Shown here: piece after piece, positions 1 to 61,182 of the stretch
Numbering within the stretch: position 1 is the first letter of the stretch
How the letters are laid out: every line of letters starts with the position of its first letter
IMG/VR virus record: IMGVR_UViG_3300030389_003077
Location: 1 to 61,182 of that record
DNA length: 61,182 nucleotides
Source: a virus
Lineage: Duplodnaviria > Caudoviricetes
Reading direction: 5' to 3' (one strand)
The notes under the pieces: generated by a model
Told to the model about the DNA's origin: nothing
What the model saw: only the letters and a program-made list of their open reading frames with translations
Databases searched by the model: none
Program-made: the position numbers and the translations under genes

Positions 1-88
1 TTCCTTTGCTTCTGTACTGATTAGCGACACCTCGAACAATCTTATCTATGTTGTTCAAGATATACATATCTGTATTGAGCTTGTCAAA
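1..88. repeat. Terminal direct overlap (copy 1); circular assembly
   Basis: 1..88 equals 61095..61182 except position 2 (T versus C); an ORF reads in frame across the junction. Confidence 0.97.
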
Positions 89-961
89 GTCCCAGTTACC
101 ACCTTCGTCTACATACTTGTCAAAGAAACTTTCTAGGTCTGAGTTGTAATCCTTGATTTCATTCCTTGCGGCATCATCAAGTTGATAAACAAACTCTTCA
201 CCCTGATCGTTCATAGCGAATGATATACCATCTAAGTCATCAACCTCAGCACTCATAGTACCGATCCATTCATCTCTATCTTCTTGAGATATGGAATAAT
301 CTTCTGACTCTGTAGGCATAGCATACTCTTCTTTAACCTCGTTAAAGTAGTCTCTAGCAGCTTTAGCGTCCTTCATAAGTTGAACCTTACCAGCGTTCAT
401 TTGTCTCTCGTTATATTCCTCCTTGTCCATTTTATACGTTGTAGCCATATAATCATTTAACTCAGCTTCAGTTAAATTAGGATTATCTAATCTTAGATAC
501 TCCTTTAGGACTGCATCGTCAGACACGTTGGATAAATCAACAGTTTGAGTGTTTAGGTAATCTTGAACTGAACGACCAGTGTTTTTAACATACTCATTGA
601 TAACTCGAAGCTGATCGCTAGCAAAGTCATTGCTTTCTGCTTGTTCACTTGTCATGTTAAGATCATCAAATGATGTTAGGTCTCGCCCAAGCTTTTCGCT
701 AAGGTATTGTAAGACAACTTCGTCATCACTGATTTCCTCACCCTCTTGCTGTTGACTAACTTGAGATTCATCAACGTTAGTCTCCTCAGTATTTAAAGAA
801 CTCTCTTGTGTTAAATCCACAACGTTGGAAGGCTCCTGCGTTGTAGGTTGAGATTCAACTGTTTGGTTTTCATCACCAGTTAAATCTACAATATTTTGTT
901 GGTTTTGTTGTTGAACAACTTCTCCACCAAGTTTATTTAATAAGTCTTCTCTTATATCCAT
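1..961 (-). CDS. Putative capsid scaffolding protein, N-terminal part (continues across the origin to 60982; 357 aa total)
   Basis: ATG at 961 (MDIREDLLNKLGGEVV...), acidic Q/E/D-rich N-terminus, lies between portal and major capsid genes on the circle; absent from the ORF track because it is split. Confidence 0.75.
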   Translation of the reverse strand, partial: MDIREDLLNKLGGEVVQQQNQQNIVDLTGDENQTVESQPTTQEPSNVVDLTQESSLNTEETNVDESQVSQQQEGEEISDDEVVLQYLSEKLGRDLTSFDDLNMTSEQAESNDFASDQLRVINEYVKNTGRSVQDYLNTQTVDLSNVSDDAVLKEYLRLDNPNLTEAELNDYMATTYKMDKEEYNERQMNAGKVQLMKDAKAARDYFNEVKEEYAMPTESEDYSISQEDRDEWIGTMSAEVDDLDGISFAMNDQGEEFVYQLDDAARNEIKDYNSDLESFFDKYVDEGGNWDFDKLNTDMYILNNIDKIVRGVANQYRSKG

Positions 962-990
962 TGTCTTAAATTTAATTTATGTTAATTTCG

Positions 991-998
991 CAAATATA
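991..998 (-). promoter_or_regulatory. Bacteroidota sigma70 -7 element (TATATTTG) for scaffold/capsid operon
   Basis: Matches TAnnTTTG, intergenic, 30 nt upstream of scaffold ATG. Confidence 0.7.
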
Positions 999-1021
999 CT
1001 TTTTTTTATTTTACTATCAAA

Positions 1022-3421
1022 TTATTGAGGAATATTTTGTTCTTCACCCAAAGGACCTCTACGGTCTTTTCTTTGTTCAATTAGTTGAGATTGATTCATG
1101 GCAGACTGTTGTTGAACAGCTTTACGAACCTCTCCTTGTATAGAGGCAGCACCTTCTTTACCAAGATTACCAAGTTCTATCTCTCTTAATCTTCGTTGAT
1201 GTTGAGCTTGCTCAAACTGTTCTTTTAGTTGAAACTCTAATTGTCTTAACTGCATCTCTGCTTGAGTTTTAGCTTGAATACGAGCCTGCTCTATTTGAAC
1301 CTCAGCCTGCATTTCTTGTTGTTTAAGTTGTGCAGCTTGTTGTGCTGATTGTTGTTGTAACATAGCGTTCTGCTGTGAAGCTTGCTGAGCTATAGACCTT
1401 TGCTCTTCTTGATACTTAGTTCTACGAAGAATAAGCATCTGATTAGCCATTTTAATATTTCTTATAGAACGTATCATTATAGCGTCTTCAAGTCTAAGTT
1501 CTTTCTGAGCTAAAGAAACTTGAATGTTTTGCTCCATCATCTGCTTTTCTTCTTCACTAGGTGCAACCTCTAAAGTTATACCAAACTCATGTATAGATAG
1601 TTTTTTCATCATATCTATACTGTGCATAGCAGTATCACCTATAACGTTACTATACATATTATGTAGACCTTTGTAGTTTAAAAGATCCTGCATTCTCATA
1701 GATATACACTGAGATACTCTTCTTGTAACGTTAAGATAAGCATCGTTTATATCTCTTGTAGCATTATTAGATGCTAGTAAAGCTAATTTTTGAACACCCA
1801 CAAGTGCTTCGCTAGATGGCTGAGAGGCATCACGTGCCTCGTTAACACCAGTTACATCACGAATCATTTGCAAGTTATGGTTGTAAACATTTATAAGAGT
1901 AACAAAATCTCTACCTATACCATTTTCTAATTCAGCTATAGGTACAGCACCTGTCATGTTACCCTCATCATCTATACGTCTATAGTATATATTACCAGTT
2001 TGATCATATATCTCTTGAAGCTCTAAAGGTGTAAAAGTCCCACCATCACCCTTAGATACGTTCTCTAAAGATCCTACCTCAAAGGCTGCACCTTTAGGTC
2101 TAGCCTTAGCAAGAACATGTTGTATTTTAAGGTGAGCTAACTGTATCTGATCAGCAAAAGGAATCATTCTATCAACCAAAGACTTACTCTTCATTTTATA
2201 TAGATTAGGTTGATATATAATATATGACAGGTTAGTCTCTGATAAGTTAGACTTAGGTCTAGGCATATCTTGCATCATACCGTAGTTAAATATATAATCC
2301 GTATTTATAATATATTTACCTGTATAAACAACCTTTACTGTTGATCCTATATTTTCTCTTTTGGTTTTTGATTTTTTAGGAGGCTTATAGTTAGATGCTT
2401 TTTTATTTACAGAAAAACCACCAAATTTATTTCCTTTTTTCTCGTAATTTAAAGAGTGACTTGTTATAAATTCAGCATCTAAAACATTAACACTAAACCT
2501 ATCGTAGTCGTAAGTCTCGTTACCATTATCATAATAAGCTCTATCACCATACGTCATAGGGTTATTATTTTTACCTGCATACTCTTTAGCTATCTTTTGA
2601 TAATCCTCTTCACTAAACTGATCTCCAGCTTGTTGTTTAAGATCAGCGATAGTCATAGAGTATATTTCACCTGCGTGCCTAACATTTTTATAATCAGGCT
2701 TTGAAGAGTAAGATGTTATAAGATTAGCAGGATCTACGTGTCTAATTACAACACCTCTAGATGGAGATAAATCAATCTTAGCAGAACATAGTCCTAAAAC
2801 AACTAAATCACGAATCATTAGTCTTTTAACTTCTTCGTAATCATTTATATCTAAAGTATAATCTATTGCTTTTTCTAAAGCTATTTCGACATTTTGCTTA
2901 TAGTTAAGTGCCATAAACATATCTATCTCCTCAGCGTTTTGAGCAACAAAACCTTTAGGTGCTAGAGGTATACCAGTTTGATCTTCAAGACCTTCTACAA
3001 AGTCTTTAGTGATCATATCAGCATACATTTCTTTTTTCTTATTTAACCTTTCTTCTGCAGCTATAGGGTCTATTGATTTTGCTTTTATATCGTACTCTTG
3101 GTTAACCATTCCGTTAACAATAACATCAACAAACTTTGGTATAATAGATACTGGAGTAAAATCTATATTAAGATATGAAGTGTCTCCTTGAACATCTAAT
3201 AGGTCTTTGTATTTACCTATATCTTGACTACCTTCAGAGTATGCTCTATTTCTAGAGTATCTTATTTTTGTATCCCTGTAGTATACATCTGAATTTTTGC
3301 TATAATCATAATACATAGCCTTAAAGTAATCAAGACCATATTTTATGTCAGCCTTCTCTTCATTTGTAGCTAAAGGAGAAGGGTAGCCATTTAATTTATC
3401 TTTTGTATTATTGTACATCAT
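1022..3421 (-). CDS. Portal protein
   Basis: 799 aa, follows TerL; IIPKFVD and IRDVTGVNEARD motifs and Q-rich coiled-coil C-terminus typical of podovirus/crAss-like portals. Confidence 0.85.
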   Translation of the reverse strand: MMYNNTKDKLNGYPSPLATNEEKADIKYGLDYFKAMYYDYSKNSDVYYRDTKIRYSRNRAYSEGSQDIGKYKDLLDVQGDTSYLNIDFTPVSIIPKFVDVIVNGMVNQEYDIKAKSIDPIAAEERLNKKKEMYADMITKDFVEGLEDQTGIPLAPKGFVAQNAEEIDMFMALNYKQNVEIALEKAIDYTLDINDYEEVKRLMIRDLVVLGLCSAKIDLSPSRGVVIRHVDPANLITSYSSKPDYKNVRHAGEIYSMTIADLKQQAGDQFSEEDYQKIAKEYAGKNNNPMTYGDRAYYDNGNETYDYDRFSVNVLDAEFITSHSLNYEKKGNKFGGFSVNKKASNYKPPKKSKTKRENIGSTVKVVYTGKYIINTDYIFNYGMMQDMPRPKSNLSETNLSYIIYQPNLYKMKSKSLVDRMIPFADQIQLAHLKIQHVLAKARPKGAAFEVGSLENVSKGDGGTFTPLELQEIYDQTGNIYYRRIDDEGNMTGAVPIAELENGIGRDFVTLINVYNHNLQMIRDVTGVNEARDASQPSSEALVGVQKLALLASNNATRDINDAYLNVTRRVSQCISMRMQDLLNYKGLHNMYSNVIGDTAMHSIDMMKKLSIHEFGITLEVAPSEEEKQMMEQNIQVSLAQKELRLEDAIMIRSIRNIKMANQMLILRRTKYQEEQRSIAQQASQQNAMLQQQSAQQAAQLKQQEMQAEVQIEQARIQAKTQAEMQLRQLEFQLKEQFEQAQHQRRLREIELGNLGKEGAASIQGEVRKAVQQQSAMNQSQLIEQRKDRRGPLGEEQNIPQ

Positions 3422-5499
3422 GCCTTAATTCTTTTACTATACATCCCTTTATTAGTATATCTTTTAACAAAAGGTGACGAAACTTTTATTTCTTTTTTAG
3501 GTTTTATATATTTTTGTGATGCTAGAAGTGCCAATGATGACGATATACTAGCATCGTATTTAGTTCTATTATCTATCTCAAATCTACTCCAATCATCTAG
3601 AAGCGTGTTAAAATAACATCTACCAATCTCTCCTGTATCTGAGTTATACCCTACATGATCGTATATATAACTTGCTATAGCTTCTGCCTGAGCATTAATA
3701 ACTGCAGCACCTGATCCAGGTATACCTTTGGTCTTTTGTTTACCTCTACTCCATTCTGTATGAGTCATATCGGGTCTATCCATTAAGTATTCATAATATC
3801 CTCTGTTTTCAAAATACTTTAGTATACCCACTTTATTATTCTCCACTAATATTTGACAACCATAAAACACGCACATCTTAATCATGTCTTCGTAAAATAT
3901 CTCCGCCTTAGGAGGTCTATTAATATACTCACACACAAACTGCATAGACGCATCGCTTGCCATACTAAACTTATGGAATACATGAGCAGCAGCATCAGAC
4001 CTTCTACCATCCGTAGTGGTATCATGATCATAAGGGTCACATCCTGCAACCAAAGCATCTGATTTACCAGGGAACTTCTTGCTATACCTAGAGGAGATAA
4101 CATTTTGATTATGTATCTCTGGAACCCAAGTAATTTCCCATTTACCTTTTTTATGAGGTATCCACATGACTTCGCTGTCCTGTATGCCATTCTTCCAAAC
4201 AAACTCACCCCTAGTTGTAGGGGTATTATTAACTTCGTTGTAATCCATCTGTTGATAGATTCTTTCGACATCAAATATACAACTTTGTGTGTCATTTCTA
4301 AATGCCTCCTCTACAGTAAAAGGAAACTGTCTTTTAAACTCAGACAATGCTGTGGTATCATTCTTTAAAGCATCCCTTCTGTTCTGTATATAATCTCTAG
4401 CTCCAATATCAATCATCATGTCATCAATACCCATAACAGGCTTATCTGGTGTATCTATAACACTGTAACCATACTCATCTATAAACCCCTCTAGATTATC
4501 ATAAGCAGGTATAAACAATTTATACAAACCACTTTTAGTCCTACCATTAAGATCTTTTTCAGACAAATCAGAATCGTAAAATATATCTTTAAACTCTGCA
4601 CCACCATCTTGTTGTTTGTTAGCAGTGGATCCCATCATACACTTTCCCACAACCTTTCTACCTAAAAGTAAACAAGTTTGAGTTACACCCCAGTTCTTCT
4701 TTATAGAGTTTTGCCCTGTCCATTTACCAGCTTCGTCATGTACTAAAAGGTTAAGCTTCATACCGTCATAACTATTATCAGCAGTATTCTTCCAATCTAT
4801 AATAGAATTAAGTGCTTCAGATTTTTCTATATGCTTTTGATTTTTAGTAATCTTTTTAGCAGGCTCTCTAAAAGCAAGCTCCACACGAGGATTACTAGAA
4901 CCATCTTGTATAGGCTGAAAAAAGAACGGGTAATTTCTATATATACGAACTACCTTGTCTGTAAACATTGTTTTAGCATCAGCACCTGTTTTGGATAACA
5001 AACCAAAGTTGCTGTCATACACTTGTGTAGCTTGATTTACTATCTCACTACTTGCCATGTATGAAAAACCACTACGCCTGTTTTTAAGAAAACACATACC
5101 GTATGAGTTTTTGTCTTTTTTACACGCTTCCCAAAAAATAAAGAACGTTCTATTAGCATCCCTGTAATCAGGATAACCAATATCTATTTTGCTCCACTGA
5201 AGAAACATATAATGAGACCCAGTGATATAAGTTGGAACACCATTATTGTAAAACCATAAACCCTCTTTTCTTCTTCTAAATTCTTCATCTATATAGTCTA
5301 CATAATCTGTAGCATTCTCCCTTGTCAATCCTTTAGGTAGATCTTGCCTGGTCCACCTCTGCTGCTTCTTAGGTAAGTTATGATATAATATATCTTTTTT
5401 ATATCTAGGTTTTTTAGGGATAACTATGTTTAAATTATCAAACTCTAGTACATCACCCTCACTACCATCTATTAAATATACTTTATCATTTCTTTGCAT
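3418..5499 (-). CDS. terL: Terminase large subunit
   Basis: Walker A-like KNRRSGFS, Walker B LLVHDEAGKW, GST coupling motif, RNase H-like GCDPYD nuclease; likely start ATG 5499. Confidence 0.92.
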   Translation of the reverse strand: MQRNDKVYLIDGSEGDVLEFDNLNIVIPKKPRYKKDILYHNLPKKQQRWTRQDLPKGLTRENATDYVDYIDEEFRRRKEGLWFYNNGVPTYITGSHYMFLQWSKIDIGYPDYRDANRTFFIFWEACKKDKNSYGMCFLKNRRSGFSYMASSEIVNQATQVYDSNFGLLSKTGADAKTMFTDKVVRIYRNYPFFFQPIQDGSSNPRVELAFREPAKKITKNQKHIEKSEALNSIIDWKNTADNSYDGMKLNLLVHDEAGKWTGQNSIKKNWGVTQTCLLLGRKVVGKCMMGSTANKQQDGGAEFKDIFYDSDLSEKDLNGRTKSGLYKLFIPAYDNLEGFIDEYGYSVIDTPDKPVMGIDDMMIDIGARDYIQNRRDALKNDTTALSEFKRQFPFTVEEAFRNDTQSCIFDVERIYQQMDYNEVNNTPTTRGEFVWKNGIQDSEVMWIPHKKGKWEITWVPEIHNQNVISSRYSKKFPGKSDALVAGCDPYDHDTTTDGRRSDAAAHVFHKFSMASDASMQFVCEYINRPPKAEIFYEDMIKMCVFYGCQILVENNKVGILKYFENRGYYEYLMDRPDMTHTEWSRGKQKTKGIPGSGAAVINAQAEAIASYIYDHVGYNSDTGEIGRCYFNTLLDDWSRFEIDNRTKYDASISSSLALLASQKYIKPKKEIKVSSPFVKRYTNKGMYSKRIKA

Positions 5500-5773
5500 A
5501 CCTTTCAGCAAAAGAACCCTTAAAGTCCTTTTTTTCTTCTATTAAATTTTCTCCTTCCTTAATTCTATCTTCTAAGTTTTTTATTCCTAAAAGAATCTCT
5601 TGACAATCTTCAAAACATTCTCTCTTTGCTTTTATAGCTTGTCTTCTCTTAGCATCATCTTCTTCTATCAAAGGTTTGCTTATCTCTTCTATAAGAAGAT
5701 CTATAGCTCCTTTGCTAGCTTCTATTAATCTCTCTAGAGTGTCAAGTGCATAGTTTTTATTCTTCATATACAC
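5486..5773 (-). CDS. Putative terminase small subunit
   Basis: Small helical protein overlapping the TerL start, ends GSFAERYAKK; assignment is positional. Confidence 0.5.
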   Translation of the reverse strand: MYMKNKNYALDTLERLIEASKGAIDLLIEEISKPLIEEDDAKRRQAIKAKRECFEDCQEILLGIKNLEDRIKEGENLIEEKKDFKGSFAERYAKK

Positions 5774-6320
5774 CTAGAATATCAAAGTTTCTCATTCTAA
5801 GAAGAGATTCTCCGTTTATATCCATATCATACTCAGAGTTCTCACTAAATAACACCCTGTCTCCTTTTCTAACTCCTTGGTCTTTCATCCAATCGTTTAT
5901 GTAAACGGCATGACCATGAAGTTCTACTTCAGAATCTGAAGTCTCTAAAAATATTCCTGACTCAGTTCTCTCTGCCTCTTTCATCTCTTGCTTAACAAAG
6001 TTCCAAACACCTATTGGTATCATCTCTCCATCCCTTTCAACTAAGTATATTTGATCTTTATTAGCTTGATAAATCTCTTTATCATCAATATACTTTATTT
6101 TGTTAGCATCTGTCGCAACAAAATGGTGAAACCAAACCTTATCACCTTTTTGTATGTTTAAATCATTATGTATAGGTGTCTCGTAAATAACTCCAAATTG
6201 TCTTGCTAACCTCATAGGGTCATAGGACGTATCTCTATACAATTCGATACCATTTAAATTAATAGTATCTTCAGTTTGCTTTACTACTTCTATCCAGTAA
6301 AGATCTTTAATTGGCTTCAT
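5757..6320 (-). CDS. groES: GroES-like co-chaperonin, tandem two-domain form
   Basis: MKPIKD start, mobile-loop-like RTESGIFL, two KGD(K/R)V(W/L)F motifs, C-terminal LRMRNFDILGV. Confidence 0.8.
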   Translation of the reverse strand: MKPIKDLYWIEVVKQTEDTINLNGIELYRDTSYDPMRLARQFGVIYETPIHNDLNIQKGDKVWFHHFVATDANKIKYIDDKEIYQANKDQIYLVERDGEMIPIGVWNFVKQEMKEAERTESGIFLETSDSEVELHGHAVYINDWMKDQGVRKGDRVLFSENSEYDMDINGESLLRMRNFDILGVYEE

Positions 6321-6337
6321 ATTTATTTGTTTTAAAT

Positions 6338-6616
6338 TTACTTAACTTCGTACTCTTCATCCAATACAGCAGTATTATACTCTATTGCTGTTGGCTGAGA
6401 GAAAAACCTTTTCCAAGGTCTAGAGAACTCCTCTCTATCTTTTTTTATATACACATCATATACTACTTGTTGATGCTTATACCACGCTGCCTCATCTTGT
6501 ATTATGGCAGTTACTTCTAGAGAACCTCCAAGCATCTTTTGACCTACCTGATAAGTCAAACCTTGCTTTAAGTCCCCTATTGTTATTTTTCTTATAATAG
6601 GATTTATTGTTTCCAT
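6338..6616 (-). CDS. Conserved hypothetical phage protein
   Basis: 92 aa, in operon upstream of groES. Confidence 0.6.
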   Translation of the reverse strand: METINPIIRKITIGDLKQGLTYQVGQKMLGGSLEVTAIIQDEAAWYKHQQVVYDVYIKKDREEFSRPWKRFFSQPTAIEYNTAVLDEEYEVK

Positions 6617-6631
6617 ATTTCTTTAATTTAA

Positions 6632-8152
6632 TTATAAGCTAAGGGACCTTGAAAGTTTTATGTGTCCCACAGCTAAACCTTTAGTTGAAGTAGTTAATGT
6701 TCTAACTCCAACTACTGGTATTAAATCTATAGCATCTGTAAGTGCTAAAGATTTTATATTTGCATTACTTTGTGTTGATCCTCCAGACTGAGATAAAACA
6801 GCTAACCCTTTTTTAACGTTGTTAACAAATACTGTAACTCTTCTACTAGAGTCTATTGAAAATCTTAGATTATAAACAACATTTTCCTCTACCGTAATAC
6901 CTAAATTAGTAATATAATCAACACCAGATATACTGTAAATAAAATGAAGATTTGCATTTGTAGTTAATGATCCTAAATCATCATTACTTGAAGCTAAAAA
7001 ATAAGCCTGATCATTATCTGTAGCATAAACACCAGTTGTAGTTAGTTTCATTCCAGCAAAAAAAGCAGTATCACTAAAAGCTTGATTTAATATTAAAGAA
7101 GCAGAAAACTCTATTTCGTGATCTGTACCAAAATTTACAGATGACCAAGCAGATGAATCACTACTTCCAGGCAATTCAGTAGAACCATCTCTTGGAGATA
7201 ATATAACAGAATCGTTATCTGAGGTAAGGGTTTGTAGAGTAATTCCAGGAAGGTTAGGGCTTCTAGTAGCAACACCAACATTTGTCCCTGATATTGCAAA
7301 ATTTTGATTAGGAGTTATGTAAGGATCTACTATAAAGAATAATTTAAATACACCTGCCGCTATATCTGTGCCGTTAGTACCAATTCTAATCTTACAACTA
7401 CCGTCAGCTACATCGTGGACCATAACATTAACCATAGCATTATCAGCTATAGTTCCAGCTTCATTTATATTAACTAAAACTTGTGAGTTAGCTCCATATA
7501 TAATATTATTATTAAAGGTGAACTCAACAGTGTCTGTAGCGGCTAAATCATGAGACTGCATTGTAATTAATCCAAACTTAGCGTTTAATGTTACTGCAGT
7601 TGTTGCGTCAGTTGATTGAGACACAGATGGTAAAAGTTGAGATGGAACTTTTTCAAAATACTCTTCCAACTTATATCTATTCTCAGAACCATTTAAAGAT
7701 CCAGAAGTAGTTAAATTACCAGAACTATCTAATCTTAGTGATTCAGATCCATTTGTAAGTAAAATAAAAGAATCACTACTATGATCATAAGCTATTTTAC
7801 CAACGTCATTGTCATTTTCATCTCCAAAGCAAATACTACCAATAGAACTGGTGCCAGATAATATGGATATACCTGAACTAGAAGATCCTTCAAAAACACC
7901 TTCATCAGCTACAGCATTTGCTGAAACTGAACCAGCAGAAGTAGACATAACATGAAATACTCCATCTTGAGTACTTCCACCTGTCCCCACACCAACTGAT
8001 AAAAATTCAGCCCTACTTGTAGATAACTTCATAGCAGTAGATATTCCACCACCTGTTTGAACATCCCTTAAAGTTTCACTAGATATTTCACTTGGCGTTT
8101 GAAGTATTCTTTGATATGTTTTAGATATAGACTTACCTTTTAATGTACTCAT
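6632..8152 (-). CDS. Putative tail fibre/virion structural protein
   Basis: S/T/G-rich beta protein with fibre-like repeats (ESLRLDSSGNL). Confidence 0.55.
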   Translation of the reverse strand: MSTLKGKSISKTYQRILQTPSEISSETLRDVQTGGGISTAMKLSTSRAEFLSVGVGTGGSTQDGVFHVMSTSAGSVSANAVADEGVFEGSSSSGISILSGTSSIGSICFGDENDNDVGKIAYDHSSDSFILLTNGSESLRLDSSGNLTTSGSLNGSENRYKLEEYFEKVPSQLLPSVSQSTDATTAVTLNAKFGLITMQSHDLAATDTVEFTFNNNIIYGANSQVLVNINEAGTIADNAMVNVMVHDVADGSCKIRIGTNGTDIAAGVFKLFFIVDPYITPNQNFAISGTNVGVATRSPNLPGITLQTLTSDNDSVILSPRDGSTELPGSSDSSAWSSVNFGTDHEIEFSASLILNQAFSDTAFFAGMKLTTTGVYATDNDQAYFLASSNDDLGSLTTNANLHFIYSISGVDYITNLGITVEENVVYNLRFSIDSSRRVTVFVNNVKKGLAVLSQSGGSTQSNANIKSLALTDAIDLIPVVGVRTLTTSTKGLAVGHIKLSRSLSL

Positions 8153-8153
8153 T

Positions 8154-8540
8154 TTATTTTTTCTTTATTTTCTCTATAGACCTACCAGCAAAGTAAGCTC
8201 CATACACTGTTATTAATAAGGTTTGATATATAGGAATATAATTCTCTTGTATAGTAAATCCTCCTACATTCCCATCAAACACTGACAAAATTACAAAAAT
8301 TGATGTTAAAAATATACATACTAGAGGTCTAATGTTTTTAGAAAGCCAATTATCAGACTTCATATCAGCCTCCCAACGCCTTGTAACTTGTTCCTGAGCT
8401 TGAGCTTCAGCTTTCACTAAAACCTCTTTCATAGCCTGTTTAGCAGCTAGACGTTCTTCTTCTGATGTAGATAAATTATCTACAACATTACCAAGCTTTT
8501 CAATTACTCCACCACCTAAAAAATTTAACAACTTACTCAT
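8154..8540 (-). CDS. Holin, 3TM (gene-transfer-agent holin-like) family
   Basis: RWEADMKSDNWLSKNIRPL motif, two TM segments, YFAGRSIEK; adjacent to endolysin. Confidence 0.75.
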   Translation of the reverse strand: MSKLLNFLGGGVIEKLGNVVDNLSTSEEERLAAKQAMKEVLVKAEAQAQEQVTRRWEADMKSDNWLSKNIRPLVCIFLTSIFVILSVFDGNVGGFTIQENYIPIYQTLLITVYGAYFAGRSIEKIKKK

Positions 8541-8992
8541 ATCTCAGCAAATTTATATTTAGTTCTTCCTTTATCATCTTTGTAAGCCTCAAGAACTTCA
8601 CTTCTGTTATTATTTTTCTTTAGAGATATATGTATCCAAGAGAAGTCAAACTCATTTATCATTTGATCAAACTCTAAACCTGAATCTAAAATCCAATCAT
8701 AAATAATCTTATTGCTCATTTTTCCATTACTCCAGTATTGTAGATCCAAAGCTTGAGCCTTGCTATGTTGACTGCGAGATGATCCACCAATAGCTTTGTT
8801 GAGTTGTGGGCTGCGATAACCACTACTAATACGAATAGGACCGATACCGTCCCTAAGAGGTTGTATGAGATTGTCAATAAGGTTTTGCATATTTTCCAAA
8901 TGTTCCTGAGACATCTCATTTTTTATTCCTAATCTTTTAGCTGTGTTACTGTGCTCAATTTCTGCACGAGTAAAATTTTTGCTTAGTTTCAT
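8537..8992 (-). CDS. Endolysin, peptidase M15A family
   Basis: SSGYRS...SQH...ALD...WIHIS zinc peptidase motifs. Confidence 0.88.
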   Translation of the reverse strand: MKLSKNFTRAEIEHSNTAKRLGIKNEMSQEHLENMQNLIDNLIQPLRDGIGPIRISSGYRSPQLNKAIGGSSRSQHSKAQALDLQYWSNGKMSNKIIYDWILDSGLEFDQMINEFDFSWIHISLKKNNNRSEVLEAYKDDKGRTKYKFAEI

Positions 8993-9001
8993 AATTCATT
9001 T

Positions 9002-9340
9002 TTAAAATGCTTCCATGACTATTTCATCTATAGAGTTTTGTACATCACTCTTAGTAGCCTCCATAGTCATCATTATATTTGCTTGAAATCTTTTTACTTC
9101 TTCATTATTGTTAAATATAACAATAGTAGGCACAACTACTATCTTATACTCACTTGCCCATCTAGAATCAGATGTTATATCTACTCTTTCTGTTTCACAG
9201 TCTGTTAGTTTACTTAACCAAGTAACTTCGTTAGCTTTATTAAAACTAGCATTAAACTCAACAGCTACCATGCCATCAGAAAAATCTTGACTAAATGCTG
9301 TCGTTGATATTAGAAAAAGTATAATTAAAAAGTTTTTCAT
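9002..9340 (-). CDS. Secreted thioredoxin-fold protein lacking CxxC
   Basis: Sec signal (…STTAFSQ), VEFNASFN in place of WCxxC, cis-Pro loop VVPTIVIF, EVKRF. Confidence 0.7.
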   Translation of the reverse strand: MKNFLIILFLISTTAFSQDFSDGMVAVEFNASFNKANEVTWLSKLTDCETERVDITSDSRWASEYKIVVVPTIVIFNNNEEVKRFQANIMMTMEATKSDVQNSIDEIVMEAF

Positions 9341-9344
9341 AACT

Positions 9345-9629
9345 TTATCTTAAGTTATCAATCTTCTCCTCCATCCTAATCATTTGGGTTTTTATTTCTT
9401 TTACGTCATCTTGTGTAGTCATAATAGTTTGACGTATAAGCTGATCCTTCATGTCATACTCCATACGAGTAATTTCTGGATCTGGAGGTTTAGGTAATTC
9501 TTTAGCATCTGCTATATCATTTTGTAGTGTAAACCACATTCCAACTAGTGTAAATATAAGTACAGCAATTCCTGCTAATGTTTTTAAGCTTACCTGTACT
9601 GCTGTTTCTTCACTTAATTCTTTTGCCAT
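9345..9629 (-). CDS. Single-TM membrane protein with C-terminal coiled coil
   Basis: Hydrophobic LAGIAVLIFTLVGMWFTL, PKPPDP linker, heptad C-terminus. Confidence 0.65.
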   Translation of the reverse strand: MAKELSEETAVQVSLKTLAGIAVLIFTLVGMWFTLQNDIADAKELPKPPDPEITRMEYDMKDQLIRQTIMTTQDDVKEIKTQMIRMEEKIDNLR

Positions 9630-9631
9630 TA

Positions 9632-10666
9632 TTAAAATATTACATAATTAATTCCTACGTTAAAGTTGTGCCAATCTCTATTCCAATATTTACTATATCT
9701 TCCTTCGATAAAGATACCTAAACTTTTGTTAAATCTATAACCGAATATTAAACCAGCAGAATAATCCATCCATTGACCATCATTATACTTGTGATAAGAG
9801 TATTTATTTTTAGTATCTAAATGGTAAGGCATAAGGTTTCCCCACGTGTGAAACCAAAAGTCTTTTGTAAAGTGGTAGTAGTCTAATCCTAACACAACAG
9901 AATATTCTAAAATACTAGATAAAGCACTTCTTTGCTTTTCTACATAATTATTTATAACTTGTGGTATCACAACCTCTTCCCAGACAGCTTGACTGTTTGC
10001 TACAACTTCTCCAGTTGGTGAAGAATATTCTCCATCTAGAGATATAGAGTAACCTTCTTGTATAGCTAAGTATGTATAATGAAGAGAACCATTATCTAAA
10101 ACCCAATCCTGAAGAGGATCAAATCCGTAAGGTTCGGCAAGTCTTTGCACTAAACCCCCGTTAAACGAAAGCTTGCCTTCCCTTACTTTTAACCTAAATC
10201 TTTCTGAAGCTTCAAAGTATTTTATATCTGCAAAACCATCTTCTAAATACTCTACCTTTCCAACCCACTTGTCTGCAACATATCTTACAAAGTGGTGTTG
10301 ATTAATGTAGTTTATTCCTAATCTTCTTAAAAAATCAGCCTCAAACAAATACTCAAAACCATCAACTCTACCAATAGTAGCAGCATCTGAGTAAGATCTT
10401 TCTGTACCATTATAAAAAGTGTTAGCTCTGTTCTCGTAGCCAAATCTTTTTATTTTTCTAATACCTATAGATAAATTATAATCAAAAGGAGTTTCTATTA
10501 CATCTTCTTGTAGTGTCCCAGATGTTATGGACCAAATTTGATTGTCACCTAGAGATGTACCACCATTTATAGCAGTGTAAATTGTAGAATATTTAAATAT
10601 ATTATGAAGACCTTGAGATAAACAGGTAGTTGATATAAATAACAATAAGAGTAATAGATTTCTCAT
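9632..10666 (-). CDS. Putative outer-membrane beta-barrel protein
   Basis: Signal peptide, aromatic amphipathic strands, C-terminal FNVGINYVIF (BAM-type signal ending in F). Confidence 0.65.
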   Translation of the reverse strand: MRNLLLLLLFISTTCLSQGLHNIFKYSTIYTAINGGTSLGDNQIWSITSGTLQEDVIETPFDYNLSIGIRKIKRFGYENRANTFYNGTERSYSDAATIGRVDGFEYLFEADFLRRLGINYINQHHFVRYVADKWVGKVEYLEDGFADIKYFEASERFRLKVREGKLSFNGGLVQRLAEPYGFDPLQDWVLDNGSLHYTYLAIQEGYSISLDGEYSSPTGEVVANSQAVWEEVVIPQVINNYVEKQRSALSSILEYSVVLGLDYYHFTKDFWFHTWGNLMPYHLDTKNKYSYHKYNDGQWMDYSAGLIFGYRFNKSLGIFIEGRYSKYWNRDWHNFNVGINYVIF

Positions 10667-12954
10667 TTTTTGACAAATTTTGCTTTATTAATGTTTCCAT
10701 TACAGCCTATGGTTATATTATAAATACCTGCAGGTAAATATGTAATATTTAATCTGTTTAACCCTGCTATTGTTTGTTTTCGTTTTACGTCTTTTACAAG
10801 CCTACCATTTATGTCATAAATCCTTATACTAACTTTAGTCTTTGTTAAAACATTTAAAAAGTTTTCAGTTGGATTTGGATATATAGCAATATCATTACTC
10901 CTCATTAGATCTCTAACATCTAACTCGCTATCTCCATAACAATGCCAGTATAACTGTTGACACTTTTCATCCCAATTTGTATTACAACAATAAGGATCTA
11001 CTAAAATAACCCAAGAATAACATGTGTCATTTAACCAGTATGGAATACCAGGACCATCAATACAACCTGCATCATATAGACAGTCATAGCTTTCTGTATT
11101 AGCAAACTCGTCATAATTATATGCTGTGTTATCCATACACCCTTCAACAACTTCTAAACAGTTATCGTTACTTGTATTAGCTAAAGAATCGTAATTAAAT
11201 GCTATAGAATCTAAGCAACCATATATAACTGGAACGCATGAAAAATCATTTGTATTTGCATCCTCATCGTAATTAAAAGCATCTGGATCGGTACATCCTA
11301 GTATAGTTGTAAAGCAACCTCCATTATCTACATTAGCATTAGGATCATAGTTGTCTGCTTCAGGATCCATGCAGCCAAAATATAAACAAGATTCGTCTGA
11401 TGTGTTGGCTAAAGAGTTATAATTCCAAGCCACCTCATCCATACATCCAACAATTACAGATATACAACCTTCATTGTCAACATTAGCTAGAGAGTCATAA
11501 TTAAAAGCTAACTCGTTTGTACAACCCTCAACTACAGGAATACAGTATCCATAATCTGTATTAGCTAAAGAGTCATAATTAAAAGCTTCAGGGTCCATAC
11601 ATCCCTCCACTACATCTATACAATAATCACCACAATATGGTAGAGCATTATATACATGCCAAAAAGGTGGCTCAAAGGGTTGTAGTGCACCTGCACCATT
11701 AAAAGCAAATGGATTAGATCCTCCTGATATTAGTAAATCTAAAGCATCGTTAAATAAAAAGAAAGAGTTATGCATAGTTTGAAACTCTAACTCTTCTTGT
11801 GGTACCTGTGGTGGTCCAATCTCAAAATATCTAATCTGAACAGACATATCTGTTCTTAAATAAATCCATTTAACTTCTTCATATATTCCAGGACCTAATG
11901 TGTACACACCAATTAAACTATCGCCTTGTGTTATAGCTAAGTGAGAGTCACCCCAACCGTCCCCTCCATTGTCATTAAGAACTAATTTATATTCACATAC
12001 AGGAACTATGTCATTTAATGTTGCTAAAGAATCGTAGTTATAAGCGTTCCAATCTATACAACCAACAATGTGTTCTGTTTCGCAACTACCATCATCTACT
12101 TGAGCAAAAGGATTAAACTCTATATAACTATTATCCATGCAGCCATATTCTATTGGAACATCACAGTGTTCTAGTTGTATTACTCCTGAGTAAGCTACAG
12201 ATCCAAAGTTCGGATCAGGAAGCTCCCATATAACATCAGGGCTACCACAAGGCTCTAAATCTCCAAGGATAACAAAACCACCATCGTCATTTTGATTAAT
12301 AAGAGATCCAGCCATACCATCACCATACGTATCACTTAGTATAAGTTCTACACCTGCTTCAGGTACACATAATTGATAAGGTATTGTTGTATTTGCTTGG
12401 TCGTAAGAATATTCTCCAGCTTGAACACTTTCAACTGGTTGACCAGTAGATATATCGGTAAGAATCCACCCTGTCTCTCCAGGATATTGGTCTAGTGTAA
12501 CTTCTAGTAGCATTTTAGCTTCACCATCGCTACACTCTATATTAGCACATCCTCCATTATCCACCTCAGCTAAAGGATTATAATTTATAGCTTCTGGATC
12601 AGTGCAACCTATTATTGGCATATCGCATGAACCATCATCTATGGTAGCTTCAGGAACAAAATTCCAAGCCATAAAATTCATGCAACCATATATAGTATCT
12701 AGCACAGGTAAAGGACAGTCGCCATTGTCAAAGTTAAACTCAGGGCAGTTAAAGTAAATATCGTTGCCATTCCAAGAGTAAGCACCATCATCACAGAACC
12801 CATCTCCTACCCAACCTAAAATACCAGATACGTCATTACCAATACAGTCTACAATACTATCTGGTATACTATCTGGGAGTAATGGTAGGGGTTGAGATTT
12901 AACATTTAGGGATATTAAAAATAATATCGGGATGATTTTTTTTAGCATTTCCAT
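10663..12954 (-). CDS. Cys-rich repeat surface protein with T9SS type A C-terminal sorting domain
   Basis: Signal peptide, LNR-like WVGDGFCDD..C..FNFDNGDC, 11 GC(M/T)DxxAxNY-type repeats, C-terminal IYPNP...IYDINGRLV...LPAGIY...KFVKK. Confidence 0.88.
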   Translation of the reverse strand: MEMLKKIIPILFLISLNVKSQPLPLLPDSIPDSIVDCIGNDVSGILGWVGDGFCDDGAYSWNGNDIYFNCPEFNFDNGDCPLPVLDTIYGCMNFMAWNFVPEATIDDGSCDMPIIGCTDPEAINYNPLAEVDNGGCANIECSDGEAKMLLEVTLDQYPGETGWILTDISTGQPVESVQAGEYSYDQANTTIPYQLCVPEAGVELILSDTYGDGMAGSLINQNDDGGFVILGDLEPCGSPDVIWELPDPNFGSVAYSGVIQLEHCDVPIEYGCMDNSYIEFNPFAQVDDGSCETEHIVGCIDWNAYNYDSLATLNDIVPVCEYKLVLNDNGGDGWGDSHLAITQGDSLIGVYTLGPGIYEEVKWIYLRTDMSVQIRYFEIGPPQVPQEELEFQTMHNSFFLFNDALDLLISGGSNPFAFNGAGALQPFEPPFWHVYNALPYCGDYCIDVVEGCMDPEAFNYDSLANTDYGYCIPVVEGCTNELAFNYDSLANVDNEGCISVIVGCMDEVAWNYNSLANTSDESCLYFGCMDPEADNYDPNANVDNGGCFTTILGCTDPDAFNYDEDANTNDFSCVPVIYGCLDSIAFNYDSLANTSNDNCLEVVEGCMDNTAYNYDEFANTESYDCLYDAGCIDGPGIPYWLNDTCYSWVILVDPYCCNTNWDEKCQQLYWHCYGDSELDVRDLMRSNDIAIYPNPTENFLNVLTKTKVSIRIYDINGRLVKDVKRKQTIAGLNRLNITYLPAGIYNITIGCNGNINKAKFVKK

Positions 12955-13481
12955 CGTCTTCGTGCTTGTCGGATTCTTGAGTTAGGGTTATTTCTTGTTT
13001 TTGCACTACTACGTTTTAACTGACCTAACGATCTAGCACAAAATGATTTTCTTCTTTTAGCTGCTTTACTACCAGGCTTTACTTTTCCAGTTACAGCAGT
13101 TTTAAGTTTACTGCCAGGATTAGCACGTCTATAAGCCATAACTCCCTTTCTAGTCATCCCCGCACCAGATTTAGTAGGTCTAAAGTTGCCAGACTTAACG
13201 CTAGTCTTTATACCCATACCTTTTTTAGCCTTCTTAACTGCTTTCACCTTTTTCTTTTTGTACCTAGATACTCTACCTTTAGTGTTCTTCTCTATTTGAG
13301 CTCTACGCTTTTCCGCAGGAGATAGTTCACTCCAAGTTGTAGGTGTATCTTTACTAACTCTTTTAGTAGGGCGAAAAGTATTTTCTCCGCCCTTATAATC
13401 TTTTTTACCTTTTGGTGTACGCCAGTCTTCTTTAAACCAGCGTTTCAGTCGTAAACCTGCTGCTGTTTTTCTAACTGCCAT
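12942..13481 (-). CDS. Highly basic phage protein (DUF5872-like plus DUF6321-like parts)
   Basis: LKRWFKEDW and RRKSFCAR...RQARRRWKC motifs common in marine phages; family names from recall. Confidence 0.6.
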   Translation of the reverse strand: MAVRKTAAGLRLKRWFKEDWRTPKGKKDYKGGENTFRPTKRVSKDTPTTWSELSPAEKRRAQIEKNTKGRVSRYKKKKVKAVKKAKKGMGIKTSVKSGNFRPTKSGAGMTRKGVMAYRRANPGSKLKTAVTGKVKPGSKAAKRRKSFCARSLGQLKRSSAKTRNNPNSRIRQARRRWKC

Positions 13482-13690
13482 TACCTTTTTTTCTTTTTGC
13501 CACCTTCACCCCAGTTGGCAGCACCTACTTTTCTACACTTAGCCATTGCACCACTTCTATAAGCTGAAGTCTTAGGTCCATATCTAGATACTACTTTGTA
13601 GTAGCAAGCATCTTTTACAGAACCACCTTTCTTCATGCTTTTAACTTTTTTCTTTCGCTTTACAGCTTTACAAGTACAACGTTTGTGCAT
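13481..13690 (-). CDS. Small basic phage protein
   Basis: KDACYYKV..SAYRSGAMAKCRK motif. Confidence 0.6.
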   Translation of the reverse strand: MHKRCTCKAVKRKKKVKSMKKGGSVKDACYYKVVSRYGPKTSAYRSGAMAKCRKVGAANWGEGGKKKKR

Positions 13691-13902
13691 TATTTATTAG
13701 CAAATTTTTCTACGCCAGAAATGCCAAACGAGCCCAACACAACCCACACGAAGGAGTCGTATACAAACTCGTTTATTACTAGGTCTGATCCAACCCATCC
13801 TGTAACAAGGTCAGCTATCATTATAAGGCACATAATAGCAAAAGCTATAAAACCTACGATAGCCTTCTCATTCCAAGCGTTATCGTTTTTAAATATTTCC
13901 AT
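13690..13902 (-). CDS. Small two-TM membrane protein (holin-like)
   Basis: Two hydrophobic helices, ends GSFGISGVEKF. Confidence 0.55.
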   Translation of the reverse strand: MEIFKNDNAWNEKAIVGFIAFAIMCLIMIADLVTGWVGSDLVINEFVYDSFVWVVLGSFGISGVEKFANK

Positions 13903-13904
13903 TA

Positions 13905-14609
13905 TTAAGCAGCTTCAAATCCAAATATAAATACTAAAGGATTTATGCAGACTAATTCATCACCTGCACCTAAAGCATCAGTGTTTGCAGATTCTAAAGT
14001 AACTGATGATGCGGCAACAGATTTTACTGTTCCTATAGCAGCATTATCATTAGCTTGCAGTATATCTCCAACAGCTAAAGCTAATCTAGCGTCATTTAAA
14101 CCAGAATCTCCAATAGGTATTGTTGTTGCTGATCCTGCGTCATGAGCACCATTTGTTTTTATATTTGATCCAAAATCAAAAGCACCGCCAGTTACGCCTG
14201 CAACGTATATTGAGTCTCCACCTTCAGGAGTCATTATAAGGTCTACTTCTGTATGTATCATCTTAAAGGGAACAAGATCGCCTCCCTCAAGATCATTAGA
14301 ACCATTTACTAAAGCATAACCAAGCATATCTTTACTATATCCAGCCATAGATTCAGCACTGTTTACAGTACCTAAACTATACTCTGAAGAGTTTTTTGAA
14401 AAATATAACTTTACATCTTGTGTTGCCTGTGCAGCTCCATTTGTCCCTCTAATAATAGTAGTGATACTAACTAATCTAGATGAACCTCTATCAACTGGAA
14501 TCTCAGTCCAATTAAATAAAACATCATTTGCAGCAAAAGCACGTTGAGCTAATACACCAGTGGTTAGTGATGGTCTAACTGTTACTGAATAAAATTTTCT
14601 TCCAGCCAT
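13905..14609 (-). CDS. Putative virion structural protein
   Basis: 234 aa, A/G/S-rich beta protein, first gene behind a promoter. Confidence 0.5.
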   Translation of the reverse strand: MAGRKFYSVTVRPSLTTGVLAQRAFAANDVLFNWTEIPVDRGSSRLVSITTIIRGTNGAAQATQDVKLYFSKNSSEYSLGTVNSAESMAGYSKDMLGYALVNGSNDLEGGDLVPFKMIHTEVDLIMTPEGGDSIYVAGVTGGAFDFGSNIKTNGAHDAGSATTIPIGDSGLNDARLALAVGDILQANDNAAIGTVKSVAASSVTLESANTDALGAGDELVCINPLVFIFGFEAA

Positions 14610-14641
14610 TATTTTTTTATTTTAATTTTTTATTTTATACG

Positions 14642-14649
14642 CAAATGTA
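14642..14649 (-). promoter_or_regulatory. -7 element TACATTTG (divergent pair, leftward)
   Basis: TAnnTTTG in intergenic gap upstream of 14609. Confidence 0.65.
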
Positions 14650-14679
14650 ATGATAATTTTTTAATTATAATAAAATTAT

Positions 14680-14687
14680 TATCTTTG
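14680..14687 (+). promoter_or_regulatory. -7 element TATCTTTG (divergent pair, rightward)
   Basis: TAnnTTTG 20 nt upstream of ATG 14708. Confidence 0.65.
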
Positions 14688-14707
14688 ACCTAATTTAATC
14701 TAAGTCA

Positions 14708-15031
14708 ATGAGGAATTACTTGAAGTATCTTAGTGATACCATGTACTCCTTCCAAAGGAAATACAACCTTACAGAAAACCAGTTAAAGTTCCTGCTTTTC
14801 ATAAATGACGAAAAACAGTCTTTCACTAAAAGGTTTATAAGGGAAAATATGTACGTTAGCAAGAACTTTATGGATAGACTTTTACCTGCTCTTGTAAAAC
14901 GAGATTTTATTTTTATATTTGAAAAAAAATTTAGGGGAACAAAAGCTCCTAATAAATATAGAGTAACAAGTAAAACAAATAGATTAATAGAAAAATTTTA
15001 TAACGTCCTTGAAGGACAAGAAGCAATTTAA
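14708..15031 (+). CDS. Winged-helix (MarR-like) DNA-binding protein
   Basis: NLTENQLKFLLFI...LPALVKRDFI...KYRVTSK pattern. Confidence 0.6.
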   Translation: MRNYLKYLSDTMYSFQRKYNLTENQLKFLLFINDEKQSFTKRFIRENMYVSKNFMDRLLPALVKRDFIFIFEKKFRGTKAPNKYRVTSKTNRLIEKFYNVLEGQEAI

Positions 15032-15032
15032 T

Positions 15033-15419
15033 ATGTATCATAAAGGAAAAAAAGCAATGTACGGTGCTAAAATGAAAAAAGCACTAGGTGGTGCCACAAT
15101 GAAAAAAATGAAGATGATGAAGAAGGGTGGTAAATTAAAAATGGTAAAAGGACCAGATGGTAAAATGGTTCCATTCTATGCTGCTGATGGAAAAGGGAAG
15201 ATGATGTATGGCGGATCCATGAAAAAGAAAATGACTATGGGTGGTCGTATGGGAAGTAAAGAGATGATGGAGAGTATGAAGAAGGACGATAAGATGCTAA
15301 AGCATGGTGGTAAGGTAATGATTGTTATGCCAATTAAAAAGTCTGGTAAAAAAGCTATGATGGGTGCCAAGATGAAAAGCATGAAAAAAGCCATGATGGG
15401 TGCTAAAATGAAAAAGTAA
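15033..15419 (+). CDS. Met/Lys/Gly-rich low-complexity basic protein
   Basis: Likely ATG 15033; 28 Met in 128 aa; repeated KKAMxGAKMK. Confidence 0.7.
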   Translation: MYHKGKKAMYGAKMKKALGGATMKKMKMMKKGGKLKMVKGPDGKMVPFYAADGKGKMMYGGSMKKKMTMGGRMGSKEMMESMKKDDKMLKHGGKVMIVMPIKKSGKKAMMGAKMKSMKKAMMGAKMKK

Positions 15420-15425
15420 ATCTAA

Positions 15426-17579
15426 ATGAAATCACCAAAGAAAAATGGTATCGGTGAAGTAGTCACTGACTATGGTCGAAGGGTGATGAGAATTTTTAAG
15501 AAAGGGCTACTACAACGTAGCCTTTTTGATTTTTACGGGGATATTAAAGCTGATACTGTAAAAGTAAAAGAATCATCATCAGTGCCAAATACTCCAGTGG
15601 ATGGGGATGGTGGTGTAGTTTATGTTAAGTCTACTGACGGTAAGTTATACTTCAAGAGTAATGAAGTTTCAGAGGTAGAACTTAGCTCTCAAGGGACTAA
15701 CACAACATACTCTGTATCTTGCGTGGATGGAGATAATTCTGATGAAGAAAAGATTAGACTAACTGGTAGTGACTCTTCAACAGATGATGTAGTGTTAGAG
15801 GCTGGTACAGGTCTATCCATAGCTAGAGATGGTGATAAGATTACTTTTACTAATACAATAACAGACACAGATACTGTATTAACTACAGAACAAGTTCAAG
15901 ATATTGCAGGAGCATTAGTAGCAACAGGTGGCACTAAAACAGGTATCACAGTTACATACGATGACGTTAATAATAATATGGACTTCGTTGTTGGAACAGA
16001 TATAACTTTAACAACTGCAGCTCAACCTAATATAACATCTCTTGGAACTCTTACTTCTTTAAATGTTGATAATACAAATATAGATGGCTCAAGAATAACA
16101 CTTGTTGGTAGTACTGACGATGCCTGCGTTATAGACTGTAGTACACATGGTGCTACTACTATAACAACTACTGACGCTGCTGGAGCAGCAGCCGACTTAG
16201 GTTTTATTGCTGATGGAGCAATAACAGCTACATCAACTTCTTTTACAGCCACTACAGACGATTTTACCATAACTAGTGCAACAGCTAATAAACCAATAGT
16301 TTCAATAGTTAGCACTAACACAGGTAATAAACCACCATTACTAATATTTCAAAAAACTGATACAGGTGCTGCTCTTGATAGTCCAGGTATAATTGAGTTT
16401 AAAGCAGATGATGATGCTAACAATGAACACACTTATGCTAGTATACAATCTCAAATAGTTTCAGCAGCTAATAGTAGTGAAGCTGGTAAGCTAAGCATTG
16501 AAGTAGCAACAAGCGCTGGTAGTGGCACTAGTAATAAAAATGGTATTTTATTCACAGGTAGTGCAACTGCTAATGATGTTGATGTAACTATTGGAGCTGA
16601 AACAACATCACTAACAACTATATCTGGTAACCTTCAAGTTAATGGTAATGAAATAAAAGATGACGATGGCACAACTTGTTTAACATTTGATAGTAGTGGT
16701 AACGTTACAACAGGAGGTAATTTAACTTGTACAACATCTTCGTCATTAGCAGGATTAGCACTAACGTTAAATCATACATCTGCAACTGGTAGTCCTTTTA
16801 TAGCGTTTAGTCAAAATGGTACTAGAAGATCTTTTATTCAACATCACAATACAGATGATAAGTTTCGTTTTGCTTCTGAGTTTGGTGCTTTATCTTTAGA
16901 GGCAGCTTCTAGTGCTGGAACTGATTCTAATACAGCTTATCTAGTTATAGATCCAGGAGGAACGTTTACACTTGGAGCAGAAAACTCTGATGTTGTTCTT
17001 ACTACAGATGGTAATATGACTTTTAGAGTAGATGCTGATAATGACGAAACTAATGGATCTTTTATATTTCAACACAATGCTAGTACACAAATAGCATCAA
17101 TTACTGAAGATGGTACATTTAGTACTTCTGGAGCAGTTGTATCTACTTTAGGACATAAATACATTAAGACTGGTAATACAGATGGCACCTATCAAGGTGA
17201 CGTTGTATACTTTGGTGGCACAACATCTATGACAACTGGAAGAATATATTATTATAACTCAAGTGGAAACTGGATATTAGCAGACGCTGATTCTGCATCA
17301 ACTAGTAGCGGTTTATTAGGTGTAGCTTTAGGTGCAGCGTCAGATACTAATGGTGTTTTACTTAGAGGTATGGTAACCTTAAATCACGATCCAGGTGCAG
17401 TTGGAGATATATTATATTTAGCACCTGCTGGTGGAGTTCTAGCTAACGCTGGTATGGCTTCCTCTACAGCACCAAGTGGTAGTGGAGATATAATTAGAAT
17501 ACTTGGTTATTGTTTAGATGCTAGCAATGGTCAAATGTGGTTTAATCCTGATAGTACGTTTGTTGAGTATACAACTTAA
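15426..17579 (+). CDS. Tail fibre-like protein
   Basis: 717 aa, T/S/G/D-rich; AAQPNITSLGTLTSL fibre motif. Confidence 0.7.
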   Translation: MKSPKKNGIGEVVTDYGRRVMRIFKKGLLQRSLFDFYGDIKADTVKVKESSSVPNTPVDGDGGVVYVKSTDGKLYFKSNEVSEVELSSQGTNTTYSVSCVDGDNSDEEKIRLTGSDSSTDDVVLEAGTGLSIARDGDKITFTNTITDTDTVLTTEQVQDIAGALVATGGTKTGITVTYDDVNNNMDFVVGTDITLTTAAQPNITSLGTLTSLNVDNTNIDGSRITLVGSTDDACVIDCSTHGATTITTTDAAGAAADLGFIADGAITATSTSFTATTDDFTITSATANKPIVSIVSTNTGNKPPLLIFQKTDTGAALDSPGIIEFKADDDANNEHTYASIQSQIVSAANSSEAGKLSIEVATSAGSGTSNKNGILFTGSATANDVDVTIGAETTSLTTISGNLQVNGNEIKDDDGTTCLTFDSSGNVTTGGNLTCTTSSSLAGLALTLNHTSATGSPFIAFSQNGTRRSFIQHHNTDDKFRFASEFGALSLEAASSAGTDSNTAYLVIDPGGTFTLGAENSDVVLTTDGNMTFRVDADNDETNGSFIFQHNASTQIASITEDGTFSTSGAVVSTLGHKYIKTGNTDGTYQGDVVYFGGTTSMTTGRIYYYNSSGNWILADADSASTSSGLLGVALGAASDTNGVLLRGMVTLNHDPGAVGDILYLAPAGGVLANAGMASSTAPSGSGDIIRILGYCLDASNGQMWFNPDSTFVEYTT

Positions 17580-17581
17580 AT

Positions 17582-18670
17582 ATGAGTGGTGTTTCTAAAA
17601 TAAACGGTATAGCTTTGGCTAACGTAGCTAAAGTTAATAATATAGCTAAAGCTAACTTAGGTAAAGTATCTGGCATAACAGTACCATCTGCTGCATACAG
17701 TAGTGCTAACTCTGTATTTTTTGATAATACAGATGACTATGGTATTATTAATGGTTGTGTATTACCAACAGACGAAGGTAGTGTTTCTTTTTGGCTTAAA
17801 CTTGGTCAAACAGAAGGTACAGATATTATATTTTTCTGGGGTGACAGTCTATCTACAGGTGGAAGTACTTCAAACGGTTTTATAGACGTAAGACTACAAA
17901 ATAACTCTGGTAATCCAGCAGCTAGAAATATAGTTTTTACTTATGCAGACGGTACATCTGGTCAAGCTCGAGCTTGTAGTATAAAATCGTCTAGTGCCGA
18001 TCATGGTACTGCATTTTCAAGATGGAAAGCTAATTATGATGGTGTATTTTCTTCTTTTTGGAATAAGTGGGAGTACAATGCTAATAAGCTTATCGAACCA
18101 GGTACACATAATTTTAGTCCAGCAGAAGGTAGTGAACATGGTTGGCATCACTTTGTTGTTACTTGGGATGTTAGTGAAACTTACGTTGGAAAGGATGGTC
18201 AATCAGCTCATACTTTTAGACCAAGATTCTCTCATGACGGCACAACAACAACACACACTGGTACTATGAGAATATATATGGATGGTGTTTTAAGAAACTT
18301 TGGACAATCAAGATACCCAAGTCATAATTATCAAAGGACTCCAATTGGTATGGACGAAATTTCAAGTAACAGTCTTAGTGAAATAGGTGTTATGGGTAGA
18401 CCAAATAACGCACTTCATACGGCAGGAAATATGGACGATTTAGCTTGCTTCAATTCGAAGCTTAGTGATGCAGAAGTTACAGCTATATATAATAGTGGTA
18501 CGCCTACAGATTTAACCTCTAACAGTGGAAATTACACTAGCTCTAGTAATCTAATCGGTTATTGGAAGTTTGACGAAAGTAGTGGAACAACTATAGCAGA
18601 TAGCTCTACTAACTCTAATGATATGACATTAATTAATGGTCCTACTTGGGATAATGGAGATGCTCCTTAG
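17582..18670 (+). CDS. LamG/concanavalin A-like domain virion protein
   Basis: SVSFWLK, WHHFVVTWD, IYMDG, GNMDDLACFNSKLS, LIGYWKFDESSG. Confidence 0.85.
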   Translation: MSGVSKINGIALANVAKVNNIAKANLGKVSGITVPSAAYSSANSVFFDNTDDYGIINGCVLPTDEGSVSFWLKLGQTEGTDIIFFWGDSLSTGGSTSNGFIDVRLQNNSGNPAARNIVFTYADGTSGQARACSIKSSSADHGTAFSRWKANYDGVFSSFWNKWEYNANKLIEPGTHNFSPAEGSEHGWHHFVVTWDVSETYVGKDGQSAHTFRPRFSHDGTTTTHTGTMRIYMDGVLRNFGQSRYPSHNYQRTPIGMDEISSNSLSEIGVMGRPNNALHTAGNMDDLACFNSKLSDAEVTAIYNSGTPTDLTSNSGNYTSSSNLIGYWKFDESSGTTIADSSTNSNDMTLINGPTWDNGDAP

Positions 18671-18672
18671 AT

Positions 18673-18918
18673 ATGAAAAAGTTTATAATTATAAATAAAG
18701 ATCAAGTATCATCTGTAAATTTTGATGAAGTCATGGAGACTAGTGTTAATACTCTTAGATACAACTTGGATGGCACCCAAACATTTGTAAAATTTAATGG
18801 AGATACACCTTCATTTGTTACCAGTGAAACTATATATAGTGAAGATGAATTTAAAGAAATAATGAGTAACTATGATAATGGGTGGGAAATAGACCCTGAA
18901 ACTGAAGAAGAAATATAA
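18673..18918 (+). CDS. Small protein accompanying LamG fibre gene
   Basis: ETSVNTLRYNLDGTQTFVKF; directly follows LamG gene. Confidence 0.6.
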   Translation: MKKFIIINKDQVSSVNFDEVMETSVNTLRYNLDGTQTFVKFNGDTPSFVTSETIYSEDEFKEIMSNYDNGWEIDPETEEEI

Positions 18919-18939
18919 GTAATATTAATAGAATTTTTA

Positions 18940-18947
18940 TATATTTG
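18940..18947 (+). promoter_or_regulatory. -7 element TATATTTG
   Basis: TAnnTTTG 21 nt upstream of ATG 18969. Confidence 0.65.
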
Positions 18948-18968
18948 CAACTTAACAAGTAAAACAAA

Positions 18969-19364
18969 ATGGCAACAGTAACAACAAAATTAACAATATC
19001 AAGTTCAGACTTAACGTCTCAAGCTCTAAGTATTGCTGTATCTAAATCTATAACAGCTACACACACAAGTGGTCTTGCTCGTGCTGCTGTAACTTCTACA
19101 GCTCAAGGCACAGCATCTGGTCAGGTAACTTTATATACAGCTTCTGACTTTGTAGCTGGTTCTTATCTATATGTTAAGAATACAGATACTACAGCTACAG
19201 ACTATATATATGTTTATGCTGATGACTCAGCAGACTCTACAATACTAAGACTTGGTGGTGGTGAGTTTTCAATTATGCCTCTAAATGCAGGAGTTAGCTT
19301 TAAAGCTTTTACAGCTACTAGTGGGACTATAGTTGAGTTTATGGTATTTGGTACAGAGGCTTAA
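18969..19364 (+). CDS. Putative virion structural/decoration protein
   Basis: 131 aa, T/S/A-rich beta protein with YLYVKNTD, own promoter. Confidence 0.55.
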   Translation: MATVTTKLTISSSDLTSQALSIAVSKSITATHTSGLARAAVTSTAQGTASGQVTLYTASDFVAGSYLYVKNTDTTATDYIYVYADDSADSTILRLGGGEFSIMPLNAGVSFKAFTATSGTIVEFMVFGTEA

Positions 19365-19741
19365 GATTTGTCAGAATACTTCTTTTGATTCTCACTCTTT
19401 AGCCTTCTACACTCATCACATCGACACCCTTTTCTATAAGCTGTTAGTGAAGGACAAGGTTTACCCTGTCTATTCCTAGCAGCACTATAGTTGCAACTTT
19501 TGTGAGAGAAAGCAATATTATTAATATCAAAAAATAAACCCTTTGGATCTTCTGAATGAAGCCAAGGGGTTTTGTGTTCTATAGTGAAATCGTCACCACA
19601 ATCTATTTCTGCACCACACTGATAACACCAGTTTAAGTCCAGTCTTTTAGCAAACTCAAATAAAAGGTTTTTCTTAAGTCTGTTTGAAGCAGTACTAGGA
19701 TCCATTCCTAGCTGTTGTTTTTTAGTGTTTTTAATAGTCAT
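19361..19741 (-). CDS. HNH endonuclease-like zinc-binding protein
   Basis: CYQC...TIEH...SHKSCN plus C-terminal CRCDEC. Confidence 0.75.
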   Translation of the reverse strand: MTIKNTKKQQLGMDPSTASNRLKKNLLFEFAKRLDLNWCYQCGAEIDCGDDFTIEHKTPWLHSEDPKGLFFDINNIAFSHKSCNYSAARNRQGKPCPSLTAYRKGCRCDECRRLKSENQKKYSDKS

Positions 19742-19853
19742 TGTTAGACGTTATACTTATAACGTTTCCTAAAGGATCTTGACAAACTACAATACATAAA
19801 TCCTCAACCCAAAAAACACTATATATCATATCTAATGCTTTGCTATAAATCAT
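19731..19853 (-). CDS. Small hypothetical protein (40 aa)
   Basis: MIYSKALDMIYSVFWVED...; start overlaps upstream stop (ATGA); below ORF-track cutoff. Confidence 0.4.
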   Translation of the reverse strand: MIYSKALDMIYSVFWVEDLCIVVCQDPLGNVISITSNNDY

Positions 19854-19963
19854 TTCTTTAATTTATTTAACGTTCCATATACATAAGTATCTTGAAGCTT
19901 TTTATTTTTAGGAAACTTCTTCTTTGCTCTTTTGTATAACTTTTTCTTTAAAGCCTTAGGCAT
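19850..19963 (-). CDS. Small basic protein (37 aa)
   Basis: MPKALKKKLYKRAKKKFPKNKKLQDTYVYGTLNKLKK; coupled to both neighbours. Confidence 0.6.
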   Translation of the reverse strand: MPKALKKKLYKRAKKKFPKNKKLQDTYVYGTLNKLKK

Positions 19964-20249
19964 TTCTACTTCTTCTTATAGACTCTTTACCACGCTTAAA
20001 TATACTAGCAACCTCACTTTTACCCATAACTTTAGCACGCTGCTCACCTACAGTCAATATCTGTATCTTTCTAGCGTATGGTTTACTAATACGTTTTACT
20101 TTGGCTACAGTTGCTCTAGCGTCTGCAGGAGTTGCAAACTTAATACTAACAGTATCTTTAGGGTTTTCATCCGTATATAGTCGTCTACCAGAACCCTTAG
20201 GCTTTTTACCAGTACCAACCTTAGGATCTCTCTTTATTGCTTTAGGCAT
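19956..20249 (-). CDS. Basic phage protein
   Basis: Likely start ATG 20249 (MPKAIKRDPKVGTGKKPK); RRLYTDENPKDTV motif. Confidence 0.65.
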   Translation of the reverse strand: MPKAIKRDPKVGTGKKPKGSGRRLYTDENPKDTVSIKFATPADARATVAKVKRISKPYARKIQILTVGEQRAKVMGKSEVASIFKRGKESIRRSRNA

Positions 20250-20415
20250 CTCTATGTTGTTCTTGAATCTCGAACTTAGCTGTAAGACTAGCTCCAGCAT
20301 GAGGAACGAAAGCACCCTTGTGACGCATCAAAGTATATCTGTTTACACCTTTACGCATCCAGTGAAACCCCTGAGGAGCTCTAACACTTTTTGTTTTTCT
20401 AACTGATTTAGGCAT
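20242..20415 (-). CDS. Small basic phage protein
   Basis: Likely start ATG 20415 (MPKSVRK...APQGFHWM). Confidence 0.6.
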   Translation of the reverse strand: MPKSVRKTKSVRAPQGFHWMRKGVNRYTLMRHKGAFVPHAGASLTAKFEIQEQHRDA

Positions 20416-20839
20416 ATTGTGATTTTTTGCTAAGATAAAAAAATTCTGAGAAGTAAAAAAGGTTGGGGTTATATATGTATGCAGGGGTCCACGCGCACAT
20501 GCCGAAACGCAAATCCAAAAACGGGGTACCCAAACCAAAATCGTATACATAAAATACAAATGTCGTTTTCTATTTCCGTCCATGAGACTAACTATCTCTG
20601 ACTATCTACTATAAACCTACGGACTAATCGAAACATTCTCTTATATAGTACCTAAGCCACCTTAAAGGAGACGTATCTCAGTTACTATTGTGAGCAAGTA
20701 CTAGGGAGGGAGGGCATAATATCCCACATTATACCACTATTCCCCACACCCTACAATTATGTATCAAAAAAGTTTACACCTTGAACTCCTTAATACAAGT
20801 CCGATTAAAGAACTACTTGTGACATTTGTTGTAAAAAAA

Positions 20840-20872
20840 TTTGACACGTATTGTTTTTTATTCTTATCTTTG
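20840..20872 (+). promoter_or_regulatory. Consensus Bacteroidota promoter (-33 TTTG, -7 TATCTTTG)
   Basis: TTTG 20840-20843, 21-nt spacer, TATCTTTG 20865-20872. Confidence 0.8.
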
Positions 20873-20877
20873 TTCCC

Positions 20878-21689
20878 AACAATGATTCAATATCGTTGTC
20901 GTTCTTTACATACTGATTCAGACTCGCTATAACGCAGGAAGCCGATACAAGAGCAGTTGAGAATATCCTCTCAAGTATCAATAGGTTAGTAAGCAAGAGT
21001 CTGACTACCAAGTTCCCACGAGAGATAGCATCAAAGGGTTGTTGAGGTAGCACATCAGAATAGACCTTTAGCTTGATTGAGGGTCGTGAGTCTTAGTAAC
21101 GATACATAGCAGTAGCATTGCCTACCCAAGTGTATTAGAGCAATAATTCAATCAGCGTTTGTCAGTAGCGAATCAACTGAACGGAAACCACTGCCGACAA
21201 CTAGGTGGACTTGGATAGACCAATAGGCTATCATCAAGTTAGGTAAAGCACCATAGGGCAATCCAATAAGATTGCATACCGATTAATATGGGAAGTCTAT
21301 CAGAGGGGACACCGATGATATGTACTGAGTAATGTAGCAGTATGTTGATAGGTGTGAGAGTTAGTGACAGATACTCTGAAGTAAGATAGACACCACGCCA
21401 ATGGTTTGTTAGACAGACCAAGTAGGGCGTGTTTAATACTACTAAAAAACTAACTGATTTGATGGGACAATGCAAGGGCTACTCGCAGTAGCTTAATATG
21501 GTGGTGCTTGAGCCTACCTTGCAGAATCTCTTTACGGGAATGTACTGGTTGCCCAAATAAATATGATAGGGGCGTACATGTTTGAACGAGAGTAATCGGT
21601 TGTTAATCCTTATGTTCAGGTATGAGACGACTAACGCTGCAGATGAGCAGGAAGTTAACATAGTGGTTCGATTCCACTAATTCCCACTA
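20878..21689 (+). ncRNA. Large ornate structured ncRNA (~810 nt; GOLLD-like size/class, family unconfirmed)
   Basis: No credible ORF, raised GC, many local and long-range helices including crossing ones, AGUA/GAA loop-E motifs, tRNA-like 3' domain. Confidence 0.78.
20880..20915 (+). promoter_or_regulatory. boxB-like hairpin plus boxA-like antitermination element
   Basis: CAATGAT/ATCGTTG hairpin then GTTCTTTACATACTG, resembling rRNA-leader boxA. Confidence 0.55.
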
Positions 21690-21705
21690 ACTAAACAATT
21701 ACATT

Positions 21706-21873
21706 ATGTTGATTTTACCAATGTACACAGAGCAAGAAAGAGAAGAAATGAAGCCATATCTTGACCAATTAATCCAATGGTTAGATAAAAACGAACACTT
21801 AAAGGATACTGAAGAATACAAGCTTAAATATTCAGAAGCAGAAGGTGTTTATGAAACAATTTACGATTTGTAA
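21706..21873 (+). CDS. Early hypothetical protein (55 aa)
   Basis: MLILPMYTEQEREEMKPYLD...; first ORF after the ncRNA; below track cutoff. Confidence 0.6.
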   Translation: MLILPMYTEQEREEMKPYLDQLIQWLDKNEHLKDTEEYKLKYSEAEGVYETIYDL

Positions 21874-21909
21874 ACCCAAACAAATAGAAACTCTTAAAAT
21901 TATATAACA

Positions 21910-22107
21910 ATGGCAAAGAAAGAAGAAGACTACTTTTATAATGAGTATGGCGAAAGGGTAAGCTTCAATGATTCCCTAAAACCTTATCTTGAGAAAGCAA
22001 GAAAAAGACAACAAGAGGAAGACTCTTGGAATAGGTTTGTAAGAAAACAAGATGAGAAAGAAAAAAATAGAAAGCGTAAACTAAACAATACGAAGAATAA
22101 AGGTTAA
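21910..22107 (+). CDS. Early hypothetical protein
   Basis: 65 aa, A-rich leader; stop codon lies inside hammerhead stem I. Confidence 0.65.
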   Translation: MAKKEEDYFYNEYGERVSFNDSLKPYLEKARKRQQEEDSWNRFVRKQDEKEKNRKRKLNNTKNKG

Positions 22108-22157
22108 CTGATGAGGATTTAATATCCGAAACCTTGTCTTAGGGCAAGGTCTTAACC
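22102..22157 (+). ncRNA. Type I hammerhead ribozyme
   Basis: GGTTAA-CTGATGA-GGAT/ATCC-GAAA-CCTTGTC/GGCAAGG-TC-TTAACC: complete core, three stems, GUC cleavage triplet (cut after 22151). Confidence 0.92.
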
Positions 22158-22171
22158 AAACATTAGAAATT

Positions 22172-22432
22172 ATGAAATCAAAAAACAAATTAGAGTTACT
22201 AAAAGAATTAATAGAGGCTACTGAAGTTTATTCTAAAAAAGTAGAAAGTTTAATTAATACAAAAGAACAAGTCGGTAGTGAGTTTGATGACATCATCTTA
22301 CAACCAAATCAAGACAGACGTTATCAAACCAGCATGAGAATAGAGTTAATGTTTTTACTTAAAAGATTAAAAGTTCAAAATTGGGATTTCATTAATAGTC
22401 AGATGATGATTGAAATAGAAAATGCTAAATAA
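22172..22432 (+). CDS. Early hypothetical protein
   Basis: TAGAAATTATG leader. Confidence 0.7.
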   Translation: MKSKNKLELLKELIEATEVYSKKVESLINTKEQVGSEFDDIILQPNQDRRYQTSMRIELMFLLKRLKVQNWDFINSQMMIEIENAK

Positions 22433-22445
22433 AAAAATAGAAACT

Positions 22446-22823
22446 ATGGAAACTATGTTTAAACAAGAGAAACAACTAAGAGTACTAGCCAAGTGGCTAA
22501 AAGAATCAGATGACGGCATAGATGCTTATACTGACGGAGATATGGAAAGAGCAGTTAAGTATGGTGTACAAGAATGTATGCATAAAATAGGCGACTACCT
22601 TGAAGAAATATTAGATATGAATGATGAACAATTAATTAAAGAGATGGAAACAACTAACAAACAATCAAAATATATCGTTTGGGTAGGTGGTATACCTAAT
22701 CACTTTGACAACTTATTAGATGCCCAAGTACATAAAAAAGAATGGGAAGATGAGGGCTATGATGATGTAGTAATTGAAGCAATATTTAAAGTTAATGGTA
22801 ACGAACATCATTTATTCTGTTAA
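22446..22823 (+). CDS. Early hypothetical protein
   Basis: Start moved to TAGAAACTATG at 22446; C-terminal YIVWVGG...GYDDV motif. Confidence 0.7.
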   Translation: METMFKQEKQLRVLAKWLKESDDGIDAYTDGDMERAVKYGVQECMHKIGDYLEEILDMNDEQLIKEMETTNKQSKYIVWVGGIPNHFDNLLDAQVHKKEWEDEGYDDVVIEAIFKVNGNEHHLFC

Positions 22824-22848
22824 ACTCTAACATTTTACACTAGAAACT

Positions 22849-23055
22849 ATGGAAATAAAATTTGAAAAGTACAGACAAAACTTAACACAAGTAGGTAACA
22901 ACATTTATAGCTACGATACAAGAGTAGCTAGTATAAATGGTAAACAATTAATCCAATATAAAAATCCACTTAGAATAAATGGTCGTTGGTCAACTACAAC
23001 ACAAAAGCATATCAATTATGTGGCTAACTACTACAACCTTAACCTTAAAAAATAG
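22849..23055 (+). CDS. Early hypothetical protein
   Basis: TAGAAACTATG leader; YSYDTRVA...WSTTTQKHIN motif. Confidence 0.75.
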   Translation: MEIKFEKYRQNLTQVGNNIYSYDTRVASINGKQLIQYKNPLRINGRWSTTTQKHINYVANYYNLNLKK

Positions 23056-23060
23056 AAACT

Positions 23061-23315
23061 ATGAATTATAAAAAACAAATAGCAGAAGAAATGTACAACG
23101 AGATATGGGATATATTCAATAATTATGGTGGGTATGACTACAACGATACCATGTGGTGTCAAGCACAAGGCTCATCTGACGCTTTTGAACAAACAATAGA
23201 AGATGGAAATTGGGAGGCGTTAGTTAGAGAGTACGAGTCTGTCTTAAAATACATGAGACACATTAAGAAGATATTAATATTACAAAATAGTATACCACCA
23301 CAAGTATATTGCTAA
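23061..23315 (+). CDS. Early hypothetical protein
   Basis: TAGAAACTATG leader. Confidence 0.7.
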   Translation: MNYKKQIAEEMYNEIWDIFNNYGGYDYNDTMWCQAQGSSDAFEQTIEDGNWEALVREYESVLKYMRHIKKILILQNSIPPQVYC

Positions 23316-23340
23316 ACATTAACCTAAACAATTAGAAACT

Positions 23341-23553
23341 ATGGGAAGTTACACTACAATAGGCTACTTGCAATCTAAGATGATTCGTATGCCTTTAAAC
23401 CTTAATCAAACTTGGAATGAAGATATAAACAACTGCCAAACATCTCAAGAGATTATGGACTACATTAAATTATTTGGTACTAAAGATGAGTATTGGAGAC
23501 TACTCCATGCTATTGGTACAATGGAAATACTAAACTTAGAACTAAACAAATAG
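23341..23553 (+). CDS. Early hypothetical protein
   Basis: TAGAAACTATG leader. Confidence 0.7.
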   Translation: MGSYTTIGYLQSKMIRMPLNLNQTWNEDINNCQTSQEIMDYIKLFGTKDEYWRLLHAIGTMEILNLELNK

Positions 23554-23828
23554 AAACTATGGAAAAAATTACAAACTTTCAAAAATTAAATAGATTATCT
23601 TGCAAATTCGACATGTATTGCAATGCTACTTTAGACGATACTTGTAACAATCTTTTCAGAAAAGAATATACTGAGATAATGTTAATACGAGATACTAAGT
23701 CAAATGAATTAATCCCAAATACAAATCCATCAGATGAACAAGTGAAACGTATGCAAGATATAAACAAAGTATGTAAAGCAATAGTTCAACAAGTTAAATA
23801 CAATCTAAACAAATAGAAACTATGGAAA
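23542..23828 (+). repeat. 24-bp direct repeat CTAAACAAATAGAAACTATGGAAA (23542-23565, 23805-23828)
   Basis: Two identical copies, each spanning a stop codon, leader and start codon. Confidence 0.9.
23559..23816 (+). CDS. Early hypothetical protein
   Basis: Start moved to 23559 (leader motif); flanked by a 24-bp direct repeat. Confidence 0.7.
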   Translation: MEKITNFQKLNRLSCKFDMYCNATLDDTCNNLFRKEYTEIMLIRDTKSNELIPNTNPSDEQVKRMQDINKVCKAIVQQVKYNLNK

Positions 23829-24088
23829 TAAACGAAGAAAAATTATTTAGCGTAATGGAAGATATTACAAGAGAGCAGTACGATAACCTTTCAGATGGCG
23901 AGACATTAAAACTATCTGAGGAAGTCTCAATGTACAAATACGACCACAACTATGAAACTATGAGTGTGTATGATGATGATGAAGATGATGCACCAACACA
24001 TTGTGTAATACAATACAATGGAGAGGATATATTCGTAGTGCAAACTAACGAAGATTCACTTGAGTTTACAGATATATACGGACTATAA
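23822..24088 (+). CDS. Early acidic hypothetical protein
   Basis: Leader motif; very D/E-rich (YDDDEDD). Confidence 0.7.
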   Translation: MEINEEKLFSVMEDITREQYDNLSDGETLKLSEEVSMYKYDHNYETMSVYDDDEDDAPTHCVIQYNGEDIFVVQTNEDSLEFTDIYGL

Positions 24089-24099
24089 AAACTAAAACT

Positions 24100-24309
24100 A
24101 TGTTAGTAGAATTATCGAATGATGAAATTAGAGGGATTCTTTATGCTATTGAGAAATCAGAAGCAAAAGAATTAATTAGTAAACTAAACCTTTGCAACAA
24201 TTCTGTATCAAAAGGATTATATAGTGCAGAGTATAAGTTAAGAAAACTAAGAACAAAATTAAACAAAGAAGAATATCACGCTAAAAACAATCCAAACTAT
24301 ATTTTATAA
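24100..24309 (+). CDS. Early hypothetical protein
   Basis: TAAAACTATG leader. Confidence 0.65.
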   Translation: MLVELSNDEIRGILYAIEKSEAKELISKLNLCNNSVSKGLYSAEYKLRKLRTKLNKEEYHAKNNPNYIL

Positions 24310-24313
24310 AACT

Positions 24314-24466
24314 ATGAGACAACAACCATTAGATAATCAAACAGAAATTCTACTACCTCACTACGAGGTGGTAGAGATTCCACTATCATATATCAAATCA
24401 GAATTGCTGGTAGATTTTTGTGGGTACGAAACACTATTAGAAAACTTTTTAACTAACTTAAACTAA
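24314..24466 (+). CDS. Early hypothetical protein (50 aa)
   Basis: TAAAACTATG leader; MRQQPLDNQTEILL...; below track cutoff. Confidence 0.55.
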   Translation: MRQQPLDNQTEILLPHYEVVEIPLSYIKSELLVDFCGYETLLENFLTNLN

Positions 24467-24478
24467 ACTAATAAAATT

Positions 24479-24847
24479 ATGGACTATCAAAAAGAAGCAC
24501 ACAATAAACTTGTTCAACTTTACCAAGACAAAGCCATAGAATGCGACAGACTTGAATCAGAAATGAAGCAATTGAAGAACAAGTCAAGAAATATGAGTGT
24601 TGAATTGAAATTGTACAAAGCACTTGCAACTGATGGTGCAATCTATGTCAATTCATGGTCAATTGATTGTGATGGTGTTGAATCTTATTCTTCAGGTATT
24701 TACAATTCAATTGAAGAATATTATCAAGGAGAAAAAGAATTTGCTGAATCTGTTGAAGGCTCTTGTTCTTGGGAAATTGTTTCAAAAGAAGATGCAAGAC
24801 CACAAGAAGAATGTGGTACTTACGGACAAGGGTGGGGAATAAAATAA
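24479..24847 (+). CDS. Early hypothetical protein
   Basis: TAAAATTATG leader; coiled coil plus WSIDCDG domain. Confidence 0.7.
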   Translation: MDYQKEAHNKLVQLYQDKAIECDRLESEMKQLKNKSRNMSVELKLYKALATDGAIYVNSWSIDCDGVESYSSGIYNSIEEYYQGEKEFAESVEGSCSWEIVSKEDARPQEECGTYGQGWGIK

Positions 24848-24874
24848 AGCATAGTATGGGCGTAACACAAAAGA

Positions 24875-25051
24875 TTGTAACAAAGCGATTCTTGTATCCT
24901 TTAAGATGCCATCGACATCGAGTCTACCAAAACATGAGGTCTACATACGACTGCGATGCGATTAGGCATGGATTGATTTTTTATAAATGTTTTCTTTGAA
25001 AACGTTTGTAAACAAATGAATCTTGCTACAAGTAGAATTGCGAAGTTACAA
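24875..25051 (+). ncRNA. Putative structured intergenic RNA element (~180 nt)
   Basis: Closing stems TTGTAAC/GTTACAA and GCGATTCT/AGAATTGC enclosing two long hairpins. Confidence 0.55.
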
Positions 25052-25107
25052 GAAATATTTTATTAAATCAAGTAATTAGAAAAAATTAACAATTAAAGAA
25101 TAAAACT

Positions 25108-25449
25108 ATGGCAAATCAAACACACATTAATCTATTAAAGATGCACTCTAAGTATGTTAAAGAACAAGAAACATACAAAGAAGAAGCCGAAAAAAAGATT
25201 GAAAAATTAGAAAAAGAAATAAATAATTTAGAGGCTAGTAATTGGAGTTTAATTCAACAAAAGGGTACTTGGCAAAGACAATTTGAAGACCTTGAGTTAT
25301 ATCTTGTAAGTAAACATGGGTATGATGAGGTTGAGAAAATGACTGATGAAGCCTATGAATTAACGAGACAAAATCAGGATATAAGATATAAAATGGGTAT
25401 GCCACATTACAAGATAGTATATGTGCCACGAAAAACAACTAAAAAATAA
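25108..25449 (+). CDS. Early coiled-coil protein
   Basis: TAAAACTATG leader. Confidence 0.7.
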   Translation: MANQTHINLLKMHSKYVKEQETYKEEAEKKIEKLEKEINNLEASNWSLIQQKGTWQRQFEDLELYLVSKHGYDEVEKMTDEAYELTRQNQDIRYKMGMPHYKIVYVPRKTTKK

Positions 25450-25454
25450 AAATT

Positions 25455-25706
25455 ATGAAATTAGATCAGATTAGATTTTGGATAAAAGATAAGTCTTGTG
25501 GTGGGTACATCAAAGTAGACTGCGTTAAAAGAGATGAGGGTGGTTATGAGATTACATATTGGTCTAACAATATGATAGATAGAAGTAACGCTACCTTCAT
25601 ATACCCTAAAGCACATTACATGAGTCCGACTACAATAATTAGAATTATTAAGTGGGATGAGCCTCTTTACAACCGACTGAAAGGTGTGCCAGAAAAAGTA
25701 TTGTAA
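25455..25706 (+). CDS. Early hypothetical protein
   Basis: TAAAATTATG leader. Confidence 0.65.
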   Translation: MKLDQIRFWIKDKSCGGYIKVDCVKRDEGGYEITYWSNNMIDRSNATFIYPKAHYMSPTTIIRIIKWDEPLYNRLKGVPEKVL

Positions 25707-25780
25707 AATAAATTTGCACATGTAAAATATTTTTACTATACTTGCAAAGTGAAATGTTAATAACCATTAAACTAAAAGCT

Positions 25781-26014
25781 ATGGTAAAGTATTTAAGTCA
25801 AGAAGAAATGAAAAGATTAACTCCATCTCAAATAAAACGTTATGAGCTTAGTATTCGTTGGAACTCGCACCCTCAAATAGAGAAGTATTGGGTAGATGAA
25901 AATGGTTTTATTATAATAAAAACATATAGATATTATAGTCAAATTGGTAGAAGAGGTGGAGAAACTCATTTAAGATTTACCGAAGAATATTTAAAAGAAG
26001 TTAAAAATAAATAA
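25781..26014 (+). CDS. Hypothetical protein
   Basis: Start moved to ATG 25781 after AACCATTAAACTAAAAGCT; promoter-like TATACTTG just upstream. Confidence 0.65.
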   Translation: MVKYLSQEEMKRLTPSQIKRYELSIRWNSHPQIEKYWVDENGFIIIKTYRYYSQIGRRGGETHLRFTEEYLKEVKNK

Positions 26015-26031
26015 TCTAAAATATTTAAGCT

Positions 26032-26310
26032 ATGAAAAGTGAATTGACTGAAAGATTAATGAATCATCTTGACAATATGCAAGAGTGTAATATGAAAATA
26101 TCAGATATAAACAATCTGATCGAAAAGAATGGGTACACAAAAAAGTATGTAGATTTACTGGTGGACTTTAATGTTATCAAGACAAAGATACAATTTCAAA
26201 TAGAGGATACTCAAAGAGGCTTAGAGATAATAAATAAAAGCATAGAGCATAGGTTTGAATTAACAGAAGAATCTATAAAAGATATTACTGAAGTAATTAG
26301 GGAGTCATAA
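26032..26310 (+). CDS. Hypothetical protein
   Basis: 92 aa helical ORF in operon. Confidence 0.65.
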   Translation: MKSELTERLMNHLDNMQECNMKISDINNLIEKNGYTKKYVDLLVDFNVIKTKIQFQIEDTQRGLEIINKSIEHRFELTEESIKDITEVIRES

Positions 26311-26351
26311 TTTCCCGTCCGAACTTAAATAACAACCATTAAACTAAAACT

Positions 26352-26564
26352 ATGAATACACAAACAACTCTACAAGAGGGTAAAGACTACGAGGTAGTAG
26401 TTGATGCCTACGTTACTAACGAAGATTTAGAAGTTAATAGTATAATGTATCATTGCAGAAAGACAATGAGTGCAGTAGACATTACTGACTTTATGTATGA
26501 ATATCTAAATACAGAATCTGTAAACGACATGGAACAAACTATCATTAACAACGCAAAAGACTAA
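26352..26564 (+). CDS. Hypothetical protein
   Basis: AACCATTAAACTAAAACTATG leader. Confidence 0.7.
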   Translation: MNTQTTLQEGKDYEVVVDAYVTNEDLEVNSIMYHCRKTMSAVDITDFMYEYLNTESVNDMEQTIINNAKD

Positions 26565-26568
26565 CACT

Positions 26569-26754
26569 ATGATTACTATTGGTGGTAAAAAAGAAATGGA
26601 ATTAAGAATACAAGTAACAAAAATGAGTAAGTCAGAAATGATTGAATTAAGAGATGAATTAGAAAATAATTGGAATGAATCTCTTAGACCTTTAATGGAT
26701 GTTTTATCATTAGGCTGTTGGAGAAAATTTAAAACAGCATTAAGTAAACTATAA
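26569..26754 (+). CDS. Hypothetical protein
   Basis: 61 aa, in operon. Confidence 0.6.
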   Translation: MITIGGKKEMELRIQVTKMSKSEMIELRDELENNWNESLRPLMDVLSLGCWRKFKTALSKL

Positions 26755-26767
26755 ACAACTAAAAACA

Positions 26768-27040
26768 ATGAAAGAAAATAACAAACTTATAGCAGAATTT
26801 ATGGACTTAAGGTCTACAGGTCTGAGTATTTACAAACCAAGTGAATATAAATACCACACCTCTTGGGATTGGCTTATGCCTGTAATAGAGAAGTGTTTAG
26901 TAGGGGAAGCAGAACAAAGTGAAGAAATATCTAACACTACAATTAAAAATATTTACGAGGGTATATGTAATCAAGACATATCATTTGCGTACAAATCAGT
27001 AGTAGAATTTATTAAAGATTATAACAATGGGGAAAACTAA
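26768..27040 (+). CDS. NKLIAEFM/SWDW family paralog 1
   Basis: Motifs NKLIAEFM, YHTSWDWLMPVIEK, VVEFIKDYN. Confidence 0.8.
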   Translation: MKENNKLIAEFMDLRSTGLSIYKPSEYKYHTSWDWLMPVIEKCLVGEAEQSEEISNTTIKNIYEGICNQDISFAYKSVVEFIKDYNNGEN

Positions 27041-27191
27041 AGAACTATTTATGCAGATGGCTCAAGGCTTTATGGAGGGTATAAACATAGAGAGAGAGTT
27101 AAGGGGTAGAATGGCTGATGATGAATATCAGCACACCATATATAAAAAGAATATAAATAATAAAACTAAAAGCAATGGAAAAGAACAATAA
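27027..27191 (+). CDS. Hypothetical protein (54 aa)
   Basis: MGKTKELFMQMAQGF...; fills the gap between paralogs 1 and 2. Confidence 0.55.
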   Translation: MGKTKELFMQMAQGFMEGINIERELRGRMADDEYQHTIYKKNINNKTKSNGKEQ

Positions 27192-27525
27192 ACTTATAGC
27201 AGAATTTATGAATTATCCTAAATGTTCTGATTATTGGAACGATGGCAGATTTTTAGAAGAAGATTACAAAGACTATTATTATGTTCGTGGTCAATATGAT
27301 GCATGTTATAATAGCAGTAATTTTCATGTTAATGATATGAAGTTTGGCTTATCTTGGGATTGGCTCATACCTGTTATAGAAAAGATACAAGATAATTACA
27401 TTGAGAATCCCGAATTAGATTATAAGTATATAGATGAAATTAGATTAGCAGTACCTAACATACAAGAAGTACATTATTTAATAGTAGAATTTATTAAAGA
27501 TTATAACGATGGAAAAGACAAATAA
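27175..27525 (+). CDS. NKLIAEFM/SWDW family paralog 2
   Basis: Same three motifs, different intervening segments. Confidence 0.8.
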   Translation: MEKNNKLIAEFMNYPKCSDYWNDGRFLEEDYKDYYYVRGQYDACYNSSNFHVNDMKFGLSWDWLIPVIEKIQDNYIENPELDYKYIDEIRLAVPNIQEVHYLIVEFIKDYNDGKDK

Positions 27526-27799
27526 ACTTATAGCAGAATTTATGCAGAAAGGCTCAGAAGGATTTGGATTGTATGACTATAATGGTAAGCATTATAAATT
27601 ATATGAACTTAAATTCCACACCTCTTGGGATTGGATAATGCCAGTAGTCCAAAAGATAGGCGATGAATATCTTAACACACCATTTGATGAGACATACTCA
27701 CACCTTACAGAGCAGTATGAAAACATTTGGACATTGGAAGATACATATAACGCAGTAGTAGAATTTATTAAAGACCAAAACACTATAAAAAACAATTAG
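27509..27799 (+). CDS. NKLIAEFM/SWDW family paralog 3
   Basis: Same three motifs, different intervening segments. Confidence 0.8.
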   Translation: MEKTNKLIAEFMQKGSEGFGLYDYNGKHYKLYELKFHTSWDWIMPVVQKIGDEYLNTPFDETYSHLTEQYENIWTLEDTYNAVVEFIKDQNTIKNN

Positions 27800-27804
27800 A
27801 AATT

Positions 27805-28188
27805 ATGGGATATAGAAGTGAAGTGTACATAGCAGTACCAAAAAAAGCAGAAAAAGAAATGGACGCAGTAATGAATAATCATAACTTATTTAAAAAAGAC
27901 ATGCATGGCGATTCACCATTTGAAAAGTACGATCACAAGCAAACTTACACGCAGTTCAATGCTGATGGTAAGTGGTTTGAAAAATCAAGGGAAATTGTAA
28001 TATACGAAGGTAATTATCTTAAGTGGTACGAGGAGTATGATGATGTTCAAGGAATAACAAGTATAGTAGAGGAGTACGAGCCAAGTGGTGCGTGTATGGT
28101 ATGTGTTGGAGAAGATAGTGCAGTACATTCAGATATGGGAGAATATCATGAAGTGTTTAATGTTTACACTACAGTAGAATTAACTTAA
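27805..28188 (+). CDS. Hypothetical phage protein (MGYRSEV type)
   Basis: TAGAAATTATG leader; MGYRSEV...KWY...VGED motifs. Confidence 0.75.
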   Translation: MGYRSEVYIAVPKKAEKEMDAVMNNHNLFKKDMHGDSPFEKYDHKQTYTQFNADGKWFEKSREIVIYEGNYLKWYEEYDDVQGITSIVEEYEPSGACMVCVGEDSAVHSDMGEYHEVFNVYTTVELT

Positions 28189-28205
28189 ACTTAAATTAAA
28201 TAAAA

Positions 28206-28655
28206 ATGGAAAACAACACAATTGAATGGGGATGGGAAGAAGGTAAACCATCTAACATGAGAAGTGAGGAACATCAAAAATTCCTTATAGAACAATACAA
28301 TCGCAATAGACCGATTGATAAACAAGTAAAAGATATGGCTGAACTTAACAGAGCATTGTTAGATAACGACATACAATACCTTGGTATGCGTAGCGTTACA
28401 ATCACTGAACGTAGAGTGTATCATAAAGTATCTAAGATAACTATCGAACTACCTAAAGACTTACCATTAGAAGATACTGAGGAATGGTTAGATAATAATA
28501 AAGGTAAGTGGGAACAATCCTTAGACAATGAGTTTAATGATGCCACAATTCAATATGGTACTGGAGTCTTAGAATGTAAAGGTATGTCATATGAAAGTGC
28601 AGACAGAGAAACAAGGTATGATGTGAATGGGGAAAATTATGGAGGGCATGTGTAA
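28206..28655 (+). CDS. Hypothetical protein
   Basis: 149 aa, in operon. Confidence 0.7.
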   Translation: MENNTIEWGWEEGKPSNMRSEEHQKFLIEQYNRNRPIDKQVKDMAELNRALLDNDIQYLGMRSVTITERRVYHKVSKITIELPKDLPLEDTEEWLDNNKGKWEQSLDNEFNDATIQYGTGVLECKGMSYESADRETRYDVNGENYGGHV

Positions 28656-28918
28656 TGGCTAAGATATATATAGATAATTCAAAGTACATGGAGTTTATAG
28701 ATGATATAGCTACACAGATGACAGAGATAGCTTATATAGATACTGATGGAAGTTGTATCGCTTACAAAGAAATTCAAGATGGTTTATCAGATAATACTTG
28801 TATTGTATTTACTGATGAAGCACAAGATTACTATAACGAGAAGTACGATGAAGTAGAAACCATGTTAAACAAAACTCTAAACATACATAGTAATAACGAA
28901 TTACCAAATAAAAATTAA
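28655..28918 (+). CDS. Acidic hypothetical protein
   Basis: TAATG-coupled; FTDEAQDYYNEKYD. Confidence 0.7.
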   Translation: MAKIYIDNSKYMEFIDDIATQMTEIAYIDTDGSCIAYKEIQDGLSDNTCIVFTDEAQDYYNEKYDEVETMLNKTLNIHSNNELPNKN

Positions 28919-28920
28919 TT

Positions 28921-29124
28921 ATGAAAATAGATATGCAAAGAGTAACTAATCAAATGAGGTTTTATATATCTGAAATAAAGTCTTTACAAGATGAAAATAA
29001 GGATTTAAAAAACACCATAAAATTAGATTCAGAGAGATACAGAGGTATAATAACAGAGTTAGAAGTAGAACTGGATAAATTTAAAGATTATGAAAAGTGT
29101 ACAGAATCAAGTAAAAACAATTAA
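28921..29124 (+). CDS. Coiled-coil hypothetical protein
   Basis: 67 aa, in operon. Confidence 0.6.
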   Translation: MKIDMQRVTNQMRFYISEIKSLQDENKDLKNTIKLDSERYRGIITELEVELDKFKDYEKCTESSKNN

Positions 29125-29458
29125 TGTTGATGAGATATGGATGACTGGGGAGAAAGATCCTTGCTCTAAATATGTTATATATTCTAAGGTTAGTAAAATG
29201 TATATAAATCCAATTATTAACGATATAAAAAACATATCCAAGCAACTTAGAGGTAAGCGTATGTTTAATTCAAGTTCTTACCTAAACGCTATGAAGATAC
29301 AAACACTTATGGATACTATAGATAAATCATTTAGCGTTAAAGAACTACAAGAACTACTTGATAACAAGATGTCCCTTACTCAGTTTATATACAAAGCTTT
29401 CGAGATAAAAAGAAGAAACATTGTAAAAAATAATGACAAGAAAAGTAATATTAAGTAA
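29090..29458 (+). CDS. Hypothetical protein
   Basis: 122 aa, in operon. Confidence 0.65.
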   Translation: MKSVQNQVKTINVDEIWMTGEKDPCSKYVIYSKVSKMYINPIINDIKNISKQLRGKRMFNSSSYLNAMKIQTLMDTIDKSFSVKELQELLDNKMSLTQFIYKAFEIKRRNIVKNNDKKSNIK

Positions 29459-29469
29459 AATATTTTTAC

Positions 29470-29477
29470 TATATTTG
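29470..29477 (+). promoter_or_regulatory. -7 element TATATTTG for recombination/replication operon
   Basis: TAnnTTTG; context GTAAAATATTTTTACTATA is shared with the element near 25722-25745. Confidence 0.7.
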
Positions 29478-29509
29478 CAACAGAAAGTTAATTTAATTTA
29501 AAAACCATT

Positions 29510-30082
29510 ATGGAAAAATCAGAAACTATTGGCAAGTTAACTCTTGCCTTATCGAAGGTGCAGTCTCAATTAAGACCTGCAAAAGAAAACTCAAAGAATC
29601 CTTTCTTTAAATCAAGCTATGCTGATCTTGGATCGGTTTGGGATTCAGTTCGTAAACTATTATCAGATAATGAACTAGCTATTGTACAAATGCCTACAGA
29701 TGTAGGTGGTGTAACAACAATCCTGTCACATTCAAGTGGAGAGTTTATATCTTCTACGATGTATATTCCTTCAAAGGAAGATGCACATGGTGTTGGATCT
29801 GCTATATCTTACGCTAGAAGATACGCCCTAGCATCATTCGTAGGTGTAGTTACTGGAGATGATGACGATGGCAACATGGCTGTTAAAGGTAATCGTTTAT
29901 CTTCAAGTAAAAAATCTGCACCTAAACCTAAGCTAACTGACTCTCAATACAAGAGTATGATGAAGGCTATTGAGGATGGTAAGGGTAATGTTGTAGAGCA
30001 AAAGATGGCTGGGTACACCATGACTAAAACTCAACAAGATAACCTTAATAAAATTCTTAAGCTATCTAAAACTTTAGCGTAA
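29510..30082 (+). CDS. erf: ERF-family single-strand annealing protein
   Basis: KNPFFKSSYADL, GSAISYARRYAL, DDDGN signature. Confidence 0.92.
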   Translation: MEKSETIGKLTLALSKVQSQLRPAKENSKNPFFKSSYADLGSVWDSVRKLLSDNELAIVQMPTDVGGVTTILSHSSGEFISSTMYIPSKEDAHGVGSAISYARRYALASFVGVVTGDDDDGNMAVKGNRLSSSKKSAPKPKLTDSQYKSMMKAIEDGKGNVVEQKMAGYTMTKTQQDNLNKILKLSKTLA

Positions 30083-30849
30083 TGAGTTTAGATAATTTTA
30101 TAAAGAAGTTAATTGATGACTCTTTTTATTACTCTGACTACGAGTTTGTAACGAACTCGCAGTTAGGGTTGATAAAGAAAGATGTCAGAACTTATAAGAT
30201 GATGAGGGACAATCCCGAACTCAACAAAGAAACTTTACCTATGATCTTTGGTAGAGCATATCATGTAGCTATGTTAGAGCCTAACGAGTTTCATAATAAA
30301 GTTTTAGTATTCGACTCAGCTACAAGAACTACTAAAGGGTATAAAGAATTTGCGTTGGCTAACCCTAACGCATCTACAATAATACTCCAGAAAGAACACG
30401 ATAAGATTATGTACATGTGTGATGTCTTGTTTGGACATTCTGAGGTTAGGGATCTCCTTCAGGTAGAGGGTAAGAGGGAGATCGCTAACGCTTGGAAAGA
30501 TCAGGATACTGATGTCTATTGTAAAGGTAAAGCAGATTATATAAATGGCAAAACCCTTATAGATTTAAAGACAACATCTGATGGTAGCTTCTATGGTTTC
30601 TCTAACTCTTGCAAGAAGTATGGATACGATAGACAATCAGCATTCTATATGGATGGCTTTGGTTGTGATGAGTTTGTGTTTATAACTCAGGAAAAAGAAA
30701 GACCTTACAACGTTTCTATATTCTATGCTAGTGATGAGTTTATAGAGAGGGGTAGACAAGAGTACAAATACTTGTTAGATGTCTATAAGAAGTTCTTTAT
30801 AACCAACGAAGAATCTATAAGTGAACACTTAATTATGGAGACACTATGA
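30082..30849 (+). CDS. RecE/exonuclease VIII-like PD-(D/E)XK nuclease
   Basis: FGRAYHVAMLEP, CKGKAD...IDLKTT, YDRQSAFY; coupled to erf. Confidence 0.88.
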   Translation: MSLDNFIKKLIDDSFYYSDYEFVTNSQLGLIKKDVRTYKMMRDNPELNKETLPMIFGRAYHVAMLEPNEFHNKVLVFDSATRTTKGYKEFALANPNASTIILQKEHDKIMYMCDVLFGHSEVRDLLQVEGKREIANAWKDQDTDVYCKGKADYINGKTLIDLKTTSDGSFYGFSNSCKKYGYDRQSAFYMDGFGCDEFVFITQEKERPYNVSIFYASDEFIERGRQEYKYLLDVYKKFFITNEESISEHLIMETL

Positions 30850-31052
30850 CATTAAAAGAAAAATTAGCAAAAAAAGAGATCTCAGTATTGTGGCTCTCTG
30901 AAAGAATAGGGTTAAGCAGACCTACCCTAACTAAGTACATTGAAAAACCTGACGAGTTTAAAGTTAAGCACGCCAAGAGAATAGCAAAGTATTTAGGAGT
31001 AACAGAAAGGTACGCATTAGTTAATTATTTTAAATCTGAAAGTTATGAGTAA
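30846..31052 (+). CDS. Cro/XRE-like HTH protein
   Basis: WLSERIGLSRPTLTKY helix-turn-helix. Confidence 0.75.
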   Translation: MTLKEKLAKKEISVLWLSERIGLSRPTLTKYIEKPDEFKVKHAKRIAKYLGVTERYALVNYFKSESYE

Positions 31053-31311
31053 CACAGAAAAAATTTATGTAGGTAACGGAGTAGAAAAATTTGATGGAGA
31101 CTTAGTAGAGTTTTCTCTTAACCTAACTAAGTTAAAGTCTGATGCTGGTAGCCACATATTTGATGGCACCAACGGAGACAAGTACATTAGATTAAAGGTT
31201 GTAAGGAAGCGTAATGGTGCTGATGATTATGGAAAGACTCATTACGTTGAGGTAAACACCTTTAAGCCTGAGCCTAAAAAAGAGGCAGTGGCTAACGACT
31301 TACCATTTTAG
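31045..31311 (+). CDS. Putative ssDNA-binding protein
   Basis: Small beta protein ending NDLPF (SSB-type tail) beside erf/recE. Confidence 0.65.
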   Translation: MSNTEKIYVGNGVEKFDGDLVEFSLNLTKLKSDAGSHIFDGTNGDKYIRLKVVRKRNGADDYGKTHYVEVNTFKPEPKKEAVANDLPF

Positions 31312-31315
31312 TAAT

Positions 31316-31339
31316 GGAGGGGGCTATCCCCCTCCTTTT
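31316..31339 (+). terminator. Intrinsic terminator/attenuator before replication genes
   Basis: GGAGGGGG-CTAT-CCCCCTCC-TTTT. Confidence 0.75.
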
Positions 31340-31361
31340 CTAAACCATTAAACTAAAAACT

Positions 31362-31856
31362 ATGAAGTATAGAATTTCAGATACAGATATTATAGATCTT
31401 CAAAAGGTAGACTTTATCGAAGTTGATGGTAGATCTATAAATTTTCACATAAATTCAAACGTACATCAATCTGTTTACAATAACGATTTAGAGTCTACAT
31501 ACGTATTCAACAACATAGTAAGTCACTTTGATGTAGTGGATCTAAGATTTCAATCTAAAGAGAAGAAGGTGACCATTAATAGTAGAAAAGAGAAAGGCTT
31601 TGAGATGTTTTGGAATCTTTACGACAAGAGAGTAGATAAGATTAAGGCTAAGAAGTCTTGGATGAATCTAACTTTAAATGAGATGGGAGATGCCATAAAA
31701 GCTGTTAAGACTTATGTTGAATCTACTCCAGACAAGCAGTACAGAAGAATGCCAGCAACTTGGATTAATAATAAAAGCTGGAAGAACGATATTAAATTAA
31801 ATAACAAGAAAACTAACCGATACGTTAAACCTCAATACATCCAAGATGAAAGATAA
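31362..31856 (+). CDS. Putative replication initiator/helicase-loader protein
   Basis: FEMFWNLYDKR..KAKKSW...PATWINNKSW motif of phage replisome-organiser C-termini; directly precedes dnaB. Confidence 0.65.
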   Translation: MKYRISDTDIIDLQKVDFIEVDGRSINFHINSNVHQSVYNNDLESTYVFNNIVSHFDVVDLRFQSKEKKVTINSRKEKGFEMFWNLYDKRVDKIKAKKSWMNLTLNEMGDAIKAVKTYVESTPDKQYRRMPATWINNKSWKNDIKLNNKKTNRYVKPQYIQDER

Positions 31857-33168
31857 TATTGACATGGAAAATAGACTTATCGGTAAGATAATGTCCAATC
31901 CTAAAGATTACTATGATTGTCATAGTCTAATATCAGAAAATATATTTAAGGATCCTTTAAATAAAAGGATATACAAGGTTATTTCTAGTAAGTTGGATTC
32001 AGGATTGAAGGCTGATATGATGGACATATCTTCAAGTATTAAAGATCCTTTGGTTGATCTTAGGGTTGCTGAATGTATTAGCTCCGATCATTATGGATAC
32101 ATCACAAAGAAAATTGTTCTTTACTTGTCTCAAGAAGAAAAGAAGGGTAAGTTAAAAAGTCTTGTCGAGAGTACGTCTAAAAAGATAGATAGTGGGGACG
32201 ATCTATTTAACATATTAGAGTTTGTAGAAGAACAATTAAAGAGTATATCTGAAGTTAGAGGTAGTGATATACCTGACATAAAAAAGCAGTTAAAAAAGCT
32301 ACATGATGATATTAACAGAAGAATTAATTCTGAAGATATGATTGGTATAGCTACTGGGTTTCAATCTGTAGATAAGTTTACTGGTGGTTGGCAAGAGACC
32401 GATCTAATAGTTATAGGTGGTGCATCATCTATGGGTAAGACATCTCTTGGGTTAGCATTCTCTTATAATTGTGCAAAGATGGACATACCTACTGCTATAT
32501 TCTCTTACGAGATGGGAGATACTCAGCTTTTACAAAGGTTAGTTTCTTTAGAGAGTGAGGTAAATAATAGGTATATAATGAAGGGGACCATAGAGAATAA
32601 CGAGCTTATGAGGATTCATAAAGCTATTGGTAAGCTAGAAAATACAACTCTTTTTATAGACGAATGTAAGAACTCTTCACTCAAATACCTTTTAAATAAA
32701 ATACGTCAGTATGTAATAACTAAGGATGTCAAGTTCTTCTTGGTAGACTACCTTCAGTTAGTTAAAGCAACTGGGTCCTCAAGAGAACAAGAGGTAGCTG
32801 TTGTGGCTCGTGAACTTAAGAACATAGCTAAAGAACTTAACGTTACTGTTGTAGCTTTGTCACAACTTAGTAGAGGTGTTGAACGTAGAGATGGTTGTAG
32901 ACCTACCTTATCTGATCTTCGTGAGAGTGGAGAGATAGAGCAGGCTTCTGATATTGTTATGCTTGTATATAGACCAGAATACTATGGCATTATGAATGAT
33001 GATAGTGGAAGTTCTACCCAAGGTCTTGTTGACCTTATATTTGCTAAAGGTAGAAACATAGGTACTGGAACTTTGCCTTTACACTTTAAAAAGGAGTATA
33101 CTAAGTTTATTGATCCCCAGGATTATACTGAGAAGTTTACAACTGCAGAACCTTCAGAATCATTTTAG
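31846..33168 (+). CDS. dnaB: Replicative DNA helicase DnaB
   Basis: GGASSMGKTS, FSYEM, VDYLQL, ALSQLSR, LSDLRESGEIEQASD. Confidence 0.96.
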   Translation: MKDNIDMENRLIGKIMSNPKDYYDCHSLISENIFKDPLNKRIYKVISSKLDSGLKADMMDISSSIKDPLVDLRVAECISSDHYGYITKKIVLYLSQEEKKGKLKSLVESTSKKIDSGDDLFNILEFVEEQLKSISEVRGSDIPDIKKQLKKLHDDINRRINSEDMIGIATGFQSVDKFTGGWQETDLIVIGGASSMGKTSLGLAFSYNCAKMDIPTAIFSYEMGDTQLLQRLVSLESEVNNRYIMKGTIENNELMRIHKAIGKLENTTLFIDECKNSSLKYLLNKIRQYVITKDVKFFLVDYLQLVKATGSSREQEVAVVARELKNIAKELNVTVVALSQLSRGVERRDGCRPTLSDLRESGEIEQASDIVMLVYRPEYYGIMNDDSGSSTQGLVDLIFAKGRNIGTGTLPLHFKKEYTKFIDPQDYTEKFTTAEPSESF

Positions 33169-33259
33169 TTATGGATTTAGATATAGAATCGTTAATTAAT
33201 TTAATTATAGGGTTATTATTTGTAATCACTATGATTAAAAGAATAATAGATAGGTTTGT

Positions 33260-33679
33260 ATGAAAAATAATAAAGAAATATTTGAAGAGTCTTTAGATCT
33301 TGTTTGTAAAATTACAAGATTAGATAAGACAGATATACTTAGTAAATGTAGAGTTAGATCTATTGTTAACGCAAGAAAAACACTTGTATATTATATGAAA
33401 TCTAACTATGATTTAAGATGGGTAGATATGGCTAATATGCTAAATCTAAACCATGCTACAATAATACATTATTACAAATGTATTAATGATAATTATATGT
33501 ACGATAGAGATATTCGTAGTTTAAAATTTAGGATTGACTTAATTGATGATACTGGTAGAATTAATTTAAGAAAAAAAATACTTGGTATACTTAATCACAG
33601 ACCTTATCTTAAGACTTATAAAAAAGTAAACGCTTTACTGGATTTAATAGAATATGAAAAAGAAAATATATCACGCTAA
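33260..33679 (+). CDS. DnaA C-terminal-like HTH protein
   Basis: ILSKCRVRSIVNAR...LNLNHATIIHY resembles DnaA domain IV. Confidence 0.7.
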   Translation: MKNNKEIFEESLDLVCKITRLDKTDILSKCRVRSIVNARKTLVYYMKSNYDLRWVDMANMLNLNHATIIHYYKCINDNYMYDRDIRSLKFRIDLIDDTGRINLRKKILGILNHRPYLKTYKKVNALLDLIEYEKENISR

Positions 33680-33917
33680 AGTACACTACAAGTGGAGAGT
33701 TGTAAGATTTGTAAAAGGTGTAGAAAAACCAGCTAAGAAGTGGAACAAATCAAATCACACAACTTGTGTTGTAGAGAGTGAGCCTGAAGAGCTTCAGAAG
33801 TCAAATTACTTTATAAGGAGCCTTAAGTTAAGACACAAATCTACAAACGACATAGAAATAAAAATAGAAAAAATTGAGATTATAGATTTTATATGTCTGT
33901 CTCATGATGTTTATTAA
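33654..33917 (+). CDS. Hypothetical protein
   Basis: 87 aa, in operon. Confidence 0.6.
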   Translation: MKKKIYHAKVHYKWRVVRFVKGVEKPAKKWNKSNHTTCVVESEPEELQKSNYFIRSLKLRHKSTNDIEIKIEKIEIIDFICLSHDVY

Positions 33918-34016
33918 CTTTAAAATAAATTAATATGAAAAATGCTTTAATAATTATTTGTTTGATGTTATCATACATAACTTGGGAAATTATTAAACAC
34001 AATAAAGAAGAAAAAA

Positions 34017-34349
34017 ATGCAAGAAAAGATTAAAGAAAAATGTAACGAAATAAGAGATCTTTTAATAGAGAAGAATAACTCTTATGGTAACTCTGTATTC
34101 GATAAAGGAGTATTGTTTGAGGTTGATCCTATGTATGCTATACAGGCTAGGATAAATGACAAACTAAACCGAATCAAAAGTAAAGAAACTTACATGAGTG
34201 ATAACGACCTCATGGACCTAACTGGATACCTGATACTTTTACAAGTATATAAGGATCATAAAGAGAAGCGTGCTTCTGATATTTTAAATCAGATACACAA
34301 AGATTTTGGCATAGATAAAAAGTCTGATAATGGTAAGGAAGGAGCCTAG
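34017..34349 (+). CDS. Nucleotide-modification-associated domain 1 (DUF1599-like) protein
   Basis: EKNNSYGNS...RINDKLNRI...DLMDLTGY. Confidence 0.75.
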   Translation: MQEKIKEKCNEIRDLLIEKNNSYGNSVFDKGVLFEVDPMYAIQARINDKLNRIKSKETYMSDNDLMDLTGYLILLQVYKDHKEKRASDILNQIHKDFGIDKKSDNGKEGA

Positions 34350-34776
34350 GTTTGAGAGCCAGGAAGATAGAGAAAGAGAAGCTGAAACCCTTCGTATACT
34401 ACTTGAGGGTAAAGACTTAACCTTTGATCAGTTAGGAAAGTATGCTCCAGTTGATGCTGAGATTATAGATAATAAGTCCATGAAGGTTGTATCTCTTTGT
34501 GAGGTAAAGACTATGAGTCTCAATATGGAAGACATACAAAGAGTTAGGACATCCCTAAGGAAGATATATCATTGTCAGAAAGAAGCTCTACACAGAGAGT
34601 TGCCTTTATGTATAGCCTGGAGATTTCTAGATGGAATTGGTTATATTTGGATGCACGAAATAACACAAGCCACAGTCGAGTGGGGTGGCATGAAAAACCC
34701 ACGACCAGGATCTATATGGGATAGAGAGTTATTATTTTATATAGATCTAAATTTACTAACAATAATTAAATTTTAG
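34330..34776 (+). CDS. PD-(D/E)XK nuclease-like protein
   Basis: YAPVDAE...CEVKT motif. Confidence 0.55.
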   Translation: MVRKEPRFESQEDREREAETLRILLEGKDLTFDQLGKYAPVDAEIIDNKSMKVVSLCEVKTMSLNMEDIQRVRTSLRKIYHCQKEALHRELPLCIAWRFLDGIGYIWMHEITQATVEWGGMKNPRPGSIWDRELLFYIDLNLLTIIKF

Positions 34777-34778
34777 AA

Positions 34779-34970
34779 ATGAACAAGCAACAAAAAGATC
34801 GAGAAGAAAAGTACAAGTACTTGAAGTTTGACTGTGAGATGAGAGCAGAATCAGTCAAAATAGCATCGTGCTTATCAACAAGTAAGAACGTTAAGTCTTT
34901 ATTAGAAAACTCAGAAAAAATATCTAAGTATATTTTTGGTATACCTGAGCCTAAGAAAGAAAAGAAATAA
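34779..34970 (+). CDS. Hypothetical protein
   Basis: 63 aa, in operon. Confidence 0.6.
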   Translation: MNKQQKDREEKYKYLKFDCEMRAESVKIASCLSTSKNVKSLLENSEKISKYIFGIPEPKKEKK

Positions 34971-35000
34971 TTCGTATCTTGCAGGCTACAATAATATAGC

Positions 35001-35240
35001 ATGACAAGTAAAAGCACTAAGCATTATAAAAAGAATAAGGAGTCGTATGAAAAGAAAAAAAAGTACGACTCCAAATATTCTTCTTCAGAGAAAAGAAAAA
35101 AGTATCGTGTCAAACTAAACCTATTCAATAGAAAAAAAGGTAAAAAAGGTGATGGTATGGATGCGTCTCACACTAAAGAAGGTGGCTTGATATTAGAGTC
35201 ACAATCTAAAAATAGAGCAAGGAATAGAGGAAAGAAATAA
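35001..35240 (+). CDS. Basic HNH-like small protein
   Basis: GDGMDASH...SKNRARN motif. Confidence 0.55.
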   Translation: MTSKSTKHYKKNKESYEKKKKYDSKYSSSEKRKKYRVKLNLFNRKKGKKGDGMDASHTKEGGLILESQSKNRARNRGKK

Positions 35241-35261
35241 TTATTTTCGTACCTTGGCTTA

Positions 35262-35735
35262 ATGCGATTTAAAAGAAGAAGGGGAAGGCAGATAACTAAA
35301 GCTAAAAAGCATGTCGCAGATGGAATTACATTTGCCTCAGGACTAGAGTTATACTGTTACAGAGCCCTTAAAAAAGCAAAAATCCCTAATCAATACGAAG
35401 GAAAAACTTTTGAACTTACAGAAAAATTTAAGTTCAATGGTATTCTTATGGATAAGGGAAAAACAAAAGGTAAGACCACATTTAAAGTTAAGCCTGGCAA
35501 CATAAGGAATATATCTTACACGCCAGATTTTATTAATTTAGATATGGGTTTTATAATAGAAACTAAAGGAATGAGAACCCCTGAGTTTAAGATGCGATTC
35601 AAGCTGTTTTTAAAGTATCTGTACGATACCGATCAAAAATTAGACGTATATGTCCCATCAAATCAAAAGGAGGTCGATATTACAGTCGATACCATCTTAG
35701 GTCGGGGTTCTTTTAAAAAAGTTAATCCCAAATAA
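35262..35735 (+). CDS. Endonuclease I-like Holliday junction resolvase (DUF1064-like)
   Basis: FASGLE...YTPDF...IETKG. Confidence 0.8.
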   Translation: MRFKRRRGRQITKAKKHVADGITFASGLELYCYRALKKAKIPNQYEGKTFELTEKFKFNGILMDKGKTKGKTTFKVKPGNIRNISYTPDFINLDMGFIIETKGMRTPEFKMRFKLFLKYLYDTDQKLDVYVPSNQKEVDITVDTILGRGSFKKVNPK

Positions 35736-35853
35736 TATAGAAACATATGGGTCCAGTAAATATCTGGATCTCGTTATATGGCATGACTTCTGTTGGGTGA
35801 AACAATCTAAGCCCAAATACAAATCCGTTTACTAATTGTATTCCTATTTCCAT
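35722..35853 (-). CDS. Small hydrophobic protein (43 aa)
   Basis: MEIGIQLVNGFVFGLRLF...FYIIWD; below track cutoff. Confidence 0.5.
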   Translation of the reverse strand: MEIGIQLVNGFVFGLRLFHPTEVMPYNEIQIFTGPICFYIIWD

Positions 35854-35867
35854 TTGACTAAGATAAT

Positions 35868-35891
35868 AAAAAAGGAGGGAACCACCCCTCC
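35868..35891 (-). terminator. Intrinsic terminator
   Basis: Minus strand GGAGGGG-TGGT-TCCCTCC-TTTTTT. Confidence 0.75.
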
Positions 35892-35940
35892 TCTTAACCA
35901 TTATATAAAACTATGAAAGTTTTGAAGTACTACAAAGTTA
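35868..35940 (-). ncRNA. Candidate ~60-nt sRNA (promoter TAACTTTG at 35940-35933) antisense to early-gene leaders
   Basis: Promoter and terminator bracket TTTCATAGTTTTATATAATGGTTAA. Confidence 0.4.
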
Positions 35941-35978
35941 ATGATTAAATGTTTAATTTAAATAGTATTATTAAATTT

Positions 35979-38900
35979 TTATTCGTCTTTTAATATATTT
36001 ATGTTATCCTGATGATAACGATCAATACCTCTTTCTTCAGCTATAGATATTAAAAGATTACTCATACCAGCCTTTCTTAATATATCTCTTATGTCTTCAC
36101 CTGTTATGTTATTTAACCTAGCAGCACTAATTATATCAGCAAATTTATTCAATACTTCGTCTGCTCTAGAGTCATAATCTTCAGATCCCTTGGTTATAAA
36201 TCCTCTTAGCTTACTCTCATCTTTCATAACATCTTTACCTACTATATCAATAAGTTCTTGTTTTGCATATCTAGATTTAAAGTAAGTATTCTTGTTTAAA
36301 TTTATCCTGTTTATTCTAAGTCCAAATAATGCTAATATTTCGTAAACTGGAACAAGTTCAGAGTCCTCTTCAAATATTGATTTAGCTATTCTAACGCCAG
36401 ATCTAAGAGTACCTGGTGCTATTCCTTTACCTACAAATTCTATACTTTTAAAAAGCTTTGTTAAGTTATCATCACTTTGATTATAAACTTTACCACCTTT
36501 ATTATTGTAAGCATTCTGCACTAAAGTTAAGGTCATTTCTTCACTAAGGAATGGCTCATAAACAGCCTTTAAAACTCTCATAAAACTTTCTTCACCAGGT
36601 TCTGTTTTAATATCTGTAAAAGCTAATCTAAATAAGTCCTTTATGTAGCCCACACCAGATACCCTGGAGAAGTTTATATAATCTATATATCTGTCCTTGT
36701 ATTTTTGACCTTTAGAATATCTAGATTCTAACTCACCTTTTCCAGTATAGGATAACAACCCTTTAGCATCCCAGCTTGGTAAAACAGTTCTTATCTTTCT
36801 AGTTTCAATTTGCTCATCATCCTCGTCCTCTCCAAAGAAAGACTCCATAAAGAACTTAGCTGTATACAACTGCATGCTTTGAAGAAGAGTAAAAGTAGCT
36901 AGAGTACCAGATAGCCTTGCTACTCCAGATTTTCTTAGAACTGGGTTATCACTAGATATTTCTTTTAATCCAAGAAGTATTGCGTTTTTAGAGTTACGAA
37001 CAGACTCAGCCTGGAAAGCAACAAAAGAACCAACAATAGGAGATCTACCTATTGTTCTTATTATTCTAGGTATCTCGTTATAATTAGGATACAAGTTTCT
37101 TACGTTTTTAGCTGCAGTGGCTTCAGCCTCTTCAACAGAGAATCCAGCTTCCAAGTATCTAGCTTTTTCAGACAAGAATCCGTAAGCTTTCCAAACGTTA
37201 TCCTCAGCCTGATAAGTCTCTGTAGCCCAGTTATCAACTTTTTTAGCGTATTTATTTATAGTTCCTATGACACCTTTATCTGTAAAGTCTTTATTCTTAA
37301 CATATTCAGATATACTAAAATTACTATTTCTAACTTGCTCAGATATAGATTGTATCTCACTAAGTGTTGCTGAGTTATCTATAACTCTAAGCTTTATTAG
37401 CTTTTCTCTAAACTCTTTTACCTGAGGATCAGTCATATTACTTACAGACTTTATAGCTTCTTTAGCAAAGTACTTAGAATCTTTAAAGCTAACGTGACCA
37501 TTCATTAAAGCAAAAGAAGTGTTACCAACTAGGTTAATAAAGTGAGTAGGTAAGTTCCAAACTGTTGCTGCTTTTTTGTTAAGAAGTATAGCCTCCATGT
37601 AAATACTTAGCCACCAAGGGTAACTAACCTTTTCTTGGAATCTATTTAACACGTTAAACATTTCATTGTCTACACGCTTACCTTCTAGTAATCCAAACTT
37701 TTTACCCTCTAATATATTTTCTGCAACATCAGGGACAGTTTGATCAAATATAAATTTATCTTGACCAATTTCTAAAAGATCTTTATACATTCTTTCAGCA
37801 CCTATAGTTCTTGCTATTTTAGATACTGTGTTATGATAATTAAATACAGGATTATCTATCTCACCCCACAAATCTCTTATCTCTTGAGGAACTACTTTTC
37901 TTTGTTTAAATATAGATGTAACTCTGTTTAAACCATCTAAAGAAAAAGAACCAGATGAGAATCTAGCAAAATCTCCTTTTGTAATAAGTTCGTTGTAAGC
38001 ATCAGTTACTTTACTCTGTATTTCAGATTCTGATAAGTCAGTATTTTCTCCTGCAATTTCTTGATATAAAAAGTCTTTAGCTCTTTGTTGTATATCAGTA
38101 TCTGTTTGTTTCCAGTTTTTACTTTCAAACTGCTTGTAAGATCTAGTAATATAAAAACCTCCATTAGCCTCTACAGCAAAAGATGCTTGACCTCTTATTA
38201 ATCCCTCGTCTATAAGTGTTCTACTAAGTGAGTCAATGTGTCTTCTCATCTCCATTAGTATACCTTTCATGTTGCTTTTATCAGACTCCATGGCTTTTAT
38301 TTTATTCACGTCACCAAGAAGCTCATTCAATTCAGAGTCAGACATCTGATACTCTTTATTGACATCAGCAAACCTTTTCATTATCTCATTAGCTCTGTAA
38401 AGCTCTAAAGCTACATCACCCTTTCTAAGAGTCATTAACTCTTTTATTTCTTTATCTGTGTGAGTTCCCTTAGGCTTTAATAGTAATGTAGAAAGTCTAG
38501 CGTCTATTTCCTTTTGACCTGTTAGTGTAGTGTACCCAGGAATATTTTGAAGCCAACCTCCAAGCTTGTAATCTAAATCTATAACAGATTGAGATACATC
38601 AAATATTAAATTACCTAATCCTGAAGTGTATACCACAGTCTCATCTTCTGGTTTAGCAACCTGTTCCCTTAAAGAATAACTTGAGTCTTCTACAAAATCG
38701 TTTACTAAATTGCTATTGTTTGAAGCAACGTAACCTTTAAAGTTACCAGAGCTCCAATACTCTCTAACATTCTTAAAGTTGTCTTTTAGTATGTTTATCA
38801 TACTAGACTCTGTAATCATATTAGACTCCATACCCTCAGCAGCATCACCTTCTTTATTTAAAACCCTTTTCTTTTTATTGGCTAATTCTTCTTTTGTAAA

Positions 38901-41900
38901 ATACTTCTCTTTATATCTGTCTTTTACCTCTTCATTACTTTCGTAATTTTCTGTAAACAACTTTTCTTCAACAATTAATAAACCATCCTTACCTAAAAGA
39001 TTATCTTTAATATATTTTATTTGAGGTGCTCTATTGTCGTTTATAAACTGAAATACCATTGATTCATGTACAACGTCAAACTTTTTATCAGGATTGTAAG
39101 CCTTAATGTTATCATAACCCTCCATAAAAGCCTCTGGTATATATTCATTTCCATCAACGGAACTTTTCTTGTCAGAGAATTTTTTCATCTCTGGATTAGG
39201 GTCTAACGTTGTTGTTTTTATTTTACCATCACTAACTCCAGAAATAGCCTTAGCCCAGGAGTTTTCAGATCCACCAATATCTAAAACAGAAGCTTTTTTA
39301 TTTTTAAATAAATTCGTTATAGTAGTACCAGTTATAACTTGTATCTCTTTATGTCCAGGTATACTCTTAGCTATATGATCATCGAAGTTACCTCTGTGCT
39401 TGACGTATTCCTCTATGAACTTTATTCTATCTTCTCTTTTTATATCTATATAGGGCTCGTACTTAACGTTAGAGAATCCGTATCTACCAGCAGTAACGTC
39501 AGAGAAAAATTGCTCAAAAGCTTTTCCAGTTTTTTTAGAAGGCTGAATTGATTGCTCTCTTATAGTTTCATCTCCTTCTTTTATTTCAGTTTCACCTACT
39601 TCAAATTGAACTCCACCAACATTAATCTTTCTACCATTTACTAAAGCACCAGATAAGTTATCAGCCAAGTCTTTTAGAGACATTTGTTGTAAGTCTATAG
39701 ACTCAACATTTTCTACTGGAGATACTATATTTAGTCTCTCTAGTATAGCCCTTATAACTTCTCTAATCTTTGTTAGCTTAGACTGTTTATTTACAAAGTG
39801 ACCATAGGCAGCGTCAGCCATCATCTCAGCAAAAGCCTCTTCTATTTGACCCTCTCTAGAAAGATTAGAATAAGCTGGATTCGATTTAACCCAATCAAGA
39901 TAAGACCCCTTCACTCTTCGACCATCCTTTATAACACGTCTTTTCATGTTGCTCTGTTCAACCTCAGATTCTATTCTTTTATATAAAGCAGGGTCAGTCT
40001 TCTTTATAAAGTCAACCATAGGATGAATAATCTCATGGAACAAAGTGTTTCCACGAACAGTCTCAAGGTTTACATATATGGTCTTGTCAGAACCTCTAAA
40101 AAAAGATGACCTTCTTTTAGAAGGATCTTGACCTATGGATTTTAATTGTTCAGCCATTGCGTTACTATTTTTAACAATAGTAACATTAAGATTACCTATA
40201 GAGTTAAGTAGCTTAAGTGCAAAGCCTAAAGCTTCTTTTCTTGCCTCACTAACACCTTCAAATAAATCTGAATCATATTTAGGATTACTCTCATCAAGTT
40301 TATGTACATTATCTGAATTGAAGTTTTTACCATAACTAGTTTTTTCAAAGTTCAACCCTGAATGTATTGATGCTTTTCTTCCGTTTACATTTATAATTGT
40401 TAAAGCATCTTGCTTTCTAGCGTCAGGACCTTTTGTATCTTTTTTAGGATCTAAAGGCACAACTCTACCATCGCCATACATAAGACCAGTCTTAGAGGAA
40501 AAAACAGATTCTTGTTGAAACTGGTTACCTATATTTAAAGCTGAAGCATCATTTAAGCCTGTAACCAAAAGACTTTCCTCTGAAACGTTATTATAAACAC
40601 CCTGAACGGTATAGTATGTAGCACCAGCCTCATCCAATACAGCTTTAAGGTTTTCCATTCTATCTGCCTTCTCACCATCAGTTACACCCTCTCTTTCTGA
40701 TGTTAGTATATGATAATCATTGGCATCTAAAACATCTTGAGGGATCTGGTCAAGGTTGTCTTTAGGTGTTTTTATAAATAATTTATTGTTAGCCTTAAAT
40801 AAGTCCTCTTTGTTTACACCCTCAGACATTTTAGCTTCGTAATCTTTTAATGCGTTTCTAGCCTCAGATACGTTCTTAAACTTAGCAGTGGTTATGTTAG
40901 AAGTTTCAGCTTTATTATTATTAAATATAATACCAGACTTATCTTGTGATGTTACTATTACTGGCTTTCTCTTACCTTTATCTATTTGACTTTTAACACT
41001 ATCGTACTGCTCTTGAGTGGTTATCTCTGTAGCTTCTACAGATTCAGTTATGTTAGATCCACTAGTAACTTGATCAGTCATAGGATTTATAACCTGGATA
41101 CCTTTATCATTTAAAACAGCTCCAAGTCTTTCTCTTATACTTTCAGTTCTATCTGTGACGTTGTATTTAGATTTTTTACCCTCAGCTTCCATCTGATTAA
41201 CAGCATCATTTAAAGCTGATATTTCATCTATAGATATGTTTGATTTTTTCTTTGAATCTAAAACGTTTAACATATCATTAACAACCTTCTCTTTCTCCTG
41301 CATTAATCCTCTAGCCTCAGCAGCGTCAGGTGCGTAGAACCCAAATACAAGTTCATCTAGTAAAGATTGAGCTTCAGCATTCATGGAGGCATCCATCCTT
41401 ATCTTTCCATCTCTAATTTGTTGGGATATACCTTCAGTCTTAACAAATCTTAAAGCTTCAGCTCTATTCATTTGCTTGGTAGACTTATCCTCCATTATAA
41501 AGTTAACAACTATATTATTGTTAAGCTTTTTATAATCTGCATCTGTGAAGGCTTTACCTAAATATCCTACACTATGTATACCACCACCCATGGCAAAACC
41601 AATAAGGAAAGAGTCAGATAATCTAACTAAAACTTCCTCTGGTTTTATTTTTGTTCTTTTACCAGTTTTAGGATCAATAGTAGTGGAGGTTCCAGTTATC
41701 ATATTTGTTATGGTGTTAGATACCTCAGTTTTAAACTCAGAACCACCCTCTCGTATACCTTTAGCAAAGAAACCATCTGTAATGTTTTCTGCTATTTCTT
41801 TAGCACTTTGCTTTACTTTTCCTCTACCGATTAGTGCTCTAGCATCATTAACTATATCTAACGTGGTTTTTTCAAAGACAGCTTCAGCAGCACCAGTTAA

Positions 41901-43304
41901 AGCAGCGTTAAGATATAAACCAAAATTCCCGACATCTATCTCGCCCTTCATTCTTTGTTCTTTCAAACTTAAAGATTGAACCCCAGCAGTTGATAGACCT
42001 ATAGCTCCTAAAGATATATTTTGAGCAGCCTTTGGTCCAAACCTTGTAGCTAAAGCAGGACCAGATGCGTACATACTAAATATTAAAGGCATAGTCTCTG
42101 ATATAGCATTACCACCTTGCTTAAAAGCATCAAGAAAGTTTCCTTTTAGTATAGAGCTTGTCATACTATCTTCCTGATACAATCTAGTTCTTTCTCTTAT
42201 TTTATCTGCAGCTTTTTTAACTTTACTTGAAAGAACACCACCTCTTATATTATACATAACCCTCTCGTAATTACTGTTAGCACCACCTATTAGTAACCCC
42301 TCAACTACTTCAAGAGGACCTGCTACTAACAAATCTAAAGCACCAGCAACAAAACTTTCTGCCCAGTCACCAATAAAACCACCAGATTCTACTTGTCTAT
42401 CATATAAGTCTTGAAGAGTTTGCAAACCTTCATCATTGTCAGGGTTATCAATAGTAACAGTAGTTTTACCATCAACAACATCATCTATAAACTCTTTATT
42501 AAATAAGTTTTTTTGAAGTTCGTTAACACTTACACTTTCGTTGTTAACCTTTATATTATCTACAGGCATATAAGATAAATCAATACCTCTAGCTTCTATC
42601 TGCTCCATTCTAGATTCTGGAGCAATGTTATCCATAACGTCTTTTATTTGTGCGTTATGAAATTGTTTCTCAGCCTCGAATATTTTGTCTGAGTTTTTGG
42701 CTAAATAACTATCAACTACATTAGAGTATTCTGTATATAACGAAGGATCTTTTATGTAATCTTCTCTTTTTCTATCGTAATCAGTTATTTTCTTATATAT
42801 GGAACCGAAAAAACCAAGATCTTCATCATCTTTCTCAGTGTATTTTTCTCTTTGTTTTTGTAACTCTTTCTTTATAAACTCAGCATCAAGGACTTTATTT
42901 ATATCAACACCTTGACCTTCGTAAAAAGGTCTTTTTGATTCTCTCTCTAAGTCTAGTGCGTCTTGACCTTGCTCTGAAGATAGTCGTCTTTTTCTTATAC
43001 TCTCATTTAGAGATTCTATGTAATCCGAAGAAGAAGTTGAAGGCTCCGATTCCAATACAGAATCCTCTGTAGTCTTTTGAGAAATTGCGTTTTGAAATGC
43101 TGAAGAATCTTTTTTTTTTACATCACCCCAAGCTGACTGAAAAGTATTAAGGTCTGTTGTTTCAAACAAACCTTTACTTTTTCCTAAGTCGTAAAGTTTA
43201 CTTTGTATGTCAACATCAGACTCTTTAAACTGGTCTAAAGTTGTTTTTGATGTTAATATACCTTTATCTACATAAAGATTATAAAGTTGTTCTAACCTAT
43301 CCAT
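35979..43304 (-). CDS. Giant polyvalent (probably ejected) virion protein with SAM-lyase-like, zincin and CmoA-like domains
   Basis: 2441 aa; GVY..SEES..FQQESV (SAMase-like), HEIIH..EEAFAE (zincin), FDDHIAKSIPG..VLDIGGSE (class I SAM-binding); last gene of the ejected-protein block. Confidence 0.8.
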   Translation of the reverse strand: MDRLEQLYNLYVDKGILTSKTTLDQFKESDVDIQSKLYDLGKSKGLFETTDLNTFQSAWGDVKKKDSSAFQNAISQKTTEDSVLESEPSTSSSDYIESLNESIRKRRLSSEQGQDALDLERESKRPFYEGQGVDINKVLDAEFIKKELQKQREKYTEKDDEDLGFFGSIYKKITDYDRKREDYIKDPSLYTEYSNVVDSYLAKNSDKIFEAEKQFHNAQIKDVMDNIAPESRMEQIEARGIDLSYMPVDNIKVNNESVSVNELQKNLFNKEFIDDVVDGKTTVTIDNPDNDEGLQTLQDLYDRQVESGGFIGDWAESFVAGALDLLVAGPLEVVEGLLIGGANSNYERVMYNIRGGVLSSKVKKAADKIRERTRLYQEDSMTSSILKGNFLDAFKQGGNAISETMPLIFSMYASGPALATRFGPKAAQNISLGAIGLSTAGVQSLSLKEQRMKGEIDVGNFGLYLNAALTGAAEAVFEKTTLDIVNDARALIGRGKVKQSAKEIAENITDGFFAKGIREGGSEFKTEVSNTITNMITGTSTTIDPKTGKRTKIKPEEVLVRLSDSFLIGFAMGGGIHSVGYLGKAFTDADYKKLNNNIVVNFIMEDKSTKQMNRAEALRFVKTEGISQQIRDGKIRMDASMNAEAQSLLDELVFGFYAPDAAEARGLMQEKEKVVNDMLNVLDSKKKSNISIDEISALNDAVNQMEAEGKKSKYNVTDRTESIRERLGAVLNDKGIQVINPMTDQVTSGSNITESVEATEITTQEQYDSVKSQIDKGKRKPVIVTSQDKSGIIFNNNKAETSNITTAKFKNVSEARNALKDYEAKMSEGVNKEDLFKANNKLFIKTPKDNLDQIPQDVLDANDYHILTSEREGVTDGEKADRMENLKAVLDEAGATYYTVQGVYNNVSEESLLVTGLNDASALNIGNQFQQESVFSSKTGLMYGDGRVVPLDPKKDTKGPDARKQDALTIINVNGRKASIHSGLNFEKTSYGKNFNSDNVHKLDESNPKYDSDLFEGVSEARKEALGFALKLLNSIGNLNVTIVKNSNAMAEQLKSIGQDPSKRRSSFFRGSDKTIYVNLETVRGNTLFHEIIHPMVDFIKKTDPALYKRIESEVEQSNMKRRVIKDGRRVKGSYLDWVKSNPAYSNLSREGQIEEAFAEMMADAAYGHFVNKQSKLTKIREVIRAILERLNIVSPVENVESIDLQQMSLKDLADNLSGALVNGRKINVGGVQFEVGETEIKEGDETIREQSIQPSKKTGKAFEQFFSDVTAGRYGFSNVKYEPYIDIKREDRIKFIEEYVKHRGNFDDHIAKSIPGHKEIQVITGTTITNLFKNKKASVLDIGGSENSWAKAISGVSDGKIKTTTLDPNPEMKKFSDKKSSVDGNEYIPEAFMEGYDNIKAYNPDKKFDVVHESMVFQFINDNRAPQIKYIKDNLLGKDGLLIVEEKLFTENYESNEEVKDRYKEKYFTKEELANKKKRVLNKEGDAAEGMESNMITESSMINILKDNFKNVREYWSSGNFKGYVASNNSNLVNDFVEDSSYSLREQVAKPEDETVVYTSGLGNLIFDVSQSVIDLDYKLGGWLQNIPGYTTLTGQKEIDARLSTLLLKPKGTHTDKEIKELMTLRKGDVALELYRANEIMKRFADVNKEYQMSDSELNELLGDVNKIKAMESDKSNMKGILMEMRRHIDSLSRTLIDEGLIRGQASFAVEANGGFYITRSYKQFESKNWKQTDTDIQQRAKDFLYQEIAGENTDLSESEIQSKVTDAYNELITKGDFARFSSGSFSLDGLNRVTSIFKQRKVVPQEIRDLWGEIDNPVFNYHNTVSKIARTIGAERMYKDLLEIGQDKFIFDQTVPDVAENILEGKKFGLLEGKRVDNEMFNVLNRFQEKVSYPWWLSIYMEAILLNKKAATVWNLPTHFINLVGNTSFALMNGHVSFKDSKYFAKEAIKSVSNMTDPQVKEFREKLIKLRVIDNSATLSEIQSISEQVRNSNFSISEYVKNKDFTDKGVIGTINKYAKKVDNWATETYQAEDNVWKAYGFLSEKARYLEAGFSVEEAEATAAKNVRNLYPNYNEIPRIIRTIGRSPIVGSFVAFQAESVRNSKNAILLGLKEISSDNPVLRKSGVARLSGTLATFTLLQSMQLYTAKFFMESFFGEDEDDEQIETRKIRTVLPSWDAKGLLSYTGKGELESRYSKGQKYKDRYIDYINFSRVSGVGYIKDLFRLAFTDIKTEPGEESFMRVLKAVYEPFLSEEMTLTLVQNAYNNKGGKVYNQSDDNLTKLFKSIEFVGKGIAPGTLRSGVRIAKSIFEEDSELVPVYEILALFGLRINRINLNKNTYFKSRYAKQELIDIVGKDVMKDESKLRGFITKGSEDYDSRADEVLNKFADIISAARLNNITGEDIRDILRKAGMSNLLISIAEERGIDRYHQDNINILKDE

Positions 43305-43322
43305 TAGATGTAAATTTTATTT

Positions 43323-44858
43323 TTAATTGAATAAAGCGTCTCCCTCTGCAGGTGATTTACCTTTATCAGCATCATCCCTTTCTAGAATCTCATTCTTATA
43401 AAACTCTCTAGAGTATTGTATTAACTTAGATCCTTCAGTTCCTTTTTTAAATTTCTTTTCAAGCTCTGAATGCAACAAATATAAAGGAACTAAAATCCTC
43501 TTATCATTATGATTTACCTCAGCTACAGGTGTGGAGTTTGCATCGTTTAGTACACCGATCTGTGTAAGATTAGCTTTAAAAGATTCAGATTCAGGATCAT
43601 AGTAATTTAAGTTAGCTATAACAGATTTTGGTTCCATTAAACTTCCTAGCTGTTGTCCCTCTACAGCTTTAAGATCATTAAGGGTTAGTGTAATATCTTT
43701 AACTGAAATTTTTTGAACTTGATTAGCATCAAGCTTTAATTCTAAACCGTTAATTGGATCAGTGTTTTTTGGTTCAGCAGTTATTAAAGATAAATCTTTT
43801 TCAGTAAGGGTTTCGCCTTGTTCTCCAGATCTTTCAGTTGTACTTACTTGTGCTGGATTTCTAAGTTTTTGTTTTTTCTTCTGTTCACTAATAAAAAACT
43901 CTACATATTTATTGTAAAGATCTTGATCAAAATTTTCCGTATCCTTAGGGTCTAGTTTTTTTAAGTAAGTTGGCTCAACATTACCAACCTTGCTGTCACC
44001 ACCATTTTGTTCATCTGTATTAGCAAAAGCTATCCTAGCATCCATAGAGGAACCGTCAGCAAAAATCATAGGTTGTTGACCTTGTAGTAATGCTCCAAGT
44101 TCTATGACATCATAATTACCATTTTTATCTAACTTAAGGTTCTCTCTTAATATTATATCAAATTGATTTAAAGCAGCATCTGTAGCGAAAGTTGTAGTAG
44201 TTGTGATTTTACCATCTTTCGTTACTTTGTTAATCTGAGGTTTGATTTCATCCTTTGCTAATATATCATCGAACAAACCATTACCAGGGTCTATAAAGTC
44301 AACAACATCTATAACGTCATTATACTCTAAAGAGAAGTTACTCATAAGGCTATCTAAAGATTCACCACCACTATAACCATTTACTATGTTGTCAAAGTTT
44401 TCTTCAAAAATAAACCTACCTGTCTCTGGATTTGTCAATATCTTTGAAGTGTCAATTTCTCCAGCAGCTATTTTGTCTTTTAGAGTTTTATAATCTGCAG
44501 ATATTTTTTTTAATTTTGCTCCATCTGTGACAAGATTGGACTCAAAATTACCTCTTTTTTGAACAGCGTCAGGAACTAAATTGTAAACATCTAAAGAATT
44601 TTGATCCATGAACAACTTATACTTATCATAATTAGCTCTATAAGGATCTTGAAGCCTTGCGTCTATATCTTGACCAGAGTAAGACATTGCTTTACTACCC
44701 TCTTCCCTTTCTTTTCTCCTTCTAGCAGCAGCCTCATCCTGTTGTAGTTTAAGCTGATCTCTTTCAATTTGCAAAGCATCACGAGTGGCTTGCTCTTTAA
44801 TTAAATCACGATTATTCTTTAGAACAACTCCAGTAAAAAATAAACCTTCTCCAGCCAT
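43323..44858 (-). CDS. Putative internal virion/ejected protein
   Basis: 511 aa with helical N-terminus; position between tail genes and the giant protein. Confidence 0.55.
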   Translation of the reverse strand: MAGEGLFFTGVVLKNNRDLIKEQATRDALQIERDQLKLQQDEAAARRRKEREEGSKAMSYSGQDIDARLQDPYRANYDKYKLFMDQNSLDVYNLVPDAVQKRGNFESNLVTDGAKLKKISADYKTLKDKIAAGEIDTSKILTNPETGRFIFEENFDNIVNGYSGGESLDSLMSNFSLEYNDVIDVVDFIDPGNGLFDDILAKDEIKPQINKVTKDGKITTTTTFATDAALNQFDIILRENLKLDKNGNYDVIELGALLQGQQPMIFADGSSMDARIAFANTDEQNGGDSKVGNVEPTYLKKLDPKDTENFDQDLYNKYVEFFISEQKKKQKLRNPAQVSTTERSGEQGETLTEKDLSLITAEPKNTDPINGLELKLDANQVQKISVKDITLTLNDLKAVEGQQLGSLMEPKSVIANLNYYDPESESFKANLTQIGVLNDANSTPVAEVNHNDKRILVPLYLLHSELEKKFKKGTEGSKLIQYSREFYKNEILERDDADKGKSPAEGDALFN

Positions 44859-44861
44859 GTT

Positions 44862-46145
44862 TTACATTTTTGATTTTATGTAAGAACCCATTCTAGCTTT
44901 TACTTTAGATAAGTAGCCACCAGACATCATCTTAGTTTGAGGTGCGTCCACTCTTCCTTTTTCTTTTATTAAGAAGTCTCTATAGTTTTTTATAAACTCT
45001 ATCTCAGCAATACTATTTGAATCTAAATCAAATGAAAGCTTATCTCCAATATACTTAACAAGTCCTGCAGGGTTTGTTGGGTCCTTATCAAAAGGTAGTT
45101 CTCCTACGTTTCTAACCTCGTCAGAGTTCTCTTTCATTATCTTTACAATTTCTTGAGCTCTATCTTGATTTAAAGGTGGTACAGTAGGCTCTTGAACTTT
45201 AGCACCTTCCTGTGCTTCACTATCATCATCATCACCTATAACGTTACTATCGTATTTAGCAACCAACTTCTCCATAAGCTCAAAGGCAGAATCTTTATCT
45301 CCTTTGTCTAAAGCCATTCTAATTTCTCTAACATCGTCAGGAGGTAGTACAAGTTCACCACCTGTAGCCTCACCAATCTTCTCACCATCTTGCACCATGT
45401 CAATAGGGTTTGTGTTGTGGTCAAACTCTCCTGGTGTAACACCACCGTCTTTATCTATCTTACCACCTTTTTCGGTAACTTTAATACCAGCACCCTTTGT
45501 GTTTCTACCTGTTAGATTATCCTTTTTAGGGAGCCCTGATCCAAATGCAGAAATACTACTACCTATGTCTTCGAGACCACCAAATATGTTTTGTTGAGCT
45601 GCAGCTTTTTCAGATTTTATTCCTTCTAATTCTGCTTCAGCAACTTTTAATCTTTGGTCTTCAACAGCTCTCTGTTCACTAGCTAAGTTCTGCATAGCCG
45701 CTGTCTTAGCATCCTGTTGCATACCTAAAAGATCTGTACGTTGTTTTCTACCACTACTTTCTAGGGCTTGCACCCCAGCTAAAACGTTTCTAGGGTCTTT
45801 AGATAAAGCACCCATAGCAGAAGCTCTATCAGCTCCTTGTTGTTGTTGTAGTCTCTCTATATAGGATTGATCTATTGGCTGATCAGCCATCTTTTGAGTA
45901 GCTTTACTAACACCTCTTTCTAGTCTGCCTTCATCAAAAGCTTCTTCAGCTTTTTTAGCTCTTCTTCTTTGTGCTAGACCAGAAAAAGTTTTTAAAGCAC
46001 CAAGACCAACCTGAGCACCTAGCATATAAGGATTACCCTGCGTAAGACCAGTCTTAAATATTTCACCAATCTTAGATCCATCTTGAGCTTTAGATATTTT
46101 TTTTCCTTTTTTATATTTTATTTTGGGTTTGACTCTTCGTGCCAT
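44862..46145 (-). CDS. Putative internal virion/ejected protein
   Basis: G/A/Q-rich helices, TPGEFDH...EATGGE motif, repeated K-(A/M/Y)xxG motifs. Confidence 0.6.
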   Translation of the reverse strand: MARRVKPKIKYKKGKKISKAQDGSKIGEIFKTGLTQGNPYMLGAQVGLGALKTFSGLAQRRRAKKAEEAFDEGRLERGVSKATQKMADQPIDQSYIERLQQQQGADRASAMGALSKDPRNVLAGVQALESSGRKQRTDLLGMQQDAKTAAMQNLASEQRAVEDQRLKVAEAELEGIKSEKAAAQQNIFGGLEDIGSSISAFGSGLPKKDNLTGRNTKGAGIKVTEKGGKIDKDGGVTPGEFDHNTNPIDMVQDGEKIGEATGGELVLPPDDVREIRMALDKGDKDSAFELMEKLVAKYDSNVIGDDDDSEAQEGAKVQEPTVPPLNQDRAQEIVKIMKENSDEVRNVGELPFDKDPTNPAGLVKYIGDKLSFDLDSNSIAEIEFIKNYRDFLIKEKGRVDAPQTKMMSGGYLSKVKARMGSYIKSKM

Positions 46146-46160
46146 AATTTTGAATTTTTA

Positions 46161-46168
46161 CAAATATA
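46161..46168 (-). promoter_or_regulatory. -7 element TATATTTG
   Basis: TAnnTTTG 15 nt upstream of ATG 46145. Confidence 0.65.
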
Positions 46169-46176
46169 ATATTTTT

Positions 46177-49100
46177 TTATTTATTCCCACTAAGTTCGCT
46201 AACATCAACGTCTGCATTGGCAGCGTAAAGATTAAACTTGTATTTAGAGAAGTACATGTTTTTATCTTCTGGTTCAGAGGATAAGGTTGTCATCATATAT
46301 TGACCTTTTATTCTCTCACCTTCTATATTGCCTTTTTGAACTATAAATAAGAAACCTTGACTTGGAAGAGACTGACTGTCAAGCTCTTTGTTTTTTACAA
46401 AATTAACAATATTACTAGATACAGAATAAGGGTATCCAAGGAATAACGTTGTACCATCATCTTTTTGAATGTATAACCTATTATCTGTGCTAATAACACT
46501 TGATGTAGTTTCAGGAGCAGATCTTTCACAAATAAAAACATCTCCAACATTTGTAGAACTAGCTTCAACGCTTACGGAACTTAAATCAAACACAGGATCT
46601 TGCTCACTTATATATCTAATAACATACTCAGCACCAACAACCATGTCTTCAGTTCTTATTTGAGCATTAGTTTTTGCTGATTCTTTATCAAATGTTCCAT
46701 TATATGATAAAATAAATCCAGTGCTATTATTAATATTTTTAGCAAAACCTAAACCTAAAATCTCAGAACCATCACCATGATCAACATTATCATCATAAGT
46801 ACTATCCACATCAACATCAGATTTAGAAAAAGGTATATTAGAATAATGTATTCCTTCTTTTGTTTTAAAGTCTATAACCTCCATGTGATTGCCATCCAAA
46901 GCCATGCTAACATGACTTGTTAACTTAAGAATAGTATTTGATAGTATAGCTTTAACTATTTTATACTTGTAAATATATTTAGCCTCTCCCTGTATATTTC
47001 CATGGGCGTCTATTTTATCTGCACTATATCCATATATTTTAACAAAGTCTCCAACCTTGACATCTTTAAAAAATTTAGTATCAACACCTCTTATTAAGGT
47101 TTCAAAACCACTAGGCTGTTGATAATTTTCAATTTTACCATCCACCCTTTTAAACTGTATACTTGTTTTTATAGTAGAATCGTAGCCATTTTTAAGTTGA
47201 GGACCATAAAGCGTTTGACCCATGTTGGTTGTCATAGAAGCAAACAATTTAGAGTCACCCTCTAGTGATAAAGCGTTGTAAGTTTTTACTGTTGATGGTT
47301 CTAAATTAAATGGGAACTGTATTAAAGATCCATATTGATTATCATGAAAATAATTAAACCTGTTTTGGTATCTAGTGCTTTCTGTACCATAACTTGTATA
47401 ATCATCCATGTTATAATCATAAACCTTTTGATAGTTTCTATCGGTAGTATTGTGCTTAAATAGCTTACCATTTTTAAAAGATATAAACTGCTTGCCAACA
47501 CTAGCATAATAATCAGGATAGTAATCATAAAAAGATGTCCACTTATTTATATCCTCATTAAAAGCTATTGTTTTACTTTCAAAAATTATTTCTGTTCTCA
47601 AGTTTTGATAAGAGGCATACTCGCCATCCCAAACGTTAATATCAGACTGCCAAGATCCACCCTCTTCGGCTTCAATACTTGGAAAGGTTACTATGTACTC
47701 GTTATACTTATGATCGTATCCCGCTACTAAATTAAAGCTGATAAAACTTTTATTTTCTGGGTCGTATATAACGTACATCTCACCAAGGTCTCTGAAGTAA
47801 TCTTTCATGCCGTTATCAGATATAACAGTAAGACCATCAGCAGAAAGTCTAAGAACAGCACCTCTTTTAACGTCTACAAAGTAAAACTTATTACCAGCCT
47901 TAACAACACTTTCTGGTTGCACGCAACAACCAAAGTCTCCAGCATAAAGTTGAACGTAGTTATCTATAATATTATTTGATAAAGATACTAGACCGTCACC
48001 TGAAGCTGTATTAAGTATGTCTTTACCCACTAAAACTCTACCAACTTTATTCTCATGAAATATCATTAAATCGTCATTCCTAGTGCTTAAAAACTGTATA
48101 GAACCAAAATCCTTATTGTAATCAAAGTAAGGTACGTTTGCTAAATTAAAATTAGACAAACCATTTACAGACCCCGTACTAGAGTAAGCTTCTGAATAAA
48201 ATACAGAGGATTCTAATCTTCTCTCTGAAGCTTTATTATTTATAACATTTATTCTACCTCTATTGTAGTGATTCGTGTTATGAAAGTCATTTAAATAATA
48301 ATCCTCTGCAAAAAAAACAATATCATTAGATCCATCGCTAGATGTTGGCATTGTTCTAGGCTTAACGTAAACATCCCCAGCAGGTAGAGTATTTAACAGA
48401 GAAGGGGAGTCTGTAAGTTTATCACCTGTGTTTGACGAAACAAAAAATCCTAATATATTTTTAGCCTCACCAACCGATCTTTCTAAGTTTAATTCAGTAT
48501 CAAAATAAAATTCAGAAGTTTGATCTTTCTCGTTACCTGAGTGTCTTCTAGATTCCGTACCAGCAGCTATTATTGGTTGCTTGTCTCCAATCTCATAATA
48601 CACGTTGAGTTCTTCACTAGCCTCTTTTTTTGGTCTATATATTTCTACAAATAAACCTTCATATCCAGTGCCAGAAACTGACGATGAAAGTGAGCTTTGG
48701 TGAGCAATGCTTACAGTATTTCCAACCTCATCTTCAACTGCAGTTGCTTCAGGATTTGGAACTCTAATGTAAAAACCTGAATCATCACCATTTGGAGTAA
48801 CAGTTATTGACTCTTCATCATCTCCAATATAAAGATCAGATCCAGATATTTCCAAGTCTATGTACTCTATAAACCTTAAAGGCTCTGCCGAAGTATTAGG
48901 CTTATAGCTAATGAATCTAACTCTATCTCCAGGGACAAATTGATAATCTATTAAAGAATTTGAAACCTCGTTATAACTAAAATCTCGACCTTTTAATGAT
49001 TGTAATCCTAGATAAACTTGAGTATCTTCACCAGTACCTGGCTTAACATTTATGATACTAATCTGTATAAACTCATCCACAGTATTATTACCTGTGTAGC

Positions 49101-51489
49101 ATAATTGATAGCTAGTAGCCCAAATAGGAGGTCTATTAAATATGGAATAACTAAAACTTGTTGTTCTATTTAAGCCTATAGCATCTATACCTTCTGTATA
49201 AAATTTATTGTAAGCTCTAGAGCCATTAATATTTTCGCTATATTTTGGAGCTACATTTACAAAAGAACATCTATTTGTTTCGTCAAAATAAGATATTCCA
49301 AAACTATGAAAAGCACCAGTTTTGAAAGTGCTTCTACCAGCGTTACCAGATATAAACTGAGAATTGTTAGTTATTTTTGGCTGGTCTTTTGAAAAATTTA
49401 TACCACTAAAAAGAAATCCAGCATTGTCATTTGCGTATTGAAACACAACTTTTAGTCTTTTTGTGTTAGAATCGTAATTAGCAGAAACTGTTCCACTAGT
49501 GCTACCACCAGAAAATTCAGACACACCAACACCACTATCTATAAGAGATTCTAGAATTTCACCTACCTGATCTATAGTTGTAACATTTGTAACATCAGCA
49601 GATATGTTAAAAGCACCATTCCTTGTTATGTCACCACCAAGTCTTTTCCTTTTATAAGACCAAGAATAATTTAACTCAATAGTTTGTTGAACATTATCTT
49701 GTAGATCTATAGAGGATAAATCAAAAAACTGTCTATGTTTTGTTTTACCACCAGTACCCCCTAAATGTTGTTGAAAAAAAGGCTCACCATCATTATCGGT
49801 AGACGTATTTATTATTGGTATATCATCAAAAGATGAGGTTAGAGCAGAATTAACGGGTATAAAAGTAGAACCCATAATCATACTGGTATTATCATAACCC
49901 TCAACAACATTACCGTAAGCAAGTCTATTGTTAGACAATAATGTTTGAGCTTTAGCTAATTTTGGAACTGCGTCAAAAAGTTTATTAGAATCTTGCTTGT
50001 CTATAAATGGATATGTTCCGTCATTAAAAAAATCAATACTAGATACAATGTTAGAATAATTGTAAGATTCATCGTTAATTAAATCATTTTTTAATTTTTT
50101 AAGATGATTTATGAAGTTGTTAGGTATTGTATCTACTAAAAAAAACTCTCCATCGTTTCCTTTTCTACCTACAATTTCTATATTTTTTACATCAGAGACA
50201 GTATCCTTATAGGTGATTTCCAAAACATTGTCTATATTTTGATAATCTAAAACACTAACAACAGAGTTTAAAGCAAAGTTATTATCTAAGCTTATATCAG
50301 ATATACCACTATAAGAGCTAAATCCATCATCTTGGTGGAGGTATCTATACTTAAACTGAAACATGTTGTCAAGTATATTATTTGTAGAAACAGTACTATC
50401 TTTTTTTGATTCAACTGAAGGTCTAGTTTCTGGTTGAATTTTCACAACATCAAAGTAAGGATTTTTTTGCTCTATATTTCCAAAACTTATTAAAGGCGAA
50501 TAAGCGTCATGTGGATTCGCTTCAATCAATATTCCCTTTAAAGCAGCAGAGCTTCCAGCCCAAGGACAATCTGTAACAACCCCTGAAACATACTCATCAT
50601 CAAGTAGTAATCCTACTGTTAAACCGCTACCACCTTGCTCTCCATTGTCGTTATCAGAGTCACTACCACTAATATTACCATAGGTAGGATCAATACCTAC
50701 AACATTAGTTTCAAAATTTACATCAGTAACCTGATAAATATAAGGGAAAGGATTCCCAACTTCATTAGTTCCGTAAATAGGTAAAAAATCACCAGTTCTA
50801 AGGTCAGGTATTGTTTCAGAAAGACTGTTAATAGTAATGACATTTCCTTGAAGGGATGTTGATCCAGAAACCGTAGTAAATCCTTCTCGTGGTATAACTT
50901 TTGGTATTACACCCTCAACTTCAGCGTAACCATTAAATCCAGGAAATGATGGGTCAGTAGAAGCGTATACATAATCGCCTTTTTTAAACTTATCGTCTGG
51001 ATCCCTATGTTCACCTATAAAAATTGTACTAGTATTATTTCTGTAATAAGTATCTCTAAATTGAAATTTAGGGTTTTTTATATTTAACTCGTTTTTTTTA
51101 GCTAACTCTACATTTATTTTTCTAGGTCTATTAAGATTATCAGTCCAGTATAAAACATCATCAACCTTTGTTATACCTGTTATTAAATGATTTTGATCAT
51201 AGTTTAAAACAGAACTATACTGTCCAGAGCTGGATGGTCTACCATCTTGATATATAGTTTTTATAGAATCCAACATTAAGTCATACTCAAGTATAGCATC
51301 ATATTTTGATGAATTTGCTATATCATGAATAAAGTAATAAACTCTATTTTTTGGCTTATCCTCATAAGAACCTATACAAACATAAGAAGGATCTATGGAC
51401 GGAGTTTCAGTAGGTCTTACTATTGCATTTAGCTGTTCTAAATCAAATTCTGGACGTCTATTTTGATATAATTTTGAAGAATCTGCCAT
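46177..51489 (-). CDS. Tail nozzle/muzzle ('stabilisation')-like protein, main part
   Basis: CIGSYED..RVYYF, LYWTDNLNRPRKIN, QFKYRY, NRLAYGN, FVDVKRGAVLRLS, WTSFYDY motifs. Confidence 0.75.
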   Translation of the reverse strand: MADSSKLYQNRRPEFDLEQLNAIVRPTETPSIDPSYVCIGSYEDKPKNRVYYFIHDIANSSKYDAILEYDLMLDSIKTIYQDGRPSSSGQYSSVLNYDQNHLITGITKVDDVLYWTDNLNRPRKINVELAKKNELNIKNPKFQFRDTYYRNNTSTIFIGEHRDPDDKFKKGDYVYASTDPSFPGFNGYAEVEGVIPKVIPREGFTTVSGSTSLQGNVITINSLSETIPDLRTGDFLPIYGTNEVGNPFPYIYQVTDVNFETNVVGIDPTYGNISGSDSDNDNGEQGGSGLTVGLLLDDEYVSGVVTDCPWAGSSAALKGILIEANPHDAYSPLISFGNIEQKNPYFDVVKIQPETRPSVESKKDSTVSTNNILDNMFQFKYRYLHQDDGFSSYSGISDISLDNNFALNSVVSVLDYQNIDNVLEITYKDTVSDVKNIEIVGRKGNDGEFFLVDTIPNNFINHLKKLKNDLINDESYNYSNIVSSIDFFNDGTYPFIDKQDSNKLFDAVPKLAKAQTLLSNNRLAYGNVVEGYDNTSMIMGSTFIPVNSALTSSFDDIPIINTSTDNDGEPFFQQHLGGTGGKTKHRQFFDLSSIDLQDNVQQTIELNYSWSYKRKRLGGDITRNGAFNISADVTNVTTIDQVGEILESLIDSGVGVSEFSGGSTSGTVSANYDSNTKRLKVVFQYANDNAGFLFSGINFSKDQPKITNNSQFISGNAGRSTFKTGAFHSFGISYFDETNRCSFVNVAPKYSENINGSRAYNKFYTEGIDAIGLNRTTSFSYSIFNRPPIWATSYQLCYTGNNTVDEFIQISIINVKPGTGEDTQVYLGLQSLKGRDFSYNEVSNSLIDYQFVPGDRVRFISYKPNTSAEPLRFIEYIDLEISGSDLYIGDDEESITVTPNGDDSGFYIRVPNPEATAVEDEVGNTVSIAHQSSLSSSVSGTGYEGLFVEIYRPKKEASEELNVYYEIGDKQPIIAAGTESRRHSGNEKDQTSEFYFDTELNLERSVGEAKNILGFFVSSNTGDKLTDSPSLLNTLPAGDVYVKPRTMPTSSDGSNDIVFFAEDYYLNDFHNTNHYNRGRINVINNKASERRLESSVFYSEAYSSTGSVNGLSNFNLANVPYFDYNKDFGSIQFLSTRNDDLMIFHENKVGRVLVGKDILNTASGDGLVSLSNNIIDNYVQLYAGDFGCCVQPESVVKAGNKFYFVDVKRGAVLRLSADGLTVISDNGMKDYFRDLGEMYVIYDPENKSFISFNLVAGYDHKYNEYIVTFPSIEAEEGGSWQSDINVWDGEYASYQNLRTEIIFESKTIAFNEDINKWTSFYDYYPDYYASVGKQFISFKNGKLFKHNTTDRNYQKVYDYNMDDYTSYGTESTRYQNRFNYFHDNQYGSLIQFPFNLEPSTVKTYNALSLEGDSKLFASMTTNMGQTLYGPQLKNGYDSTIKTSIQFKRVDGKIENYQQPSGFETLIRGVDTKFFKDVKVGDFVKIYGYSADKIDAHGNIQGEAKYIYKYKIVKAILSNTILKLTSHVSMALDGNHMEVIDFKTKEGIHYSNIPFSKSDVDVDSTYDDNVDHGDGSEILGLGFAKNINNSTGFILSYNGTFDKESAKTNAQIRTEDMVVGAEYVIRYISEQDPVFDLSSVSVEASSTNVGDVFICERSAPETTSSVISTDNRLYIQKDDGTTLFLGYPYSVSSNIVNFVKNKELDSQSLPSQGFLFIVQKGNIEGERIKGQYMMTTLSSEPEDKNMYFSKYKFNLYAANADVDVSELSGNK

Positions 51490-51491
51490 TT

Positions 51492-54400
51492 TTATATAAT
51501 TTTTGTCATTCTTAATGGAGCTCCTGAGTAAATTTTAGCCACAGATGAAGCGTAACTATCTCCTTGTTCGTTAGAAGATATTTTTTCTCCTATTAGTTTT
51601 ATGTTTATAGGGTTTTCATTCATCCACTCATTATTAGAAGTTAAGTTGTAATCACTTAAAATTAAATTATTAATAATTGACCACTCTTTGCTTGGCGTAC
51701 TATCATTTAAAATAACATTAGATCCGTATTGATTAACAGCAAATTCCCAACCTCTAGATGGACCTCCCTGAACTGTAATTTCAAACTGTAAACCAGATGA
51801 TATATCTGTGCTGATTGATGGTCTAAGTAATTCTGATAAAGCAGGAGACTGATCATCAAAAGTAGTATTTGAATCAAAATTAAGTATTTTGAATAAAAAA
51901 GTTATATATCCATGATCTTCAGTTAGAAAACTATAACGATGAGTGTGAGGTATTTGAGAAACATTAGAATCATGATTAGAACCAAAATCTGAATTAGAAC
52001 AATGTGCTATAAATACACTTGGAGTTGTAATTGTTGATGGGGTAAGAAGATTTGATTTTGAAAATAAACTAACATTGAGCTTGTTAGGTGCAAAAATAGT
52101 TGTTACCTCTTCCTCAGAAAATTCTGAAAACTCTGGTATTAAAGTGTTTCTAAACAATAGATTTAAATGTCCTGCATCAAAACTAAAAATATTTCTTCCT
52201 TGTTTATCTAAATTAAAAAGGTCTGCTCCAATACCTGAACCTAAAATATCTCCACCAGTTAGGGTAAATCTATAAGTAGAACTTAAAGGGTCATCTATAA
52301 TTGTTTCACTATTTGAAAGCAAGTCTAACTGATTTTCTAAATTTTTTATTGTATTTTGTTGAGATAATAATTTTTGTTGTAGCTCTGTGGTGTCATTATT
52401 AAATTTAGAAACTAACTTATTTAAAGTATCTTGATTTTGACTAGAATGAAAGGTTAAATCTTCTATTATAAGTGGGTCATCATCTGAAAGAATAGCTCTC
52501 ATAGAACTAGTTATCAAATCAAAAAGACCTAAAAAGTTAACAACATCTCTTTCTAATTCCTCATTTTGTTGTTTTAAAAATTCTATTTCTAAAGCTTGAC
52601 TTATGTCAATGTTTAAATCACCTACATCTAAAGAAATTTCTGACCCAGAATCTATAAAATTATTAAAAGTTGATGTAGATATATTAACATTAGTTGGCTT
52701 ATTAAATAAACCAATATTAGAAATAGATGCTCTTGTTGGGAAAGAAAGAACATTATTACTAGATATAGACTGATCAACACTTTGAATTAATTCTCCCTTA
52801 GGGCTTATAACTAAGGTTAAATCCTGACCTACTAAGCTTGGTTCCTGCTCTACTCTAAGTAATACTAAAAATTCACCTTCAGTCCTACCAAAAATTATAG
52901 AACCATCAACTAAAACAGACCCTCCTTTTGAATCTAAAATTTCAAGATTAAAACCACCATCACCTTGTTTTGAAATAACTGAGGCTTTAAAAATATAATC
53001 TCCATCGGTAAGGTTAGAACCCAAATTTTGATTAACCGTAGAAGTTGATGTAGGGTTACTAAATGGTGCTATTTCAATACTATCACCTTTAGCACCTGAA
53101 AGACCTACTCCAAAGTTTAAGGGTTCTGAAGAAGTCCAATTATTTGATCCGTCAGTAAAGTCTCCATTTACAACTAAGTTAGTTAAAACATTTACATTTT
53201 GAAGTTTTGTAATTTGATTATTAAGATCTGCATTAATTGATTGTAGTTCTGCAATCTTATCTATCATATTATTTACATCGTCTTGCGTAATCCCTTGAAT
53301 TTGATTTGCCAAAGCTTCTTCAAGTTTGTCTCGAGTAACCTTAATTCCTTGAGATACCTCAGATATTTTTTGATTAACAAAGGTTAATTCAACACCATAT
53401 TCAGTTAAATCTCCAGCAGTAATGTTAATCGCCTCACTTGATATTGTATTAAGGGCTGTTTCAAACTGTTTAGTTAAACTATTGACACCTGCTATAATTT
53501 TATTTTTTTCTTCAGTCAATTCAAAAGCTAACTTATTTTTATCTTCAATATCTTGTTCTAAAGATAAAATTAAATTTTCTTTTTCCTCTAAATCTATTTT
53601 TAGATTATCTACTCTAATTTTCAGTTCCTGCTCTTGTAATTCAGCTTCCTGTAAATCTTGAAGATATTGGTCGTTTTGACTAGTTAATTCTGTTAATTGA
53701 TCCCTAAGGGTTTTAACGCCATTAGTTAAAGTTTCTGTAGTAAATCCTAAATCACTAATAACAGTATTTGCCTGTTCAAATTCTTGTTCTGTTATAGTTA
53801 ATTCAGCTTGTATTTCATCAATATCTTCTTGTGTAGGAGCATTTTGTAAATCATTCTTCAGTTTCTCAATTTGATTAATTATATTTGAATAACCTGTATA
53901 ATCTAGTGTTGATCCGTCAGGTAAATTTAAAAAAGTACCTAATTTATCTTGAGCCTCACTGAGTGCATCACTTGCTTGATTGAGTTGATTAGTTAAATTT
54001 TGTTTATCTTGTTTTAGGTTTTGTATGCTAGCTACTATATTATCAACTGTAGCACTTGATAGACCAAGAGCGTTATTAATTTTTTGCAACTCTTGTTGGT
54101 GTTTTTCTTCTAAAGTATTAATATCATCTTGCAACTTTTGAATCTGACCTTGTAAATCTTCATTTTGAATTTCAAGTTCAGCTATAGTTACTCCTTCATT
54201 AAAATTATTAACTGTTGAAGATGTTTGTCTTATTTCTATAGATACACCACTAACATAATCAAGCTTAGAATTAGTTGACTCTCCAGCTTCAAGTTTTTGT
54301 CTAACCTCTTCTTCACTAGTTCCTAAGCATAAATTAAAAGATACTGGGCTTTGAATAGAAAATTCTATTTTATTTGTAGAGGCTTTAAGTTCAGATAATC

Positions 54401-56063
54401 TAAGATTTCTAGGTGAAAAAGAATCAGTATCTGTTATAGCCTCTAAATGAAAAAAGTTGTAGTTATTATCTGCTATAAAAGACCAACCATTAGACCCTAA
54501 AAATGCTGTATCATTGCTTTTGGGTATAGGAAACTCATTAGTACCAGATACAAATTTTAAGCTTCCAGTTCTAAGAGACATAAACTGTTCATTTCTCCAT
54601 TCAACTAAATATCTTTGACCTTTAACTATATTTGCTGGAAAAGAAACTCTTTCTTCAGAGGTCATACTCCCTATAGTAAGTTGAGATCCAACATCAAAAG
54701 CTCCAGGCTGTGAGTTACCATCAAATAAATGAGTTATAGAAGATCCTGATATAGCAAAAGGACTATTTGCTGTTGGTCTACCATCTTCGTTTAAAAAAAT
54801 ACTCTCAGAGTCGTAACTTTCTAATAAAAAATAATCACCAGAGTTTACTGATTCAGTAATTAAATTTGCAGCTCTACTACCTCTTAGCTGGGTAGATGTT
54901 GTAAACTCAGTAGTAACACCTTTAGAAATACCAGATGTTGATATTATTACAGGGTTTGCAAAACCAGGGGATAATACTTTACCTTTAAAGTCAGTAAATT
55001 GTTCTATAAGATAAGTAGGTATACTATTTTGACCACTGTCAAACTCATAGGGATCTCCAGTATTAAATTTATCAGTTGCACTTATATCTACAAACAAAGA
55101 AACATCATGATGAGTACCTATATCTTGATGACTAAATAGTTTTACAGGTTGACCATCTTGAGCAGATATGGGTTCAACACCCTCAACAGTAATAACATAT
55201 TGAGTTTGGTCTTCTGATTGCTCTATTATTCCAATAGGAGAATCACTATCTATTACAGGGTCTATTGGAGAAATATTTTCATAATTAGGTTCACTAGATA
55301 TTGTGAAATCTACAGTGGATCCTATAACTAAATCACCATTTGCTTGTATATGTAATTGACCATTACTAGGATTATCTTGTACAGTAGAAGACCATGGAAT
55401 ATCAGGCTCTTGAGAAAGTTCACTTTTAAAGTCTAACCTAAATTGTATGTTTGGTTCATCTGCAGTTATAGTAATTATAATTTGACCAGGATTTGGGGAG
55501 TTAGGGTGAAGGTCAACAAGAGGCACATCCTCATTAACACTTTCAGGTTCAAAACTTATAGAAGAACTAGCTGTACTAGTAGCACCAGTGTAAATATCTA
55601 TAATAGGTATACCTGAACTAAGAGTCCCATCAAAAGAATTAAATCTTTCATATAAAAAAAGAGCCGTTTGAGTTGCAGGATTACCCCCAAACCAAGTAAG
55701 ATTTTCTTCCTGGTAGAGTGGTATTAAATTGTTTTGAGCATCTTGAGAGTATATACTAAAATTGTGTCTCTGACCTTTAACTTCGTATCCACTAAAAATT
55801 ATTCTTTGCACATAAACAATTTCTTCAGGTTCAGGAAAATTAACACCGTTATCATCTATTATTTGAACTAGAGATACATTTTCGTTATAAAAAGGGTATA
55901 CAACCTCAGTGGTTCCCTCTATGTTTTCTAAAGACCCAGAGGTGCCATCAGAAGAAGCTACATTTCTTATGTTGACTGCATGTCTATAATCACCATTTTC
56001 TATATACCTAGGGTCTAAATCTTTATTCATACCCCCTGTAAATATTCTCTTGTCTTGTGCCAT
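51492..56063 (-). CDS. Large tail-associated protein: nozzle-like N-terminus, coiled coil, CBM-like domain
   Basis: GGMNKDLDPRYIENGDYRHAVNI start, ~330-aa heptad region, NLVVNGDFTDGSNNW. Confidence 0.6.
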   Translation of the reverse strand: MAQDKRIFTGGMNKDLDPRYIENGDYRHAVNIRNVASSDGTSGSLENIEGTTEVVYPFYNENVSLVQIIDDNGVNFPEPEEIVYVQRIIFSGYEVKGQRHNFSIYSQDAQNNLIPLYQEENLTWFGGNPATQTALFLYERFNSFDGTLSSGIPIIDIYTGATSTASSSISFEPESVNEDVPLVDLHPNSPNPGQIIITITADEPNIQFRLDFKSELSQEPDIPWSSTVQDNPSNGQLHIQANGDLVIGSTVDFTISSEPNYENISPIDPVIDSDSPIGIIEQSEDQTQYVITVEGVEPISAQDGQPVKLFSHQDIGTHHDVSLFVDISATDKFNTGDPYEFDSGQNSIPTYLIEQFTDFKGKVLSPGFANPVIISTSGISKGVTTEFTTSTQLRGSRAANLITESVNSGDYFLLESYDSESIFLNEDGRPTANSPFAISGSSITHLFDGNSQPGAFDVGSQLTIGSMTSEERVSFPANIVKGQRYLVEWRNEQFMSLRTGSLKFVSGTNEFPIPKSNDTAFLGSNGWSFIADNNYNFFHLEAITDTDSFSPRNLRLSELKASTNKIEFSIQSPVSFNLCLGTSEEEVRQKLEAGESTNSKLDYVSGVSIEIRQTSSTVNNFNEGVTIAELEIQNEDLQGQIQKLQDDINTLEEKHQQELQKINNALGLSSATVDNIVASIQNLKQDKQNLTNQLNQASDALSEAQDKLGTFLNLPDGSTLDYTGYSNIINQIEKLKNDLQNAPTQEDIDEIQAELTITEQEFEQANTVISDLGFTTETLTNGVKTLRDQLTELTSQNDQYLQDLQEAELQEQELKIRVDNLKIDLEEKENLILSLEQDIEDKNKLAFELTEEKNKIIAGVNSLTKQFETALNTISSEAINITAGDLTEYGVELTFVNQKISEVSQGIKVTRDKLEEALANQIQGITQDDVNNMIDKIAELQSINADLNNQITKLQNVNVLTNLVVNGDFTDGSNNWTSSEPLNFGVGLSGAKGDSIEIAPFSNPTSTSTVNQNLGSNLTDGDYIFKASVISKQGDGGFNLEILDSKGGSVLVDGSIIFGRTEGEFLVLLRVEQEPSLVGQDLTLVISPKGELIQSVDQSISSNNVLSFPTRASISNIGLFNKPTNVNISTSTFNNFIDSGSEISLDVGDLNIDISQALEIEFLKQQNEELERDVVNFLGLFDLITSSMRAILSDDDPLIIEDLTFHSSQNQDTLNKLVSKFNNDTTELQQKLLSQQNTIKNLENQLDLLSNSETIIDDPLSSTYRFTLTGGDILGSGIGADLFNLDKQGRNIFSFDAGHLNLLFRNTLIPEFSEFSEEEVTTIFAPNKLNVSLFSKSNLLTPSTITTPSVFIAHCSNSDFGSNHDSNVSQIPHTHRYSFLTEDHGYITFLFKILNFDSNTTFDDQSPALSELLRPSISTDISSGLQFEITVQGGPSRGWEFAVNQYGSNVILNDSTPSKEWSIINNLILSDYNLTSNNEWMNENPINIKLIGEKISSNEQGDSYASSVAKIYSGAPLRMTKII

Positions 56064-56065
56064 TA

Positions 56066-57247
56066 TTACATTTTAGGAGATTGCTTGAATGCTTTTCTAG
56101 ATACAGCCATTGCTGTTTCTTTATTAAAACTCATCATTCTAGCTCTTGCTAATCTTTTCTCGTTATAGTAGGCTCTTTTAGCCATTTGTTTTTCGTTGGC
56201 AGGAATGCCACGTTTTCTTTGTACATACTTATAATATATATAACAACGTAAAGCCTCTTCACAAAACTTATGTACTTTAGGTCCATCACCAACAACACCT
56301 AGTTGTAATAACTCCTGATTAGTTAACACTATTTTTTCTACTGTGCTAGCACCTACAGTTTGACTTTTATTCGTATCAAAACTACTATTATTAAGAGCTA
56401 AAGGCACTGCAGTTAAGTCACTGTATGCTAAAGTTACAAATCTGGATTTTGTGGCTTGAGAAGCTTTTATTTTAGTATCAATAGGAGATATTCTAAGATC
56501 AGGATAACCCTCGTTTATTAAAGTAGAAAACTTTTCTGCTATTGTTCCTGAATTATCATTTGTTTCAAACTGTATTTGTAAGTTAGTAGTTGGAGTGTCA
56601 GTTATAAAAGTAAACGTATGAAACTCTGTTGAGCTACTTGATTTTGGTATTTTTAACGTACAATTAGTATCAATTTGATCTGACTCGTCTCCATCAGCTC
56701 CATTAAAAGTAAACCTTATTACATGATTTTTAGCCTGAACATTGCTTATACCGTCAGATATATACTCCATAAATACGGTTTTACCAGCAATATCTGAAGA
56801 GAAGTTTATAGTGTTATCATTTCTATTTAGCATGTAATATCCTAAATTATTTTTTCCTCCACCCACGCCATACTTTCTACCCATATCAACATGATAATAA
56901 GGGTTGTTCTCGTCATAAGGATCGTCATTTACTTGTGCTGTTACTGTAGCATCTAAAGCTAAGTCAGACTTATAACCTAAAGGGTGAAACTCATCATCAT
57001 CACCCCTGTAACCAATACGCAAAAGTTTAACATAGTCATTTGGTAAAGTAACCTGAAGTGTTGTTGAATCTACAGTCATTTCAGTTGTTTTAACCTCTTG
57101 TTCTGCGTCAAACTTAAGCTCTCTTAATCCTTGTAGAGCTAATAATCTTAATTGATAAATTTGTGCGTCTTTGTCGTAAGACGTATCATCTATCATTAAC
57201 TGAAAGTCATTTACGACTTCATCTATACTTGTATAATCTATTGCCAT
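56066..57247 (-). CDS. Tail ring/adaptor protein
   Basis: LPNDYVKL, EYISDG, VHKFCEEAL, RLARARM motifs. Confidence 0.65.
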   Translation of the reverse strand: MAIDYTSIDEVVNDFQLMIDDTSYDKDAQIYQLRLLALQGLRELKFDAEQEVKTTEMTVDSTTLQVTLPNDYVKLLRIGYRGDDDEFHPLGYKSDLALDATVTAQVNDDPYDENNPYYHVDMGRKYGVGGGKNNLGYYMLNRNDNTINFSSDIAGKTVFMEYISDGISNVQAKNHVIRFTFNGADGDESDQIDTNCTLKIPKSSSSTEFHTFTFITDTPTTNLQIQFETNDNSGTIAEKFSTLINEGYPDLRISPIDTKIKASQATKSRFVTLAYSDLTAVPLALNNSSFDTNKSQTVGASTVEKIVLTNQELLQLGVVGDGPKVHKFCEEALRCYIYYKYVQRKRGIPANEKQMAKRAYYNEKRLARARMMSFNKETAMAVSRKAFKQSPKM

Positions 57248-57249
57248 AA

Positions 57250-57975
57250 TTAACTATCTGCTTTTAGTTCACTAGCCTGTGCATATTGAACAACATCAGC
57301 CTCTCTAATGCTAACACCTAAATATTCTAATATTTTAATAACTAACTCACCATGAACTCGTGATGAAATTTGAAAACTTGTAGAGTTAGCAGCATCATGA
57401 ACAGGTTTTCCTGCTATTGTAACGTAGTTCCAATTTGGTGTATTTTCGTACAAATAATAATAAACATTAATTGTTTTTATATTCTCAGGGAAGATACTTA
57501 AAACTTTTCTTGAATCACTTGCAGGTCCAATTAAAGCTACAGGGTATTCCATAGATGGCTTTACTAGACTGCTTCTAAGAATTTGATTTATATCTTTTGG
57601 CTCTATAATATCTATAGGTACATTAGTACTAATACTATGCTCCTCATCTATAGATGTAAATATAGATTCTATGTAATCAGCATTTATAACCGCAGTGCCT
57701 CCAACATTAGGACTATCACTATTTGTAATATTAGCTACTCCATTTTTTAAAAACGCAGCTATATCTTGTCTTGCTAACTCTGGAGATAAGCTCTCTCCAT
57801 ATATTCCTTGAGACCTTCTTGTAGGGGTTTTTTCCTTTACTATAGATAGTCTTTTATTGTATAATTCTAACTCAGCTTGCTTTGATAATAAGTTAAACTC
57901 AGATGGCGTTATAAAACCTCTCTGGTCTTTACTAGCAAAGGTTTGCACTAATCTATATACTTCATCAATCGTCAT
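57250..57975 (-). CDS. Tail ring/head-tail adaptor protein
   Basis: KDQRGFITPSEFN, PNWNY, KILEYLGVSIRE motifs. Confidence 0.65.
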   Translation of the reverse strand: MTIDEVYRLVQTFASKDQRGFITPSEFNLLSKQAELELYNKRLSIVKEKTPTRRSQGIYGESLSPELARQDIAAFLKNGVANITNSDSPNVGGTAVINADYIESIFTSIDEEHSISTNVPIDIIEPKDINQILRSSLVKPSMEYPVALIGPASDSRKVLSIFPENIKTINVYYYLYENTPNWNYVTIAGKPVHDAANSTSFQISSRVHGELVIKILEYLGVSIREADVVQYAQASELKADS

Positions 57976-57997
57976 TGTTGTATTATTTATTCCCTAG

Positions 57998-58005
57998 CAA
58001 AAGTA
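57998..58005 (-). promoter_or_regulatory. -7 element TACTTTTG
   Basis: TAnnTTTG between terminator and tail operon start. Confidence 0.65.
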
Positions 58006-58024
58006 CAAAATAAATCCGTATATC

Positions 58025-58053
58025 AAAAAAAAGGGAGACCCTTAAGTCTCCCT
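58025..58053 (-). terminator. Intrinsic terminator
   Basis: Minus strand GGGAGAC-TTAAGG-GTCTCCC-T8. Confidence 0.85.
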
Positions 58054-58076
58054 CTTACATATATAGCATTAATGTA

Positions 58077-58955
58077 TTATCCATTAATCGCCTGCAGTCG
58101 TCTTTCTATCTCAGCGTACACTTGCTCTCCTTCACCTTGAGAGCAGTAATCTACCATCTTATCTAAAGGCTTTATACCAACTGGTGGTATACATATTGTG
58201 TTACCTGATGCAGACCATGTAACGCTTTTACCTTTCATAGATATAATTCCAGACTCTTCAGCCATTAGTAATACTTGCTTCATCTCTGTTCTAGGATCGT
58301 TCATGCCAGCTAAGAAACCTTTAGGGTTCTTCTCTGCTTGTATTTTCATATCCCAACGAACCTCATCAACACTTCTATCAATCTTTATACCTAATACCTT
58401 AGCATACCCCATAAGCTCATTTACAGGCATTTTAAGAGCACTTTGTACTGCTTCCATAGTATTACCTACTTCTTCTATTTTTTGCTGTGCAGACTTCTCA
58501 TCATCTTTAACAGTAAATATAATAGACTTAGACTTTATCCTATGTGGATTACTACCATTAGCGTTACACAAGCTCAAATACTTTTTTAGAGTAGGATTAG
58601 TATGATTAACAAAAAGATAACCATTATTAAAAGCAATAGGCTCTCTCATTTTTGCGTTCTCAGATTGCTCGTCAGCAAATATAGATGTCTCTCCAGGAAT
58701 GTATCTAATTTTTTTGTTTTCACCTGTCTCAGGATCAAATATAATATCCTCAGCTTTAATTAAAGAAACTATAGGATACTGTGGCATACCATTTTTCTTT
58801 TTAGATCTAACTACAAGTTGGTATACTGTTGGTTTAAAGTTGTTTTGTTTATTTGAAAAGTTCGGAACAAACTTTTTCTCTACTACGGGAGCTTTAGCTT
58901 CGACCTTAGTATTCGTAGGAGGCGTAACAGCCTTACGAGTTTTTGTTGGTGTCAT
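58077..58955 (-). CDS. Conserved phage protein downstream of capsid genes
   Basis: 292 aa; IRY..GETSIFADEQ, IAFNNGYLFV motifs; function unknown. Confidence 0.65.
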   Translation of the reverse strand: MTPTKTRKAVTPPTNTKVEAKAPVVEKKFVPNFSNKQNNFKPTVYQLVVRSKKKNGMPQYPIVSLIKAEDIIFDPETGENKKIRYIPGETSIFADEQSENAKMREPIAFNNGYLFVNHTNPTLKKYLSLCNANGSNPHRIKSKSIIFTVKDDEKSAQQKIEEVGNTMEAVQSALKMPVNELMGYAKVLGIKIDRSVDEVRWDMKIQAEKNPKGFLAGMNDPRTEMKQVLLMAEESGIISMKGKSVTWSASGNTICIPPVGIKPLDKMVDYCSQGEGEQVYAEIERRLQAING

Positions 58956-58990
58956 AATAATTATTTTCTAAAATTAAATTAAAGTTTTAT

Positions 58991-59013
58991 AAAGGAGGGG
59001 ATTGCTCCCCTCC
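58991..59013 (-). terminator. GNRA-capped hairpin/weak terminator after capsid genes
   Basis: Minus strand GGAGGGGA-GCAA-TCCCCTCC-TTTAT. Confidence 0.7.
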
Positions 59014-59040
59014 AATAATATAATCAACTTCTATTATCTA

Positions 59041-59493
59041 TTAAGAGTCAGAAGCTGTTGTTATTGTAGTAACGTGTCGTCTAACTTGTGCTGCAGTTAC
59101 ATTATCAACAGGTTGAGAGTAACCACTAGTTACAAAATCAAATTTTATAACTGGTCCAGCAGAAACTGAGTTCATAGCAGCCCAAAGGTCTTCTATAACT
59201 GCAGCTTCTTTTCCAGAAGTACAAGTAAGTCTAACAAAAGCTTGTTCTACACCTTCACCTGCAGTACCTGCAGAAGTAGTACCAAAAATAGAACCAGCCT
59301 CATATTTTGTTCCACCTTGAAAGTAGATATAAATTAATCCACTACCATTGTTTTCTGCTGCGATTGAACTAATGTTTTTAGCAGGAAATGCTGCCAAATC
59401 TAAATTAGCTCCATTATCAGCATTAGCAACAGAGTCTGAATCTACTGCAGAAACGTGAAACATTAACAATTTATCTCCAAAAATTTGTGCCAT
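59041..59493 (-). CDS. Putative auxiliary capsid/decoration protein
   Basis: 150 aa, immediately after the major capsid gene. Confidence 0.5.
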   Translation of the reverse strand: MAQIFGDKLLMFHVSAVDSDSVANADNGANLDLAAFPAKNISSIAAENNGSGLIYIYFQGGTKYEAGSIFGTTSAGTAGEGVEQAFVRLTCTSGKEAAVIEDLWAAMNSVSAGPVIKFDFVTSGYSQPVDNVTAAQVRRHVTTITTASDS

Positions 59494-59519
59494 TTTCTTA
59501 TGTTTTTAAATATTAATAA

Positions 59520-60944
59520 TTATGATTTTTTGAACAATAAGAAACGGTTAGGAGCAAATCCTTCAAAACCACGTTCAGTACGGTAGTGAGATCGCAACTC
59601 GTCTTTCTCGTTAGTTCTATTTTGTAGAACTGCAGATCCAGTTAACCAGTGCTCCATCTCACGAGAGTAACCATTCGCAGCTTTGTATCGCATACGTAAA
59701 GAAGGAATACTTTCTCCTGATCGTGGGTCTCTTTGATTATCCATAGGGATACACATACCGAAACCATTGAATTTAAATCCATCGCCACCTAACAAATCAG
59801 GACGGTTAAATAGGTCATAAGTTTTCTTGTGGAAAGTGTAACCACCACGAGAGAACGAGTTGAAACCTAAGTTCAACGCCATGTCTTTGCTGTTAGCAAA
59901 AGTACCATAGTTAGCACCACCAGCAGCGTAAGCTCCTTGTGCAGCTAACAAGTCGTCAATATCTAAAGATAAGTTAATACCAGCGTAAAGAGCCATCTCT
60001 TTAGCACCTCTAAATTTATCTAAAGATTTTACAGCAGCATCAAAGTCAGCCATTGTAATTGCAGAAGAACCAAGGTCCATAGTTTGACCTTTGTTTTCCA
60101 TAAATTTCAATAAACCTTCTGTTGTTTTAATTCCTGTAACTGCTGAAGAACCATCTGTGTCAGTATCAGCACTAGATAGAGTGCCATCACCAGATTCACC
60201 TACAATCATTGCAAGCTCACAGTAATCCATAAATCTTTGGTAAGTATCAGCTTCACCTTGCAAGTACCATAAGTATCCAGAACCAAACTCTTGGTTGTTT
60301 ACTTTTACATAGATAGCATTAGTTGCCTCAGAGCCTGAAACAGAAAAAGATTCTTTAATAATCTGACATTGGTTAGAGTACTGAATTACACGTGGTGTAA
60401 TACCCTCACCTGGCTGGTCAGTTCTTTCTGCGTAAGCGTTACCTACAATAGCGTAAGCTTGATTTCCTTTTGCGTTAACAACAGCACCATTCATATCTTT
60501 TACGGTAAAGTCATTACCTGCTAATGCTGCTGTTACATATAACATAGATCCATCAGCACCTAAAATAAGATCACCATCACGAAGAGCTGAATTACCAGTG
60601 TCATCTGAAGATCCTGAATCAGTAAAAGCATTATCTACTAATAACTCATCTGAAGTTATAGTTGCAGTAAAGTGATTATGAAGAAAAGTTTCTTCATAGT
60701 GCTCAAACTTGTTAGCTGTTGTTTCTTTTTTTGTTCCTAATAATTCCATAAGACCAGTAATCCCTTGATCACCGTATCTTTTTACTAGTTGCTCGTCTAC
60801 ATCACGCTTAGTTAATAAGTTACTACCGTCAGATGCTGCTGCTAAAAGAGTAGCACTGTTTACGTAGTTTGATGTAGTTGCAACTGCCACATTTGAAGGA
60901 GTCGGGTTCATTGCTGGACTCGATCCTAAACTTACTGTTGCCAT
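59520..60944 (-). CDS. Major capsid protein
   Basis: 474 aa after scaffold; KRYGDQ, IIKESFSVSGS, TEGL, LNLGFNSFSRGGYTFHK motifs; biased codon usage. Confidence 0.85.
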   Translation of the reverse strand: MATVSLGSSPAMNPTPSNVAVATTSNYVNSATLLAAASDGSNLLTKRDVDEQLVKRYGDQGITGLMELLGTKKETTANKFEHYEETFLHNHFTATITSDELLVDNAFTDSGSSDDTGNSALRDGDLILGADGSMLYVTAALAGNDFTVKDMNGAVVNAKGNQAYAIVGNAYAERTDQPGEGITPRVIQYSNQCQIIKESFSVSGSEATNAIYVKVNNQEFGSGYLWYLQGEADTYQRFMDYCELAMIVGESGDGTLSSADTDTDGSSAVTGIKTTEGLLKFMENKGQTMDLGSSAITMADFDAAVKSLDKFRGAKEMALYAGINLSLDIDDLLAAQGAYAAGGANYGTFANSKDMALNLGFNSFSRGGYTFHKKTYDLFNRPDLLGGDGFKFNGFGMCIPMDNQRDPRSGESIPSLRMRYKAANGYSREMEHWLTGSAVLQNRTNEKDELRSHYRTERGFEGFAPNRFLLFKKS

Positions 60945-60981
60945 TTTTTTATATTTTTAAAATAATAATTAATTTTCGTTT

Positions 60982-61182
60982 TTAACCTAAAATTTGTTTT
61001 CTCAACATATCAAGAGTTGTTTGTTGCTTCTGAGGTGCATCTTGCTTGTCTTGTGCAAATGATGGGTTCTTAATCTCATTAATTACGCTTTCTGTCCCTT
61101 TGCTTCTGTACTGATTAGCGACACCTCGAACAATCTTATCTATGTTGTTCAAGATATACATATCTGTATTGAGCTTGTCAAA
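60982..61182 (-). CDS. Scaffolding protein, C-terminal part
   Basis: In frame with ATG 961 across the junction; ends ...LDMLRKQILG, stop at 60984-60982. Confidence 0.75.
   Translation of the reverse strand, partial: FDKLNTDMYILNNIDKIVRGVANQYRSKGTESVINEIKNPSFAQDKQDAPQKQQTTLDMLRKQILG
61095..61182. repeat. Terminal direct overlap (copy 2)
   Basis: Matches 1..88 with one mismatch. Confidence 0.97.

Follow-up and report, generated by a model that had tools for sequence, protein, structure and literature searches.

Does the stretch of about 810 nucleotides that parts two diverging gene sets of an uncultured phage encode one noncoding RNA, and if so, how would such an RNA be released from its transcript and what could it do? 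The window analyzed here is the whole of IMG/VR record IMGVR_UViG_3300030389_003077 (61,182 bp, with a completeness estimate of 97%). An earlier note on this DNA had read positions 20878 to 21689 as a single ornate, pseudoknotted RNA at the head of the early operon. Noncoding RNAs longer than 500 nt from bacteria or phages fall into very few known classes, and each of them has repaid structural study. We find that the locus does encode a large, conserved and structured RNA that heads the rightward gene block, but that the element is a composite of an RNA of ~660 nt and a separate module of ~150 nt. On balance, we favor the view that the large RNA represents a new family that is freed by an exchangeable 3´ processing cassette and acts in trans.

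Results

A noncoding locus where the gene sets diverge

The capsid protein of the window is ~28% identical to capsids of marine Flavobacteriia podoviruses, the relatives being Maribacter phage Panino, the Flavobacterium phage vB_FspP_elemo group and Cellulophaga phages. One virion protein of the window also bears a Por secretion C-terminal domain. The RNA locus forms the divergence point between leftward small genes, which include an HNH endonuclease ORF (19361-19741) 1.1 kb upstream of the large RNA, and a block read rightward, where small ORFs are joined by replication genes and a DnaB helicase is encoded. A scan of 18 window proteins placed the small ORFs neighboring the RNA in no known family. 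The features that flank the locus are:

20840-20872 (+): Bacteroidota-type promoter as read from the sequence, with a -33 box TTTG at 20840-20843 and a -7 box TATCTTTG at 20865-20872
21706-21873 (+): first ORF of the rightward block, 55 aa, taken from the ORF list and without a PHROG match

The GC content of the RNA region is 0.39-0.43, versus 0.28-0.33 in the genes to its right. We excluded a coding region, given that the 25 homologs described below share no ORF that keeps its position, frame or length; the longest + strand ORF in the region is 67 aa.

Homologs of the large RNA come from marine contigs

Loci for the homolog search came from a neighboring protein and from DNA patterns. The neighboring 255-aa protein led to 80 related loci, three of which contained the RNA region, and exact-pattern scans for invariant stretches over viral and metagenome contigs yielded further homologs. 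Of the 32 metagenome pattern matches, 30 were confirmed by nhmmer, and two metagenome stretches (L111 and L119) were not. A related-locus search with a 362-aa tail protein returned three loci, none of them helpful. A scan for a short 5´ motif gave at least 115 matches, mostly due to chance, and among the matches listed only L170 and L231 were real. Together, blastn and nhmmer gave 37 full-length copies of the large RNA, and the 25 that are distinct make up the alignment used throughout (A1).

The source of every one of these homologs is a virus or metagenome contig of marine or seawater origin. When positions 20600-21720 were compared by blastn, in its distant mode, with 50,697 records of cultured phages, there were no matches. 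The pattern scan of genome contigs gave two stretches (L128 and L129), neither confirmed by nhmmer; since about three chance matches are expected by our own arithmetic, these do not demonstrate the RNA in any bacterial or archaeal species genome.

Two loci, L070 and L231, are variants with a different and shorter core, and two others, L018 and L031, retain the upstream region but have neither the RNA nor the twister described below, the promoter leading directly into the first ORF. As close relatives may have the RNA, be without it, or have it with another core, the RNA is an accessory module. We take its carriers to be some of the uncultured marine phages with a distant relationship to Flavobacteriia podoviruses.

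A covarying structure of the large RNA

As judged from the alignment, positions 20878-21535 of the + strand are a structured noncoding RNA of ~660 nt here and about 590-660 nt across the family. Its parts, in order, are:

20879-20899 (+): 5´-terminal hairpin (ACAAUGAU / AUCGUUGU), predicted in all 16 distinct 5´ ends
20900-20917 (+): near-invariant single-stranded motif CGUUCUUUACAUACUGAU, from invariant columns in A1
20918-21058 (+): variable 5´ domain, closed by UCAGA(CUC)/(GAG)UCUGA, 20918-20925 with 20997-21004
21059-21432 (+): conserved multi-helix core of ~375 nt, from the 88-pair structure on A1
21073-79/21149-55, 21101-07/21130-36, 21112-15/21122-25 and 21158-66/21176-85 (+): core helices
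21188-92/21204-08, 21209-17/21229-39, 21251-55/21287-91 and 21256-58/21274-76 (+): core helices
21295-301/21385-91, 21320-27/21338-45, 21357-61/21373-77 and 21394-99/21426-31 (+): core helices
21452-21465 (+): conserved 3´ strand (A)CUGAUUUGAUGG, kept in 25 of 25 homologs and also in the different-core L070 and L231
21466-21529 (+): 3´-terminal hairpin, TGCAAGG 21471 / CCTTGCA 21517, with conserved loop UUAAUAUGGUGGUGCUUGAGCC
21530-21535 (+): junction CUUUAC, which aligns with the 5´ strand of twister P1 and the cleavage site CCUUU^AA (A1 columns 735-745; cmscan)

For a conservative structure we kept only helices that are backed by the alignment, which left 88 pairs in 17 helices. Across A1, 98.9% of the 2,149 cells in these pairs are paired, and both sides have changed in 42 of the 88 pairs (170 cells). 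This count of 42 was matched by none of 500 shuffles, and sliding the partner by 1-3 columns left only 1-4 such pairs; covariation among gathered homologs, which the earlier note had proposed as a check, thus speaks clearly for the RNA. An independent RNAalifold run on A1 gave 97 pairs, 41 of them compensatory. The many conserved G-U pairs fix the + strand as the RNA strand. Folding the single sequence gave -219.6 kcal/mol on the + strand (z -1.99, with 0 of 20 shuffles as good) and z -1.00 on the - strand (3 of 20 shuffles), the gain over shuffles being modest at z about -2. Taken together, we are nearly certain that 20878-21535 is a structured RNA family.

The outer parts of the RNA are more plastic in sequence. 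The stem of the 5´ hairpin varies between GCAGU/ACUGC, GAGCAG/CUGCUC, GGAG/CUCC and GAUGUCA/UGACAUC, and so covaries. The closing helix of the 5´ domain is 95-96% paired and shows a compensatory change from G-C to A-U in L094, and the interior of this domain is swapped for unrelated sequence in different lineages. RNAalifold gave no consensus for the variable sub-regions, as these could not be aligned by MAFFT. At the 3´ end, the long hairpin, whose outer pairs covary, is found in seven of the 25 homologs, and a short G+C hairpin takes its place in the other 18. A closing helix may form between the CAU..UGA of the motif at 20900-20917 and positions 21459-21464, a tentative assignment because this RNAalifold helix has one-sided changes only. 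Two further helices were set aside: the closing helix UCAGA/UUUGA, to which UCAGA/UCUGA was preferred for its double change, and GCGU/ACGC, found by RNAalifold on the core alone, which conflicts with the covarying CACGCC/GGCGUG hairpin. Some single-stranded stretches, CGUUCUUU, AAGUUAGGUAAAGCACC and ACGGAAAC among them, are invariant in A1.

All 22 complementary strings that the earlier note had named are found at or adjoining the positions it listed, and about half of its helices fail on A1. Those that hold up include CAGACTC/GAGTCTG (96% paired, one compensatory change) and CACGCC/GGCGTG, with two compensatory pairs. TGCAAGG/CCTTGCA is also compensatory, its hairpin being limited to seven of the 25 homologs, and for GCAATC/GATTGC it is the base of the helix that stands, with compensatory change. 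By comparison, CTGAT/ATCAG is 81% paired, with 7-8 of 25 homologs unpaired at two of its pairs, and CCAAGT/ACTTGG is 88% paired without compensation. The pairing of CATCAAGTTAG with CTGATTTGATG meets an A:C mismatch in 11 of 25, TTGAGA/TCTCAA (46% paired) is confined to the window type, and TGGTTTGT/ACAGACCA is found in just four of 25. Neither proposed pseudoknot is secure. Among the seven sequences with the long hairpin, TAGGCT/AGCCTA is 79% paired and fails; AAGCACCAT/GTGGTGCTT is 97% paired, but with one-sided changes only. The latter pairing also has to compete with the local helix CCAUA/UAUGG, in which there is a compensatory pair, and given this covarying competitor and the lack of any double change we regard it as possible only.

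A host-type promoter and contigs in RNA libraries

The promoter consensus of Bacteroidota is TAnnTTTG/TTTG. Going by this consensus, we take the boxes at 20840 and 20865, which are 21 nt apart, to be a Bacteroidota-type promoter; the promoter region is conserved in relatives, and transcription would be predicted to start at about 20876-20880. A sigma-70 scan also flags TTGACA 20841 / TATCTT 20870, with 10 of 12 matches.

Four marine RNA libraries, produced by three studies, contain contigs of relatives that fall on 20863-21514; these contigs come from relatives rather than from the window phage, record presence and not strand, ends or level, and are from libraries that may contain DNA. One of these contigs extends at least 30 letters upstream of 20899 and includes CTTTG of the -7 box, which would point either to a start site further upstream or to DNA in that library. 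In the four RNA runs, no contigs fell on 20400-20860 and almost none on 21539-22090, a gap that is uninformative because the runs contain relatives and the flanks are less conserved. The proposal that the RNA is made at high level early in infection has indirect support only, from the host-type promoter and the presence of relatives in four RNA libraries, and a search of metatranscriptomes, suggested along with it, did retrieve relatives of the region; level and timing lie beyond what such contigs convey.

The large RNA is a new family

Searches with Rfam 15 gave no match in the RNA region at the gathering cut-off and none in the whole window at E≤1. At E≤10, positions 20400-22000 matched no large-RNA family; there was a 17-nt match to a T arm and a chance-level match to SNORD73 (E 9.8). 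Six relatives searched at E≤5 likewise matched no large-RNA family. The GOLLD and ROOL models had no match in the window or in these six relatives, and there was no Rfam match in the window to group I or group II introns, RNase P RNA, 6S, OLE, HEARO or raiA. The cmscan check proposed in the earlier note thus returned no GOLLD, ROOL, tmRNA or intron match. Of the two identities put forward there, a GOLLD-like RNA falls away and a new giant RNA stands.

We found no description of the large RNA in the literature. According to the portion of the report available to us, a screen of IMG/VR in 2023 gave 10,006 unnamed candidate structured RNAs (PMC10690425), and these could include parts of the large RNA or of the tRNA-like module. 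The large RNA is a new family and, as a kind, joins the large ornate phage-borne noncoding RNAs GOLLD and ROOL.

A tRNA-like module behind the large RNA of the window

Positions 21536-21686 form a separate module of ~150 nt that is not conserved in most homologs of the RNA. Its features are:

21536-21689 (+): tRNA-like module, from covariation among five homologs
21536-21541 with 21680-21685 (+): acceptor, GGGAAU with AUUCCC
21662-21678 (+): T arm, AGUGG-UUCGAUU-CCACU
21686 (+): discriminator A, followed by CUA

The five homologs are those of the window, L120, L006, L130 and L131; in L120 the module lies behind the large RNA, and in the last three it stands alone between ORFs. Compensatory changes are seen at three pairs of the acceptor (GGGAAU/AUUCCC, GGAAGU/GCUUCC and GAAAGU/GCUUUC) and at one pair of the T stem (GUGG/CCAC versus GUAG/CUAC), and two inner helices of the module also covary among the five. 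For L006 (z -2.3) and L120 (z -2.5), the acceptor is closed in the minimum free energy fold. In the predicted folds, the module has a five-way junction and extra arms, with no canonical anticodon arm.

The T arm is the only piece that resembles anything in Rfam, a 17-nt match of 11.6 bits to the tmRNA/tRNA T arm. ARAGORN found no tRNA or tmRNA genes in the window, the Rfam tRNA model had no match at the module (E≤10, 20400-22000), and no CCA is encoded. A tRNA is ruled out by the ARAGORN and Rfam results and the missing canonical anticodon arm. So is a tmRNA, for which ARAGORN found nothing, Rfam offered only the 17-nt T arm, and no convincing tag frame was visible by eye. Going by its acceptor, predicted to stack on a covarying T arm, the module is a putative tRNA-like element of the type that serves as a substrate for RNase P. 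With few homologs, no ARAGORN call, no CCA and standalone copies, it may serve general mRNA processing instead of the large RNA.

A predicted twister ribozyme in most relatives

In most relatives, the large RNA is followed by a conserved stretch of ~55 nt that is predicted to be a type-P1 twister ribozyme (Rfam RF03160). The twister-P1 model aligned over its full length (1-68) with 39.5-44.7 bits (E 1e-7 to 3e-10) in five of the six relatives tested, in L070 and in five whole records; L104 had no twister match at E≤5. All of these scores are under the Rfam gathering cut-off of 67.2 bits, because P3 is missing and T1 differs. There was no twister in the window at E≤1 (whole) or at E≤10 (20400-22000).

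The elements of the ribozyme are nonetheless recognizable. The UAA, CAAG and UAAA of the cassette align to the twister consensus, and P1, P2, P4 and T1 are predicted to enclose a UAA cleavage loop. Unlike the Rfam twister-P1, the cassette is without P3, and its T1 pseudoknot is UAC:GUA or UGC:GCA versus the consensus CCC:GGG. In 24 distinct copies, P1, P2, P4 and T1 are 99.7% paired and five of 15 pairs are compensatory, a covariation that reflects essentially two sequence types. The T1 pseudoknot itself changes in compensatory fashion, with AU in 16 copies and GC in eight. The covariation score was reached by none of 500 shuffles, and slid controls kept 0-1 pairs. In L116, a hammerhead-like match lies further downstream.

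The two cassettes replace one another strictly. Of the 25 homologs of the RNA, 22 are followed by the twister and three by the tRNA-like module, with none followed by both and none by neither, and L070 and L231, despite their different cores, also bear the twister. In nine related near-complete records, the twister occurs exactly once and adjoins the RNA in all five records with the RNA, and is found in none of the four without it. The twister cleavage site is also the point at which the cassettes are swapped (CCUUU^AAAGC versus CUCUUUAC|GGGAAU), the U^A of CCUUU^AA being presumably the position at which twister cleaves.

Discussion

Computation establishes the family, its structure, two 3´ cassettes and their either/or distribution. 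From these we put together the following model. Transcription by host RNA polymerase from the Bacteroidota-type promoter would yield the large RNA first, ahead of the small ORFs and replication genes of the rightward block. The cassette directly behind the RNA would then part it from the mRNA that follows. In most relatives, a type-P1 twister ribozyme would cut at CCUUU^AA; in the window, the cuts would be made by host RNase P, ahead of G21536, and by RNase Z, on the far side of the tRNA-like element. The terminal hairpins could protect the freed RNA, which would keep its fold, be stable and act in trans, in a niche like that of GOLLD and ROOL.

What such a trans function would be is a matter for caution. 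By analogy with GOLLD and ROOL, the large RNA could form an RNA-only assembly or be a factor in host takeover, and a scaffold is a further candidate, though our confidence in any specific function is low. The fuller proposal, that this is a giant-RNA class ranking with GOLLD and ROOL, with interchangeable 3´ cassettes and a part in RNA-only assembly or early host takeover, is one we offer tentatively, as rather doubtful on the whole.

A different reading would make the large RNA a cis-acting leader of the early operon, for example one engaged in processive antitermination or sensing, and not a free RNA; its target would be the polymerase that transcribes it or downstream expression. The RNA does sit between the promoter and the first ORFs, and in 18 of 25 relatives its end is a G+C hairpin with a short U run behind it, which brings leader-terminator control to mind. 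However, positions 20000-22500 of the window contain no terminator-like site on the + strand, the first downstream ORFs vary among relatives, and close relatives with the same upstream region are entirely without the RNA. A cleavage cassette, always found behind the RNA, would detach it from the mRNA, and the size, swappable domains and terminal hairpins are more in keeping with an RNA that is stable and free. We therefore consider a leader unlikely.

More improbable still, the cassettes could punctuate a polycistronic transcript and so give the mRNA behind them its 5´ end, with the large RNA being a by-product or a selfish mobile insertion, intron-like or homing. Standalone tRNA-like modules between ORFs in three loci and the hammerhead-like match downstream in L116 would agree with such punctuation of mRNAs, but the twister is strictly tied to the RNA (five of five versus none of four records), and the extensive compensatory change that maintains the core is unexpected for a by-product. 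A selfish insertion might explain the polymorphism for presence and absence and the module swapping among close relatives, and an HNH endonuclease ORF does lie 1.1 kb upstream; on the other side, there is no match to an intron model and no interrupted gene. About equally improbable is a phage ribonucleoprotein in which the large RNA serves as subunit or guide (compare OLE with its proteins, or a guide RNA with a nuclease) and is not an RNA-only entity. The invariant single strands CGUUCUUU, AAGUUAGGUAAAGCACC and ACGGAAAC could bind protein or nucleic acid and the neighboring small ORFs are of no known family, but the 18 window proteins scanned include no reverse transcriptase, TnpB/IscB-like or Cas-like gene near the locus and no co-varying partner gene was identified.

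We thus return to a large RNA that would be freed by its cassette. It combines the lack of a detectable relative in Rfam 15 with strong covariation, relatives in marine RNA libraries and swappable domains. One or the other of two unrelated RNA-processing devices always follows it, and these devices, the tRNA-like tail here and the twister in relatives, are the new features from which most can be learned. According to the portion of PMC6765202 available to us, ribozymes of bacteria have been noted close to phage genes, with roles unknown. The cassette pattern supplies a testable answer to what self-cleaving ribozymes in such places are for, and in the literature we found no twister credited with maturing the 3´ end of a large noncoding RNA. 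If the model is correct, phage twister ribozymes would have a concrete biological job, and the window would provide a prokaryotic parallel to the tRNA-like formation of 3´ ends in long noncoding RNAs.

Comparison with known systems

GOLLD, in the portion of the report available to us, is an ornate phage noncoding RNA of >600 nt whose 5´ region varies while the rest is conserved, located near tRNAs (PMC12286853). The large RNA is comparable in size and phage location, and its layout, with a variable 5´ part (20918-21058) before a conserved one (21059-21465), is analogous; as for nearby tRNAs, ARAGORN finds no tRNA genes in the window, and the adjoining element of tRNA type is a tRNA-like module only. 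Unlike GOLLD, the large RNA has no Rfam match, belongs to a different host group (that of marine Flavobacteriia-type phages), is promoter-proximal at the head of an operon, and always has a cleavage cassette behind it. With ROOL, as described in the available part of the same report, it shares a length of ~600-660 nt, an origin in phages or prophages, a multi-helix structure and the lack of a known protein partner (PMC12286853). It differs from ROOL in its unrelated secondary structure and in being without an Rfam match.

The tRNA-like module has its own counterparts. The stable 'species 1 and 2' RNAs of T4 and the tRNA-like domains of tmRNA have a minihelix of acceptor and T arm with no canonical anticodon arm. 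The module shares this minihelix and has a GG after the acceptor at a tmRNA-like distance, whereas, unlike tmRNA, it escapes ARAGORN, shows no convincing tag frame by eye, and contains a five-way junction in its predicted folds. In the eukaryotic, nuclear MALAT1/mascRNA system, a long noncoding RNA is followed by a tRNA-like structure, and the cut by RNase P makes the mature 3´ end. The window resembles it in having a tRNA-like element directly 3´ of a long noncoding RNA. Here, in contrast to MALAT1, cleavage is what the arrangement leads us to infer, and in the relatives a ribozyme would do the same job.

Variation in the large RNA

The large RNA, a structured noncoding RNA, varies in its core as well as at its periphery among the related uncultured virus and metagenome loci (L-numbers).

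L070:3860-4240 and L231:1650-2170 (minus strand), large-RNA variants with a second core
L121:5347-6049 and L118:795-1497 (minus strand), large-RNA homologs with extra insertions

In the first pair, the core differs from that of the window type and is shorter (~280 nt), and the 5´ motif, 3´ strand, 3´ hairpin and twister ribozyme are as in the large RNA. This second core begins with the motif GUUCAUUGACAUA, similar to the 5´ motif of the first core, and in the L231 variant a 5´ domain of the window type is joined to the second core. The second pair carries an additional hairpin-like insertion of ~27 nt within the variable 5´ domain, and the internal loop of the core is lengthened by 4 nt (ACUA). 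These insertions show that peripheral elements of the large RNA are freely gained.

Putative cleavage elements and stand-alone modules

L116:1070-1144, hammerhead-like match, RAGATH-1 (31.8 bits, E 0.013, below the cut-off)
L006:416-536, L130 (minus strand, about 330-480) and L131:2010-2130, stand-alone tRNA-like modules

The sub-cut-off hammerhead-like match lies ~350 nt 3´ of the twister, and some relatives may have an early transcript that is cleaved at multiple sites. The three tRNA-like modules belong to the family of the window module and stand alone amid protein genes, with no large RNA directly 5´ of them.

Upstream and virion regions

Window 20765-20800, conserved upstream element (A-run, then GTTTAC..CTTG..)
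Window 19361-19741, minus strand, HNH endonuclease ORF (PHROG 23251, E 2.5e-36)
Window 10663-12954, minus strand, 763-aa phage protein with a C-terminal Por domain

Kept also in relatives that lack the large RNA (L018, about 4840-4880), the upstream element could serve the divergent region as a second promoter or as a control site. The HNH endonuclease ORF, ~1.1 kb 5´ of the large RNA, is adjoined by small overlapping ORFs (19956-20583), for which no family match was found. At its C terminus, the 763-aa protein has a sorting domain of the Por secretion system (Pfam PF18962, E 1.9e-11), which is unusual for a gene of the virion region and fits a Bacteroidota host.

Follow-up and report, generated by a model that had tools for sequence, protein, structure and literature searches.

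A virus record of IMG/VR (IMGVR_UViG_3300030389_003077; 61,182 bases, estimated to be 97% complete; this whole stretch is referred to here as the window) has at positions 21536-21689 a segment that resembles a tRNA at its ends but not in its middle. The question raised by this locus is whether the segment is a chance resemblance, the remains of a tRNA gene or an RNA with a role of its own, and in the last case which role it would have in the transcripts of a phage. A sequence-only reading of the locus had taken it for an expanded tRNA-like domain closing a large non-coding RNA (ncRNA), and had proposed that it serves either as a processing signal for RNase P and RNase Z or as a decoy against anticodon nucleases.

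The tRNA-like element of the window

The element comprises a 151-nt body (21536-21686) followed by the bases CTA; its parts and the adjoining features are listed in Table 1. The sequence reads as had been claimed: GGGAAT (21536-21541) is complementary to ATTCCC (21680-21685), giving a 6-bp acceptor-like stem, the T arm AGTGG-TTCGATT-CCACT occupies 21662-21678, and the base at the discriminator position, A21686, is followed by the trailer CTA (21687-21689) and not by CCA. The T arm had been drawn one pair longer, and this 6-bp variant (21661-21679) pairs too. The arm itself is real, but A21679 is better regarded as an extra unpaired base separating the T stem from the acceptor strand, which is present only in the window and in the identical copy L019. 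The helices follow one another in the order P1, P2, P3, T arm and back to P1, and the four abut without linker bases. The third acceptor pair of the window is G-C and not G.U. There is no canonical anticodon arm in the window element, and its position is filled by P3 enclosing P4, P5 and P6. The invariant UGG bulge of P2 appears to be placed for contact with the T loop, like G18/G19 (the GG of the D loop) at the elbow of tRNA.

Table 1. Features of the tRNA-like element and of its surroundings, in positions of the window
Feature	Position	Strand	Remarks
Promoter of large ncRNA	20840..20872	+	TTTG-21 nt-TAtcTTTG; pattern scan
Large non-coding RNA	20880..21459	+	Start approximate, taken from the promoter; core to ~21400 conserved
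Linker domain	21460..21535	+	Long helix GAUUUGAUGGGA with UCUCUUUA around GCAAGG/CCUUGC, plus inner hairpins
P1 5′ strand (acceptor-like), GGGAAU	21536..21541	+	Pairs with 21680-21685; putative RNase P site 21535/21536
P2 (arm 1, D-arm position)	21542..21577	+	Variable loop
P2a	GUAC 21542-45 with GUAC 21574-77	+	Covariation
P2 bulge UGGUU	21546-50	+	U-G-G invariant
P2b	GCCC 21551-54 with GGGC 21570-73	+	Covariation
Central domain (anticodon-arm position)	21578..21661	+	P3 enclosing P4, P5 and P6
P3	AUGUU 21578-82 with AACAU 21657-61	+	
P4	21587-89 with 21596-98	+	
P5	21599-604 with 21626-31	+	
P6	CUGC 21637-40 with GCAG 21647-50	+	Invariant
T arm: AGUGG, loop UUCGAUU, CCACU	21662..21678	+	Invariant in 23/23 members
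3′ end	Extra A21679; P1 3′ strand AUUCCC 21680-85; A21686; CUA 21687-89	+	Putative 3′ cut after 21686
First downstream ORF, 55 aa	21706..21873	+	Opens rightward block of small early ORFs

Over the 61182 bases ARAGORN called neither a tRNA nor a tmRNA gene, as the sequence-only reading had expected, and its intron and relaxed modes gave nothing credible; likewise, no gene was called over any element in those loci of relatives that were scanned. With Rfam 15 the window gave 0 matches at the gathering score, and at E ≤ 10 the sole match was that of a 17-nt T-loop stretch to a tmRNA family, at 11.6 bits versus a gathering score of 84. Over 11 sister loci, a genuine tRNA-Arg alone scored in Rfam. 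Since tRNA finders and Rfam miss such elements, many tRNA mimics may lie unannotated in the genomes of phages.

The window sequence by itself is not convincing, and its fold is unremarkable. The minimum free energy of the element is −40.6 kcal/mol (z = −1.31), 19 of 200 shuffled sequences fold as well, and the 11-nt T-loop motif occurs with at most one mismatch in 28 of 100 shuffles. When folded into the family consensus described below, the element reaches −31.7 kcal/mol (−35.2 in the extended form) versus −40.8 for the thermodynamic optimum, in which the interior is rearranged; every pair of the consensus is a standard one in the window sequence. It is because of homology with covariation among the members of a family that the element must be regarded as more than chance.

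Search for related elements

Relatives reached through the neighbouring 113-aa protein have the non-coding region in common with the window, but the similarity ends at ~21400 and none of them carries the element. A variant DNA contig aligned to the window retains the T arm and has a different acceptor strand. An exact pattern including the window's own acceptor strand gave 0 matches in IMG/VR; this strand differs in all relatives. A search with a T-arm-proximal 23-25-mer yielded the element in 2 further IMG/VR contigs, of 65.8 and 72 kb and each with a completeness rating of 100%, and in 26 contigs from marine metagenomes. These made 29 rows with the window included, and the removal of 2 rows cut at the 5′ side and of 5 duplicates left 22 distinct copies, 118-195 nt in length. 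One of them, the TARA contig L019, is identical to the window.

A search with a 5′ pattern returned 17 stretches, 14 of them new, of which 13 were chance matches and one (L072) a true member; its T arm is the same as in the others, and it brings the IMG/VR total to 3 further phage contigs. Neither a looser T-arm pattern nor a P6 pattern added new contigs. Window positions 20600-21710 had no match among 50,697 GenBank phage records, and the covariance model found no match anywhere in the genomes G001 and G002. A weak match of the model at window positions 15053-15190 (E = 0.64) was taken as noise.

We found no account of this RNA family in the literature, and a prior listing among the candidates of PMC10690425 is possible. 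That work presents a catalogue of about 10,000 viral structured-RNA candidates, among them 'tRNA or tRNA-like' ones from IMG/VR. The element is apparently a member of a conserved family of tRNA-like RNAs of related ocean phages that is new to description.

Conservation of the structure

RNAalifold, run on a plain MAFFT alignment of the copies, recovered independently the acceptor stem, the base of arm 1 (P2a), the CUGC/GCAG hairpin (P6) and the T arm. Further helices were added by eye, and the resulting covariance model has 151 positions and 39 pairs; complete members score 119-172 bits with it. For the pair counts, the 23 true members were realigned to the model and three weak matches were left out. 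Standard pairs occurred in 96.4% of 844 cells, versus 32-44% when the 3′ partners were slid by 1-3 columns, and both sides had changed in 12 of the 39 pairs, versus 4.1±1.4 in shuffles (0/500 reached 12) and 2-6 in the slid controls, all these counts being made on related sequences in an alignment fitted to the model.

The acceptor stem has six pairs in all members. P1 was paired in 100% of the cells, and three of its six pairs showed double changes. Its position 2 is AU in 12 members, GC in 6 and GU in 3, position 6 is UG in 17, CG in 4 and UA in one, and position 3 is A-U in 20/21 and G-C in 1/21 members, but never G.U. Because these compensatory changes keep the 5′ strand paired, the whole acceptor stem is under selection. 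Together with the invariant T arm, this means that the acceptor/T-arm pairing on which the sequence-only reading had relied is conserved in the family. The invariance of the T arm is partly due to the fact that most members were found by the T-arm pattern, L072 being the sole new member obtained with the 5′ pattern.

Among the internal helices, P2a and P2b each have three of four pairs with changes on both sides, P5 has double changes in three of six pairs, and P3 is paired in 99.4% of the cells with AU-to-GU changes only. P6, like the T arm, is invariant in sequence and hence gives no covariation signal either way. Of the three internal arms originally proposed, GTAC..GCCC/GGGC..GTAC is therefore upheld, as three of the four pairs in each half are compensatory, and the CTGC/GCAG hairpin is neither strengthened nor weakened by its invariance. 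The TGAAC/GTTCA arm (21583-87 with 21614-18) is not conserved: it belongs to alternative folds that can be drawn in the window only, and the family consensus has P3, P4 and P5 in its place.

The U-G-G of the bulge (T11, G12, G13) is invariant in 22/22 sequences, and the interior segments ACUAACG, the hairpin CUGC-AGAAGA-GCAG and GAAG are nearly invariant (22/23 members). After the acceptor strand, A-C follows in 21/21 complete copies, continued as ACTA in 18 and as ACAA in 3. Length variation is modular: elements of the L014 type lack P5, those of the L024 type have a 70-nt insert at its place, and in L022 the central domain is replaced by a 7-bp hairpin with a 6-nt loop, P6 is absent and arm 1 is hugely enlarged. 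The tips of all arms other than the T arm vary freely across the family. As judged from the alignment, the conserved core is the acceptor/T-arm stack with the UGG bulge, which would correspond to the upper half and the elbow of tRNA; only this half is conserved, because elsewhere the length varies by modules of the L014, L024 and L022 types. With the central domain in place of an anticodon arm, a third acceptor pair that is never G.U and no tmRNA call, the description of the element as tRNA-like but devoid of an anticodon arm, of G3.U70 and of tmRNA features proved correct.

In sister phages a candidate pseudoknot lies upstream of the element (L014:1962-2007). Its conservation is too high for covariation and plain folding gives it no score, and it was not retained.

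Genomic context

The downstream ORF of the window begins 16 nt past the element. The distance to the following ATG ORF on the same strand is 12-30 nt in 16 of 18 copies, and 64 and 93 nt in the remaining two; on the upstream side, the same-strand ORFs of the other phages stop 11-150 nt ahead of the element. The element itself contains stops in all three forward frames in 21/22 copies. On about 20 other contigs it lies between protein genes with no large ncRNA, and phages that have the ncRNA can be without the element. Its description as an expanded domain of the ncRNA consequently does not hold.

A genuine tRNA-Arg(UCU) gene is situated 1.6-2.7 kb downstream of the element, on the same strand, in five sister contigs, and the tRNA-Arg genes of the sister phages have the same A-CTA trailer in 5/5 cases. 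The complete genome G006 has the element, tRNA-Arg and a further tRNA-like gene on one strand within 5 kb. Sister phages contain at least three further tRNA-like genes that are not called.

The window phage encodes a SU10-type capsid protein, DnaB, ERF and a PDDEXK protein. Among the neighbouring proteins (searched against Pfam and PHROGs; 36 window ORFs against Pfam) there was no tRNA-related enzyme and no integrase. The element is absent from G001 and G002, whose major capsid proteins are 72% and 80% identical to that of the window, and present in G005 and G006, whose major capsid proteins are 31% identical to it. The tail-region ORFs 8537-10666, on the other hand, are 70-84% identical to those of G005, and neither G001, G002, G005 nor G006 has a homologue of any of the three small ORFs that follow the element (21706-22432). 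From the comparison of capsid, tail and small ORFs it therefore follows that the genomes are mosaic and that the element is gained or lost by recombination. Judging by this distribution, the element is an independent module that moves horizontally among marine phages. A presence/absence comparison over these four genomes revealed no window protein exclusive to the element-bearing G005 and G006.

The large ncRNA and its 3′ end

The element belongs to a stretch of ~1.1 kb (20584-21705) that has no conserved ORF and is bordered by a leftward gene (20242-20583) on one side and by the rightward block of small ORFs, which begins at 21706, on the other. The promoter in this stretch is kept in L006, L011 and L022, and was also scored as TTGACA-18-TATCTT. 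It is of the Bacteroidota −33/−7 type, and the + strand block 20840-35735 has no other match of this type. Such a promoter points to Bacteroidota hosts, and so does the T9SS sorting domain of a 763-aa protein. The ncRNA region (20840-21399) is 92% identical to L006 and 80% identical to L011, and the large ncRNA has no match in Rfam.

Assembled RNA-library contigs of two studies (X16 and X17) cover 20863-21514, and no such contig lies on 21518-21875. Because these are assembled contigs that lack RNA ends and come mostly from relatives, the empty cover over the element is no evidence on its processing or expression. One X17 contig extends, with an L022-like sequence, 148 letters past 21480 and may cross into an element of the L022 type (30 letters visible).

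The ncRNA of L006 and L011 is closed by a G/C hairpin with a T run, exactly where the window diverges from them, and no intrinsic + strand terminator was found in the window between 20500 and 22300. In the window and in L022, the linker and the element stand in place of the L006/L011 terminator, L022 repeating the order ncRNA, linker, element. The linker folds with z = −2.30 in the window. The same linker is present in L022, with two compensatory changes in an inner hairpin between the two sequences, and in both its helix stops 1 nt short of the element.

Possible functions of the element

It is the upper half of tRNA that RNase P, RNase Z and the CCA-adding enzyme recognise. Our main reading, to which we would give about an even chance of being correct, is that the element is a mimic of this upper half that would be excised by RNase P and RNase Z and so punctuate early transcripts. 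The element would be transcribed within long rightward early transcripts, host RNase P would cut at 21535/21536, and RNase Z or an equivalent would cut after A21686. By the 5′ cut the ~650-nt ncRNA would obtain a base-paired 3′ end replacing the terminator of the sister phages, by the 3′ cut the downstream mRNA would be freed with a short A/U-rich leader, and a tRNA-like RNA of ~151 nt would be released. The processing idea is plausible in view of the position of the element, which fits such a signal because the + strand has no terminator here, the L006/L011 terminator lies at the point of divergence, an ORF begins 16 nt further on and A-CTA is the trailer also of tRNA-Arg. As in signals of the t-element and mascRNA type, an acceptor/T-arm fold is located where two transcript units adjoin. 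Cleavage of the element by RNase P and RNase Z, if it occurs, would mean that DNA phages employ tRNA punctuation, a principle known from organelles and MALAT1, both for ending a long ncRNA that lacks a terminator and for trimming mRNA leaders.

Several observations count against cleavage by RNase P. This enzyme prefers U at position −1, and the base at −1 is C in 19/22 copies. The 5′ leader of the window is predicted to be base-paired up to −2, which may hinder the enzyme, and the thermodynamic optimum of the window differs from the family consensus inside the element. The acceptor/T stack has 11 bp (12 layers in the window with the extra A) and not the canonical 7+5, and a 7-bp acceptor stem is a major RNase P determinant according to PMC4201824. 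In addition, a 70-nt interior conserved in sequence is beyond the need of a plain processing signal and counts against the main reading; the almost invariant interior suggests a second, trans-acting role.

Such a role could also be the whole purpose of the element. It is possible, though on balance doubtful, that the element is a stand-alone, trans-acting tRNA mimic, perhaps CCA-tailed, which acts as a decoy or sponge for a factor reading the acceptor end or the elbow (for example a 3′-end-modifying defence toxin or a tRNA-binding enzyme). Processing would then serve biogenesis only, so that this explanation is compatible with the main reading. The near invariance of the interior in 22/23 members is more than a cleavage signal needs, and the horizontal spread between distant phages, the sites in hypervariable early regions and the further uncalled tRNA-like genes of sister phages all speak in favour of a trans-acting mimic. 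Against it are the lack of a window protein limited to the element-bearing G005 and G006, and the case of L022, which is entirely without the conserved P6 hairpin. The targets are unlikely to be anticodon nucleases, as no anticodon-like loop of 5 bp and 7 nt is conserved in the family: the anticodon position is occupied by a branched variable domain, or in L022 by a hairpin with a 6-nt loop. The anticodon-nuclease decoy envisaged by the sequence-only reading has accordingly lost its basis, whereas the element may act as a decoy for factors recognising the acceptor end. If the released RNA acts in trans, it would represent a new class of phage tRNA mimic aimed at the acceptor/elbow half and not at the anticodon.

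The element could also do both jobs, making the ncRNA 3′ end in the manner of MALAT1-mascRNA and being released as a CCA-tailed decoy for acceptor-end factors such as 3′-end-modifying defence toxins. We consider this top-half tRNA with two jobs unlikely, but it would explain both the invariant interior and the spread among phages with ~30% capsid identity.

Quite improbable is an unexcised, cis-acting 5′ UTR structure governing the translation or stability of the next ORF. The next ATG 12-30 nt downstream in 16/18 copies would agree with such a structure, but the downstream ORFs are unrelated between phages in which the element is nearly identical, and the tRNA-type ends, with a discriminator A and the trailer of real tRNA genes, would be left unexplained.

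A tRNA gene in decay, or the 3′ fragment of a tRNA retained as an attachment site (attP) for integration into a host tRNA gene, is very unlikely and largely refuted. The attP cores in tRNA genes look like a T arm with the acceptor 3′ strand, and the perfect T arm and acceptor 3′ strand of the element resemble them. However, compensatory changes hold the 5′ strand paired, the length changes by whole-hairpin modules and not by decay, a non-exhaustive Pfam scan of 36 window ORFs showed no integrase, and neither the T-arm/acceptor 23-mer nor the 21-mer had an exact match in a set of 185,579 prokaryote species with one genome each. The window element is neither chance nor a relic.

The tRNA-like domain of tmRNA has a 5′ acceptor strand followed by a UGG-containing segment, similar to the element. 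Nevertheless, a reduced tmRNA or a bacterial Y RNA of the YrlA type, which the T arm and acceptor stem with an enlarged body might bring to mind, is scarcely credible, as ARAGORN reports no tmRNA, the Rfam tmRNA family matches the T loop only, position 3 is never G.U, the 61-kb phage shows no match to the TROVE/Ro60 domain PF05731 (the control being positive in 2/14 genomes), and the acceptor stem of YrlA, according to PMC4201824, is closed by a loop with the RNA ends elsewhere, whereas here the ends are at the acceptor stem.

Comparison with known tRNA-like RNAs

The element is not a member of the tRNA, tmRNA or YrlA classes, each of which has defining features that we looked for and did not find in it. 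Resemblance to the tRNA-like domain of tmRNA lies in the acceptor stem with a T arm, the lack of a tRNA-type D stem and the larger body; the phage element differs in having no G3.U70, no tag or tmRNA call by ARAGORN and a length of 118-195 nt. Like YrlA, the element is non-coding, has a T arm of the tRNA type and possesses counterparts of the D arm and of the acceptor stem (PMC4201824). YrlA is also phage-encoded, and an RNA of this kind from M. smegmatis is cleaved by RNase P and acquires CCA (PMC4201824). YrlA, however, adjoins the Ro60/TROVE gene and has a closed acceptor stem-loop, its ends forming the Ro-binding stem (PMC4201824), whereas the phage element has no TROVE gene, has its ends open at the acceptor stem and has no Rfam match.

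Parallels to the main reading, that of a processing signal, exist outside bacteria. The t-elements of plant mitochondrial transcripts (PMC1920247) are, like the phage element, non-decoding tRNA-like structures between transcription units. They are organellar and unrelated in sequence, whereas the phage family has a large, branched and conserved interior, a 6-bp acceptor stem and a horizontal spread, and its processing is putative. According to the mitochondrial 'tRNA punctuation' model, the enzymes that act on tRNA ends create the 5′ and 3′ ends of mRNAs. In MALAT1 and MEN-beta, RNase P cleavage at a tRNA-like element makes the 3′ end of the ncRNA, which is protected by local structure, and mascRNA is released. 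The window resembles this system in that a long abundant ncRNA without a normal terminator is followed directly by a tRNA-like element. MALAT1-mascRNA, however, is eukaryotic and nuclear, and in the phages this arrangement occurs only in the window and L022, most members following protein genes, with no triple helix evident.

The stable RNAs of T4 provide a phage parallel, and the T4 tRNA genes also lack an encoded CCA. Phage RNAs cut by RNase P include M3 RNA and the C4 antisense RNA of P1/P7 according to PMC11143913, which also cites the 'tRNA-like molecules' of T-even phages. All of these are phage RNAs other than tRNAs that mature through the RNase P of the host; they come from phages and hosts without relation to those considered here, and the likeness is by description only. 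With clear covariation and about two dozen natural variants, minimal and expanded, the present family is a ready object for work on structure and cleavage.

The plant-virus 3′ tRNA-like structures of the TYMV type, named in PMC11143913, are likewise a viral mimicry of the tRNA upper half, and sister phages have the candidate pseudoknot upstream of the element. TYMV-type structures terminate an RNA genome on its 3′ side, contain a pseudoknot in their acceptor stem and undergo aminoacylation, whereas the phage element would be internal to the transcripts of a DNA phage and has a plain acceptor helix.

Features surrounding the tRNA-like element

The tRNA-like element of the window is preceded by a large ncRNA that starts at a conserved promoter of the Bacteroidota type and that has no Rfam match. 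Contigs from two RNA libraries (X16 and X17), originating mostly from relatives, covered window 20863-21514 at a summed word depth of at most about 500; neither flank of this interval was covered by any contig from these libraries. The ncRNA core was 92% and 80% identical to that of the window in L006 and L011, two related loci in which the element is absent, and the related locus L022 retains only the promoter, the initial 83 nt and the 3' linker of this region.

Locations of features in the window and in contigs or loci of related phages
Feature	Location	Strand	Details
Large ncRNA	window 20840-21535	+	~650 nt
HNH endonuclease gene	window 19361-19741	-	PHROG 23251, E = 2.5e-36
Three giant ORFs	window 35979-56063	-	2441, 1770, 1523 aa
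Mini tRNA-like element	L031:1809-1870	-	~60 nt; also L027, L032, L033
Candidate H-type pseudoknot	L014:1962-2007		CCAGU/ACUGG with ACUUGUU/AACAAGU
tRNA-Arg(UCU) gene	L023:2093-2167
tRNA-Arg(UCU) gene	L028:2110-2184
tRNA-Arg(UCU) gene	L032:2837-2911
tRNA-Arg(UCU) gene	L035:8289-8363	-
tRNA-Arg(UCU) gene	L040:3613-3687
tRNA-Arg(UCU) gene	L050:7945-8019
Additional tRNA-like gene	L016:3278-3354
Additional tRNA-like gene	G006:30491-30567		weak model match only
Additional tRNA-like gene	L032:5198-5322

tRNA genes and further tRNA-like structures

The phage tRNA-Arg(UCU) genes do not encode CCA. Flanking sequence was inspected for the genes of L023, L028, L032, L035 and L040; in all five the discriminator A is directly followed by CTA, the same trailer that follows the tRNA-like elements, and the first pair is G1.U72 in three of them (L023, L035 and L040). 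The mini tRNA-like element is situated directly upstream of the main one. Its stem, UGUAGU/ACUACA, comprises 6 bp; its T arm, GUGAG-UUCGAUU-CUCAU, is similar to that of the phage tRNA-Arg, and A-CUA comes next. ARAGORN called none of the three additional tRNA-like genes, one of which is 77 nt long with the stem AGCUAG/CUAGCU and the trailer A-CUA, while another measures 125 nt, its stem GCCCAAG/CUUGGGC having 7 bp and its trailer being A-CAA. An identical four-codon mini-ORF (ATG AAG CCT CTT TGA) precedes both those of L016 and L032.

The candidate pseudoknot is positioned after the upstream ORF's stop and before the tRNA-like element, and was also found in L017, L018, L020, L026, L031, L033, L034, L036, L039 and L040. 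Plain folding did not recover it, and its conservation is too high for covariation.

Genome mosaicism

The window and related genomes are strongly mosaic. The tail-region ORFs (window 8537-10666) share 70-84% identity with the related genome G005, whereas the capsid proteins are only about 30% identical; for the three small ORFs 3' of the element (window 21706-22432), none of the four related genomes (G001, G002, G005 and G006) contains a homologue. The giant ORFs are nearly devoid of Pfam signal, the 2441-aa product giving only weak, sub-cut-off matches to a methyltransferase and DUF3293. G001 and G002 also carry the HNH endonuclease gene, which in the window is located 1.1 kb upstream of the ncRNA promoter.

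Follow-up and report, generated by a model that had tools for sequence, protein, structure and literature searches.

The window analysed here, by which we mean the whole stretch of DNA under study, is an entire IMG/VR virus record of 61,182 bases that is estimated to be 97% complete and whose DNA is found in marine metagenome sequencing runs, with no RNA run among those listed. Its capsid-like protein (59520-60944, minus strand) matches, at 25-37% identity, proteins in 68 Flavobacterium, 15 Cellulophaga and 1 Maribacter phage records, the only other match being one unclassified Caudoviricetes record, and the ORF at 10663-12954 carries a Por_Secre_tail sorting domain. On account of the capsid-like matches, the Por_Secre_tail domain and the marine metagenomes, the phage is probably a marine, podovirus-like one with a host in the Flavobacteriaceae, as far as this can be judged from sequence.

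In a run of small plus-strand ORFs that leads toward the replication genes, with a DnaB-like helicase at 31846-33168 in the gene run downstream, a hammerhead ribozyme lies between the second and the third ORF. We call these genes early on the strength of their layout, which makes them presumptive early genes. The features of the locus are as follows.

20841 to 20873, plus strand: promoter-like site, TTGACA and TATCTT spaced by 18 nt, overlapping TATCTTTG; a consensus match only
21910 to 22107, plus strand: upstream small ORF of 65 aa, with its TAA at 22105-22107; no Pfam or PHROG family
22101, plus strand: conserved unpaired A immediately 5' of stem I; A in 92% of 119 listed family members
22102 to 22157, plus strand: hammerhead ribozyme, type I; core bases, three helices and GUC site read from the sequence
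22102 to 22107, plus strand: stem I 5' strand GGTTAA, pairing with TTAACC at 22152-22157
22108 to 22114, plus strand: core strand CUGAUGA (C3-A9), CTGATGA in the DNA
22115 to 22127, plus strand: stem II hairpin GGAT/ATCC with loop TTAAT and closing pair G10.1-C11.1, from sequence and fold
22128 to 22131, plus strand: core strand GAAA (G12, A13, A14, A15.1), from sequence
22132 to 22149, plus strand: stem III hairpin of 18 nt; predicted fold with 7 pairs and loop TTAG, or 8 pairs with A15.1-U16.1
22150 to 22151, plus strand: U16.1 (T22150) and C17 (C22151) of the GUC site; predicted scissile bond 22151/22152
22152 to 22157, plus strand: stem I 3' strand TTAACC, with which the downstream RNA would begin once cleaved
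22152 to 22171, plus strand: A-rich leader of 20 nt without Shine-Dalgarno sequence, from the cleavage site to the next ORF start; conserved A's at 22158-22159
22172 to 22432, plus strand: downstream ORF of 86 aa, with homologous proteins; no Pfam or PHROG family

The downstream ORF is a real gene: a search with it returned 6 proteins at E<=0.001, of which one is that of the window itself and the other five share 70-98% identity. At 22102-22157 every core base and every helix of a canonical type I hammerhead is present, just as the initial annotation had described it from an intact CUGAUGA/GAAA/GUC core and three stems. The core runs C3 U4 G5 A6 N7 G8 A9, G12 A13 A14, A15.1, U16.1 and H17, the pairs next to it are all formed (A22107-T22152 in stem I, G22115-C22127 in stem II, A22131-T22150 and C22132-G22149 in stem III), and the strand order gives the type I topology, with stem I open and stems II and III closed by loops. 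The annotation was also right to place the upstream stop codon within stem I, where TAA 22105-22107 makes up the last three bases of the 5' strand, and to predict that a cut after C22151 would leave a 20-nt leader (22152-22171) on gene 22172. In hammerheads, cleavage 3' of C17 yields an upstream product with a 2',3'-cyclic phosphate and a downstream product with a 5'-OH. The definition of hammerheads found in the accessible text of Perreault et al. (2011; PMC3088659) demands an unmutated core and paired core-adjacent positions, and the window site agrees with it base for base.

Both the minimum free energy and the centroid structure of the 56-mer are the exact three-way junction (-16.9 kcal/mol, z -3.07), and 2 of 200 shuffles fold as well. 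The junction is retained in the 181-nt context 22040-22220, the flanks of which are unstructured. A type I descriptor that demands the core, A15.1-U16.1, H17 and minimal stems finds one site in the window when both strands are scanned, and in 300 dinucleotide-preserving shuffles of the whole window it gave one loose match and no strict one with stems as long as the real ones. We are nearly certain that 22102-22157 is a genuine hammerhead.

The site belongs to a large family. A distant relative reached via the 133-aa ORF at 22422-22823 (L004) carries a type I hammerhead whose stem I and loop are those of the window and whose leader has 20 nt; its stem II is GTCT/AGAT, fully compensated relative to GGAT/ATCC of the window. 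L004 also holds two more hammerheads, one of type III and one of type I. A pattern of 21 specified bases, made up of five of stem I, the core, GAAA and the stem I 3' strand, was found in at least 120 IMG/VR contig stretches, with up to four matches per stretch, as against 14 for the reversed control. In viral loci, 83 of 123 distinct listed matches pass a strict test for the presence of stems II and III right next to the core, whereas only 3 of the 119 distinct matches among those listed from cellular genomes, a much larger collection than the viral one, pass it; this comparison is not circular, since the pattern leaves stems II and III unspecified. All three genuine cellular copies among the matches listed lie in Bacteroidota MAGs. 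The figure of 83 is a lower bound, since the strict test drops copies with one extra base after A9.

Alignment A1 comprises 83 members of 46-58 nt, namely 82 of 117 distinct listed descriptor matches plus the window. Across it C3, U4, G5, A6, G8, A9 and GAAA are invariant and only N7 of the core varies, freely, while 11 of the 15 modelled pairs change on both sides, including three of four in stem II and four of five modelled in stem III. All cells (100%) are paired, compared with 24-41% after a shift of the partners by 1-3 columns, a percentage that is high by construction in rows chosen by a pairing-demanding descriptor; and since the rows were selected in this way and many of them are kin, the covariation counts overstate independence. 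Among the listed members, loop II reads most often as U-N-R-R-U in the loop counts, and the cleavage triplet is GTC in 83 of 123 and always N-U-H. GGTTAA makes up the 5' strand of stem I in 96 of 117 distinct listed matches, a count that mostly reflects the search, in which five of these six bases were fixed. Additional copies at the same loci have GATTAA/TTAATC, GGTCTA/TAGATC, GTTATA/TATAAC or GGTTGA/TTAACC in this place, GATTAA being seen in 6 extra copies that the pattern had not selected. Stem I is, by this comparison, a real helix of unusually constrained sequence, since the first three of these variants change pairs on both sides, and phage elemoE (below) has yet another sequence there. 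As judged from the alignment, an invariant catalytic core next to varying helices is the signature of selection for catalysis, beyond a stable fold.

A covariance model built from A1, termed R1, matches the window site over its full length with 66.2 bits (E 3e-15), a score typical of the family. In the 123 listed loci it gave 82 and a further 94 matches, a figure that includes its own 82 training sequences, two matches of only about 25 bits and one truncated by the locus end. The features by which we delimit the subclass are all found in the window, namely the R1 match, A22101, A22158, A22159 and the 20-nt leader to the ATG. The R1 search gave no second good ribozyme copy in the window. A minus-strand match at 56096-56143 (22.9 bits) is not a hammerhead, as it has A in place of C3, misses the 10.1-11.1 pair and lies within coding sequence.

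The Rfam hammerhead models, which the initial annotation had named as a check, fail to recognize the site. A cmscan of the window at gathering scores gave no hammerhead match, a scan of 22050-22210 at E<=10 gave no hammerhead family and only a meaningless snoRNA match, and RF00163 (Hammerhead_1, 45 positions, gathering score 34 bits) searched alone gave nothing at E<=10. Likewise, 13 family-rich loci holding dozens of these ribozymes contain no Rfam hammerhead match at gathering score; the sole Rfam match there is to an unrelated DUF805b RNA. The gathering score is a database criterion and not a biochemical one. Since the definition of Perreault et al. applies base for base, we treat the Rfam misses as a limit of the library models for this subclass and not as evidence against hammerhead identity.

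Two cultured phages carry the ribozyme, which is unannotated in both deposited genomes. Cellulophaga phage phi18:3 (NC_021794.1) has one R1 copy at 21904-21958 on the minus strand, between gp050 and gp049, and Flavobacterium phage vB_FspP_elemoE_6-9C (NC_055854.1) has one at 16304-16361, also on the minus strand, with GGCAAA/TTTGTC as stem I. The scissile bond is predicted at 21910/21909 in the former and at 16310/16309 in the latter. Cellulophaga phage phi38:1 and Maribacter phage Panino gave no R1 match.

The position of the ribozyme relative to genes is highly regular, as seen in the 123 distinct listed descriptor matches with their flanks. In 115 of the 123, an ORF that starts with ATG and has at least 40 codons begins no more than 150 nt downstream; measured from the cleavage site, the ATG is 16-31 nt away in 101 members and 18-24 nt away in 85, with a mode of 22 and a value of 20 in the window. 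On the upstream side, 102 listed members have an ORF of at least 50 codons that terminates close by. In 69 of these 102 the stop lies within the ribozyme, between +1 and +20; it ends at +6 in 30 (the arrangement of the window), at +10, that is at the UGA of the core, in 17 and at +1 in 15, while it lies immediately before stem I in 10 of the 102. Copies within one locus, numbering up to 6, always share a strand and are spaced 126-1672 nt apart, and exactly one ORF lies between successive copies in 23 of 47 listed pairs (median coding coverage 0.91). The flanks are conserved as well: in 119 listed members the base 5' of stem I is A in 92%, and after stem I A stands at +1 in 92% and at +2 in 79%, while G makes up only 2-8% over +2 to +8 of the leader and is absent at +1. 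The flanking A's and the leader positions are outside the search pattern, and the window carries all of them.

Natural hammerheads need a tertiary contact at low Mg2+, either between stem I and loop II or through a pseudoknot. Stem I of the window ribozyme is open and has 6 bp only. The conserved unpaired A's at -1, +1 and +2 and the U-rich loop II are candidates for such a contact.

In the window, early genes share a leader ...AAACAAaTAGAAACTATGgaaa, seen in motif families D1 and D5-D8, into which the 20-nt leader left after cleavage fits, and which is also found on early genes of the same phage that have no ribozyme. By this fit, the ribozyme looks like a module of about 50 nt placed after a stop codon and ahead of an intergenic spacer that is otherwise of the standard kind. 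The motif TTAACCAAA is not enriched in the window (34 matches, 40.8 expected). The best promoter-like site, 20841-20873, where TATCTTTG presumably resembles the Bacteroidetes -7 motif, precedes the ribozyme by about 1.25 kb; this site is a possible start of the ribozyme-carrying transcript, the number of promoter-like sites in the upstream region being not above that in shuffles. From 20841-20873 to 24500, consensus prediction gave no terminator-like site on the plus strand. The idea of the initial annotation that the 5' part of this transcript contains a non-coding RNA found no support: the stretch in question (about 20880-21700) is poor in ORFs and richer in GC, the region 20700-21800 having no Rfam match at E<=1, no tRNA or tmRNA and an unremarkable fold z of -1.5.

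The two closest relatives of the phage, L002 and L003 (records 95% and 79% complete), gave no R1 match, and the ribozyme segment 21400-22438 is not common to them and the window at the DNA level; covariation at the orthologous site was not obtainable from them. Since these two near-complete relatives are without the ribozyme, this phage lineage can do without it, and any advantage it brings may be slight or tied to the cassette. A megablast of 20500-24500 against phage records gave no match, and the 86-aa protein was not found in viral contigs. It occurs at three loci in metagenome contigs: in one, a near-identical phage from another data set, it is identical and accompanied by an identical ribozyme, and the other two hold orthologs at 73% without the ribozyme. 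In one of the latter (L268, 73% aa identity) a G6/C6 hairpin and then the same leader stand ahead of the gene. The occurrence of a plain GC hairpin where the window has a ribozyme suggests, at the level of sequence, that interchangeable boundary elements occupy the junction before this gene.

Given the anatomy of sequence and fold, the family membership, the covariation and the positional regularities that we observe, self-processing of an early polycistronic transcript is probably the main role of the ribozyme. Cleavage in vivo is very likely; we infer it, together with the chemistry of the ends and the effects on stability and translation. According to this model, the sense-strand ribozyme in the polycistronic early transcript would fold once the 3' strand of stem I (to 22157) has been transcribed, and the three-way junction would cut itself between C22151 and U22152. 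The upstream RNA, consisting of the leader region and two small ORFs, would then end in the folded ribozyme with a 2',3'-cyclic phosphate and so have a protected 3' end. The short, AU-rich stem I of 6 bp would dissociate after the cut, and the downstream mRNA would be freed with a 5'-OH and an unstructured, A-rich leader of 20 nt, which corresponds to the standard translation-initiation region of the phage. The ribozyme would thereby punctuate the transcript on its own, between a stop codon and a start region and without need of a host RNase, and the stability and translation of the downstream early genes would be uncoupled from the upstream RNA. Bacteroidetes do without Shine-Dalgarno sequences and tune initiation by mRNA structure, as stated in the accessible text of PMC6847099, and because of this the freeing of the leader from -20 to -15 out of stem I should favour initiation.

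An unlikely alternative to self-processing as the main role is that regulation is the main point, a terminating ribosome melting stem I and covering the core, and upstream translation setting both cleavage and downstream release. The stop codon 22105-22107 of the window does lie inside stem I, the stop falls within the ribozyme in 69 of the 102 listed members (+6, +10 and +1 leading), and the frame without a stop in stem I or the core is under-used, with 15 of 102 listed members where about 34 would be expected. However, two of the three frames meet TAA or TGA, and often TAG, within the fixed stem I and core, so that ORFs which abut the ribozyme end there automatically and the pattern needs no regulation; moreover, 33 of the 102 listed upstream ORFs stop before the ribozyme, in phi18:3 7 nt before stem I. 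Of the earlier proposal that ribosomes terminating in stem I modulate the processing, what stands is its compatibility with these internal stops, but tight gene packing explains them equally well. A combined reading, in which the ribozyme is a portable 'stop-cut-start' cassette of Bacteroidota phages whose stop in stem I or the core gates folding and whose cut gives a 5'-proximal, structure-free leader, is equally doubtful to us. If true, the moment at which an early gene is released and translated would be set by translation of the one before it, and the near-universal stem I, both strands of which lie within the palindrome GGUUAACC, would let the ends of different junctions pair.

That ends sharing stem I could pair after the cut also underlies a distinctly improbable reading, according to which re-ligation, circular RNAs and cassette exchange would make the ribozyme a mobile module that does not serve phage expression. 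It would account for the prevalence of the GGTTAA stem I (96 of 117 listed, mostly fixed by the search, the extra copies being mostly close to it, with GATTAA in 6) next to freely varying stems II and III, for the up to 6 copies per locus that each flank single small ORFs, and for the patchy occurrence among close relatives, from whose shared DNA the ribozyme segment is absent. Spliced or circular products are raised as a possibility in the accessible text of PMC3088659, but the same text reports that neither was detected for prophage clusters. In addition, the window holds a single copy, which leaves no fragment between two ribozymes, an AU-rich stem I of 6 bp would favour product release over ligation, and stop codons, a tertiary contact or common ancestry are simpler causes of stem I conservation. 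Still a little less probable is a boundary by structure only, in which the folded RNA stabilizes a 3' end or signals a pause or termination and cleavage is slow or irrelevant in the cell. The plain GC hairpin at the orthologous junction of L268 and a stem I without a demonstrable tertiary-contact loop would fit it, but a hairpin is a cheaper route to structure, and the catalytic core bases are all invariant in the 83-sequence alignment while the helices vary. As for a chance resemblance without function, to which the failure of all Rfam hammerhead models could be held to point, we regard it as next to impossible: none of the 300 shuffles is comparable, R1 gives an E of 3e-15, an identical copy occurs in an independent metagenome contig, and hundreds of homologous copies have compensatory changes. 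On the comparative data it is effectively refuted.

The self-processing that we favour has a functional analogue in coliphages, whose early genes are provided with processing sites for host RNases, such as the RNase III hairpins in T7 early mRNA. The ribozyme would likewise divide a polycistronic early transcript into separate mRNAs with protective 3' structures, which is an analogy and not a shared family; it differs in that no host enzyme is needed and in that its ends would be 5'-OH and 2',3'-cyclic phosphate instead of 5'-P and 3'-OH.

Phage hammerheads flanking genes have been known since 2011, and the window site joins a known kind. That type I hammerheads occur in phage intergenic regions, which the initial annotation took as established, is indeed in print (PMC3088659). 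According to the portions of that paper accessible to us, prophage hammerheads flank genes and cleave in vitro and in E. coli, and long phage transcripts were proposed to be cut by hammerheads into gene-length mRNAs (PMC3088659). The window ribozyme and its relatives share with these bacterial, prophage and phage type I hammerheads (Perreault et al., 2011, PMC3088659; RF00163) the core, the junction and the open stem I, as well as the intergenic location in phages and the presence of several copies that flank single genes or short gene blocks. Unlike the 2011 set, they are unmatched by RF00163 or any other Rfam hammerhead model, and they stand out as a subclass by a near-fixed GGUUAA/UUAACC stem I with unpaired A's on either side, a 4-bp stem II with a U-rich loop of 5 nt and a distance of 18-24 nt to the next ATG. 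Furthermore, the 2011 examples lie mostly near prophage integrases, as far as the accessible text goes (PMC3088659), whereas the subclass occurs in non-integrated phage contigs, with only 3 of 119 listed cellular matches being genuine.

HHphage of the haloarchaeal viruses HF1 and HF2 has a comparable setting: in these lytic dsDNA viruses a hammerhead of the early region stands 13 nt upstream of a start codon, and mapping placed a transcript 5' end no more than 3 nt from where it cleaves (PMC3088659, accessible text). HHphage has an atypical core insertion and a tie to high salt and precedes the first ORF of its transcript (PMC3088659); the window ribozyme keeps the consensus core and is placed after the second ORF and before the third, at 20 nt from the start codon of the latter. 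Type I hammerheads of fungal and plant RNA viruses also fill short intergenic regions or UTRs, and in the available part of that report those of RNA mycoviruses lie a few nucleotides before downstream ORFs, the cut just upstream of the next start (7 nt in one case) giving a shorter RNA that expresses the downstream ORF (PMC13725137). These belong to RNA genomes in eukaryotic hosts, and the typical loop-loop contacts are reported as absent there (PMC13725137), in contrast to a DNA-encoded ribozyme in a phage of bacteria without Shine-Dalgarno sequences. What may be new is the description of the subclass, with its near-fixed stem I, flanking A's, leader of about 20 nt, internal stops, flavobacterial-phage range and invisibility to Rfam. 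A literature search for the subclass or for hammerheads of flavobacterial phages gave only the general 2011 description and later reviews, and Dataset S1 of PMC3088659 may list the subclass.

The role of hammerheads in phages is a question that has stood since their discovery in 2011, and the family described here is very regular and abundant, with at least 120 viral contigs. It is present in at least two cultured phage-host systems, and because phi18:3 and elemoE exist as cultured carriers its function is directly testable. In Bacteroidota, it may find a further use as a natural, compact insulator for genes expressed polycistronically. Finally, knowledge of the family is of use for annotation, as Rfam misses it and a spurious CDS has been called over one of the ribozymes: in the elemoE genome, a 35-aa CDS on the opposite strand runs across the ribozyme.

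Within a 5-kb stretch of L004, a distant relative, one type III and two type I hammerheads were found, all three of them lying on the coding strand and at gene junctions:

L004 2621-2671, plus strand, hammerhead
L004 3727-3788, plus strand, hammerhead
L004 4904-4967, plus strand, hammerhead

Since type III and type I copies occur together in this locus, different hammerhead topologies are used side by side. At the metagenome locus L268, which carries a 73% ortholog of the window gene 22172-22432, the place of the window hammerhead is taken by a G6/C6 hairpin (~1928-1945, plus strand) located 5' of the ortholog and followed by the same leader as in the window. A further hairpin, GTCCGTT-CAAACGGAC or close variants of it, recurs; it represents the stem III tip in some hammerheads (L026, L063) and stands free in L004 (~2582-2600), upstream of the type III hammerhead. 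Moreover, one sub-group of hammerheads (for example L011, L025, L049, L086, L109, and L123) has an additional U between A9 and stem II (CTGATGA-T-GG...), and its members still score 38-60 bits with R1, the covariance model built from 83 aligned hammerheads, with that of the window among them.

In the Flavobacterium phage vB_FspP_elemoE_6-9C (L132; NC_055854.1 16289-16396), the minus-strand hammerhead is exactly covered by the annotated CDS gp65 (plus strand, 35 aa), which is probably a spurious call. An unannotated 21-codon ORF terminates at the first base of this hammerhead.

The window itself contains a second hammerhead-like sequence:

56096-56143, minus strand, R1 score 22.9 bits, E-value 0.0013

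Stems I and III, GAAA and UGAUGA are present, A stands in place of C3, and the 10.1-11.1 pair is absent. The site falls within the final 80 nt of the ORF 56066-57247, with the next ATG ~39 nt beyond it, and is either a decayed hammerhead copy or a chance occurrence.

The early genes of the window share a conserved leader ending ...TAGAAACTATGGAAA, which lacks a Shine-Dalgarno sequence and is probably the standard translation-initiation region of the phage. It was located on the plus strand at:

21873-21910, shared leader
22420-22456, shared leader
22820-22855, shared leader
23032-23067, shared leader
23312-23347, shared leader
23530-23565, shared leader
23793-23828, shared leader
27776-27811, shared leader

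Upstream of the hammerhead, ~800 nt (20880-21700, plus strand) are devoid of a convincing ORF and have a higher GC content than the downstream genes. This stretch is closed by a T-arm-like GTGGTTCGATTCCAC (~21662-21676), and its first ~520 nt are included in the segment 20502-21399 that shares 84% identity with 548-1444 of the close relative L003. The search of the stretch against Rfam (E<=1) gave no match, no tRNA or tmRNA was found in it, and its fold z was -1.5. A large structured RNA might be encoded here, or else the stretch may serve as a leader.

An Rfam RNA was matched in the phage contig L082, which also holds several hammerheads:

L082 250-282, minus strand, DUF805b RNA, 38.9 bits, above the gathering score

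With respect to the host, the 763-aa product of the window ORF 10663-12954 (minus strand) has a terminal Por_Secre_tail domain (type IX secretion sorting), which hints at a Bacteroidota host.

Follow-up and report, generated by a model that had tools for sequence, protein, structure and literature searches.

What would a phage gain from carrying an S-adenosylmethionine (SAM) lyase-like domain, a zincin-like domain and a CmoA-like domain on one giant polypeptide, and when would such a protein act? The question arises from a marine phage record of 61,182 bp, estimated to be 97% complete and analysed here at full length as the window. An uninterrupted open reading frame of 2441 aa is the final gene in a block on the minus strand, where the neighbours match PHROG 'virion structural protein' families. 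The following features could be distinguished:

35979..43304, minus strand: giant open reading frame P0001, a polyvalent-type virion-module protein, in a single open frame
40755..43304, minus strand: N-terminal region, aa 1-850, from collinearity with relatives
40350..40715, minus strand: predicted T3-type SAM-lyase-fold domain (DUF3293 / S-AdoMet_lyase-like), aa 864-985, from Pfam, PDB profile, AF2 and Foldseek
39789..40244, minus strand: zincin-like metallopeptidase (MPTase-like) domain, aa ~1021-1172, with His1090-Glu1091-x-x-His1094 and Glu1156, from motif conservation and AF2
38718..39389, minus strand: CmoA-related class I SAM-dependent domain, aa 1306-1529, from Pfam, PHROG and PDB profile
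35982..38330, minus strand: C-terminal module, aa ~1659-2441, from PHROG and tblastn

Every string quoted in the preliminary description was present in the 2441-aa frame where it had been reported, which confirmed the observation itself. YHILTSER, ADRMENLKAVL, VQGVY, SEESLLV, ALNIGNQFQQESVF and TGLMYGDG lay within aa 864-947 (nt ~40715-40464). HEIIH, the sole HExxH of the protein, occupied aa 1090-1094, followed by EEAFAE at aa 1155-1160, and FDDHIAKSIPG, VLDIGGSE, LDPNPEM, MVFQFI, LIVEEK and NFKGYVA lay within aa 1307-1529 (nt ~39386-38718). Judged by the Pfam and PHROG scores, the resemblances of these strings exceed chance. A sister phage contig (L004) showed the same architecture, with an MTase domain 97% identical to the one described here.

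The stretch aa ~864-985 had been likened to the SAMase of phage T3, an identity that the profile searches, the fold and the catalytic residues all bore out. As an isolated 140-aa piece it passed the Pfam cut-off for DUF3293 (PF11697; 26.1 bits, cut-off 25) and scored 22.1 bits with S-AdoMet_lyase (PF23780; E 1.6e-4), below the gathering cut-off of 28; on the whole 2441-aa protein DUF3293 reached 23.8 bits (cut-off 25). When the domain was taken together with 22 stand-alone homologues, DUF3293 matched 22 of the 23 and S-AdoMet_lyase 17 of the 23, with a best value of 5.7e-9. A PDB search with the lyase-family profile returned T3 SAM lyase (7ock/8bb1) as the only meaningful match (E 1.1e-3). HMMER placed T3 Glu68 on Glu909 and T3 Gln94 on Gln931 and reproduced the proposed alignment motif by motif (YVLVSAFR, GCY, TEEKTVRV, EQDCVL, AGLVY). 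The AF2 model of the domain had a pLDDT of 90.8 and a pTM of 0.83. Foldseek against the PDB, a check that had been proposed for this region, ranked T3 SAM lyase chains first to third (E 3e-4 to 1.9e-3, TM 0.58-0.60), the first non-T3 match following at E 0.057. In BFVD the model found 26 matches at E<=1e-3, among them two proteins annotated as phage SAM hydrolases and fragments of giant phage proteins.

Gly902, Tyr904, Glu909 and Gln931 align with residues required in T3 and Svi3-3, and the adjacent Glu932 and Ser933 are retained as well (Gln931-Glu932-Ser933). The four are described as conserved SAM-binding residues, corresponding to G56, Y58, E69 and Q104 of Svi3-3 (PMC7877911), and an E68Q/Q94A mutant of the T3 enzyme is reported to be inactive (bioRxiv 10.1101/2023.02.27.530186). 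Sequence and model identify aa 864-985 as a predicted T3-type SAM lyase domain in which no residue with a known role in SAM cleavage has been lost.

The likeness to T3 gp0.3 (7ock, 8bb1) extends over the whole domain fold (Foldseek probability 1.00, TM ~0.6, 138-143 aligned columns) and over the order of the motifs, with Gly, Tyr, Glu68 and Gln94 of T3 found here as Gly902, Tyr904, Glu909 and Gln931. Identity amounts, however, to only ~17-21%, and Lys879 replaces an Asn that is near-invariant in the family (140 of 152 domains). Furthermore, T3 gp0.3 is a stand-alone protein of 152 aa and the first-expressed early one, whereas the domain described here is internal to a late protein of 2441 aa. 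The T3 enzyme is described as a monomeric barrel and Svi3-3 as a trimer (bioRxiv 10.1101/2023.02.27.530186); the monomeric T3-type form fits a domain embedded in a polyprotein.

Is the domain an enzyme at all, or rather a SAM-binding, MetK-binding or purely structural spacer domain in a virion scaffold protein? At the equivalent position, the sister proteins P0022, P0023, P0025 (first copy), P0026 and P0040 carry clearly degenerate copies in which Gly, Tyr and Glu are gone, along with Gln in two cases, so that the catalytic constraint on this domain has not been constant in the lineage. Lys879 points in the same direction, as does the report that T3 SAMase, even when catalytically dead, counters BREX through MetK binding (bioRxiv 10.1101/2023.02.27.530186). 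Yet the four residues of active SAM lyases are intact here together with Glu932 and Ser933, and the closest relatives, P0019, P0020, P0021 and P0024, keep the catalytic residues too, with Trp for Tyr in P0021. MetK binding by T3 gp0.3, moreover, is described as using a free tail at the N-terminus (same preprint), and a domain inside a longer chain has none. We give a non-enzymatic role only a slim chance, and proceed with an enzymatic lyase domain.

For the third domain, the preliminary description had named CmoA, the carboxy-SAM synthase. The resemblance stood in that CmoA was the closest solved relative over its full length, but the domain did not prove to be an equivalog. Methyltransf_23 passed its Pfam cut-off (28.8 bits, cut-off 27), PHROG 4752 'tRNA methyltransferase' matched at 1.6e-13, and a PDB search with the family profile (A1) listed CmoA first (1im8 2.7e-9, 4gek 1.8e-7, 4iwn 2.6e-7). 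Profile positions 67-287 ran end to end against CmoA chain residues 29-242, with the N-terminal cap and the C-terminal motif both included. Shared with CmoA are the cap F-x-D-x-I-x-x-S-[IV]-P, QF, the following Arg, E-K and the C-terminal N-F-x-G. TIGR00740, on the other hand, gave 29.6 bits, far under its equivalog cut-off of 193.3, and 13 of the 18 subfamily members matched that model weakly. Arg199, described as the only CmoA side chain to contact the Cx-SAM carboxylate (PMC4482062), fell on a variable column beside the invariant Lys1477 in the HMMER alignment, which is uncertain in that lid region. Within five residues of this uncertainly aligned column, no conserved Arg was found in the subfamily. 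The subfamily has a signature of its own, DIGGSEG instead of the DLGCSxG of CmoA motif I and H-E-S-M ahead of QF, in which His-Glu is invariant. The low TIGR00740 score, the unconserved Arg199 column and the separate signature make carboxy-SAM synthesis the minority reading; methyl transfer via the domain's own His-Glu pair appears more likely. The subfamily occurs almost exclusively inside giant phage proteins; the small stand-alone CmoA-like proteins of phages form a different group. By these profile comparisons, the third cargo is a predicted SAM-dependent domain of a separate subfamily, with CmoA as its closest characterised relative.

How often do the two SAM domains travel together? Homologues of the lyase domain resided mostly within giant proteins, 106 of 150 among the matches listed having at least 1000 aa. 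A lyase-like and a CmoA-like domain lay together on one chain in 4 of 150 proteins (again among the matches listed), in 6 of 47 proteins and at 4 of 20 loci, counts that come from overlapping, related data sets with events that are not independent. When paired, the two were nearly always direct neighbours, in either order. A SAM-using enzyme beside a SAM-destroying one makes no obvious cooperative pair, which speaks against a joint anti-defence role.

The lyase-fold domain might instead cleave another sulfonium compound, either SAM-AMP, as an injected anti-CRISPR, or a SAM derivative that its neighbour would make, for example carboxy-SAM. SAM-AMP is a messenger of type III CRISPR with signalling described in Bacteroides, and relatives of the present phage infect Bacteroidota; the SAM lyase family is reported to include SAM-AMP-specific enzymes that do not cut SAM, one phage member being fused to another domain (PMC12255297). 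Gln takes the place of the catalytic Glu in 60 of the 152 family domains, a hint at more than one substrate class, and the same holds for three of the four proteins that pair the two domains among the 150 listed. The protein studied here, however, has Glu909 as in T3 and Svi3-3, and both profile and fold searches led to T3 SAM lyase, never to a trimeric lyase of the PII type. We regard a substrate other than SAM as unlikely, and retain SAM as the favoured one.

Zincin-like metallopeptidases are the hub of polyvalent proteins, and such a domain had been claimed between the two SAM domains. The claim held in its motif, and the predicted topology was compatible with it: His1090, Glu1091 and His1094 were invariant and Glu1156 near-invariant among 11 aligned homologous giant proteins, and the AF2 model (pLDDT 73) combined a helix and a three-stranded sheet with the two helices that carry HExxH and the Glu. 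It did not extend to a significant fold match. The best Foldseek matches of this pLDDT 73 model (E 0.06-0.3) were mostly zincins (lethal-factor-like, minigluzincins, collagenases), with none at E<=1e-3, and a Pfam scan of the region returned no peptidase family, nor any other family at E<=10. The second cargo is, in part, established as a putative zincin-like metallopeptidase.

The ends of the protein tell more about where it may act. Residues ~41-850 were collinear with the relatives P0019, P0021, P0022 and P0023, and a Pfam scan of aa 1-850 gave no significant family. Two moderately hydrophobic segments were seen in this region, at aa 318-341 and aa 558-576. The C-terminal module matched PHROG 22602 'virion structural protein' at 5.6e-28 and was found by tblastn in the Cellulophaga phages phi18:3, phi19:3 and phi13:2 and in Pseudoalteromonas phage vB_Pun_Y3. 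Its counterpart in phi18:3, gp123 (1935 aa; 26% identity over ~500 aa, E 2e-25), is also the last gene of a structural block, and its annotation as structural goes back to MS/MS proteomics. The tblastn match to gp123 was restricted to query aa 1693-2189, with none for the SAM-lyase-like or CmoA-like parts. The C-terminal module probably brings the protein into the virion. From one source, its homology to the MS/MS-detected gp123, we infer packaging in the virion and delivery into the cell. As a separate lead, the nearest named Atlas clusters carry LPD38 (C-terminal module) and LPD23.

The sisters P0019, P0021 and P0023 kept both ends and differed in the middle cassette. With its place in a virion gene block and three distinct enzyme-type domains, the protein turned out to be of the polyvalent type, as had been proposed. 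It shares with the polyvalent proteins described by Iyer et al. 2017 (PMC5512222) several unrelated enzymatic domains on one giant polypeptide among virion genes, a central zincin-like HExxH domain and cargo cassettes swapped among relatives. The methylases described there are DNA adenine methylases paired with SWI2/SNF2, whereas a CmoA-like small-molecule-type domain is present here. SAM hydrolase, SAMase, S-adenosylmethionine, AdoMet, CmoA and '3293' were all absent from the main text of that paper.

Could the enzymes instead work late, in the producing cell or within the capsid, for instance by supplying carboxy-SAM for hypermodification of phage DNA? The gene is located among late genes, and a phage CmoA is reported to feed Cx-SAM to CmoX, a C5-methyltransferase homologue, for 5-carboxymethylcytosine (PMC12783734). 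A search for PF00145 (C5 DNA methylase/CmoX-type), however, gave no match in the whole 61,182-bp window, for all its estimated completeness, while 9 of 14 control genomes were positive. The CmoA-related domain sits inside a giant protein, unlike the small stand-alone phage group, and shows no conserved equivalent of Arg199 where the alignment is uncertain. Embedding in a giant protein beside a virion module, finally, is the pattern of a delivered effector (PMC5512222). Late action seems quite improbable to us, and delivery of the cargo remains the reading that we develop below.

We lean, by a little more than an even chance, towards a polyvalent protein that delivers SAM-lyase, zincin-like and CmoA-related cargo as an anti-defence and is packaged via its C-terminal module. 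The enzyme cargo domains would be strung between the conserved N-terminal region and the conserved C-terminal virion module. Made late, the protein would enter the virion by that module and be delivered along with the DNA. The lyase domain would then cleave host S-adenosylmethionine to methylthioadenosine and homoserine lactone, and type I/III restriction and BREX would be starved of SAM at or before the onset of phage gene expression. The peptidase may free the cargo by cutting, and the CmoA-related domain would run a second SAM-consuming reaction. Injection, enzyme activity, a two-pronged sabotage of SAM, autoproteolysis, action ahead of phage transcription and an 'ejected' status of the 2441-aa protein, all put forward in the preliminary description, are likewise what we infer. 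With few protein copies per virion, bulk depletion of SAM by the injected enzyme alone may be slow.

A more far-reaching version, in which the lyase-fold and CmoA-related domains form a recurrent injected two-enzyme module that rewires the host SAM pool before phage expression, we consider doubtful, if worth stating. If it were true, one domain would turn SAM into an analogue unusable by, or poisonous to, SAM-dependent defences, the other would clear away SAM or a signal derived from it, and the split between Glu and Gln at the key position of the lyase would reflect two substrate classes. If the delivered-cargo reading that we favour is true, this phage may import anti-defence enzymes together with its DNA instead of making them after entry.

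The largest gene of the 61,182-bp viral record, whose completeness was estimated at 97% by CheckV, encodes a giant protein with the architecture of the polyvalent proteins of phages and conjugative elements (Iyer et al. 2017, PMC5512222). Its domains could be identified, the residues of its lyase domain are intact, and the gene is set among virion genes. A minus-strand gene block terminates with it. Features of the record are:

1022..5511, portal and large terminase
35979..43304, minus strand, giant gene, the largest of the record, one open frame of 2441 aa
46177..51489, minus strand, very large ORF of 1770 aa just upstream of the giant gene in the same block, matching PHROG 14478 'virion structural protein'
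51492..56063, minus strand, very large ORF of 1523 aa just upstream of the giant gene in the same block, without any PHROGs match
56066..57247, match to a virion structural protein family of PHROGs
57250..57975, match to a virion structural protein family of PHROGs
59520..60944, match to a virion structural protein family of PHROGs

A preliminary description had placed a SAM lyase-like, a zincin and a CmoA-like domain in tandem inside this protein, and all the strings it quoted were recovered at their positions in the frame 35979..43304; HEIIH at aa 1090 is the sole HExxH of the protein. A blastn search of the region in 50,697 phage records found nothing, and phmmer with the full-length protein gave no PDB match at E ≤ 1. 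The only NCBIfam match of the whole protein was a weak one to CpaM, and Atlas searches yielded LPD23 and LPD38 as leads only. The giant gene recurs in a sister phage (L004, an IMG/VR contig of 49,720 bp), where its frame spans 2424 codons; the lyase-fold and CmoA-like domains lie in the same positions there, the latter at 97% identity. The stretch 42300-41550 of the window (aa ~318-576) is Gly/Ala-rich; two of its segments, aa 318-341 and aa 558-576, are moderately hydrophobic, and it could be a membrane-interacting part of an ejection protein.

Scanned alone, a 140-aa piece around the lyase domain (aa 864-985) passed the Pfam cut-off for DUF3293 (26.1 bits, cut-off 25) and fell just short of that for S-AdoMet_lyase (22.1 bits, cut-off 28; E 1.6e-4). 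When 1.84 billion representatives were searched exhaustively with HMMER, 162 cluster representatives matched the domain with E ≤ 1e-3; no match came from a tblastn search of the 50,697 phage records with the lyase piece. The lyase domain in giant proteins is no one-off: among the best 150 of the 162 representatives, 106 were at least 1000 aa long, 26 at most 250 aa and 18 in between. When the domain was aligned with 22 stand-alone homologues, 22 of the 23 members matched DUF3293 and 17 S-AdoMet_lyase (best 5.7e-9), and the two families therefore form one homologous group. Searched against the PDB at E ≤ 10, the profile of this alignment found two sequences: the T3 SAM lyase at E 1.1e-3 (7ock/8bb1) and, at E 0.29, a sugar-binding protein regarded as noise. 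Every motif that the preliminary description had aligned with T3 SAMase lined up here as well. A 54-residue match of the lyase piece to glyoxalase III (4lru, E 0.0094, phmmer against the PDB) was treated as chance because it was gone once the family profile was used. The AlphaFold2 model built on the alignment (pLDDT 90.8, pTM 0.83) bore out the proposed fold: T3 SAM lyase chains took ranks 1-3 in a Foldseek search of the PDB (E 3.0e-4, 1.7e-3 and 1.9e-3; TM 0.58-0.60; 138-143 columns), and the next match was no better than E 0.057. In BFVD, 26 matches were obtained at E ≤ 1e-3. The two best were fragments of large phage proteins, one named 'structural protein' in a Flavobacterium phage and the other 'ART-PolyVal-like', and two others were annotated as S-adenosyl-L-methionine hydrolase (Vibrio phage Vc1, Pectobacterium phage POP72).

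The conserved SAM-contacting residues of Svi3-3 are Gly56, Tyr58, Glu69 and Gln104, and its E69Q variant has nearly lost activity (PMC7877911); the T3 E68Q/Q94A mutant is inactive (bioRxiv 10.1101/2023.02.27.530186). At these conserved T3/Svi3-3 positions the giant protein has Gly902, Tyr904, Glu909 and Gln931-Glu932-Ser933. The objection that an internal domain would be unable to build an inter-subunit active site is removed because the T3-type form is monomeric, a nine-stranded barrel, in contrast to the trimeric Svi3-3 (bioRxiv 10.1101/2023.02.27.530186). Over the 152 domains in the best 150 of the 162 homologous proteins, the respective columns held Gly 144, Tyr 140, Gln 149 and Ser 140 times, and Glu 119 times with Asp in 22. 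The key Glu column (T3 E68, Svi3-3 E69) was occupied in the same set by Glu in 83 domains and by Gln in 60, a split seen in giant and stand-alone proteins alike. Since E69Q nearly kills Svi3-3, the Gln forms may use another substrate or only bind. Two points speak against activity. An Asn near-invariant in the family (140 of these 152 domains) is Lys879 in the giant protein, and the catalytic set was lost in the homologues P0022, P0023, P0026 and P0040 and in the first copy of P0025, where Gly, Tyr, Glu and sometimes Gln are gone. These degenerate copies occupy the same position between still conserved flanking regions. Among the closest full-length relatives, P0019, P0020, P0021 and P0024 have kept the set. 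Two homologues, P0025 and P0028, carry two lyase-domain copies each.

For the region at aa ~1021-1172, described at first as a zincin, the motif stood and the family assignment found less support. In an alignment of the giant protein with 10 homologous giant proteins, F-H-E-x-x-H-P was invariant and the Glu of I-E-E-A-F-A-E near-invariant. In the AlphaFold2 model (pLDDT 73.3), a helix is followed by three strands, the helix bearing HExxH and then a long one that contains Glu1156, which is the layout given for the MPTases of polyvalent proteins (PMC5512222). No Pfam family matched at E ≤ 10 and no Foldseek match was obtained at E ≤ 1e-3; the weak ones (E 0.06-0.3) were mostly lethal-factor-type domains, minigluzincins and collagenases. 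We regard the region as zincin-like with moderate confidence.

The domain at aa 1306-1529 passed the cut-off of Methyltransf_23, and its likeness to CmoA was upheld as a relationship. The piece alone gave no phmmer match in the PDB at E ≤ 1. A profile built with 17 homologues of 214-445 aa had CmoA as its best PDB matches, aligned end to end (1im8 2.7e-9, 4gek 1.8e-7, 4iwn 2.6e-7), then a further chain bearing that name at 1.9e-3, with ordinary methyltransferases ranking worse. The identification with CmoA itself did not hold: the domain reached 29.6 bits with the NCBIfam equivalog model, whose cut-off is 193.3, so that it is not an equivalog. Among the 18 aligned members, 13 matched this model weakly and 16 matched CpaM. 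Arg199 of CmoA, the sole side chain in contact with the carboxylate of Cx-SAM (PMC4482062), aligned to a variable column adjoining the invariant Lys1477. The 44 IMG/VR loci with CmoA-like genes fell into two groups. The giant-protein subfamily comprises 20 loci, 14 of them in frames of at least 2000 aa, with the signature DIGGSEG and H-E-[SA]-M-x-F-Q-F and without a conserved Arg near Lys1477. The other 24 are small stand-alone phage proteins of 219-269 aa with the CmoA-like DLGCSTG and S-I-F-T-L-Q-F. This second group is nearer to canonical CmoA, with a conserved Arg five residues past the Lys aligned with CmoA K198, as opposed to directly after it. PF00145, looked for across the genome, gave no match, that is, no CmoX-type partner; such a gene is the partner in the carboxymethyl-cytosine pathway (PMC12783734), and a carboxymethyl-DNA pathway was rejected for a genome without it. 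From the equivalog score, the Arg199 column, the group signature and the missing partner gene, the domain is CmoA-related but probably performs a different SAM chemistry; carboxy-SAM synthesis seems unlikely to us.

The two SAM domains were fused in one polypeptide in 4 of the best 150 of 162 lyase-domain proteins, in 6 of 47 long CmoA-like proteins and in 4 of the 20 loci of the subfamily, among them the sister phage, these counts coming from overlapping sets with relatives that are not independent. Both domain orders occurred, and the spacing was at most ~160 residues except in P0172 (528 residues), the giant protein and its sister. No separate SAM-lyase-like gene was found within 8 kb of the CmoA-like genes in the 44 IMG/VR loci, which leaves fusions as the only link. 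A complex prediction for the two domains, run with no controls, scored 0.00 and gave no answer either way. The pairing of the two domains is suggestive but not proven. The relatives P0019, P0021 and P0023 kept aa 41-1242 and 1540-2436 of the giant protein, with the CmoA-like cassette (window 38700-39600) replaced by inserts of roughly 760-1240 residues, in which Pfam recognises just DUF7178, in one. Judged by these alignments, the CmoA-like domain is a swapped cassette in this lineage and a clean example of cargo swapping.

At the C-terminus, aa 1659-2192 matched PHROG 22602 'virion structural protein' (5.6e-28). In tblastn against the 50,697 phage records the giant protein hit 10 records, every one below 60% identity. 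Six Cellulophaga podophage records, an 'ADP-ribosyltransferase' of Pseudoalteromonas phage vB_Pun_Y3, a Pelagibacter phage and one more phage had only the C-terminal module in common with it. Maribacter phage Panino shared only the methyltransferase domain, within a polyvalent protein of 1829 aa adjoining virion genes, in which a lyase-fold domain was looked for and absent. Directly downstream of the Panino gene, its record annotates a tRNA array (15 genes) with a tmRNA (12471-15234). Among the C-terminal-module matches, gp123 of Cellulophaga phage phi18:3 is annotated as structural 'based on experimental MS/MS proteomics'; this shared module is the one, indirect, indication that the giant protein may be present in virions.

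SAM lyases are known as small proteins that a phage produces first on entering the cell. The protein described here suggests a second deployment of this chemistry, in which the lyase is one domain of a giant protein whose gene lies among those for the virion. The protein would be packaged and delivered, and its peptidase domain would process it. SAM cleavage by the lyase domain would then blunt SAM-dependent defences, as does T3 SAMase, which counters type I R-M and BREX (PMC7877911; bioRxiv 10.1101/2023.02.27.530186), and the CmoA-related domain could add a second SAM-consuming reaction. We infer that the few copies in a virion may deplete SAM just slowly. The papers covered by our literature search contained no description of a SAM lyase domain within a virion or polyvalent protein and no mention of DUF3293, and none of six SAM-related terms occurs in the main text of Iyer et al. 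(PMC5512222). Such a domain in a virion or polyvalent protein is apparently undescribed, the kinds of components being already known.

The analysis also flags a CmoA-related subfamily that is almost confined to such giant proteins. If the lyase domain is active and delivered, DUF3293, so far a 'domain of unknown function', would become an assayable SAM lyase. If true, a counter-defence at the metabolite level would join the repertoire of polyvalent proteins, one that would act without waiting for transcription.
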